DNA of 32,603 nt, from positions 1 through 32,603 of the forward strand of contig JBDHHX010000003.1 of NCBI GenBank assembly GCA_039589155.1. Direction: 5' to 3'. Positions 1 to 32,603 of the stretch are shown piece by piece. This stretch comes from Gemmatimonadota bacterium. GTDB lineage: Bacteria > Gemmatimonadota > Gemmatimonadetes > Palauibacterales > KS3-K002. How positions within the stretch are numbered: position 1 is the stretch's first letter; each line of letters opens with the position of its first letter. The notes below the pieces were generated by a model. That model was not told where the DNA came from and searched no databases. It saw nothing but the letters and a program-made list of their open reading frames with translations. A program made the translations under genes and the position numbers.

Positions 1-863
1 TCGATGAGCACGTAGAGCCGGTCCGGGTCGGCCGCGGAGACCGCCAGGTCCGCCTTGCCGACCAGCTCGTTCGGCAGTCCGCCGGCCAACTGGGTCCAGC
101 TGTCGCCACCGTCGGTCGACTTGTAGACGCCGCCCTCGCGGGCACCAGAGATGATCGTCCACGGTTTGCGCTCGGCGCGCCACATCGTCGCATAGATCGT
201 CTCCGGGTCATCGGGCGCCAGCTCCAGATCGACGGCGCCGGTAGAGTCGGAGACGAAGAGGACAAGCTCCCAGCTGTCACCGCCGTCCATGCTTCGATAC
301 ACGCCACGTTCCCGGTTCGGCGCGAACGCGTTGCCGATCGCCGCGACGTAAACGATCTCCGGGTTCGCGGGATGGACGACGACCGCACCGATGTGGCCCG
401 TCCTATCCAGACCGACGTGCGACCAGGTCTCACCGGCGTCCGTCGACTTGTAGACGCCGACACCGGGAATCACGTTGCTGCGCAGCCCGTCCGATCCCGT
501 GCCCACATAGACGATGTCCGGGTCCGAGTCGGCGATATCGATGGCGCCGATGGAGCCGGTCGCGAAGTACCCGTCGGAGACGGCTCGCCAGATCCGGCCG
601 TAGTCCGTCGTCTTCCAGACGCCGCCGCCCGTCGCACCCATATAGAAGGTCGCTGGCTCACCCGCGTGACCCGCCACCGCCGTAACACGTCCGCCCCGCG
701 ACGGCCCGACATAACGGTACTCCATGTCGGCGAAGAGAGACGTCGGGTAGACGACGTTCGCATCCGCTTCCTGGGCCTGCGCGGAGAAGCGCGGTGCCAG
801 AATCAGCGCGCTGGCGATCAGGAGACATGGAACGACAGCTGGGACCGTGAGATCTCGTCGCAT
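1..863 (-). CDS. Secreted BNR/Asp-box repeat (VPS10/sortilin-like) glycosyl hydrolase-type protein; 3' part runs off the window
   Basis: Absent from the ORF track, so translated by hand from ATG at 863: MRRDLTVPAVVPCLLIASALILAPRFSAQAQ (signal peptide), then YRYVGPSRGGRVTAVAG, GGVWKTTDYGRIW, GVYKSTDAGETW, GVYRSMDGGDSW and GGVYKSTDGGDSW. These are repeated S/T-x-D-x-G-x-x-W Asp-boxes. No stop before position 1. Confidence 0.9.
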   Translation of the reverse strand, partial: MRRDLTVPAVVPCLLIASALILAPRFSAQAQEADANVVYPTSLFADMEYRYVGPSRGGRVTAVAGHAGEPATFYMGATGGGVWKTTDYGRIWRAVSDGYFATGSIGAIDIADSDPDIVYVGTGSDGLRSNVIPGVGVYKSTDAGETWSHVGLDRTGHIGAVVVHPANPEIVYVAAIGNAFAPNRERGVYRSMDGGDSWELVLFVSDSTGAVDLELAPDDPETIYATMWRAERKPWTIISGAREGGVYKSTDGGDSWTQLAGGLPNELVGKADLAVSAADPDRLYVLI

Positions 864-955
864 CTCAGAACCTTCCGCGCAATTGGAATGTGTGGGGCTA
901 ACCGACAGCTTGGGGCCAGTCGGGTCACCGCGCAACTCTGCTCAGCCGAGAGGGA

Positions 956-1054
956 GGGCGCGATTGGGGCCGCGAGCGGACATTTGGAGCGCGCCTGCCC
1001 GACCCCGATGCGTGCGCGGCCGGCGCGACATGAAGCGAGGGCCCCAACGCGCCC
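956..1054. repeat. Intergenic inverted repeat (about 15-bp arms)
   Basis: GGGCGCGATTGGGGCC (956-971) pairs with GGCCCCAACGCGCCC (1040-1054) with one bulged base. It lies just past the DAACS stop codon. Confidence 0.55.
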
Positions 1055-1065
1055 GACCGCTCATG

Positions 1066-2298
1066 CTACTCGGAACCTGTTGAGCGCTCTTCTATTCGGT
1101 CCACGACGACCGTCGCCGCCAGCGTTCCCGTCACGTTCGTCGCCGTGCGCGCCATGTCCGGAATCCGATCCACGCCCAGCAGCACCGCCAGACCATCCAG
1201 CGGAATCCCCACCGTCCCCAGCGCCGGCGCCATGCTCAGCACGCTGCCGCCCGGAATGCTGGGCACCGTGAACGAAACGATCACCGTTGCCAGCACGGCG
1301 CCGGCAACGCCGGAGGTCGGCAGCGACACGCCGTAGAGCCAGGCGAGGAAAGCGAGGCCGGCGCCCTGGAAAACGGCGCTGCCGGCGCGGCCGATCCCGG
1401 CGCCCAACGAGATGACGAAACCGGAGACGACGCTCGACGCGCCCAACTCATCGTCCGCCGCCTCGAGCATCGCCGGCACCGTCGCCGGAGAAGAGACCGT
1501 GGCCGCCGCGATGACCTGGGGACTGATGCACGCCTTGAAGAATTTCCCCAGCGGCATCCGGGCGAGAAAGCGAACGGCGGGCACGTATATGATCGCGATG
1601 AAGATGAGCAACGCCACGACAACGGCTACGATGAAGGCGATCAAGCTCTGCAGCAGCGCCCAGCCCGCGCGCGCGGTGACCGGCGCCGCCAGCGCGAACA
1701 CGCCGATAGGGGCGATCCAGAGAATCCAGTGCGTCAGCTTGATCAGCGCCGCGGAGACCGCCCGAGCGAAACCGATCAGGGTCTCTCGCTCCTTTTCGGG
1801 CAGCGCGCCGGTGGCCGCCGCGAACATCACGACGAACACGATCAGCGGAAGCAGCGCACCTTCCGCCGCCGCCTGAAATGGATTGCTCGGGATGAGGCTG
1901 AGCAGGAAGTCGACGGGACCGGGAAGCGTCGGCGCCTCGACTCCGCCTGCCATGACGGTCCCGGCCGCCGCCTCGCTGGCCATTGGAAGCAGCGCCCGCA
2001 TCACCGCCATCCCCAGCAGAACGCCGATGACGCTGGTCACGGCGAAGAAGGCCAGCGTCGCCCCGCCCATCCGGCCCAACCGCCGCAGGTCGCCCAGCGA
2101 CGCCACGCCGACGAAAATGACCGCGGCGACCAGCGGGATGACCACCATCTTCAGCAGGTTCACGAACGCTGTGCCGATCGGCTCCACGGCCCCGGCCAAG
2201 CCGACCAGCAGCGGGTTGCCGCTGACGGCGGCGGCCAGCCCCAGCATCAGGCCGGCCACGAGTCCGACCAGGATGGCGATCTGAAGTCTCACCGGCAC
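1066..2298 (-). CDS. Dicarboxylate/amino acid:cation symporter (DAACS/GltP family)
   Basis: Multi-TM protein with GTAFVNLLKMVVIPLV, LIPSNPF, APIGVFAL, SSPATVP and GVDRIPDMARTATNVTG. Start moved to GTG 2298, which follows AGGAGG; the ORF track start is 2373. Confidence 0.92.
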   Translation of the reverse strand: MPVRLQIAILVGLVAGLMLGLAAAVSGNPLLVGLAGAVEPIGTAFVNLLKMVVIPLVAAVIFVGVASLGDLRRLGRMGGATLAFFAVTSVIGVLLGMAVMRALLPMASEAAAGTVMAGGVEAPTLPGPVDFLLSLIPSNPFQAAAEGALLPLIVFVVMFAAATGALPEKERETLIGFARAVSAALIKLTHWILWIAPIGVFALAAPVTARAGWALLQSLIAFIVAVVVALLIFIAIIYVPAVRFLARMPLGKFFKACISPQVIAAATVSSPATVPAMLEAADDELGASSVVSGFVISLGAGIGRAGSAVFQGAGLAFLAWLYGVSLPTSGVAGAVLATVIVSFTVPSIPGGSVLSMAPALGTVGIPLDGLAVLLGVDRIPDMARTATNVTGTLAATVVVDRIEERSTGSE

Positions 2299-2344
2299 GG
2301 CGGCACACACCTCCTGATTGAGAGTGGGGGGCTTGGGCCCCGGG

Positions 2345-2373
2345 AAGATGGGGTACCGGCAGAGGGAGAGCAA
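2345..2373 (-). promoter_or_regulatory. Candidate sigma-70 promoter for the DAACS gene
   Basis: Minus strand reads TTGCTC-17 nt-CATCTT, upstream of the AGGAGG RBS. Confidence 0.35.
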
Positions 2374-2386
2374 CGCGCTACGGCTC

Positions 2387-2415
2387 TTGGACGCCGCCGG
2401 GCCGATCAGTATTAT
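2387..2415 (+). promoter_or_regulatory. Candidate sigma-70 promoter for the cyanophycin operon
   Basis: TTGGAC (2387-2392), 17-nt spacer, TATTAT (2410-2415), about 50 nt before the cphB start. Confidence 0.55.
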
Positions 2416-2464
2416 ATGCCTTCCAACGCGTCCAATGGTTCATCTCAGTGTGGAGGGTAGATGG

Positions 2465-3304
2465 TTGAGTCCATCTCGCGGTAGGGACGGGGTAGACCGG
2501 GGGTTCATCATCCCGATCGGTGGGGCCGAGAAGAAGGTCAGGGACAAGAAGATACTCCGACGATTCATCGAGCTTTGCGGCGGCGAGCGGGCGCGTATCG
2601 CCATCATCCCCACCGCTTCCGAGCTCAAAGACACCGGTCGTCGTTACGAGAAGGTCTTCAAGGACATCGGAGTGCACGAGACGCGGAGCTTCCCGTTCGA
2701 GGACCGCAGCGAGGGTGGCCGCGAGGAGTGGCTCGAACAGCTGTCGGAAGCCGACGGAATCTTCCTCACCGGTGGCAATCAGCTGCGCCTCTCCACGACC
2801 CTGGGCGGCACGCCGGCCGCCCAGTTGATCCGCCGCATGAACGCGGACGGCGTGCATGTCGCCGGGACGTCGGCGGGAGCCGGCTTCATGTCGGAGCACA
2901 TGATCGCCTTCGGTGAGGAGGGGCTGTCGCCGCGTGCCGACATGGTCACGCTGGCGCCCGGCCTCGGGCTCACCAATCGCGTCATCGTCGACCACCACTT
3001 CCGCAAGCGCGACCGCTTCGGACGGCTGCTCACCGCCATCTCCTACAACCCGTTCACGGTCGGGCTGGGCCTGGCCGAGGATACCGCCGCGATCATCGGA
3101 CCCGACGACGTGATCGAGGTGATGGGTAGCGGCGCCATGACCATCGTCGATCCGTCAGAACTCGAATTCTCCTCGATGGACTCGGCGCGCGAGCGCGATC
3201 CCGTCTGTCTCGTCGGCCTCCGGGTCCACTCGCTGGTCGAAGGCTGGAGCTTCGATCTCGAGCGCCGCGAGGCGCGCACAGTTACCGCCGCCACAACCCG
3301 CTAG
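2465..3304 (+). CDS. cphB: Cyanophycinase (peptidase S51)
   Basis: IIPIGGAE, IIPTAS, IFLTGGNQLRL, nucleophile motif GTSAG, DHHFRKRDRFGRL and GLAEDTA; immediately upstream of cphA. Start moved to TTG 2465 after GGAGGG; the ORF track start is 2318. Confidence 0.93.
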   Translation: MSPSRGRDGVDRGFIIPIGGAEKKVRDKKILRRFIELCGGERARIAIIPTASELKDTGRRYEKVFKDIGVHETRSFPFEDRSEGGREEWLEQLSEADGIFLTGGNQLRLSTTLGGTPAAQLIRRMNADGVHVAGTSAGAGFMSEHMIAFGEEGLSPRADMVTLAPGLGLTNRVIVDHHFRKRDRFGRLLTAISYNPFTVGLGLAEDTAAIIGPDDVIEVMGSGAMTIVDPSELEFSSMDSARERDPVCLVGLRVHSLVEGWSFDLERREARTVTAATTR

Positions 3305-3312
3305 GAAGTCGT

Positions 3313-6096
3313 ATGGAAGTCCTCGAGCGTTCCGTCTACCTGGGCCCCAGTCTCTACGCCCGCTTCCCTGTCATCCGCCTGCTCCTCGACCTCGGCGAAC
3401 TGGAGGAATGGCCGACCGGGCGCCTGGGCCCACGCTTCAACGATGCGCTGCTGGAAGCGCTGCCCGGTCTCCAAGCGCACGGATGCTCGTACGGCGAGCC
3501 GGGCGGCTTCGTGCGGCGGCTGACCGAAGACGAGGGCACCTGGTTGGGCCACGTGCTCGAGCACGTCGCCATCGAGCTGCAGAACGTGGCCGGCGGCCAG
3601 GTCACCTTCGGCAAGACGCGATCAGCCGGCGCGCCGGGTCGCTACGACGTCGTCTACGAGTATCTGGAGCGTCGCGTTGGGCTCGAGGCGAGCCAGCTCG
3701 CCCTCAACCTGCTCCACTCGCTGCTGCCGGAAGAGCTGCAGCCCGCTGGCTCGATACCGCAGGACTTCGAGTTCGCGACCGAACGTGACCTCTTCATCCG
3801 TTACGTACAGAAGCACGCCCTCGGACCCAGTACCGAGTCGCTGGTGCGCGCCGCGCAGGAGCGCGATATCCCGACGCTGCGCCTGAACGAGTACAGCCTC
3901 GTCCAGTTCGGCCACGGCCGCTACCAGCAGCGCATCCAGGCGACCGTCACTAGCCGGACGCCGCACATCGCGGTGGAGATCGCTTCCGACAAGGAAGAGA
4001 CGAACCGAATCCTGGAGGATATCGGGCTACCGGTGCCGAAGCAGCGTCTCGTCTACAACGAGACCGCGGCGGCGCGTGCGGCTGAAGTGATCGGCTACCC
4101 GGTGGTGGTGAAGCCGCTGAACGCGAATCACGGACGCGGCGTCTCGCTCAACCTGACCGAAAATGAGCAGGTACGCACGGCGTACGGACAGGCGCGCGAG
4201 CACAGCCGTGGCGTCATTGTCGAGTCATTCATCACCGGCCTCGATCATCGCATGCTGGTAGTCGACGGCGAGCTGATCGCGGTGGCGAAGCGCGTCCCCG
4301 GACATGTCGTTGGCGACGGCGAGCACACAATCGAAGAATTGGTCGAGGAGTTGAACAAGGACCCGCGCCGCGGCATCGGCCACGAGAAGGTGCTGACGCA
4401 AATCCGCTTCGATCACCAGGCGAACCGGGTGCTGGCGCTGCAGGGCTACGACCGCAACTCGGTGCCGGTGAAGGACGAGGTCGTCCACCTGCGCTCCACC
4501 GGCAATCTGTCTACCGGTGGCACCGCCGTCGACCTGACCGATGTGGTTCACCCTGACAACCGGGAGATGGCGATACGCGCGGCGAAAGCGATCGGCCTCG
4601 ACGTGGCCGGCGTCGACTTCCTGACCATGGACATCACTCGCTCGTACAAGGAGACGGGGGCCGCCATCTGCGAGGTGAACGCCGCGCCCGGTTTCCGCAT
4701 GCACGTGCAGCCGAGCGAAGGTCAACCGCGGGACGTCGCCGGTCCTGTCATGGACATGCTGTTTCCGCCGGGCAGCCCGTCACGGATTCCCGTGCACGCG
4801 GTCACCGGCACCAACGGCAAGACGACCACCGCACGCATGCTCGCCCACATCCACAAGTTGTCGGGCATGACCGTGGGGCTAGCGACGACCGACGGCGTCT
4901 ACATCGACGGCCAGCTCACTGTTGAGGGCGACATGACCGGCCCCATCGCCGCTCGCATGGTGCTGCGCGATCCGTTGGTCGAGGTCGCCGTGCTGGAGAC
5001 GGCGCGCGGCGGCTTGCTGCGCGCCGGCATGGGCTACCGCAAGTGCAACACCGCCGCCTGCCTGAACGTCAAGGCCGATCACCTTGGCCTGCGCGGGATC
5101 GAGACGCTGGAAGAGTTGGCCGAGGTGAAGCGCATACCGATCGAAGTCGCGACCGACACGGTGGTCCTGAACGCAGACGACCCGCTGTGTCTGCAGATGG
5201 CGGACTACGCCACGGCCGATCACGTCTGTTACGCGACGATGAACCCGTCCCACAAGCTGGTGCGCGAGCACATCCGTGCCGGCGGTCGCGCCGTTGCGCT
5301 GGAGCAAGGAATCAACGGCCACATGATCACGCTCTACGACGGCGGCTCGCACATCCCGCTTCTCTGGACCCACCTCATTCCGGCGACGATGGAAGGCCGG
5401 GCCCTGTTCAACGTGCAGAACGCCATGTTCGCCGCGGCGATGGCTTACAGTCTAGGCGTGAAGCTCGAGGACATCCGTCACGGTCTGAGAACGTTCGATA
5501 CGACATTCTTCCAGGCGCCCGGTCGACTCAACGTATACGACGAGCACCCGTTCAAGGTGATCCTCGACTACGCGCACAATCCCGATGCGGTCGACTCGAT
5601 ATGCAGATTGGTCGAGACGCTGGATGCGAAGGGTCGCAAGATCGTGGTCATCTCGGCGCCCGGCGACCGCCGCGACGAAGACATCCGGGCGATGGCCGCA
5701 CACGCGGCCGGCGTGTTCGATTATTACATCTGCCGCCGCGACGATTCGTTGCGCGGCCGCGAGTCGGATGCAGTGCCGGGGATCCTGCGGGATGCGCTGA
5801 TTGAGGGCGGTGTCGCCGCAGATCGGATCCAGGTCATCCCTGACGAGCAGAATGCAGTGAGCGAGGCGCTGCGGATGGCGGCGGCCGACGATCTGCTGAT
5901 CGTCTTCGGCGATGCGATCAGCCGCACGTGGAAACAGATCATCAACTTCGCCAGCGATGCGGAGACGCCGCGCACCGAGGTCACTTCAGCAGCGCCGGTA
6001 CAGTTGCCCGATGTGCCCGAACTCGCCCTCGACGACGACCAGGCCCTGGTCCGCGATGAACGCGGCGTGCGGATCGCGCGCCAGTTGGAAGACTGA
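3313..6096 (+). CDS. cphA: Cyanophycin synthetase (CphA1-type: N, ATP-grasp and Mur ligase domains)
   Basis: 927 aa. N domain HGCSYG...GHVLEHVAIELQ; ATP-grasp VVVKPLNANHGRGV, NLSTGG, EVNAAPG; Mur domain VTGTNGKTT, ETARGG, DHLG, DYAHN. Confidence 0.96.
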   Translation: MEVLERSVYLGPSLYARFPVIRLLLDLGELEEWPTGRLGPRFNDALLEALPGLQAHGCSYGEPGGFVRRLTEDEGTWLGHVLEHVAIELQNVAGGQVTFGKTRSAGAPGRYDVVYEYLERRVGLEASQLALNLLHSLLPEELQPAGSIPQDFEFATERDLFIRYVQKHALGPSTESLVRAAQERDIPTLRLNEYSLVQFGHGRYQQRIQATVTSRTPHIAVEIASDKEETNRILEDIGLPVPKQRLVYNETAAARAAEVIGYPVVVKPLNANHGRGVSLNLTENEQVRTAYGQAREHSRGVIVESFITGLDHRMLVVDGELIAVAKRVPGHVVGDGEHTIEELVEELNKDPRRGIGHEKVLTQIRFDHQANRVLALQGYDRNSVPVKDEVVHLRSTGNLSTGGTAVDLTDVVHPDNREMAIRAAKAIGLDVAGVDFLTMDITRSYKETGAAICEVNAAPGFRMHVQPSEGQPRDVAGPVMDMLFPPGSPSRIPVHAVTGTNGKTTTARMLAHIHKLSGMTVGLATTDGVYIDGQLTVEGDMTGPIAARMVLRDPLVEVAVLETARGGLLRAGMGYRKCNTAACLNVKADHLGLRGIETLEELAEVKRIPIEVATDTVVLNADDPLCLQMADYATADHVCYATMNPSHKLVREHIRAGGRAVALEQGINGHMITLYDGGSHIPLLWTHLIPATMEGRALFNVQNAMFAAAMAYSLGVKLEDIRHGLRTFDTTFFQAPGRLNVYDEHPFKVILDYAHNPDAVDSICRLVETLDAKGRKIVVISAPGDRRDEDIRAMAAHAAGVFDYYICRRDDSLRGRESDAVPGILRDALIEGGVAADRIQVIPDEQNAVSEALRMAAADDLLIVFGDAISRTWKQIINFASDAETPRTEVTSAAPVQLPDVPELALDDDQALVRDERGVRIARQLED

Positions 6097-6101
6097 TCGG
6101 T

Positions 6102-7811
6102 GTGAGCGCGTTGACCCTACGAGACTCGCGCCGCTTGACGGGTCCCAGCTTGCTGTGCGATGAGCCGGGCGCGGTCATCGATGTGACGCTGAACGCGCAC
6201 TCGGTCGACGAAGTCATAGGCGTCTGGCGCGATCGGGCGCGCTGTATCCTCGACGCGATCGGCTGGCGCGAAGAACGCCTCTACACGCGAAGCTTCCCGG
6301 GCGGCGCCAGCCTGATGATGACTGCACCGATCGATGTGCTCTATGCCGCCACCGAAGTGAACGAGTGGGCCTGGTCGGCGACGGAAGCAACGCTCGAAGA
6401 TGATGGAGCGCCCGACCTGGAAGATGCCGCCGACCGTCTGCGTCGCGTCATCGCGGACGAGCGTAACCCAAAACTCATCGCACTGCGTGACGCGGCACGC
6501 CAGCGCGGCGTCTGTCTTCTGTCGGATGACGACCACGCGTCCGTCGGGATGGGCCGCGGGTCGCTAACCTGGCCTGTCGAGGCGCTGCCCGACCCTGCCG
6601 AAGTTCCCTGGGATCGCGTCCACGACGTACCGCTGGCGCTGGTCACGGGGAGCAACGGCAAGACGACCACCGTCCGGTTGTTGGCGGCGATGCTGACAGC
6701 CGCCGGTCGCCTTCCCGGCTACAGCAGCACCGACGGTATCTACGTCGGCGACGAACTGATCGACGCCGACGACTGGTCGGGCCCCGGCGGCGGACGGAGA
6801 GTGCTCAGGGACGAGCGCGTGGAGGCCGCCGTCCTCGAGACGGCCCGCGGTGGGATGCTGCGTCGCGGCCTCGCCGTGACCCGGGCCGACGCCGCGATCG
6901 TCACCAACATCGCCGCCGACCACCTGGGCGAGTGGGGCGTGGAGGATCTGGAGGCGATCGCCGACGCCAAGCTGGTCGTTGCCCGCTCGGTGATCGACGG
7001 TGGAACGCTGGTTCTGAACGCTGACGACCCGATCCTCGTTCAGCGCGCAGAGAACTTGGGGCTGGCGCCGACATGGTTCGCCGAGTCCGACGCCGGTGGC
7101 ACGGCCTACTTCGTCGAGGACGGCGGTTTCGTGATGAGCGAGGGCGGGACGCGGCAGAGCCTGGTAGACGTCACCGATGTTCCGATCACCTTCGGCGGGG
7201 CGGCCGGCTACAACGTCCAGAACGCGCTGGGCGCGATCGCCATCGCCCGCGCCCTCGATCTCGACATCGACGCCATACGCTCGGCGCTGCTGGGCTTCGG
7301 CTCTGCGTCCGAGAATCCCGGGCGCGGAAACGTCTTCGAGCTCGGCGGCGCCCGGGCGATTGTCGATTTCGCTCACAACCCGGCGGGCCTCGAGGCGCTG
7401 CTCGCGCTGGCCGCTTCGTTGCCGGCGGAGCGACGGCTCCTCGTCCTGGGCCAGGCCGGTGACCGCGACGACGAGTCAATCCGCGAGCTGGCCCGGACCG
7501 CGGCGCGCTTTCGCCCCGACCGCATCATCATCAAGGACATGGAGAGGTACCTGCGAGGTCGTACGCCAGGCGAGGTGCCAGACCTCATCGAAAGTGAATT
7601 GCGAGACGCGGGGATGCCCACCGAGCAAACGGAGCGATCGCCGACGGAGCTTGCGGCCGTGCGCGAAGCGCTGGAGTGGGCACGCCCTGGCGACCTGCTG
7701 ATCTTCCCCGTCCACACCCACCGCGACGAAGTGCTGGCTCTGCTCGCCGCGCTGTCTCAAGGTGCTTGGAAACCCGGAACAACTCTACCCGAGGGCGGAC
7801 GACTCCAGTGA
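6102..7811 (+). CDS. CphA-related Mur ligase family protein lacking the ATP-grasp domain
   Basis: 569 aa. The N-terminus (LRDSRRLTGPSL) resembles the CphA start (LERSVYLGPSL). The Mur domain has VTGSNGKTT, ETARGG, NIAADHLG, LVLNADDP and DFAHN. There are no ATP-grasp motifs and no HxxEH. It starts 5 nt after the cphA stop. Confidence 0.88.
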   Translation: MSALTLRDSRRLTGPSLLCDEPGAVIDVTLNAHSVDEVIGVWRDRARCILDAIGWREERLYTRSFPGGASLMMTAPIDVLYAATEVNEWAWSATEATLEDDGAPDLEDAADRLRRVIADERNPKLIALRDAARQRGVCLLSDDDHASVGMGRGSLTWPVEALPDPAEVPWDRVHDVPLALVTGSNGKTTTVRLLAAMLTAAGRLPGYSSTDGIYVGDELIDADDWSGPGGGRRVLRDERVEAAVLETARGGMLRRGLAVTRADAAIVTNIAADHLGEWGVEDLEAIADAKLVVARSVIDGGTLVLNADDPILVQRAENLGLAPTWFAESDAGGTAYFVEDGGFVMSEGGTRQSLVDVTDVPITFGGAAGYNVQNALGAIAIARALDLDIDAIRSALLGFGSASENPGRGNVFELGGARAIVDFAHNPAGLEALLALAASLPAERRLLVLGQAGDRDDESIRELARTAARFRPDRIIIKDMERYLRGRTPGEVPDLIESELRDAGMPTEQTERSPTELAAVREALEWARPGDLLIFPVHTHRDEVLALLAALSQGAWKPGTTLPEGGRLQ

Positions 7812-7820
7812 GGTGAGAAG

Positions 7821-8576
7821 ATGGATCGCGCACCCGGCGACTGGTACGCCGACGAATCGCTCTGGGTCGAGAGCTTCGCGTTCATGTTCCCGGACAGCAG
7901 CTTCGAGGCCGCTATCGAGCACGTGGACCAGATCATCGCGTTGACCAGAGTCCAATGGGGCAAACTGCTGGACGTGGGCAGCGGACCGGGCCGTTACATC
8001 GTTCCCTTTCGAAAGCGCGGCTTCGATGTCACCGGCGTCGACATCACGCCTTTCTTGATGGAAAAAGCGCGAGCTTACGCCGAGACTGAGGACGTCGAGA
8101 TCGAGTTGGTCGAGGAAGACATGCGGCGCTTCGTGCGCGCAGACACGTTCGACCTCGCCATCAGCATGATGACGTCGTTCGGATACTTCGATGACGAGGG
8201 AGAGGACCTCAGGGTGTTACGCAACATCTACTCGAGCCTCAAGCCGGGCGGCGTCTTCGTCTTTGACACGCTTGGCAAGGAGGTTCTTGCGAGGATCTTT
8301 CTGGACACGAACTCAAAGGAAATGCCTGACGGATCCCTGGTCGTTCAACGTCGTCATGCGATCAACGATTGGAGTCAGATGGAGAACGAATGGTCACTGA
8401 TCAAGAACGGCCAGGTGCGCACGTTCCGCCTCCGCCACTGGCTCTACTCCGGTCGCGAGTTCAAGGAGCTCTTGACCACAGCGGGCTTCTCTTCTGTCGA
8501 GCTCTACGGCGATCTGGATGGAAGCCCCTACGGCCCCAAAGCTGACCGCCTGATCGCGGTTGGGCGAAAAGCGTAG
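7821..8576 (+). CDS. Class I SAM-dependent methyltransferase
   Basis: Motif I LLDVGSGPGR, VTGVDIT, EEDMR, FDLAISMMTSFGYF and LKPGGVFVFD; RBS GAGGTGAG. Confidence 0.9.
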   Translation: MDRAPGDWYADESLWVESFAFMFPDSSFEAAIEHVDQIIALTRVQWGKLLDVGSGPGRYIVPFRKRGFDVTGVDITPFLMEKARAYAETEDVEIELVEEDMRRFVRADTFDLAISMMTSFGYFDDEGEDLRVLRNIYSSLKPGGVFVFDTLGKEVLARIFLDTNSKEMPDGSLVVQRRHAINDWSQMENEWSLIKNGQVRTFRLRHWLYSGREFKELLTTAGFSSVELYGDLDGSPYGPKADRLIAVGRKA

Positions 8577-8587
8577 GAGCGCCGTTG

Positions 8588-9964
8588 TTAGTTCGTGAGC
8601 TCGTACTTCTTCATGCGATAGCGGAGAGTATCACGGCTCAGGCCCAGAAGGCGTGCCGCACCGGTTACGTTGCCGCCCGTTCGCATAAGAGCCTGTTCGA
8701 TGGCGTCGCGCTCGACATCCGCCATGCTAAATCCCTCAGCCGGGAGCCGGACGATCCGATCGCTCCCGCCATTTGGCACGACAGCGCCGCGGATCTCCAC
8801 CGGCAGATGTTCTGGTAATATCGTCGTCATGTCTTCCATGATCAGTGCTCGTTCGAGCACGTTGCGAAGCTCGCGGGCATTGCCCGGCCATGAGTAAGCC
8901 TCGAGGACGCTGATTGCGTCTGCTGTCAGCGTGGGCGGCTCACGTCTTAGTTCTCCGGCCAATTGTTCGACGAAGTAGAGGGCCAACGGCGCACAGTCTT
9001 CTGGCCGATCGCGGAGCGGAGGAATGTAGAGGTCGACAACTTTCAGACGATAGTACAGGTCGCTTCGGAAGTCCCCCTCCTCCACAGCCTTGTCGAGCTT
9101 TCGGTTGGTGGCGGCAATAACCCGGACGTTAACCGGTATGTCGCTTGTGCCTCCCAGCCGCTTGAACCTCGAGTCTTCCAGGAAGCGCAGCAATTTGGAC
9201 TGAGCTCCAAGCGGCATGTCCCCAATTTCGTCCAGCAATAGAGTGCCCCCATCGGCAAGCTCGGCGAGGCCTTTCTTTCGTTCGCGCGCGTCCGTGAAGG
9301 CGCCACGCTCATGGCCAAAAAGCTCCGCCTCGACAAGTTGCTCGGGCAGCGTCGTACAGTTGATCTCGAGAAAGGGTTGATCCTTTCGGCCACTGCGGGC
9401 ATGAATGGCGCGAGCAACGAGGTCCTTTCCCGTGCCGCTCTCCCCCTGAAGCAACACCGTCGCTGACTCTGTCCGCGCCACCTTCTCCACTGTCTCAGCG
9501 AGTTGACGGAGCGCAGGAGAGCGGCCGACGAATTCAACGTTCGCAAACTGCCAGCGGTGCTCCGTGCGCAGGGCAGCGATCTGTCGTTGGAGACGTTGCG
9601 TCTCCAGGCCCTTCTCGACCGTGATAAGCAGGTCATCGAGATCCACCGGCTTCTCGAGGAAATGATAGGCTCCCGCCTTCACCGCCTGAACCGCCGTCTT
9701 CACCTGCCCAAATGCTGTCACGATCACGACGACCAGATCACGGTCGATCTCGTGAAGCCGAGTGGCGAGCTCGAGGCCGTCAGCGTCCGGGAGCCGCAGA
9801 TCGAGCAGCATCAGCCGTGGGCTCTCTTCCGCCGCCAGGCGCAGCGCCTCGGCGCCTGTCGCCGCTTCTTTGACCGCGTACCCGGCAGCACCGAGGTGCT
9901 CGCTCATCCAGCTGCGGAAGAGGTCCTCGTCGTCGACGACGGCGATAACCGGTCGAGCACTCAT
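8588..9964 (-). CDS. Sigma-54-dependent response regulator (NtrC/AtoC family)
   Basis: Receiver (VVDDE, DLRLPD, FLEKP), Walker A GESGTGKD, ELFGHERGAFTDA, LLLDEIG, WPGNARELRN and a C-terminal Fis HTH. Confidence 0.96.
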   Translation of the reverse strand: MSARPVIAVVDDEDLFRSWMSEHLGAAGYAVKEAATGAEALRLAAEESPRLMLLDLRLPDADGLELATRLHEIDRDLVVVIVTAFGQVKTAVQAVKAGAYHFLEKPVDLDDLLITVEKGLETQRLQRQIAALRTEHRWQFANVEFVGRSPALRQLAETVEKVARTESATVLLQGESGTGKDLVARAIHARSGRKDQPFLEINCTTLPEQLVEAELFGHERGAFTDARERKKGLAELADGGTLLLDEIGDMPLGAQSKLLRFLEDSRFKRLGGTSDIPVNVRVIAATNRKLDKAVEEGDFRSDLYYRLKVVDLYIPPLRDRPEDCAPLALYFVEQLAGELRREPPTLTADAISVLEAYSWPGNARELRNVLERALIMEDMTTILPEHLPVEIRGAVVPNGGSDRIVRLPAEGFSMADVERDAIEQALMRTGGNVTGAARLLGLSRDTLRYRMKKYELTN

Positions 9965-11823
9965 CGCACCAATGCCTCCTGCGGCTTCGCCGGAATGACG
10001 AGCGTGAACGTGCAGCCTTCGCCAGGCTCGCTCTCGATCTCGATATGGCCGCCGTGGCGTTCGACAATTCCTCGAGTGATCGCCAGACCAAGTCCCGTGC
10101 CCCGGTGTTTGGTGGTGTAGAACGGCCGATAGATACGGCTCAGTTCCTCGGGAGCGATCCCGTTTCCCGTATCTGAGATCGAAAAGCGCACACCGTCTTC
10201 CGCATTATCGAGGGATAGTTGAAGCGTCCCGCCGGGCGTCATCGCCTGGATCGCATTCAGAGCAAGGTTGACCAGAGCTTGAGTGAGGAGTTCGGGATCG
10301 ACCCGAATCGTTGGCAGTGCATCGGCGAAGCGTTCCGTGATTCGCACTCCAGCTGCATCTGCCTGGGAACGCACAAGCACGATGAGCCTCTCCATCAGTT
10401 GCTTAGGTTCGGTCCAGGTGAGCAGAGGTTCTTTTGGGCTGGCGTAGCTCAGTAAGTCTGTTAGCGCCGACTCGATACGTTTGACTTGCGCGTGTATCTG
10501 CTTCAGAATCGTGGTCGATTTCAGATCAGTACCGATCTGTTTGGATAAGAGATCAACTCCGCTCGCCACGCCGACGAGTGGGTTCTTTATCTCATGCGCG
10601 ATACCGGTGGCAAGCTCGCCGACGGAGGCGAGCTGCGCCGCCCGCCGCATCTCCTGCTCGTGAAGTTCCTGGATCTGGAGCGCCGACGACTGAAGCTCGC
10701 CGGACATCTGATTGAACGTGCGGCCGAGGTGGCCGATCTCATCGTCTCGCTCGATCTCGACTTCTACGCCCAGGTCACCTTTGCGAATCCGCTCGGCCGC
10801 GCCGACCAGGCGCCGCAAAGGGGCGACGATAGATCGGGCAACGGTCCAGACTATGGCAACCAGCAATAGGGCGAACACGCTCTCGAGCGTTGCGGCCAAC
10901 AGCGCCAAGCCACGCAGTTGGCCAAGGGCGCTGGCTACCGATGCCTCCGAGATGAACAGCCACGGAAGGCCGGGTACCTCAACGGAAGTGCCGACGACCT
11001 CGACGCCCTCGTAGTTCACGTAACGGGCGGTTGAACCCGGCGGCTGATCGACCAGCGGCGACGGGAGAGGCTGGAGGAAGTCGACGGGGATGTGAAGATG
11101 CGAGAAGTACACGGGGCGGCCCGAACGGTCTACGATGAAGGCGTGCACGTCGATGAGAGGATGCTCCGGGAGGCGCAAGAACCCCTGCAACCTGTCGAAA
11201 CCCACTGCGCCCCCGAGCACTCCTTCCGATCTTTGGCGCTCATCGCGTATCGGAACCGCCAGCAGGTAGGAAGGCACTACGTTCCCGCTCTGCGTGTCCC
11301 ACTCCGCCGCGAAGTAACGCTCGACGCGCCCGCGGCGGAAGAGCTGGCTGAGCGACCGATCCTCCCCGAGCCGGCTATCATTAGTCGCCGCAATCACCAT
11401 TCCCGCCGTGTCGATGACGAAGAGCTCGGTCAGCGACCTAACCTCATCGAGCTCGTGATCGAGGTGCTCCTTTATCGCCGTGGTAGACGGTTCCTTGCGC
11501 TGACCCGCCCGCAAATCTGCTGCCGCCTCGGGAATCCTCCGAAAGAGAGTACGGTTGCCTTCGGCAATTCCCTCCAACAACATCTGGTGCCGCTCGACCT
11601 CGGTGGCCACTTGCTGCGCCTGGACCTCCGCGATAGCCCGCAAGTAGCGTTGTATTTGCTGCTCGATGATGCCGCGGCTAACGACATAGCCCACGGTATT
11701 CGAGATTAGCAGGGGGACCAGCGATAATACGAGGAACCATAGCAGTATCCGGCGACCCAGCCCGCCACGCAGTGGCATCTTCTTCCACAGCGCGCGCCAG
11801 GGACTATCGCGGGTCAACGTCAC
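9961..11823 (-). CDS. Membrane sensor histidine kinase (dCache-like sensor, HAMP, HisKA, HATPase)
   Basis: Two TM segments flank a periplasmic domain; HAMP DEIGHLGRTFNQM, H-box AHEIKNPL, N-box NLALNAIQA, DTGNGI and GTGLGL. It overlaps the regulator start by 4 nt. Confidence 0.95.
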   Translation of the reverse strand: MTLTRDSPWRALWKKMPLRGGLGRRILLWFLVLSLVPLLISNTVGYVVSRGIIEQQIQRYLRAIAEVQAQQVATEVERHQMLLEGIAEGNRTLFRRIPEAAADLRAGQRKEPSTTAIKEHLDHELDEVRSLTELFVIDTAGMVIAATNDSRLGEDRSLSQLFRRGRVERYFAAEWDTQSGNVVPSYLLAVPIRDERQRSEGVLGGAVGFDRLQGFLRLPEHPLIDVHAFIVDRSGRPVYFSHLHIPVDFLQPLPSPLVDQPPGSTARYVNYEGVEVVGTSVEVPGLPWLFISEASVASALGQLRGLALLAATLESVFALLLVAIVWTVARSIVAPLRRLVGAAERIRKGDLGVEVEIERDDEIGHLGRTFNQMSGELQSSALQIQELHEQEMRRAAQLASVGELATGIAHEIKNPLVGVASGVDLLSKQIGTDLKSTTILKQIHAQVKRIESALTDLLSYASPKEPLLTWTEPKQLMERLIVLVRSQADAAGVRITERFADALPTIRVDPELLTQALVNLALNAIQAMTPGGTLQLSLDNAEDGVRFSISDTGNGIAPEELSRIYRPFYTTKHRGTGLGLAITRGIVERHGGHIEIESEPGEGCTFTLVIPAKPQEALVR

Positions 11824-12178
11824 CCTCCAGCAGGTCGATCAGCTTCCCGAGAAGCGCACCGTGCCCAGCAGATTTCGCCACCCAATGCACCTCCCGCATT
11901 CCCTGAGTCTGCTGATCTCGTGGCGGCGTCGTCGCACTGTACACTAGCATCAGCCGAACCACCGCCAGCTCCCTCACCCGCTCGAGCAGCGACAGGCCAT
12001 CCATCCCCGGCATTCGGTAGTCGGTCACCACCACGTCGGGCTCCACCGTCCTGCTGAGCTCCACCGCTTCTTCGGTGGAATCGGTCGCCCACACCTCGAA
12101 TCCACTCGCCTCGAGCGCAGCCGACACACTCTGCAAGACCAAGCGATCGTCATCCACAACAACGATCTTTCTGCCCAA
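11804..12178 (-). CDS. Single-domain response regulator (receiver only)
   Basis: KIVVVDDD, phosphoacceptor TDYRMPGMDGL, YSA and a conserved Lys. Start placed at TTG 12178 after GGAG; the ORF track start is 12229. Confidence 0.85.
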   Translation of the reverse strand: MGRKIVVVDDDRLVLQSVSAALEASGFEVWATDSTEEAVELSRTVEPDVVVTDYRMPGMDGLSLLERVRELAVVRLMLVYSATTPPRDQQTQGMREVHWVAKSAGHGALLGKLIDLLEGDVDPR

Positions 12179-12335
12179 TCTCACTCCAGCCTTCCCGATT
12201 GCCCGGTTTCCAAGCCGAATTCGGCCCACTGGGTCTTTTGCCCATCCTCAAGTTTGGCAAGAACGATACCGCCGGCTGATTGTTCGAAGTATAAGCAGTT
12301 TCTGACCTCAAGGCGACACTCCCGACTCGAGAAAC

Positions 12336-12372
12336 GGGTGAAATCCCCCGGTTCAATTGGGGGATTTGCCCC
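12336..12372. promoter_or_regulatory. Candidate upstream activator (enhancer) sites for the NtrC-family regulator
   Basis: GGGTGAAATCCCCC-N9-GGGGGATTTGCCCC has perfect 9-bp inverted arms (AAATCCCCC/GGGGGATTT), and each half is itself quasi-palindromic. It lies about 75-110 nt upstream of the -24 element. Confidence 0.6.
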
Positions 12373-12404
12373 TCTGACCACCGAGCCGCCGCACCGCCCT
12401 TTTT

Positions 12405-12431
12405 CTAAGCTAGTCAAGAGCAACGAGTTAG
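12405..12431. promoter_or_regulatory. Candidate IHF-like binding site
   Basis: CTAAGCTAGTCAAGAGCAACGAGTTAG contains CAA-N4-TTA, a partial match to WATCAANNNNTTR. It sits between the UAS and the sigma-54 promoter, as is typical. Confidence 0.4.
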
Positions 12432-12445
12432 AGTTTAGGAGCGGC

Positions 12446-12461
12446 TGGTACGAGACCTGCT
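12446..12461 (+). promoter_or_regulatory. Sigma-54 (-24/-12) promoter
   Basis: TGGTACGAGACCTGCT gives GG-N10-GC, close to the consensus TGGCAC-N5-TTGCW. It is about 90 nt before the cytochrome start and next to a sigma-54 activator gene. Confidence 0.75.
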
Positions 12462-12549
12462 CTTGCTCGTGGACGGCAAGCGCCCGACCGCGTCCCTTTG
12501 GTACTCAGATCTCAGTGGCAGCAATCGCCTACTGGAAGGAGGAGCCAAC

Positions 12550-14226
12550 ATGTTCAATCGTCTACGGTGCTCTCGTGATCTACAGGATGTGGGTGGCTGG
12601 GCCCGATCAAACCGCAAGACCGTGGCCCTGGCGCTCGCAGCCCTGTTGCTCGTCGGAGCCGCGGCTTGCGACGATGATCCCAGTGGCGTCGTCGATGACC
12701 CGCCCGAGTTTACTGCGGCCGACGGCATCAATGGCGGCACGATGTACGACAAGTTCTGGACTCCGGAGACGGGTTGGAATCAGAGCGATCCGAACCTGAC
12801 GACGTTCAATGACTTCTCGAACTTCTTCCGCTGCAAGCAGTGCCACGCGTGGGACAGGCTAGCCAACGAGGCGTCGTACATCGGCCGAGCACCGAGTACG
12901 TCGCGGCCGAACGTATCGTCGGCGGACCTGACGCATGTGGCCGATCACACGCCCCAGGAACTGTTCGACGAGCTAAAGAGCTCCGAGGGCAAGCGACCAC
13001 TGAGCACGGACCTTTCCACGTACGATCCGGCGACGAATGCGACCGAGGGCGACATGATGCCGGATCTCAGCGAGATCATGACGGACGCACAGATCTGGGA
13101 TCTCGTGAAGTTCCTGTTGGAAGAGGCCAACGATGTTGACCTGCTGTACGACTGGACCACCACCGGGACATACCCGAATGGGTCGATCACTTACTCGAAC
13201 ATCGGCGCCGGCGGTGATGCGACGAATGGTGACGCGATCTATGCGTCCACCTGCGCGGGCTGCCACGGCGCCGACGGCCGGGCAATCGTGGTGGACGGCG
13301 AGTTCACGGTGGGGAGCTTCCTCCGTTCGAAGCCGTACGAGGTGCAGCATAAGGTCAAGTTCGGGCAGCCAGGCACGTCCATGGGCAGCGAGTTGGTAAC
13401 GGACATCGACGACATACTGGATCTATACGCTGCACTCACGGACGAGACGATGTATCCGGATCCGGCGTTCGAGCTGGCGAGTGGCATCAACGGTGGAACG
13501 ATGTACGACAAGTTCTGGACTCCGGAGACGGGTTGGAACCAGAGTGACCCGAACCTGGCGACGTTCGACAACTTCTCGAATTTCTTCCGCTGCAAGCAGT
13601 GCCACGCGTGGGATCGATTGGGCAATGCGGGGTCCTACATCGGCCGCGCACCGAGCACGACGAGACCGAACGTGTCCTCGTTGAACCTGAAGACGGCCAC
13701 GGCCGCCATGTCAGAGCAGGATCTGTTCGACGCCCTCTGGCGCTCGACCAGCCGGCGAGCGGTGAGCGCGGATCTCTCCACCTATGATCCGGCCACCAAC
13801 TCCACGGTCGGCGACCAGATGCCGGACCTGAGTGACATCATGACCGAGGAACAGGTATGGGATCTGGTCAAGTTCCTGAAGGAAGAGGCGATCGACACCG
13901 ATCTGCTGTATACCACTTCCACCACCGGAACGTACCCAACCGGGTCACCGAGTTACTCGAACATCGGAACTGGCGGTGACGCGACCAGCGGCGACGCGGT
14001 CTATGCGGCCAACTGCGCCACCTGCCACGGTAACGACGGCAGGGCTTTCCTGGTGGATGGCAGCTTCTCGGTGGGAAGCTTCCTGCGAGCGAAACCGTAC
14101 GAAGTGCAGCACAAGGTGAAGTTCGGGCAGCCGGGCACGGCGATGGGAAGCCTACTGACGGACCTCGACGACATCCTGGATCTGTACCTGGCGTTGACGA
14201 ACGCGAGCACATATCCGGATCCGTAG
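12550..14226 (+). CDS. Tetraheme c-type cytochrome lipoprotein made of two tandem diheme modules
   Basis: ATG 12550 follows GGAGGAG. The hydrophobic segment ends in a lipobox-like AAA-C-DDD. CxxCH motifs are CKQCH, CAGCH, CKQCH and CATCH; candidate distal Met residues lie in (M/Q)MPDL and GQPGT(S/A)M. Confidence 0.88.
   Translation: MFNRLRCSRDLQDVGGWARSNRKTVALALAALLLVGAAACDDDPSGVVDDPPEFTAADGINGGTMYDKFWTPETGWNQSDPNLTTFNDFSNFFRCKQCHAWDRLANEASYIGRAPSTSRPNVSSADLTHVADHTPQELFDELKSSEGKRPLSTDLSTYDPATNATEGDMMPDLSEIMTDAQIWDLVKFLLEEANDVDLLYDWTTTGTYPNGSITYSNIGAGGDATNGDAIYASTCAGCHGADGRAIVVDGEFTVGSFLRSKPYEVQHKVKFGQPGTSMGSELVTDIDDILDLYAALTDETMYPDPAFELASGINGGTMYDKFWTPETGWNQSDPNLATFDNFSNFFRCKQCHAWDRLGNAGSYIGRAPSTTRPNVSSLNLKTATAAMSEQDLFDALWRSTSRRAVSADLSTYDPATNSTVGDQMPDLSDIMTEEQVWDLVKFLKEEAIDTDLLYTTSTTGTYPTGSPSYSNIGTGGDATSGDAVYAANCATCHGNDGRAFLVDGSFSVGSFLRAKPYEVQHKVKFGQPGTAMGSLLTDLDDILDLYLALTNASTYPDP
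12724..14223 (+). repeat. Intragenic tandem duplication, period 759 nt (copies 12724-13464 and 13483-14223)
   Basis: Both copies run from GINGGTMYDKFWTPETGWNQSDPNL to YPDP, with long identical DNA tracts such as ACGATGTACGACAAGTTCTGGACTCCGGAGACGGGTTGGAA. Confidence 0.95.
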
Positions 14227-14250
14227 CGGACTAGCCATTCGGCCAGGTCA

Positions 14251-14298
14251 AGGGGCGTACTCGTCTCCAGACGTCGACCGCGACGAGAGTGCGCCCCT
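14251..14298 (+). other. Intercistronic stem-loop
   Basis: AGGGGCGTACTC (14251-14262) pairs with GAGTGCGCCCCT (14287-14298) with one G-U pair. There is no U-tract. Confidence 0.6.
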
Positions 14299-14360
14299 AG
14301 GCCAACCGCTCCTAGGTATCTCCTAGCTATCAGGCATTATTCCTCCACCGAGGGGGCAAA

Positions 14361-14894
14361 GTGGCAAGGCTGAGTAGCGGCAGTGTCGGACGCACGTGGT
14401 GGGGTTACCTCGCGCTAGCCCTGGTCCTGGTGGCCGTGTCGACCATCACAGTCGTCGCGCTGCGCTCCGCGCCGGTTCCGCAGCCGGTCGCGTTCAACCA
14501 CCGCAAGCACACGCAGGACCTCAACCTCACTTGTGAGTTCTGTCATGTATACGTGAAGAAGGGCGCGCATGCGGGGCTACCGGATGCCCAGACCTGCACG
14601 ATGTGCCACCGAACACCACAAGGCACCTCGACCGAGGCTGCCCGGGTCACGACACTGCTCGACCAGGGCGACCCACTCACTTTCAACAAGCTGTTCGGCC
14701 TTGCGCCCCACGTCTTCTACACACACCGCCGCCATGTCGGCATTGCCGAACTGGAGTGCCGAGGCTGCCACGGCGATATCGCCGAGACCGAGCAGCCGCC
14801 CGATCGACCGTTGGTGAAGGTAGACATGGACTTTTGCATGGACTGCCACCGCGAACAGGGGCAGACCCTCGAATGCAACGCGTGCCACCGCTAA
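14361..14894 (+). CDS. Membrane-anchored pentaheme cytochrome c (cytochrome c3/c7-like; ActA/QrcA-type)
   Basis: N-terminal TM helix; PQPVAFNHRKH; CEFCH, CTMCH, CRGCH, CMDCH and CNACH; HVFYTHRRH supplies candidate distal His ligands. Confidence 0.9.
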   Translation: MARLSSGSVGRTWWGYLALALVLVAVSTITVVALRSAPVPQPVAFNHRKHTQDLNLTCEFCHVYVKKGAHAGLPDAQTCTMCHRTPQGTSTEAARVTTLLDQGDPLTFNKLFGLAPHVFYTHRRHVGIAELECRGCHGDIAETEQPPDRPLVKVDMDFCMDCHREQGQTLECNACHR

Positions 14895-14910
14895 TGCGGA
14901 GAGAACGAGG

Positions 14911-17271
14911 ATGAGACCCAGTCGGCGCGAGTTCCTGTGGACGATGGGTGCCGCCGCGGCTACGGTGGCGCTGAAAGGAACGCAGGACGTTTTCTGGACA
15001 GCGGAAGAGTCCGCCGACGTCGGGTGGGCGCCCGGGATCGAAGAGCGACGCAATTCCGCCTGCCTGATTTGCCCTTCGCGCTGTGGCATCAGCGGCCGCC
15101 TGGTTGACGGACGCCTGGTCAGAATCAGCGGCAATCCTCTGCACCCGCTGAGTCGCGGCGGCCTCTGTCCACGAGGAGTCGCCGGTGTGCAGTTGCTCTA
15201 TCACCCCGAGCGGCTCACCTCACCCCTGGTGCGCGCCGGCCCTCGCGGTGCCGACCAGTGGGAAGAGGCCACGCCGGATGAGGCCATCGCGCGCATCGCT
15301 GACCAGCTTCAGGCGTTGAGGGCAGCCGGCCGGCCCGAGGCGCTGGCATTGGCGGCTGGCTACAGCGCCGGCACGATGCACGATCTTTGGCGTCAGTTTC
15401 TGAGCTCCTTTGGATCACCGAACTACGTGGCCGACGAGTACGAGGACGGAACGGACGCGGTCATGGCGTCCATGCACGGCATCCAGCGTCGACCCAGCTA
15501 CGATCTCGACCGGGCCCGGCTAGTGCTTTCGTTCGGTGCTCCTCTGTTCGAGTCGTGGTGGTCTCCGCTCCAGGCGTTCGTGGCCTTTGCGAGCCCCGAC
15601 GAAGACGAAGGACCACGTCCTCGCTTCGTCCAGGTAGACGCGCGTTTCTCTCGTACGGCCTCGCGCGCCCACGAGTGGGTCGGTGTGCGGCCGGGAACGC
15701 ATGCCGTGCTCGCCCTTGGAATCGCCTATGTGCTGATAAGGGATGAGCTGTTCGACGCCGACTTCGTGGCGAGGCACGTGTCCGGGTTCGAGGATTTTGT
15801 AGACGCTGACGGCCAGCCTCGGGAGGGTTATCGATCGCTGGTTACGCGTAACTACCGAACCGAGGAAGTCTCAGCGATCACTGGTGTGCCGGTCGAGCGG
15901 ATCACCTCACTGGCCCGGGCACTCGCTGCCAACCGACCGGCTGTCGCGGTCTGCGGAACGGACGTCACCTTCGCCCCGAACGGGCTACTCGCCGGCCTGG
16001 CCGTGCACAGCCTCAACGTTTTGACGGGGAGTATCAACCGTCCGGGAGGAGTGCTCTTTGCGGACGATGCCCCAATTCAACCGCTGCCTTCGCCTGTGCT
16101 GGATGAGACCGCCCGCGCCGGCCTTGCCCACGAACCGGTTGGCTCGCCCCGACCTCGCTTCGGTAACGGTGGGGAGGCACTCCGCTTCGCCGAAGCCGTA
16201 GCCGGCGGCGAAGCCGCGGTGGAGGCGCTGCTGCTCTATTACGCCAACCCCATCGCTTCGTCGACACACCCCTCGGTCTGGCGTGAAGCGTTAGCGAAGA
16301 TCCCATTTGTCGTCAGCTTCTCACCGTTCATGGACGAGACCGCGCGCCACGCAGACGTGATCCTGCCCGACTTACTGCCGTACGAGCGCTGGCAGGACGC
16401 GCCGACGCCGGTCTCTTACCCGTACCCGGTTTGGGGGCTGGCCCGACCACTGGTGGAACCGCGTGAGGGCATGACGCATACGGGCGACGCCGTGTTAACC
16501 GTCGCACGTAGCCTGGGTGGCGGTGTCGGCCAGAGCCTGCCATACGAAAGCTTCGAACTGCTGCTCCAGCAACGGGCTCGAGGCCTCTTTTCGGTCCGCC
16601 GTGGCATGACGCTGGGTGACGAATTCGATCGGAAGCACCACAGCCAAATGGAGGAGCGTGGCTGGTGGCTGCCCGAGCATACCGAATTCGGACCATTCTG
16701 GGACGAGTTGGTGGAGCGCGGCGGCTGGACGGATCTGTTCTATGATGACACCGATCCCCACCGCTTCGCCCGAACCGAAAGCGGTCGCATCGAGCTGATG
16801 CCGGCCGCGCTGTTGCACGTTCTGAACCAGGAGGGATCGGCGCGCGAGCTGTACATCGACGTCGCGCACAGGGCGGGCCAGACCCCGGCGGGTTTCCCGC
16901 TTCGTCTCATACCCTATCGCGTCTCCACCCTCGCCTCGGGCACCCTGGCCCTCGAGCGATGGCTCGCCGAGCAACCGGGAATCTTCCCCGATGTGCTATG
17001 GGTCCCCTGGGTCGAGGTGGCTCCCGAAACGGCTCGCGCCCTGGATATGGGTGACGACACAGACGTGTGGGTAGTCTCACAGCGCGGCCGCTATCGAGCC
17101 CGTCTCAAAGTATCTCATGGAACAGCACACGGGAACGTCGGCGCGCCTTACGGGCTTCGCCATCCTGACGGCACGGCGGCGAGTCCGCTCCAGCTGCTTG
17201 ATGGCTCGTACGACCCGCTGACAGGGCTCGCGAGTTGGCTTTCCACCTTTGTCCGCCTCGAGAGGGCGTGA
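14911..17271 (+). CDS. Tat-exported molybdopterin oxidoreductase-family subunit (QrcB/ActB1-like)
   Basis: Tat motif SRREFL; Fe-S motif CLICPSRC...LCPRG; YHPERL, SFSPFMDETARHADVILP, YERW; C-terminal molybdopterin dinucleotide-binding-like domain. Confidence 0.9.
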   Translation: MRPSRREFLWTMGAAAATVALKGTQDVFWTAEESADVGWAPGIEERRNSACLICPSRCGISGRLVDGRLVRISGNPLHPLSRGGLCPRGVAGVQLLYHPERLTSPLVRAGPRGADQWEEATPDEAIARIADQLQALRAAGRPEALALAAGYSAGTMHDLWRQFLSSFGSPNYVADEYEDGTDAVMASMHGIQRRPSYDLDRARLVLSFGAPLFESWWSPLQAFVAFASPDEDEGPRPRFVQVDARFSRTASRAHEWVGVRPGTHAVLALGIAYVLIRDELFDADFVARHVSGFEDFVDADGQPREGYRSLVTRNYRTEEVSAITGVPVERITSLARALAANRPAVAVCGTDVTFAPNGLLAGLAVHSLNVLTGSINRPGGVLFADDAPIQPLPSPVLDETARAGLAHEPVGSPRPRFGNGGEALRFAEAVAGGEAAVEALLLYYANPIASSTHPSVWREALAKIPFVVSFSPFMDETARHADVILPDLLPYERWQDAPTPVSYPYPVWGLARPLVEPREGMTHTGDAVLTVARSLGGGVGQSLPYESFELLLQQRARGLFSVRRGMTLGDEFDRKHHSQMEERGWWLPEHTEFGPFWDELVERGGWTDLFYDDTDPHRFARTESGRIELMPAALLHVLNQEGSARELYIDVAHRAGQTPAGFPLRLIPYRVSTLASGTLALERWLAEQPGIFPDVLWVPWVEVAPETARALDMGDDTDVWVVSQRGRYRARLKVSHGTAHGNVGAPYGLRHPDGTAASPLQLLDGSYDPLTGLASWLSTFVRLERA

Positions 17272-17284
17272 GGGACGAAAGATA

Positions 17285-17968
17285 ATGGCGCGTTGGGGAA
17301 TGGTGATCGACCTGGATCGTTGTACGGGCTGCGCGGCATGCGAGGTAGCGTGTAAGAGCGAGAACAACATCCCCACTGTCTCTCCCGATCAGGCGAACAT
17401 GGGGCGTGCGATGAACTGGATGAAGGTCACGGCGGAACTGGAGGGAGAGTTCCCGGATACGACGATGCACTTCTACCCTCGCCCCTGCATGCACTGCGAC
17501 AACCCGCCGTGCATCAGAGTCTGCCCGGTACAGGCGACCTATATCGATGATGAAGGCATCGTAGGCCAGATCTATCCGCGTTGCATCGGCTGCCGCTACT
17601 GCGCCAACGCCTGCCCATATATGGTGAAGTATTTCAACTGGTACGGACCCGAGTGGGCCGAGAGCGAGCGGCAGCACCTGAACCCGGACGTATCAGTACG
17701 ACCCAAGGGTGTCATCGAGAAATGCACGCTCTGTCATCATCGACTTCAGAAAGCTCGCGAAGATGTCCGCGCCGAGGAACGGGAGCTGCGTGAGCAGGAC
17801 TATCAACCCGCCTGTGCCGAGATTTGTCCCACTGGTGCCATCGTCTTCGGCGACCTGGACAACCCCAGTCATAGGGTGGCCAGCCTGAAGGAAGATCCCC
17901 GAGCGATGCGTTTGATGGAGGATTTGGGAACGCAACCAAAAGTCTACTATCTGCGGCCGAGAGAATGA
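17285..17968 (+). CDS. 4Fe-4S ferredoxin subunit (QrcC/ActB2/PsrB-like)
   Basis: MARWGMVIDLDRCTGCAACEVAC, CMHCDNPPCIRVCP, CIGCRYCANACP and KCTLC...PACAEICP give 16 Cys for four clusters. Start moved to ATG 17285. Confidence 0.93.
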   Translation: MARWGMVIDLDRCTGCAACEVACKSENNIPTVSPDQANMGRAMNWMKVTAELEGEFPDTTMHFYPRPCMHCDNPPCIRVCPVQATYIDDEGIVGQIYPRCIGCRYCANACPYMVKYFNWYGPEWAESERQHLNPDVSVRPKGVIEKCTLCHHRLQKAREDVRAEERELREQDYQPACAEICPTGAIVFGDLDNPSHRVASLKEDPRAMRLMEDLGTQPKVYYLRPRE

Positions 17969-17969
17969 T

Positions 17970-19340
17970 ATGCGCCAGGACGTGAAAGAAAAAATGGCCC
18001 GTATGTCGGCCGACGAGCAAGTTCTTCTGAGGCCGCTGGTTGAAACATCCCGCGGTTTCTACATCGTGGCAGCGATCCTTACGGCGATCACGCTGTTGGG
18101 GGTCATTAGTTACTACCTGCAAGTCAGCTTCGGGCTCGGTCGGACGGGCCTGAATCGCCCCGGGTACTGGGGTATCTACATCATCTGTTTTGTCTTCTTC
18201 ATCGGGATCAGTCACGCCGGCACCCTGATTTCCGCCATTCTCCGCGTTAGCAAGGCGGAGTGGAGACGTTCGATCACTCGTTCGGCGGAATTGATCACGG
18301 TTCTGGTCATCGGCTTCGGCGCCATCCAGCCGATAATCGACCTCGGCCGACCTGACCGGGTGCTGAACGTCATGCTACACGCCCAAATGCTGTCGCCGTT
18401 ACTCTGGGACGTCACAAGCATCGGTCTCTACTTTATATCGTGTACCATCTACCTCTATGTCCCGCTGTTGCCTGACCTGGCGATCATCCGTGACTCGGGT
18501 ATCAAAGCGCCGCGTTTTTACCGGTTTCTGGCAGCCGGCTACCGCGATACGCCGGCGCAGCGAGCGCGACTCGAACGGGTTATCGGTGTCCTGTCGATCG
18601 TTGTGATTCCGATAGCGGTTTCGGTCCACACCGTGATCGGGTGGATCTTCGCAATGACGCTCCGCCCCATGTGGCACAGCACCATTTTTGGACCCTACTT
18701 CGTCATGGGTGCAATCTACTCCGGCATTGCGGCTATTCTGGTCGCCATGGTCGTGTTGCGTCGAGCATTCGGCTTGCAACAGTACTTCAAGCTCATTCAC
18801 TTCGACTACCTGGGCCGCCTGCTCCTTCTGTTTAGCCTGCTCTGGTTCTACTTCACCTTCGCCGAATACCTGACCGCGTTCTATGGTGGGGAGCCCGGAG
18901 AGATGCGTGCCTTTTGGGCGAAGCTGACCGGGCCATTCGCAATCCCCTTCTGGACCATGGTAATGGGCTGCTTCGTCGTACCGCTCGCACTCATGTCGCG
19001 GCAGTCGATGCGAACGCCTCGGGGCACCCTGATCGCTGGTATCGCAGTGATGATTGGCATGTGGCTCGAGCGGTTCAACATCGTGGTTCCGACATCGGTC
19101 AATCCGCGGTGGGAGATCGAGGCGATCGGTCGTTACGTGCCGTCCTGGATCGAACTGTCGATCATGGCGGCCACGTTTTCAGGTTTCATTCTGCTGTACA
19201 TGGTAGCCACAAAGTTTGTCCCGATTGTCTCAATCTGGGAGATCAAGGAAGGACGAGAGCACTCTGTGCGGGAAGTTGCCGATCGCGTGGCTGAGTACCT
19301 ACCCGCGGGCGAATTGGCAGCCGCCGCGGAGGACAAATGA
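17970..19340 (+). CDS. NrfD/PsrC family quinol-interacting membrane subunit (ActC/QrcD-like)
   Basis: About 10 TM segments; FVFFIGISHAGTLISAILR, TRSAE, DLGRP, SPLLWD, SVHT, WHSTIFGPYFVMGAIYSG and MWLERF. Confidence 0.92.
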   Translation: MRQDVKEKMARMSADEQVLLRPLVETSRGFYIVAAILTAITLLGVISYYLQVSFGLGRTGLNRPGYWGIYIICFVFFIGISHAGTLISAILRVSKAEWRRSITRSAELITVLVIGFGAIQPIIDLGRPDRVLNVMLHAQMLSPLLWDVTSIGLYFISCTIYLYVPLLPDLAIIRDSGIKAPRFYRFLAAGYRDTPAQRARLERVIGVLSIVVIPIAVSVHTVIGWIFAMTLRPMWHSTIFGPYFVMGAIYSGIAAILVAMVVLRRAFGLQQYFKLIHFDYLGRLLLLFSLLWFYFTFAEYLTAFYGGEPGEMRAFWAKLTGPFAIPFWTMVMGCFVVPLALMSRQSMRTPRGTLIAGIAVMIGMWLERFNIVVPTSVNPRWEIEAIGRYVPSWIELSIMAATFSGFILLYMVATKFVPIVSIWEIKEGREHSVREVADRVAEYLPAGELAAAAEDK

Positions 19341-20548
19341 TGAGCTTCCGAAGTGTCGGGCGGATTCTGTTGATGTCATCTTTCGGCGTGCTGTGTTCTG
19401 TTATACCGGGAGGGGTCGGCGCTGCCCACGCGCAATCCGAGTTATCGTTCCTCGGGGATCCCATCTCCGGGCGCCGGATCTTCGTCGAGCGAGACTGTGA
19501 TCGTTGTCACGCCATCTGGGGAAACGGCGGTACGCTCGGCCCTGATTTCGCGTTGGTCGGGGCGGGACGCAGCTTGCAGCAGCTGGCGGGCATGTTCTGG
19601 AACCACACTCCCCGGATGATCCAAACCGTGCAGGTCAGGGGATTCCAATGGCCGACGTTCACCGAGGAAGAGCTCGCAGACATCATAAGCTACATTTATT
19701 ACGTGAAGCTGTTCGACGAGCCTGGCGATCCGCTTCAGGGCGAGCGATGGTTCCGCGAGAAGCGCTGCATCGAATGTCATTCGATCGCCGGTGAAGGTGG
19801 CCGAGGCGGCCTGCCGCTTGACGACTACGCTCGCTATATCGCCCCCATCATGCTGGCGGAGGGGATGTGGAATCACGGCTCCGCAATGCAGGCGCTACAG
19901 ACCTCGCAACGTGTGCCGATCCCCACGTTCAGCGGGCGAGAGTTGGCAGATATCCAGGCCTTCATCCGACACAGGTCGAGTCTCGAGGACCGTGATGTCG
20001 TCCTTCTCCAGCCCCCCGACCCCAATACCGGTCGAGATTTATTCCTGACCAAAGGGTGTTCGAGCTGCCACGGCCTCAGCGGAGATGGAACGCGGTTCGG
20101 ACCGGATCTCAGAAGTGCGACTCAACGGCTCCGAGTATCGGAGATTGCAGGCCAGCTCTGGAACCACTCATCGCAGATGACGGCAGCCATGAGGGCCCGG
20201 GGTATCTCAATCCCCCGGTTTCAGGGCAGCGAGATGGCGGACGTCATCGCGTTTCTCTACTACTTGCGGTTCTACGATACTGGAGGTGACGCGGAGGCGG
20301 GTGAAGCAGTCTTTGCAGAGAAAGGCTGCGCCCGCTGTCACGCTGTTGATGGTGGAAGCTCGATCGGGCCTGATCTTGCTACATCAGACGCGATACTAGC
20401 ACCCCTACGACTCGCCACGGCGATGTGGAATCACGCGCCTGCCATGTACAGGGTCATCCAACTCGAGCAGGTGGATTGGCCCAGATTTGAAGGGACAGAA
20501 ATGAGAGACCTTACGGTCTATTTGAGGAACCTGGCCGCCAGCAGGTGA
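19337..20548 (+). CDS. Periplasmic cytochrome with four class I cytochrome c repeats
   Basis: Signal peptide (AAHA-Q); CDRCH, CIECH, CSSCH and CARCH, each followed by a GPD(L/F)-like segment and WNH-x3-M. It overlaps the NrfD stop. Confidence 0.9.
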   Translation: MMSFRSVGRILLMSSFGVLCSVIPGGVGAAHAQSELSFLGDPISGRRIFVERDCDRCHAIWGNGGTLGPDFALVGAGRSLQQLAGMFWNHTPRMIQTVQVRGFQWPTFTEEELADIISYIYYVKLFDEPGDPLQGERWFREKRCIECHSIAGEGGRGGLPLDDYARYIAPIMLAEGMWNHGSAMQALQTSQRVPIPTFSGRELADIQAFIRHRSSLEDRDVVLLQPPDPNTGRDLFLTKGCSSCHGLSGDGTRFGPDLRSATQRLRVSEIAGQLWNHSSQMTAAMRARGISIPRFQGSEMADVIAFLYYLRFYDTGGDAEAGEAVFAEKGCARCHAVDGGSSIGPDLATSDAILAPLRLATAMWNHAPAMYRVIQLEQVDWPRFEGTEMRDLTVYLRNLAASR

Positions 20549-20654
20549 CGCGGCGCGAGGACAGCTCTGGCCCGGAAGCAGGCCACAGCCAGCAGAGCAG
20601 CGCCTCTTACGTGGTGCAGAGTGTAGAGAAACACCGCGGGACTGGAGGACTACC

Positions 20655-21872
20655 ATGACTGGCAAACATCCACCCATCAAACCGACCGGAAGAGTCGCCG
20701 TAGCAACGACCCCAGCCCTTGCTCTGTTTCTTCTGTGCGTTGCACAGCCGGCCTATCCACAAGAACGCGCTGGCCTCACGCAGAACGCCATCGCCGGCTC
20801 CCGGGTCTTCGGGTCGAAGGGTTGCGTTAAGTGTCACGCGGTGAATGGGCTGGGTGGAACGCTTGGACCCGACCTGGGACTCATTGCCCAACGCCGATCA
20901 TTCTACGATCTGGCCGCCAGTCTGTGGAATCACCTGCCACGCATGGGAATGAAGATGGAGGAACTCGGCATCGAGCGCCCGCAATTGAACGAGAGAGATA
21001 CGGGTGACCTGATAGCGTTTCTGTTCACGCTGGACTACTTCGACCCGGCGGGCGACGCGGAAGCCGGAGAGCATCTGTTCGTGGAGAAATCGTGCGTGGT
21101 GTGTCACCAGGTGGGCTTGCACGGCGGCGTGGCCGGACCAAGCCTTGACCACCTCGGGCATTTCGGCTCACCGATCCTGGTCGCAGCCGCGATGTGGAAT
21201 CACGGTCCCGGCATGCAGACCATGATGGAGGCCAAGGGAGTGGACCGCCCTACCTTCTCCGACTCTGAGCTCACAGACTTGATCGCCTACCTCGAATCGA
21301 TCTCGCCGCCGACCCTCGCCGGGCCGTTATACGTTTTGCCCGGAGATGCCGAACAAGGTCGAATTGTATTCACGAATAGCAGCTGCGCAGAGTGCCACAG
21401 CGTTCGCGGCGCCGGAGGTCGCGTGGGACCGGATCTGGCTCGTCGTGGAGTCCACTGGGACCTGACTCAATTCGCGGCGGCTATGTGGAACAAAGCGCCC
21501 CGCATGACCGCCGACATGCGGGCGCGCGGGATACAAGTGCCTCAGATTGGCGCTGGTGAGATGGCCGATCTTGTAGCCTATCTCTATTCCGTTCAGTACT
21601 TCGCCGACTCTGGCGACCCTCAGGCAGGAAGGTCGCTCCTGCGCAGTAAAGGGTGCCTGACTTGCCACTCGCTCAACGGCCAGGGGGGGAGGGTCGCCGG
21701 CAACCTTGCCGAGAGATCGGGTACGGGATCGCCAGCTTGGGTCATCTCCACAGTCTGGAATCACTCGACGCACATGGAGTCAGGAGACAGCCTTGCTGTT
21801 CTTTGGCCCAGCATTAGCGCTGAAGAGATGGCCGACATCGCCGCGTTCTTACAGACACAGAGTCAGAACTGA
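20655..21872 (+). CDS. Second four-repeat cytochrome c (paralogue of the preceding gene)
   Basis: RBS GGAGG; signal peptide; CVKCH, CVVCH, CAECH and CLTCH with WNHLPRM, WNHGPGM, WNKAPRM and WNHSTHM. Confidence 0.9.
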   Translation: MTGKHPPIKPTGRVAVATTPALALFLLCVAQPAYPQERAGLTQNAIAGSRVFGSKGCVKCHAVNGLGGTLGPDLGLIAQRRSFYDLAASLWNHLPRMGMKMEELGIERPQLNERDTGDLIAFLFTLDYFDPAGDAEAGEHLFVEKSCVVCHQVGLHGGVAGPSLDHLGHFGSPILVAAAMWNHGPGMQTMMEAKGVDRPTFSDSELTDLIAYLESISPPTLAGPLYVLPGDAEQGRIVFTNSSCAECHSVRGAGGRVGPDLARRGVHWDLTQFAAAMWNKAPRMTADMRARGIQVPQIGAGEMADLVAYLYSVQYFADSGDPQAGRSLLRSKGCLTCHSLNGQGGRVAGNLAERSGTGSPAWVISTVWNHSTHMESGDSLAVLWPSISAEEMADIAAFLQTQSQN

Positions 21873-21901
21873 GCAAGAGAACCGCCAAAGAATGGATTAA
21901 C

Positions 21902-22132
21902 ATGGACCCGGAAGCCTTAGAGGGATTGTTAGTACTGGCCAAGACTGGCGTGATAATCGGCGGAGGATGTGCCTTCACACTGGGAAGCATCTGGGGAGCG
22001 TGCGCCGCCGCAATAGGTTACTTCCAGCGAAAGGATCGCAGAGACGAATTGCTGCCGCTGTACAAAGAAGGAAAGATCACCACAAAGCCGACAGTCCTGA
22101 ACGCATATAAGATCCCCGGATACGAGTTGTAG
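21902..22132 (+). CDS. Small hypothetical membrane protein (76 aa)
   Basis: One Gly/Ala-rich hydrophobic segment followed by a basic stretch (QRKDRR). It lies 29 nt after the cytochrome gene and before a terminator; the RBS is weak. Confidence 0.55.
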   Translation: MDPEALEGLLVLAKTGVIIGGGCAFTLGSIWGACAAAIGYFQRKDRRDELLPLYKEGKITTKPTVLNAYKIPGYEL

Positions 22133-22187
22133 TGGGCGGTTACTGCGCAAAACAGCTTTCGTGTGGCCGCGCGGCGACGATTCGGCC

Positions 22188-22213
22188 TTCAGCGGATGAA
22201 CGCTGAATCTTTT
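22188..22213 (+). terminator. Probable intrinsic terminator of the respiratory operon
   Basis: TTCAGCG-GATGAA-CGCTGAA stem-loop followed by TCTTTT. Confidence 0.6.
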
Positions 22214-22319
22214 ACGGAACGCATCCTCGCCAAAGGAAGCGACGGCTCACCTAAAGAGCGGGGCTGAAGTACCGCTCCAGATACCCCTTCCAGTCACGCA
22301 TGGCTCACTCCAGACGACA

Positions 22320-25097
22320 TCACTCCGAGCGGAGCGCCTCCATCGGGTCGGCACTCGCCGCGCGGCGCGCCGGCAGATAGCTCGCCGTTACGGCGACACC
22401 GGTCAGACCGACGGCTACGAGGAGGAAGGTGAGCGGGTCCACCGGACTCACACCGAACAGCAGTCCAGCCATCAGGCGCGTGAGTCCGAACGCCAGGCCC
22501 AGACCGATCACCACTCCGATGCCGGAAAGCGCCAGGCTCTGACGCAGCACCATTCCTTTCACCTGGCCGGCCTGCGCGCCCAGCGCCATCCGCAGCCCCA
22601 ACTCGTGGCCGCGCTGGCTGACGGCGTAGGAGATCACCCCGTAGACGCCGACAATTCCCAACAGCAGGGCCACCGCCGCCGCGACTCCGAGCAGGGACAT
22701 AGTATACGAAGTGCGAGCGATAGAATTCGCCATCAGCTCGTCGAGAGGCCGCAGACCGCGCACTGGTAGGTTGGGGTTCACTTCCCAAATGGCGGCCCGG
22801 ACTTCATCCAGGTAGCCGGCGGTACCGATCCGGTCGCCGCGGACGGCGTAACTCATCCCGCGCCACGTCTGCACCTGGTCCGGCGCGTTCCCCTGCCAGA
22901 ATCCCAGAGTGGCCTGTGGCCAATAGACCAACAGAGGCGGTTCTTGGGCCAGGCCATCGTCTCTCACGTCCGCCACCACGCCGACGATCTCTTTCCATTC
23001 GGGCGGGTCAGGTCGCGCGGCCACTCGCTGGCCCAACGCCGCCTGCGGGGAGCCCCACAACTCACGAGCGAGGCGTTCGGAGACCATGGCGACCGGCGCG
23101 CGCTCGTGGACATCCTGCCAGGTAAAGGACCGGCCGAGCAGCAACGGGATATGTAGTGCCTCCAGAAAACCCTCGCCGATCCACTTGTGGCGGCGCAATG
23201 GCGGTGGCTGATCGGCCGAGTAGTCCCAGCCTTCGACGTAGAAAGGATTGAAGTTGATGGCTCCGTCCATCGGAACGGCGCTGCCGAGTCCGACCGACGT
23301 CACACCAGGGATCTCCGCCAGCCGTCGCGCGATGCGTTCATGGGTTGTCGCCACGTCCGCCGCGTTGTCCGCTTCGCTACCCGGTACGAAGAGGCGAAGA
23401 GCCAAAACGTTCTCCGCGTTGTGGAATCCGGGTTCGACGTTACGGAGCGACATGAAGCTTCGAACCATGAGCCCCGATGCCACCAGAAGCACCAGGGCCA
23501 TAGCGACCTGGCTGACCGCCAGCCCGTTCTGAAGCCGCTGCTGCGGTTTCCCGGCCGTTCCCGTACGACCGCCCTGCTTGAGAGCGTCTACCGGCGCCGA
23601 GCGACCGCGTCTCAAGACCGGGAACATGCCGAAGAACGCACCGGCGCCCAGCGAAACGAACAGCGTGAACAGCAGAGCGCCCTGGTTCAGGGTTACTTCG
23701 TCCAACCGCGGAAGATCGGCAGGCCCCATGGTCACCAACGCATCCAGCCCGTACCCGGCGAGCGCCAGGCCGGCGGCGCCGCCCAGCACCCCCAGCGTCA
23801 GGCTCTCCTTCAAGTACTCCCAGCCGATCCGGCCGCGGTTCGCCCCCAGGGCCGATCTGACCGCCATCTCGTTCTGCTTCCCATCCGCCCGTACCAGGAA
23901 CAGGTTCGCAACGTTGGCGCAGGCGATGAGCAGAACGACGCCCACACCGGCCAGGATGATCCAGAGCAGGCTCGCCACCGAGCCCACGATGCTGTTCTTT
24001 AGCGGTTGGATGGTGGGAGCGTACTGGGCCCGCTCCGAGTGGTCGGCCACCGGGCCGCCGGGAAACATCTCGAAGGCGAGCGGGAGCAAGCGGGCACCGT
24101 CGGCGTTGGCCTCTTCCACCGTAACGCCGTCCTTCAACCGCGCGACCGCTCCGAACCCGATGTTGCCGACGAACAGGCGTGACTTGTCAAAACGGAAGGG
24201 ATAGATGATCGCTGGATCGGACCCGAGGCTCTGAATCGCCGCCGGCAGCACGCCGACGATCTCGAAGCTCGCGCCATCCGCCTCGAGGGTCTGACCCACC
24301 ACGTTGGGGTCGCCGCCGTAACGCGTCTGCCAGTACCCATAACCCAGCATCACCACGTTCGGCGCTTCGAGTTCCTCATCCTCAGGCGTGAAGATCCGGC
24401 CCAGGGCAGGCGGCACGCGCAACGCTCGCAGTACGCCGCTCGTCACCCCCATGTCCGGCACCGACTCCGGTGCGCCCGCGCCGAGGATAGTCGCGGTACC
24501 ACTCCCGTACATCCCGATGTCCTCAAAGACGCGGTTCTCCGCCTCGTAGGTGAAGTGCCACGCCGCGCACTGACCGGCGTCCTGGATCCCCAGGCCCGGC
24601 GCAGTGTGGCTGACCGACACCAACCGGTCACCGTCATTAAACGGCAGCGGCGAGATGATGATCGCGTCCACAAGAGTAAAGATCGCGGTGGTGGCCCCGA
24701 TGCCCAGCGCCAGAACGAAGATCACAACGCCGGCGAAGAGCGGACGCCGCGCCAGAGAACGGACAGCAAAGCGAAGATCGCGCACGCGGTCGGCCAGCGA
24801 GCCCCAGACGCCGCCGCGGTTTCGCATCTTCTGCTCTCGACTTTCGGCCCAGCGATTCAACTGCGCCCGCACATGCACCGGCTCACTGCCGACCAGCTCG
24901 TCGGCCGCAATCTCCTCATCGCCCAGAAATCCCTCGACCACAGCCATGGCCTCTTCCTCGCTCGCGCCTCGCGCCACGGCCTCCCGGTATAGTTCCTCGA
25001 GATGGTCCGCCAACTCGGCGATCATCCTCTGCTCCCGGCGTCCCTTCATCTCCGGGAGGTTCAACCGCTCGCTGACGTAGTGCTTCCAATCACGCAT
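22320..25097 (-). CDS. ADOP-family duplicated MacB/FtsX-like ABC permease with N-terminal prefix domain
   Basis: ELADHLEE prefix, DLRFAVRSL, LALGIGATTAIFTLV, VLLIACANVANL, EMAVRSALGA, GVYGVISYAVSQR and PARRAASADPMEALRSE; coupled to PadR. Confidence 0.93.
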   Translation of the reverse strand: MRDWKHYVSERLNLPEMKGRREQRMIAELADHLEELYREAVARGASEEEAMAVVEGFLGDEEIAADELVGSEPVHVRAQLNRWAESREQKMRNRGGVWGSLADRVRDLRFAVRSLARRPLFAGVVIFVLALGIGATTAIFTLVDAIIISPLPFNDGDRLVSVSHTAPGLGIQDAGQCAAWHFTYEAENRVFEDIGMYGSGTATILGAGAPESVPDMGVTSGVLRALRVPPALGRIFTPEDEELEAPNVVMLGYGYWQTRYGGDPNVVGQTLEADGASFEIVGVLPAAIQSLGSDPAIIYPFRFDKSRLFVGNIGFGAVARLKDGVTVEEANADGARLLPLAFEMFPGGPVADHSERAQYAPTIQPLKNSIVGSVASLLWIILAGVGVVLLIACANVANLFLVRADGKQNEMAVRSALGANRGRIGWEYLKESLTLGVLGGAAGLALAGYGLDALVTMGPADLPRLDEVTLNQGALLFTLFVSLGAGAFFGMFPVLRRGRSAPVDALKQGGRTGTAGKPQQRLQNGLAVSQVAMALVLLVASGLMVRSFMSLRNVEPGFHNAENVLALRLFVPGSEADNAADVATTHERIARRLAEIPGVTSVGLGSAVPMDGAINFNPFYVEGWDYSADQPPPLRRHKWIGEGFLEALHIPLLLGRSFTWQDVHERAPVAMVSERLARELWGSPQAALGQRVAARPDPPEWKEIVGVVADVRDDGLAQEPPLLVYWPQATLGFWQGNAPDQVQTWRGMSYAVRGDRIGTAGYLDEVRAAIWEVNPNLPVRGLRPLDELMANSIARTSYTMSLLGVAAAVALLLGIVGVYGVISYAVSQRGHELGLRMALGAQAGQVKGMVLRQSLALSGIGVVIGLGLAFGLTRLMAGLLFGVSPVDPLTFLLVAVGLTGVAVTASYLPARRAASADPMEALRSE

Positions 25098-25422
25098 GAC
25101 CCAATCCGATCACCTGGTTCACCATAGCCGAGAACGCTCTCCATTCTTGCCGCTGCCGCGTCAGCACCTTCCGCCCTTTCGACGTCAGCGTGTAGTGACA
25201 ACGCCGACGCTCGCCCTTCTTCTCTACCCAGCGGCCCTTGATCCACCCGCGCTCCTCCATCCGGTAGAGCACCGAGTAGAGTGTCGAGACGCGGAACTCG
25301 AGCTGACCGCCGGAGCGGTGCTCCAACAGCTTCCCGATCTCGTACCCGTGGCGAGTGCATCCCTCCAGTGAGGAGAGGATCAGGAGCTCCATGCTCCCAC
25401 GTTTCAGATCGGCGCTGAACAT
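25090..25422 (-). CDS. PadR-family transcriptional regulator (type associated with ADOP permeases)
   Basis: LKRGSMELLIL, HGYEI, TLYSVLYRMEERGWI and YTLTSKGRK. ATG 25422 follows GGAGG; the ORF track start is 25533. Confidence 0.92.
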   Translation of the reverse strand: MFSADLKRGSMELLILSSLEGCTRHGYEIGKLLEHRSGGQLEFRVSTLYSVLYRMEERGWIKGRWVEKKGERRRCHYTLTSKGRKVLTRQRQEWRAFSAMVNQVIGLGHA

Positions 25423-25479
25423 GCAGGCCTCCGGCTTGGGTTTGGACGCGTCGCAAGGTCGGGGCGGCCCGCGGCGCAA

Positions 25480-25514
25480 ACTTACGTCAGGCGATACTTC
25501 GTCTCGCGTAGTAT
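25480..25514. promoter_or_regulatory. Candidate PadR operator (two overlapping palindromes)
   Basis: ATACTTCG-TCTCG-CGTAGTAT (25494-25514) and an overlapping weaker copy ACTTACG-TCAGG-CGATACT (25480-25498), beside a minus-strand TTGCCT hexamer. Confidence 0.6.
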
Positions 25515-25626
25515 AGGCAAGTACGGTGCCCAAACGGACCGCGTTTCAACAAGCGAAACACGCGGTTCCCTTCAGGCGGTGACCGATTTCGGGATTAGAC
25601 TGTCCGGATCTGAACAGCGGACCGGG

Positions 25627-26808
25627 TCAGTTCGATCCGTCGGCCGACACCACGAGTCGGGCCAACTCCAGCAGAACCGCTGCTGGGGACATCTGAAGAT
25701 TGGGGATGTCGCTGGAGTTGTACTGCACGGCGACGGCGATCCCGTGGTCGGGGAAGTACGCCATCTCGGCCAGGTAGCCCGGGAAGAACCCGCTGTGGCC
25801 CCAGCTGACTCCAAGCGGCGTCTGGCGGATGATCACGCCGAGGCCGTACTCGACGTTCGTTCCGAGCCGCGCCGGCACACTCTCCAGCAAGATCGGGAGC
25901 AGCGAAGGATCGAAGGCCCGCCCCTCGTAGAGGTCCTTCGCCCAACGAGCCAGATCTTCAGACGTAGAGGCGATGCCACCTCCCGTCCACTCGAACTGAG
26001 GGTTAACAGCGAACGCGCCGGCCTCGATCACGGCATCGGGTAACCCGAACGGATTTTGGCGGCCGGCGTAACCCTGTACGAGGCCCGGGACGCGGCGCGA
26101 ATCACTGGGCACCGTATTGCGTAGATCGAGCGGCTCCAGAATCCGACGCCGCAGCTCCTCGTAGAACTCGTCACCGGTGAGACGCTCGATGATCATCCCG
26201 AGTACTATGTAGTTGGTGTCTGAGTAGTCCCAACCGGCGCCGGCCGCGAACGGCGCCTCTGCATCGAACAGGTAGGAGAGCTGCTCCACGGGCTCCCACA
26301 CTTTGTCCGGCTCTGCGAGCAAATCGGCGATGAACCGCTCATCGAACTCGTAGCGAATGAGTCCGCTCGTATGGTTCATGAGCTGCCGCACCGTGATGTC
26401 GGCGTGGTTCGGCAGGCGCTCGTACCAATGCTCGTCGCCCAGGTACGCCGACACCCTGGCTTCCAGGTCGAGCCGCCCCTCCCCGACCAGCTGCATCGCC
26501 ACGGCGGAGACATACGTCTTGCCGACGCTTCCCTGCATCAGCCGGCTCGCGGCCGTCATCGGTACAGCTGCCACGGTGTCCGCCATCCCCGTGGCCAGCC
26601 CGAACGAGGTGCCATCGGCGAGTGCTATTCCGGCGGTGACACCCGGGGCGCCGCTCGCCGCCTGCAGCTCCACCAGCTTAGCACGCAGGACCTCTTGTAG
26701 CTCGGTTGCCTGCGCGGGATCGGCGACCTGTGCCCGGAGCCCCGTGCTCGAGTCCGCGACGAGCAGGGCCAGAAGCAGCACACTCCCGGCAAAGCGTCTG
26801 CGCATCAT
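25627..26808 (-). CDS. Secreted serine hydrolase (beta-lactamase-related/peptidase S12)
   Basis: Signal peptide MMRRRFAGSVLLLALL; SxxK motif GSVGK; LMNHTSG, YSDTNY and WGHSG. An alternative start at 26838 overlaps the radical SAM stop. Confidence 0.9.
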   Translation of the reverse strand: MMRRRFAGSVLLLALLVADSSTGLRAQVADPAQATELQEVLRAKLVELQAASGAPGVTAGIALADGTSFGLATGMADTVAAVPMTAASRLMQGSVGKTYVSAVAMQLVGEGRLDLEARVSAYLGDEHWYERLPNHADITVRQLMNHTSGLIRYEFDERFIADLLAEPDKVWEPVEQLSYLFDAEAPFAAGAGWDYSDTNYIVLGMIIERLTGDEFYEELRRRILEPLDLRNTVPSDSRRVPGLVQGYAGRQNPFGLPDAVIEAGAFAVNPQFEWTGGGIASTSEDLARWAKDLYEGRAFDPSLLPILLESVPARLGTNVEYGLGVIIRQTPLGVSWGHSGFFPGYLAEMAYFPDHGIAVAVQYNSSDIPNLQMSPAAVLLELARLVVSADGSN

Positions 26809-26830
26809 GCCTACACCACCATCGTCGCTG

Positions 26831-28429
26831 CTAATCATTCGCCGGCCGCAAAGCGACTACGTTGACGACTGGCGCCGCGGGCTGGACCGGCTCCCCGGCG
26901 GCGTTGACCTTGTTCAGATACGCGTTCGGGTCGTGGTTCAGTGCTCCCGCCGGGAGGTATTCCCACAGCGGGCCCAAGTCCCGCTTGATGCGGTCCGTAA
27001 AGAAGGAAGGCACCTCGGTCGTCTCGCCGTCGAAGAACCGGCGCACGGATCGGTCGGTGTCAAGCAGCCGGCGCACGGTTGAATAGTACTTGATACGCCC
27101 AAAACCCTCCGAAGAGATGGCCCGTACGACGTTCAACCAGGTCGAAAACCCCGGCTGCGTGGCACGCGCTCGGCGAGCGATTGCTTTCCAAGAAAACGAG
27201 TACCTGGTCAGGTCGATGACGCGATCGTAGAATGTCGTCCAATCGTAGTTCTTCGGGCGCACGTTCAGCGCATGGTTGTTGTTGAGGAAGTGGAAGGGGA
27301 ACGGAAGAACGCGACCCGCCCTCTGCAATTCGAGATTCAGCGGTGCCGCCTCTCCAAATGCCGTGAGCAAAGAGTATCCCGGGAACGCCCCAGGCGTCAT
27401 GTCGATGAATCGTTTCGTAAGCTCGAACGGCTGATCTCCCTCGTCCGCGTCGAGGCCGAGCACGAAGTTGGTCTGCACGTACGGTACATAGCGAAGCACC
27501 ATGTTCACGTGCTCGGATACCTTCCTGACCTTCTCGATCCCCTCCGTGCGACCCGTCTTCGACTTCGCGCCGAGCGAGTACCACGACTCGATCCCCGGGA
27601 GTAACGCTTTGAAGCCCGCGTCGCGCATCCGCTCGAGGTTGGGCTCGGAGAGGAGTGAGAGACTGCTCTCGGCGATGAAGGAAGGAGAGTTCTGCACGGT
27701 CCCATCCGCGATGGCGTCCATACATTCGTTGAACCGAACGCCGAAATTGGGATCGTGCCATCCAACGGCCGCGCCAGGAATCGCCCTGCCGAGGAAGATC
27801 AGGTCGTCGCGGATCTGATCACGGCAGAGCGGCTGATACTCGATCGACGAGTCGATGCAAAAGCTGCAGGTGTAAGGGCAACCCAGGCTTGCAACCATAG
27901 GAACCGCTTTTATGCTCGTGACCGTCTTCGCCAGCGTGGGCTCGATGTACTTCCAACGCTGCCTGGCGCCAGGCAGGCTCTCCGGCTGTCGCGGGGCGCT
28001 CAGATACAGCCCCAGCGGCCGGTGCTGACTGCAGTCGTTCAGAACGTCCTCCACAACGGATCGGTCCGTGAAGCCGAGCACGTAATCGAAATACTTGCGG
28101 GCGTCATCCGGGTAACAGCGCGCATGCGGTCCGCCTAGAACGGTCACCACGCCACGCTGGCGGAAGAGGTTGCTGACCGAATACGCCAGCTGCGCCGCCT
28201 GTGTGAACGCGCCGATGAAGAGCAGGTCCGTGTCTAGCGGTAGTTCCTCCGCCAGGTCCTCAAGGCCCGTGTAGCAGACAAACCTGACATCGTGGCCAGC
28301 CTCCTCGCACCAGACCGCTACCGCCTGAGGCATGATGCTCGCCAGGTTCCCATGCATCGCCCGCGCCCAGAGCGAGCGCGTAGGAGCTTTGGCGACTAAA
28401 TCCAGTATCCCGATTCGTAGTCGTCGCAC
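26831..28429 (-). CDS. B12-binding domain radical SAM protein
   Basis: N-terminal cobalamin-binding-like region (VTVLGGPHA), CPYTCSFC (CxxxCxxC), DPNFG, PGIES and NFVLGLDAD. Confidence 0.88.
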   Translation of the reverse strand: MRRLRIGILDLVAKAPTRSLWARAMHGNLASIMPQAVAVWCEEAGHDVRFVCYTGLEDLAEELPLDTDLLFIGAFTQAAQLAYSVSNLFRQRGVVTVLGGPHARCYPDDARKYFDYVLGFTDRSVVEDVLNDCSQHRPLGLYLSAPRQPESLPGARQRWKYIEPTLAKTVTSIKAVPMVASLGCPYTCSFCIDSSIEYQPLCRDQIRDDLIFLGRAIPGAAVGWHDPNFGVRFNECMDAIADGTVQNSPSFIAESSLSLLSEPNLERMRDAGFKALLPGIESWYSLGAKSKTGRTEGIEKVRKVSEHVNMVLRYVPYVQTNFVLGLDADEGDQPFELTKRFIDMTPGAFPGYSLLTAFGEAAPLNLELQRAGRVLPFPFHFLNNNHALNVRPKNYDWTTFYDRVIDLTRYSFSWKAIARRARATQPGFSTWLNVVRAISSEGFGRIKYYSTVRRLLDTDRSVRRFFDGETTEVPSFFTDRIKRDLGPLWEYLPAGALNHDPNAYLNKVNAAGEPVQPAAPVVNVVALRPAND

Positions 28430-28447
28430 GAGGGGCTCTTCCCCTTT

Positions 28448-29218
28448 CTATTCAATCGCCAGAAGAACAATCGGGTAAGAGGAGTGAAGCTTGATCGCGA
28501 TGTTGACCAGGCTCTCGAGCGCGATGAACGGCGCGTTCCAAGCCCGAATCCGGTGCTCGATCGAGGTGGTGCTTGCCCTATAAGTTTCCGTGGCATCCAG
28601 CTGTGGCTCTTCCATCTCGGTGAAGTCGTCATAGTAGCCGCCGAGATAGACGACGCTGTCCCAGTCGAGCAACCGTTCCTCGATCGCCTCGATCCAGTCG
28701 TCTTCGACCTCGGCGACGAAGTCCAGGCGAACCACGAACTGGCTCTGCTCTACCAGGCGCTCATCGATCTGCAGGGGAAACGGGATGTCCTTCGCCGCTC
28801 TGGGGTAGCCGCAGTCGAGAACCTCGATCATGCCCGCAGACTCGGGGTCAGTCTCCGACCTCCCGTGTAATCGCACTTCGCCCAGCGGATCGAGCTTGTA
28901 GTGTGTCTGCGCCAGCATCTTCAACAGGATCCGCCAGGCGCCTGGATCGATGTTGCGTGCCCGGCCGCTCACGTGGAGTTCTGCCGCATCCGTCCGCCGC
29001 TCCGTCGCCTCGAACGACGACTCCTGTGGCGACGCCCCAGCCCGGCAAAAAGCGCCTCCACCTACTGCGCCGAAGTAATAGGACAAAATCTCCTCAGTGT
29101 CCTCGAGATCGGCGCCCTCCGCTGCTCCGCTGATCCGCAACTCGACATCGAACTCGGGCGCCTGCAGCGGCAGGCGCACGTCGCCGGTAAACGGCGCTGA
29201 TGCCCTCGGCTCAATCAT
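28448..29218 (-). CDS. Acidic hypothetical protein with two similar halves; possible second immunity or accessory protein
   Basis: 256 aa, Asp/Glu-rich; its start overlaps the stop of the immunity gene (ATGATTGA). No family recognised. Confidence 0.7.
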   Translation of the reverse strand: MIEPRASAPFTGDVRLPLQAPEFDVELRISGAAEGADLEDTEEILSYYFGAVGGGAFCRAGASPQESSFEATERRTDAAELHVSGRARNIDPGAWRILLKMLAQTHYKLDPLGEVRLHGRSETDPESAGMIEVLDCGYPRAAKDIPFPLQIDERLVEQSQFVVRLDFVAEVEDDWIEAIEERLLDWDSVVYLGGYYDDFTEMEEPQLDATETYRASTTSIEHRIRAWNAPFIALESLVNIAIKLHSSYPIVLLAIE

Positions 29219-30119
29219 CGAATTCCGCCAGCCACTCGTTCGTCTGCTCAGCGCTGGCCACGAAGGAGTCCGGTGGGTAGAGAACGGCGGGATGCTCCGT
29301 CGCCCGGGCGGCCGCGACGGCTCTACCTACTTCACGATACAGCGGCAGTGTCTCTCTTCGGTTGACATCTCCGAATTCCGGCCGGGGACCGGCCTGCAGC
29401 AGAAGACCCTTCTTCAACTCGCGTATCGTTATCGCCTCGCTCAGCTGGCCCGGGATATTCTCGGTGCCACCAAGTTGCTTCACCAGTCCATCGCCGAGCA
29501 GCGTCAGCCAGCCGACGCGCTTGAACCCCATGTGGATCACGAAGCACGTGTTCTCTACGCAGGGCACGTCCAGGCCGGGGTGCCGGCGCGCCAACGCGTA
29601 GATCTTCTCTCGCGCCATGACGCGATACTTCTCCCGCGGATTGTAATCGACGGAGTAACCGGCGTGCCCGCTTGCGAAAGGTATCGATTCGGCCATCTCA
29701 GCCACCCGCTCGACCATCGCTTCCGGCGCTCGCTCCACCTCCTCCACCGGCAGTCGCAGACTCAGGGCTCCGGCGTTTTTGTACTCGGTGGCGTGGAACA
29801 ACAGACCCCGGTCCGAGGCGGCACTAACGTCTTCGCGGTTGTCGACCAATAAGATGTACATCTCGCGCTGTCCGGGCCGATCCTTCAGCCATGTCGGGAC
29901 CAGGTCCTGCGTATCCGCCTTGACCTTCTTGGGGCGCTTCATCGAGTCAGTCTGGTAAAGGCGCGCCTCCGGGCCGACGAGATCCCACGCCTGTTGATAC
30001 AGACTAAGAAAGCCGTCGCGATCGTCGAAGATGCTTCCCGTCCAGTACAGCGTGATCGTGAAGCAGGCCTTGAGGTATTCAACACCTTCGTCCTCGAACC
30101 GCATCTCATCGAGCTTCAT
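29211..30119 (-). CDS. DUF3396 (TsiV-type) toxin immunity protein
   Basis: FASGHAGYS, LARRHPGLDV, VGWLTLLG, LLLQAGPRPEFGD and LPLYREVGRAV; directly downstream of the toxin. Start moved to ATG 30119. Confidence 0.85.
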   Translation of the reverse strand: MKLDEMRFEDEGVEYLKACFTITLYWTGSIFDDRDGFLSLYQQAWDLVGPEARLYQTDSMKRPKKVKADTQDLVPTWLKDRPGQREMYILLVDNREDVSAASDRGLLFHATEYKNAGALSLRLPVEEVERAPEAMVERVAEMAESIPFASGHAGYSVDYNPREKYRVMAREKIYALARRHPGLDVPCVENTCFVIHMGFKRVGWLTLLGDGLVKQLGGTENIPGQLSEAITIRELKKGLLLQAGPRPEFGDVNRRETLPLYREVGRAVAAARATEHPAVLYPPDSFVASAEQTNEWLAEFDD

Positions 30120-30138
30120 CTGTATCTTCTCGTCCGCG

Positions 30139-31059
30139 TTATTTGCACTTGCACGAGACTTCGTCGATCGTGGGCACGTCGTCGCCACCGTTCAGCGCAC
30201 GGAAGGACTCTTCTTGACCCGGGCTGAAGGAATCGCCCGGGAACTTGATGTCGCCGGCGAGATCTTTGCCATCGACCGTGAGCACGAAATCCGGCCGAAC
30301 TCTGATCAAGTCAAACCCCATCTTCACCAAGGTTGCAGCATCGTATATGTCCCACGCTAGCATGGCCCAGCCGACATACGGGATGGCTTTCGTGAACAGC
30401 TTTGCGCCGAACCGTGTGCCAAACCTCGTGATCGCCTTTCTCTTCCAGCGTGCGGCTGCTCCTTTCACCGCGGCGACCACGGCGCTTCTCTCGAACTTCA
30501 AGCCCAGCCTCGCCAGATTGTCGGCCTTATCTCCGAGCTCCGCATAGAGCTTCCGCGTCCATGTCTGCCCCGGCTTCAGCTTCTCCCCGGCCTTAATGCG
30601 CTTGACCATGTCGCAGAACTTCGGACAGATGATGTCCATGACCTTCTTCAGGGCCACATCCATCTGCTGCTCGCCTGCCATGCACACCGTGTTGCCGTGG
30701 TTGAGCAACATCTTGTCCGTTTTCCGGCACGCGGCCTTGTTCTCGATCTTCACATCGGGCGAAGAGCTCAGCCAGGTCGCTTCCTTGGTGTAGGTGCCCG
30801 ACTTGACGCCGCCACCCGTGCCCGGCTCGTCGCCGACGCAGCTGGCGAACTCGGAGCCCTTGTTGGCGATCATGTTGCCACCGTCCGCCGTCACCGTCGT
30901 TGTACCTTTCGCGAGCGTCGACGAGTACGACGTGATCGTATATGGGAGGGGCTTCATGTCCGGCGGGGTCTTGCAGACGTCAGGAGCCGTCGACTTAGCA
31001 AAGCCGTTGCTGCCCTTGTGGACCAGGGAAAGACCGTTGACGTTGATCGTGACCGCCAT
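30139..31059 (-). CDS. PAAR-like (DUF4150) domain fused to a PD-(D/E)xK nuclease toxin (TseV/VRR-Nuc-like)
   Basis: N-terminus has VHKGSNG, PDVCKTP, PLPY, GDEPGTGGGVKSG and SPDVKIE; C-terminus has RPDFV, DIKFPGD, GQ and a terminal CKCK. Confidence 0.85.
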   Translation of the reverse strand: MAVTINVNGLSLVHKGSNGFAKSTAPDVCKTPPDMKPLPYTITSYSSTLAKGTTTVTADGGNMIANKGSEFASCVGDEPGTGGGVKSGTYTKEATWLSSSPDVKIENKAACRKTDKMLLNHGNTVCMAGEQQMDVALKKVMDIICPKFCDMVKRIKAGEKLKPGQTWTRKLYAELGDKADNLARLGLKFERSAVVAAVKGAAARWKRKAITRFGTRFGAKLFTKAIPYVGWAMLAWDIYDAATLVKMGFDLIRVRPDFVLTVDGKDLAGDIKFPGDSFSPGQEESFRALNGGDDVPTIDEVSCKCK

Positions 31060-31068
31060 AAGGCTTAC

Positions 31069-31097
31069 AGAATAGCCGGCGATGTCAGGTCCATCAA
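31069..31097 (-). promoter_or_regulatory. Candidate sigma-70 promoter giving a near-leaderless toxin transcript
   Basis: Minus strand reads TTGATG-17 nt-TATTCT, only 9 nt before the ATG at 31059, with no Shine-Dalgarno. Confidence 0.55.
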
Positions 31098-31237
31098 GTT
31101 TGCCGTGCCGAACCTGGAGGCGGCGCCCACCGTCAGGCGTGATTCTTGCCCCCGGTCATCTCGACGCTGGCGCTTTCAAGACTCTGAAACGTCTCACGAG
31201 CCTCACACGTCCTATAATATGACTGCAGATTGCTAGA

Positions 31238-32575
31238 ATGAGGGACTACTTGGCGAGAACGCATCTCTGGCTCATCGGTCTGACCTTGCTGCTCGGACTC
31301 AGCGGCTGCAGCGAAGAAGCCGTGCGCGAGTTCTTTGGCGGCTACACACAGCGTGATCGTTACGAGCAGAAGCTGCGACAGTCGGGTATCGATCAAACCG
31401 CTCTGGGTCGCGACTGGATCGAGGCGGCGGAGTCGTCGTTGGATCGTGCGATTTCGATCCTGCCACCTTACCTCGAGGAGAGCTACCTCGATTCGCGGGA
31501 GGTAGCGGTCACGGCGTACCAGGTCTCGCTGCGGCGCGGCCAGCGCCTCGAGGTGACATTCGAGAGCGAGCCGGACAGTAGCTACCAGGTCTTCATCGAG
31601 CTCTTCCGCGCCGCGGACCGTCCCGACCGAACACCAAGACATATAACCAGCGCCGACAGCCTCGAGCGCCGGGTTGACTACCTGGCGCGGCGCGACGGCG
31701 TGTACCTGATCCGCATCCAGCCGGAGCTGCTGCGCGGCGGCCGCTACACGATCAGCATAGTGGTCACGCCTTCGCTGCAGTTTCCCGTCTCCGGCGGCAC
31801 GGCGAACGACATTGGCAGTTGGTATGGCGACCCCCGCGATGGTGGGAGTCGACGGCACGAGGGCCTCGACATCTTTGCGCGCCGCGGGACGCCGGTGCTC
31901 GCCGCAGCGGACGGCGTGATTCGCAGCACGCGGAGCAACGGCCTGGGCGGCAACGTGATCTGGCTTCGAGATCGCTACAGCCGCACGCACTACTACGCTC
32001 ACCTCGACTCGCAGGCGGTTCGCCGCGGCGACCGGGTGACGGCGGGCGACACGATCGGGTTCGTCGGCAACTCGGGCAACGCCCGGACGACGCCGCCCCA
32101 CCTCCACTTCGGCATCTACTCCAGTGGCTCGTTCGATCCCTACCCGGCAATCGAGCAGCTAGCGACGGAGACCGAACGATTCAGCGGCGACTCGGGCTTG
32201 ATCGATCAACTCGTCCGTGTGACCCGGGCCGCGGCTCGCATCCGCGCACTACCATCGGATCAATCGGACATCCTGGCGGAGGTCGCTCTCCACACGCCGC
32301 TGCAGGTCGAGGCAGGGAGCGGCGACTGGTATCGAGTCCGGGCGCCCGACGGAACCGTCGGGTTCGTGGCTACCCGTCTCACCGAACCGGCGGAGGTCCC
32401 GATCCGCAGCACGCGCGTTGCCAACGTCGCCCCGATCCTGACCGACCCGGCGCCCACGGCCGTGGCCATCGACGTCGTCGCCGCCGGCGCCGACGTCCCG
32501 GTGCTGGGCACGTTCGGCGAGTTCCTCTTCGTCGAGGGACCCAGCGGCCGGCTGGGCTGGCTGGCGCTCGACTAG
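31238..32575 (+). CDS. M23 family metallopeptidase lipoprotein with C-terminal SH3-like domains
   Basis: Lipobox LSGC; PPC-like beta domain; HEGLD (HxxxD), YYAHL and PPHLHFGI (HxH); C-terminal WYRV...GFV and GWL segments. Confidence 0.92.
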   Translation: MRDYLARTHLWLIGLTLLLGLSGCSEEAVREFFGGYTQRDRYEQKLRQSGIDQTALGRDWIEAAESSLDRAISILPPYLEESYLDSREVAVTAYQVSLRRGQRLEVTFESEPDSSYQVFIELFRAADRPDRTPRHITSADSLERRVDYLARRDGVYLIRIQPELLRGGRYTISIVVTPSLQFPVSGGTANDIGSWYGDPRDGGSRRHEGLDIFARRGTPVLAAADGVIRSTRSNGLGGNVIWLRDRYSRTHYYAHLDSQAVRRGDRVTAGDTIGFVGNSGNARTTPPHLHFGIYSSGSFDPYPAIEQLATETERFSGDSGLIDQLVRVTRAAARIRALPSDQSDILAEVALHTPLQVEAGSGDWYRVRAPDGTVGFVATRLTEPAEVPIRSTRVANVAPILTDPAPTAVAIDVVAAGADVPVLGTFGEFLFVEGPSGRLGWLALD

Positions 32576-32603
32576 TTCGGACCGCTCCCGCCTCTGCCGG
32601 GTA

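Follow-up and report, generated by a model that had tools for sequence, protein, structure and literature searches.

The operon described here very probably specifies a divergent complex of the alternative complex III (ACIII) family, the second in its host, a Gemmatimonadota MAG that also carries a canonical ACIII (contig C257). Judged from homology and gene order, its product is most likely an inducible menaquinol:cytochrome c oxidoreductase. The operon lies in a window of 32,603 nucleotides, by which we mean the whole stretch of DNA that was analysed. An ORF check located eight + strand ORFs between positions 12550 and 22132, and their translations contain 4, 5, 4 and 4 CxxCH motifs (O1, O2, O6 and O7, respectively), for a total of 17. 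Both the eight co-oriented genes and the motif counts had been reported in an earlier reading made from the letters alone (the sequence-only reading) and are hereby confirmed, and Pfam matches and translations support the gene set it listed: a Tat molybdopterin-family subunit, a 16-Cys ferredoxin, one NrfD subunit and a small membrane protein. A -24/-12 promoter-like site is found in front of the operon, which adjoins divergently oriented genes for a sensor kinase and a sigma-54 activator. The eight genes are as follows:

O1, 12550..14226, + strand: lipoprotein-like tetraheme cytochrome c, 558 aa; tandem duplication of a diheme unit; closest clade only
O2, 14361..14894, + strand: ActA-like pentaheme cytochrome c, 177 aa; N-terminal membrane anchor
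O3, 14911..17271, + strand: ActB1/QrcB-like molybdopterin-family subunit (Pfam and NCBIfam), Tat-exported, 786 aa
O4, 17285..17968, + strand: ActB2/QrcC-like ferredoxin, 227 aa; 4Fe-4S dicluster; no signal peptide; 16 invariant Cys
O5, 17970..19340, + strand: ActC-like NrfD quinone-site subunit, 456 aa; Pfam NrfD, 8e-36
O6, 19337..20548, + strand: tetraheme cytochrome c, 403 aa, with a Sec signal; composed of four class-I domains; its first 4 nt overlap the end of O5
O7, 20655..21872, + strand: tetraheme class-I cytochrome c, 405 aa; paralogue of O6; frequent, non-constant neighbour
O8, 21902..22132, + strand: hydrophobic protein, 76 aa; no known family; closest clade only

A conserved five-gene unit

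Of the 201 Gemmatimonadota genomes sampled, 18 have orthologues of the operon, and 80 related loci were compared, with the presence of O1 and O8 scored by tblastn and by a stricter orthologue filter. Where a locus had room for the genes, O3, O4 and O5 were all found in 56/57 cases, and O5 was located directly 5′ of O6 in 65/67. The two reading frames overlap in 35 of the 65 gaps measured (by 4 nt in 25 and by 1 nt in 10), and O6 is predicted to be translationally coupled to the NrfD gene. The same five-gene order is maintained in a distant lineage (L113) at 29-60% identity, and at L114 the unit stands in tandem, downstream of a canonical ACIII. Because order, adjacency and the O5/O6 overlap recur across loci, we conclude that the ActA-like pentaheme, ActB1-like, ActB2-like, ActC-like and tetraheme class-I cytochrome genes form one unit, of which O6 is the fifth member.

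The remaining genes, O1, O7 and O8, are additions specific to the lineage. O7 lies directly downstream in 30 of the 65 loci with room. O1 was detected by tblastn in 7/80 loci (6 orthologues under the stricter filter), is missing in G012 and is 827 aa long in G015. O8, which has no Pfam match and no similarity to ActD, was found in about 11/80 loci (tblastn, 69-76% identity, with one at 61%; 10 orthologues by the stricter filter). Thus, of the three non-canonical cytochromes that the sequence-only reading had emphasized, O6 belongs to the conserved unit, whereas O7 and O1 fall outside it.

Relationship to ACIII and Qrc

The operon was assigned to the ACIII family because O2, O3 and O5 match the solved ActA, ActB and ActC chains, our references being 6F0K (Rhodothermus marinus), 6BTM (Flavobacterium johnsoniae), 6LOD (Roseiflexus castenholzii) and 8K9E. 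O2, which has a hydrophobic N-terminus and in which all five CxxCH motifs are invariant, matches ActA at 3e-18 to 1e-13; O3 matches ActB at 2e-13 and is homologous to the host's own ActB1 along its whole length; and O5 matches ActC at 6e-66 to 7e-53, the best of these alignments covering residues 34-426. Common to ACIII and the operon are a pentaheme ActA-like anchor, a B1 part that looks cofactor-less, a four-cluster ferredoxin B2, and an ActC-like NrfD protein that aligns full length and keeps Ser164, Asp169 and Arg395. Unlike ACIII, the operon has ActB split into two genes, a tetraheme class-I cytochrome at the place expected for monoheme ActE, and no ActD, ActE or ActF. Their absence, which had been proposed earlier, was confirmed by searching the window with the host's own ActD, ActE and ActF, which yielded only weak heme-motif matches and a match of ActF to O5, its sole match there.

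The core had previously been described as Qrc-like. The operon does resemble QrcABCD, the menaquinone reductase of sulfate reducers, in its four ABCD-like subunits, separate B and C genes, single NrfD and Asp at the quinone-site position of TMH2, and O2-O4 have Qrc models as their best NCBIfam matches. However, none of the four Qrc models reaches its cut-off (O2 scores 82 bits against 180 for QrcA, and O5, which matches ActC at 6e-66, only 28 bits against 570 for QrcD). Moreover, the canonical ActB and ActC of the genome give the same best matches as the operon's own subunits (305 vs 287 bits for QrcB and 28 vs 28 for QrcD), so that these matches reflect the model library, and a Qrc-like core was rejected. 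The operon also differs from Qrc in the five hemes of O2, in lacking the [3Fe-4S] signature that Qrc has according to the published text, in its class-I rather than c3-type partner cytochromes, and in its host, a NosZ-bearing member of the Gemmatimonadota. PsrABC and NrfCD-type CISM quinol modules share with it a ferredoxin with four [4Fe-4S] clusters, an acidic TMH2 quinone residue and a Tat-signal alpha subunit that carries a signal-less beta subunit. Unlike them, however, the operon includes a pentaheme subunit, its O3 is devoid of the Mo-ligand Cys, and O5 aligns to ActC (ten helices per the literature) and not to the 8-helix PsrC.

The molybdopterin-family subunit and the ferredoxin

O3 has a Tat motif (RREFLW) and the Pfam domains Molybdopterin, Molybdop_Fe4S4 and Molydop_binding. 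It keeps the FS0 motif CX2CX3CX27C, and has no Cys, Ser or Sec as Mo ligand. The four FS0 Cys do not vary across a subset of 22 sequences, and in 62 sequences their conservation is 90% or higher. O3 is probably without a Mo cofactor, and may retain the FS0 cluster. We also considered that O3 might be a working Mo/W-bisPGD enzyme with Asp179 as the ligand, which would make the complex a periplasmic substrate:quinone (or cytochrome) oxidoreductase. In line with this idea, an invariant D179-G180 occupies the place of the Mo ligand in ArrA and PsrA, which are the best solved matches of O3; the FS0 motif and a downstream CPRG are conserved; and the Molydop_binding match, at 31 bits, is above its cut-off. 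Yet O3 lacks the Cys that serves as ligand in ArrA and PsrA, the cofactor-less ActB of R. marinus likewise has Asp at that position, the genome's canonical ActB also retains the FS0 Cys motif, alignment with catalytic enzymes is poor over the C-terminal two fifths of the protein, and the best NCBIfam model is QrcB. We regard a catalytic O3 as extremely improbable.

O4 is 42% identical to the ActB2 of the host genome, and the 16 Cys noted earlier proved invariant in 66/66 sequences (65 orthologues and O4 itself). In the host's canonical ActB2, Thr occupies the position of the second Cys of group III, a substitution known from the literature as the signature of the [3Fe-4S] cluster of ACIII. As O4 keeps all 16 Cys and is without this Thr, it is predicted to hold four [4Fe-4S] clusters and no [3Fe-4S] cluster.

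The quinone site of O5

O5 is the single NrfD protein of the complex, as had been thought, since only one NrfD match was found on this contig. Against solved ActC it scores 227 bits, compared with 457 bits (9e-136) for the canonical ActC of the genome, and in a tree it branches outside the clade that holds canonical ActC. Ser142, Asp147 and Arg368, the counterparts of ActC Ser164, Asp169 and Arg395, are invariant in 68/68 sequences (67 orthologues plus the window's own), and O5 is therefore predicted to have retained the quinone site. In the same 68 sequences, Asp124 replaces His139 of ActC and Ile226 replaces Asp253. Since Asp is the residue carried at the His139 position by QrcD, HybB, DsrP, PsrC and TtrC (paper text), the chemistry of the site may differ from that of ACIII.

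The class-I cytochromes

O1, O6 and O7 are all built from class-I cytochrome c domains. O6 (AF2 model pLDDT of 81) and O7 are both four-repeat proteins and are 34% identical. The Met that follows WNH is invariant in all four repeats of O6 (20/20 sequences); that of the fourth O7 repeat is not conserved. The invariant Met of O6 suggests hemes with His/Met ligation and a high potential. O1 consists of two halves that share 71% identity over 253 aa; it has Pfam matches to Cytochrom_C and Cytochrome_CBB3, and a lipobox-like ...GAAAC (judged by eye).

Gene order and the overlap with O5 suggest that O6 is a bound subunit and not a soluble shuttle. Alternatively, O6, O7 and O1 could be free periplasmic shuttles that are merely co-expressed with a membrane complex of O2-O5, an arrangement that we consider possible, but rather doubtful. 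The Sec signals of O6 and O7 look cleavable by eye, paralogues of the O7 type occur as stand-alone genes on other contigs of the genome (G000 C219 and C44), and at one locus (L075) O6 and O7 are found but O2-O5 are not; set against these points are the start-stop overlap and the near-constant adjacency of O5 and O6, as well as a protein with both NrfD and cytochrome c domains. The latter, a database entry of 597 aa (P0231) identified by Pfam, may be a genuine fusion or a gene-calling artefact.

Regulation of the operon

The following elements flank the operon:

12446..12461, + strand: -24/-12 sigma-54 promoter-like site TGGTACGAGACCTGCT; 10/12 consensus positions, GG-N10-GC
12336..12372, no strand: inverted repeat GGGTGAAATCCCCC-N9-GGGGGATTTGCCCC; candidate enhancer (UAS) for a sigma-54 activator
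8588..9964, - strand: sigma-54-dependent response regulator, 458 aa; receiver, AAA+ sigma-54 interaction domain and Fis-type HTH
9961..11823, - strand: sensor histidine kinase, 620 aa; Pfam periplasmic dCache_1, HAMP, HisKA, HATPase_c
11804..12229, - strand: single-domain response-regulator receiver, 141 aa; Pfam Response_reg 5e-17
22188..22207, + strand: weak terminator-like hairpin followed by TCTTTT (terminator scan)

Support for the sigma-54 control proposed earlier came from several directions. The consensus score of TGGTACGAGACCTGCT, 10, was reached in 28 of 2000 random 350-nt windows; TGGTACG-N4-[CG]TGC is kept in 9 of the 10 close loci examined, and the site is not recognisable in more distant loci; and rpoN was found in the host genome. 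The inverted repeat occurs at a fixed distance 5′ of the -24/-12 site in 9/10 close loci examined, and is a candidate UAS of the sigma-54 activator. The adjoining activator (Pfam Sigma54_activat 1.5e-67, Response_reg, HTH_8) keeps its place beside the operon in many related loci, and synteny likewise holds for the dCache kinase in related loci and for the single-domain receiver in close relatives. The proposed terminator fared less well: a weak hairpin with a T-run does exist, but the scan returned 7 terminator-like sites in comparison to the 6.1 expected from shuffles, which is not above expectation.

Proposed function and direction of electron flow

Homology predicts a quinone-coupled periplasmic electron-transfer complex, in agreement with the sequence-only reading. 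In the mechanism we propose, the adjacent dCache kinase and sigma-54 activator would switch on expression via the -24/-12 promoter with its conserved inverted repeat. O3 would be a Tat-exported ActB1-like scaffold that carries the signal-less O4 across the membrane. O5 would bind menaquinol at a periplasm-side site beside O4, from where electrons would pass through the four [4Fe-4S] clusters of the ferredoxin to the membrane-anchored pentaheme O2, and then to the tetraheme class-I O6, standing in for ActE. The chain would be lengthened in this lineage by O7 and the lipoprotein O1, and a periplasmic terminal oxidase or reductase is the candidate acceptor for the high-potential cytochromes. We give this mechanism as a whole marginally better than even chances.

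Quinol oxidation is, in our estimate, somewhat the likelier direction. It is supported by the class-I domains of O1, O6 and O7, the invariant Met after WNH in O6, and the [NiFe] hydrogenase of the host, which would not require a Qrc-type entry point because it has its own cytochrome b subunit. Counting against ACIII-like chemistry, three features around the quinol site are changed (His139, Asp253 and the [3Fe-4S] signature). A Pfam scan of the window detected no adjoining oxidase or reductase gene, and NosZ is not more frequent with the operon (9/18 genomes) than in the whole sample (82/201).

The complex might instead run in reverse, as a cytochrome c:menaquinone oxidoreductase, with donor electrons entering via O1, O6 and O7 and possibly driven uphill by the pmf. 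Menaquinone reduction would be uphill from His/Met class-I cytochromes, no periplasmic dehydrogenase or oxidase in the window qualifies as a candidate for a lithotrophic donor, and both the hydrogenase's own cytochrome b and the sub-threshold Qrc models speak against this direction. The Asp of O5 at the ActC His position is shared with the quinone reductases QrcD and HybB, but does not indicate direction because the quinol oxidisers PsrC, TtrC and MccD carry it too. Also in favour of reversal are the missing [3Fe-4S] signature of O4 and the accessory, tightly regulated nature of the operon (18/201 genomes), which fits a substrate-specific entry route. In addition, a split ActB1 with the same CX2CX3CX27C motif occurs in iron-oxidiser clusters that are proposed to feed quinones (PMC4643136). 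Overall, we think that operation as in Qrc, or as proposed for those clusters, is unlikely.

Still less likely, and distinctly improbable, is that a quinol-oxidising module feeds a multiheme network leading to an extracellular or mineral acceptor, the surface redox partner suggested earlier. In a subset of related loci, the downstream genes include those for Rieske and cytochrome b proteins and for 9-heme cytochromes whose MtrC/MtrF-domain matches are sub-threshold; the O7 paralogues on C44 and C219 lie near multiheme cytochromes; and a similar reading has been proposed for MBNT15 and Melioribacter clusters. Against this, the window contains no porin, outer-membrane cytochrome or gene with more than five hemes, so that a surface partner is not supported for it; no more than 12 of the 80 loci have multiheme neighbours; and the MtrC-like Pfam scores fail, one at 27.5 bits being below the 30-bit cut-off and a 38.6-bit match having no self-sufficient stretch.

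A variant of the ACIII family

Precedents for a complex of this composition come from genome papers. Nitrospirales have actAB1B2CDE clusters with a split ActB and no ActF (PMC12342949); MBNT15 cluster 4 comprises ActABCD plus a four-heme "ActE-like" protein, and also lacks ActF (PMC9386147); and iron oxidisers have actAB1B2CDEF clusters in which ActB is split, ActD-F are kept and ActB1 contains CX2CX3CX27C (PMC4643136). The operon resembles these clusters in its split ActB1/ActB2 and in the ActB1 motif, and those of Nitrospirales and MBNT15 also in having no ActF, with a four-heme cytochrome replacing ActE in one of the two. Going by their descriptions it is set apart from them, since they keep ActD, and ActE or ActD-F. 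The earlier statement that no characterised complex has this composition therefore holds in the biochemical sense, but the composition is less unprecedented than was thought, given that ACIII-like clusters with a split ActB and without ActF are known. We regard the complex as an uncharacterised variant of the ACIII family and not a new kind of machine: a reduced and rewired relative, with a four-heme cytochrome of its own.

Gene content of the operon

Eight co-oriented open reading frames (O1 to O8) were found within 12550–22132:

O1, 12550–14226, + strand: lipoprotein-like cytochrome of 558 aa with four CxxCH motifs, its halves sharing 71% identity over 253 aa
O2, 14361–14894, + strand: ActA-like cytochrome of 177 aa with a hydrophobic N-terminus and five CxxCH motifs, invariant among 16 sequences
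O3, 14911–17271, + strand: ActB1-like protein of 786 aa that starts with an invariant RR-x-F Tat motif
O4, ATG at 17285, + strand: ActB2-like, four-group ferredoxin of 227 aa, lacking a signal peptide
O5, 17970–19340, + strand: ActC-like NrfD protein of 456 aa (8e-36)
O6, 19337–20548, + strand: tetraheme cytochrome built of four class-I cytochrome c repeats, with four CxxCH motifs
O7, 20655–21872, + strand: tetraheme cytochrome of the same design, with four CxxCH motifs in four class-I repeats
O8, 21902–22132, + strand: small hydrophobic membrane protein of 76 aa

The 17 heme-binding motifs counted in the sequence-only reading of this DNA (4 + 5 + 4 + 4) were all recovered, and that reading was confirmed in what it observed, but supported only in part in how it interpreted the operon. 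The N-terminus of O1 closes with ...GAAAC-DDD, which is lipobox-like by eye; O3 carries the Pfam domains Molybdop_Fe4S4, Molybdopterin and Molydop_binding; O6 and O7 are 34% identical; and a Pfam search with O8 gave no family match. The terminator that had been proposed downstream corresponds to a weak hairpin with a T-run (22188–22207), of a kind that is not enriched in this region (7 sites, with 6.1 expected from shuffles). Elsewhere in the window, positions 3313–7811 encode a 927-aa cyanophycin synthetase and, after it, a second protein of Mur-ligase type with 569 aa. Open reading frames of 532 and 256 aa without a Pfam match (26831–29218, − strand) adjoin a permease of the MacB/FtsX type (925 aa) and a protein of the beta-lactamase family.

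Conservation of a five-gene unit

Relatives of O6 numbered 218 in a species-representative genome collection, and we examined the loci of the best 80, almost all of which are labelled Gemmatimonadota. In this set, O5 lies directly 5′ of O6 in 65 of the 67 loci with enough upstream DNA; one of the two exceptions (L045) is a filter artefact, whilst the other (L075) genuinely consists of O6 and O7 alone. O3, O4 and O5 were all found in 56 of 57 loci and O2 in 46 of 57 at a strict 80%-coverage filter, with most of the remaining loci having O2 at a looser one. The stop codon of O5 and the start codon of O6 overlap by 4 nt in 25, and by 1 nt in 10, of the 65 gaps measured. These comparisons establish O2–O6 as a conserved five-gene unit in which O5 and O6 are predicted to be translationally coupled. 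The other three genes are additions of particular lineages: tblastn searches over the best 80 loci located O8 in about 11 and O1 in 7, all within the closest clade (10 and 6, respectively, under a stricter orthologue filter). Consequently, of the extra cytochromes that had been grouped with the core, O6 is syntenic with it, whereas O7 comes next after O6 in just 30 of 65 loci and O1 is confined to 7 of 80.

The five-gene order is kept in another family (L113) at 29–60% identity. In a further related locus (L114; G049:C5:28000–46000), the O2–O6 variant directly follows a canonical ActB2-C-D-E-F cluster on the same strand, a tandem which suggests an old duplication or joint use. We also noted a 597-aa database protein (P0231) that is 69% identical to O6 and has a Pfam NrfD domain in addition; it is either a natural O5–O6 fusion, or a gene call that reads through the start-stop overlap.

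Across the Gemmatimonadota, the distribution was tallied in an evenly drawn sample of 201 genomes, each at least 85% complete, which takes in three unpublished genomes (G210, G130 and G094) used for these tallies alone. O5 orthologues (≥55% identity) occur in 18 of the 201 genomes, and another long NrfD (46–48% identity to O5) in 8. The latter type belongs to a two-gene module, seen in loci L110 and L112 (genomes G076 and G074), comprising a ferredoxin and an NrfD of 709 aa that is much extended at its C-terminus, and lacking any cytochrome or molybdopterin-like gene; in L110 it adjoins a sigma-54 activator. An ActC-like match at an E-value of 1e-50 or better was present in 187 of the 201 genomes. 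A published survey reported alternative complex III (ACIII, ActABCDEF) in <10% of Gemmatimonadota genomes, and suspected low similarity as the cause (PMC9426454).

Relationship to ACIII and Qrc

The core of the operon had been read as resembling both ACIII and Qrc (QrcABCD), the menaquinone reductase of sulfate reducers. The best NCBIfam matches of O2–O4 are indeed Qrc models, but the operon scores 82, 287, 314 and 28 bits on QrcA, QrcB, QrcC and QrcD, all under the equivalog cut-offs of 180, 440, 400 and 570 bits. The same genome (G000) encodes a canonical ACIII on contig C257, comprising ActA, a fused ActB, ActC, ActD, ActE and ActF, and this complex scores alike on the four models (58, 305, 206 and 28 bits, the second and third values both coming from ActB and the last from ActC). 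The label "Qrc-like" therefore reflects the lack of a better-fitting NCBIfam match for any of these proteins, those of the canonical ACIII included, and we do not retain it. In the canonical cluster (L106:1167–7980), ActA and ActB stand in one 1219-aa frame with just three CxxCH motifs, then a low-complexity stretch and then a Tat motif; a frameshift in the assembly may have joined two genes here.

Comparison with solved structures pointed toward ACIII. O5 matched the ActC chains of four ACIII complexes at 6e-66 to 7e-53, with weak matches to ActF, and O2 matched ActA chains (3e-18 to 1e-13). The best matches of O3 were ArrA and PsrA (1e-43), and it matched ActB at 2e-13; O3 and O4 are also homologous to ActB of G000 itself. 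On sequence grounds, the complex is thus assigned to the ACIII/Qrc group of the CISM superfamily, with ACIII as its nearest member. As in canonical ACIII, O2 is a membrane-anchored pentaheme cytochrome c like ActA, with five invariant CxxCH motifs and a hydrophobic N-terminus, and O3 and O4 form a split B1/B2 pair in which the Mo-ligand position of O3 is occupied by neither Cys nor Ser nor Sec.

In sulfate reducers, Qrc is reported to work with type I cytochrome c3 and a periplasmic hydrogenase or formate dehydrogenase. The cytochromes of the operon are of class I, and we rejected a Qrc-type hydrogen route, given that the hydrogenase of G000 has a cytochrome b subunit of its own.

An altered quinone module

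Unlike canonical ACIII, the operon has no second NrfD subunit (ActF), no ActD and no monoheme ActE. Their absence, which had been remarked upon earlier, held when ActD, ActE and ActF of G000 were used as queries, none of which had a counterpart in the window; O5 is the one NrfD match in the window's contig.

O5 itself differs from canonical ActC. The two proteins of G000 are 38% identical, and score 227 and 457 bits, respectively, on ActC of R. marinus. We built a tree of 121 rows (LG+G4, quick search, SH-aLRT support) from O5, 7 orthologues, canonical ActC, the NrfD of contig C245 as outgroup, and the 111 of 150 50%-cluster representatives with at least 400 aa; the 39 shorter representatives were excluded. 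The Gemmatimonadota O5 clade (support 100) falls inside a 15-row group (92), which lies outside the 44-row clade (99) that holds canonical ActC, with both contained in a 64-row clade (95). O5 is therefore placed outside the canonical ActC clade, for which the ActC of G000 was the one reference in the tree.

We then transferred the quinol-site residues listed for R. marinus ActC, which include His139, Asp169 and Asp253 (PMC8076601), to O5 by way of a phmmer alignment. Ser164, Asp169 and Arg395 of ActC are retained in the O5 family. His139, however, is replaced by Asp124, and Asp253 by Ile226, in all 68 sequences (67 orthologues and O5 itself). His and Asp occupy these positions in canonical ActC of G000 and in six canonical-side representatives, whereas ten O5-side representatives have Asp together with Val, Ile or Leu.

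The ferredoxin differs as well. Each of the 16 Cys of O4 is conserved without exception across 66 sequences. In canonical ActB2 of G000, by contrast, Thr replaces the second Cys of group III, the signature of a [3Fe-4S] cluster. Such a cluster beside the quinone site has been reported for ACIII and for Qrc; unlike both, O4 lacks the signature and has a full four-Cys group III. Because of Asp124 and the 16 Cys, the O4–O5 quinone module resembles those of Psr, Nrf and Hyb in cluster type and in the acidic residue of TMH2, on a backbone that is ActC-like.

The molybdopterin-like protein O3

Among 62 O3 sequences, conservation of the FS0 motif CX2CX3CX27C is 90% or higher, and a subset of 22 shows no variation at its four Cys. 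These cysteines are kept in canonical ActB of G000, and are absent from the two solved ActB chains whose alignments are shown (8K9E_B and R. marinus 6F0K_B). The invariant Asp179 of O3 aligns with the Mo-ligand Cys of ArrA, and Gly180 with that of PsrA. It is conceivable that Asp179 serves as a metal ligand; however, the cofactor-less ActB of R. marinus also has an Asp at this position, and the other solved ActB shown has an Ile. O3 is most likely a Mo-free scaffold that would act as the Tat carrier for the signal-less O4, and possibly holds an FS0 cluster.

The cytochromes

The AF model of O6 (pLDDT 81, pTM 0.73) is a string of four class-I domains. A Foldseek search of the PDB with this model returned no whole-chain analogue, its matches being confined to individual domains of class-I cytochromes and an engineered trimer of c555, and profile searches gave no specific link between O6 and ActE. 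In all four repeats of O6, the Met four residues past the WNH motif is invariant (20 of 20 sequences), which suggests that its hemes are His/Met-ligated; the Met of the fourth repeat of O7 is not conserved. O1 had no informative relative among solved structures. The atlas look-alikes retrieved for O1 and for O6 are c-type cytochromes of a generic kind, and the database names of O6 relatives are equally generic. Look-alike clusters of ~400 aa come most often from Gemmatimonadota, Acidobacteriota, Methylomirabilota and Rokubacteriota, which we treat as leads only.

A minority of related loci have 9-heme cytochromes and Rieske/cytochrome b genes downstream of the operon. G000 also has two stand-alone O7 paralogues: one (C219:6765–8256, 67% identical) is directly followed by a multiheme gene cut by the contig end, and the other (C44:2404–9401, 58% identical) lies ~4 kb from a lipoprotein-like cytochrome with nine CxxCH motifs. 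A third NrfD module of this genome, on contig C245 (L107:120–5614), comprises an 8-CxxCH cytochrome, a Tat ferredoxin and a 399-aa NrfD, and stands back to back with a cytochrome b, a Rieske protein and a cytochrome of at least seven hemes. Modules of this type are found just upstream of the O2–O6 operon in several related loci (e.g., L036, L037 and L040).

Predicted sigma-54 control

The sigma-54 control proposed earlier is supported for the closest clade. Divergently transcribed genes upstream of the operon encode a receiver protein, a dCache/HAMP histidine kinase and a sigma-54-dependent activator, and rpoN is present in G000. The site at 12446–12461, TGGTACGAGACCTGCT, matches 10 of 12 specified consensus positions, including the obligatory GG-N10-GC; a best score of 10 was attained in 28 of 2000 random 350-nt windows drawn from related loci. 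The features looked for in a sigma-54-dependent operon are thus present: a GG-N10-GC promoter-like site, an enhancer-binding activator nearby and rpoN in the genome. TGGTACG-N4-[CG]TGC was found in 9 of the 10 close loci inspected, and in the same nine an inverted repeat (12336–12372 in the window) lies at a constant distance upstream of it; we infer that this repeat is a candidate binding site of the activator. A search of sequencing runs listed none of RNA, and the DNA runs listed had small shares only.

Strict sigma-54 regular expressions matched 4 and 3 of 47 upstream regions and failed outside the closest clade, and conservation beyond these patterns was judged by a consensus-scoring scan and direct inspection. 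More distant loci had no recognisable promoter of this kind, and scores of at least 9 were reached in 10 of the 47 upstream regions, compared with 191 of 2000 background windows. Since the promoter is unrecognisable in more distant loci, the evidence supports a predicted sigma-54 control that is limited to the window's own clade.

Proposed electron path and its direction

Judged by its export signals and conserved residues, the operon encodes Tat- and Sec-exported redox proteins that are predicted to face the periplasm and to surround an NrfD subunit whose quinone site is kept. We propose that O5 would oxidise menaquinol and that electrons would pass through the four [4Fe-4S] clusters of O4 and the five hemes of O2 to O6. 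In the window's lineage, O7 and O1 would extend the path beyond O6, and it would end at a periplasmic oxidase or reductase. Proton translocation via the conserved Arg368 region of O5 is possible. The quinol-oxidising direction is favoured because the cytochromes on the output side belong to class I and are of the His/Met type, the backbone is that of ACIII, and a hydrogenase with its own cytochrome b needs no Qrc-type entry route; given the altered quinone site, the complex may nevertheless run in reverse. NosZ was considered as an acceptor and showed no enrichment, being present in 9 of 18 operon genomes and 82 of 201 overall, a rough comparison in that related genomes are not independent.

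Precedents and significance

Our literature search returned no account of the five-gene Gemmatimonadota unit and no biochemical work on it. Related arrangements have been described: actAB1B2CDEF clusters of iron oxidisers have an ActB1 with the same CX2CX3CX27C motif as O3 (PMC4643136), and actAB1B2CDE clusters without ActF and ActG were reported from 47 Nitrospirales genomes (PMC12342949), in a paper that cites Refojo 2013, "variations on the same theme". The consulted sections of the NrfD review PMC8076601 list no such group.

The variant is clearly marked in sequence by the pair Asp124 and Ile226, by the 16 Cys, by having one NrfD only, and by a tetraheme cytochrome that is coupled. Whether they amount to a third functional lineage of the ACIII/Qrc group is more doubtful. 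Such a lineage would combine a single NrfD and a quinone site of the Asp type with a wire made up of [4Fe-4S] clusters throughout. It would have a tetraheme His/Met cytochrome of its own and a coupling unlike that of ACIII or Qrc, and its B1 subunit might hold a live FS0 cluster; we consider this proposal as a whole rather unlikely. If true, the complex might be, for example, a reversible or non-pumping menaquinol:cytochrome c link, or have a second electron exit via O3. Many uncharacterised database representatives are related NrfD proteins with the same combination of Asp and Ile, Val or Leu, and the lineage may therefore extend well past the Gemmatimonadota.

ACIII and Qrc are the two studied cases, as described, in which an NrfD protein and a ferredoxin tie quinone chemistry to energy conservation, and they do so in opposite directions. 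The variant, kept across deep Gemmatimonadota lineages, alters precisely the quinone-site residues and the cluster, and loses the second NrfD. These natural changes at the quinone site thus offer a ready comparison for the features that set direction and proton coupling. For the organism, the operon would represent an added, regulated respiratory branch in a widespread and poorly cultured phylum.
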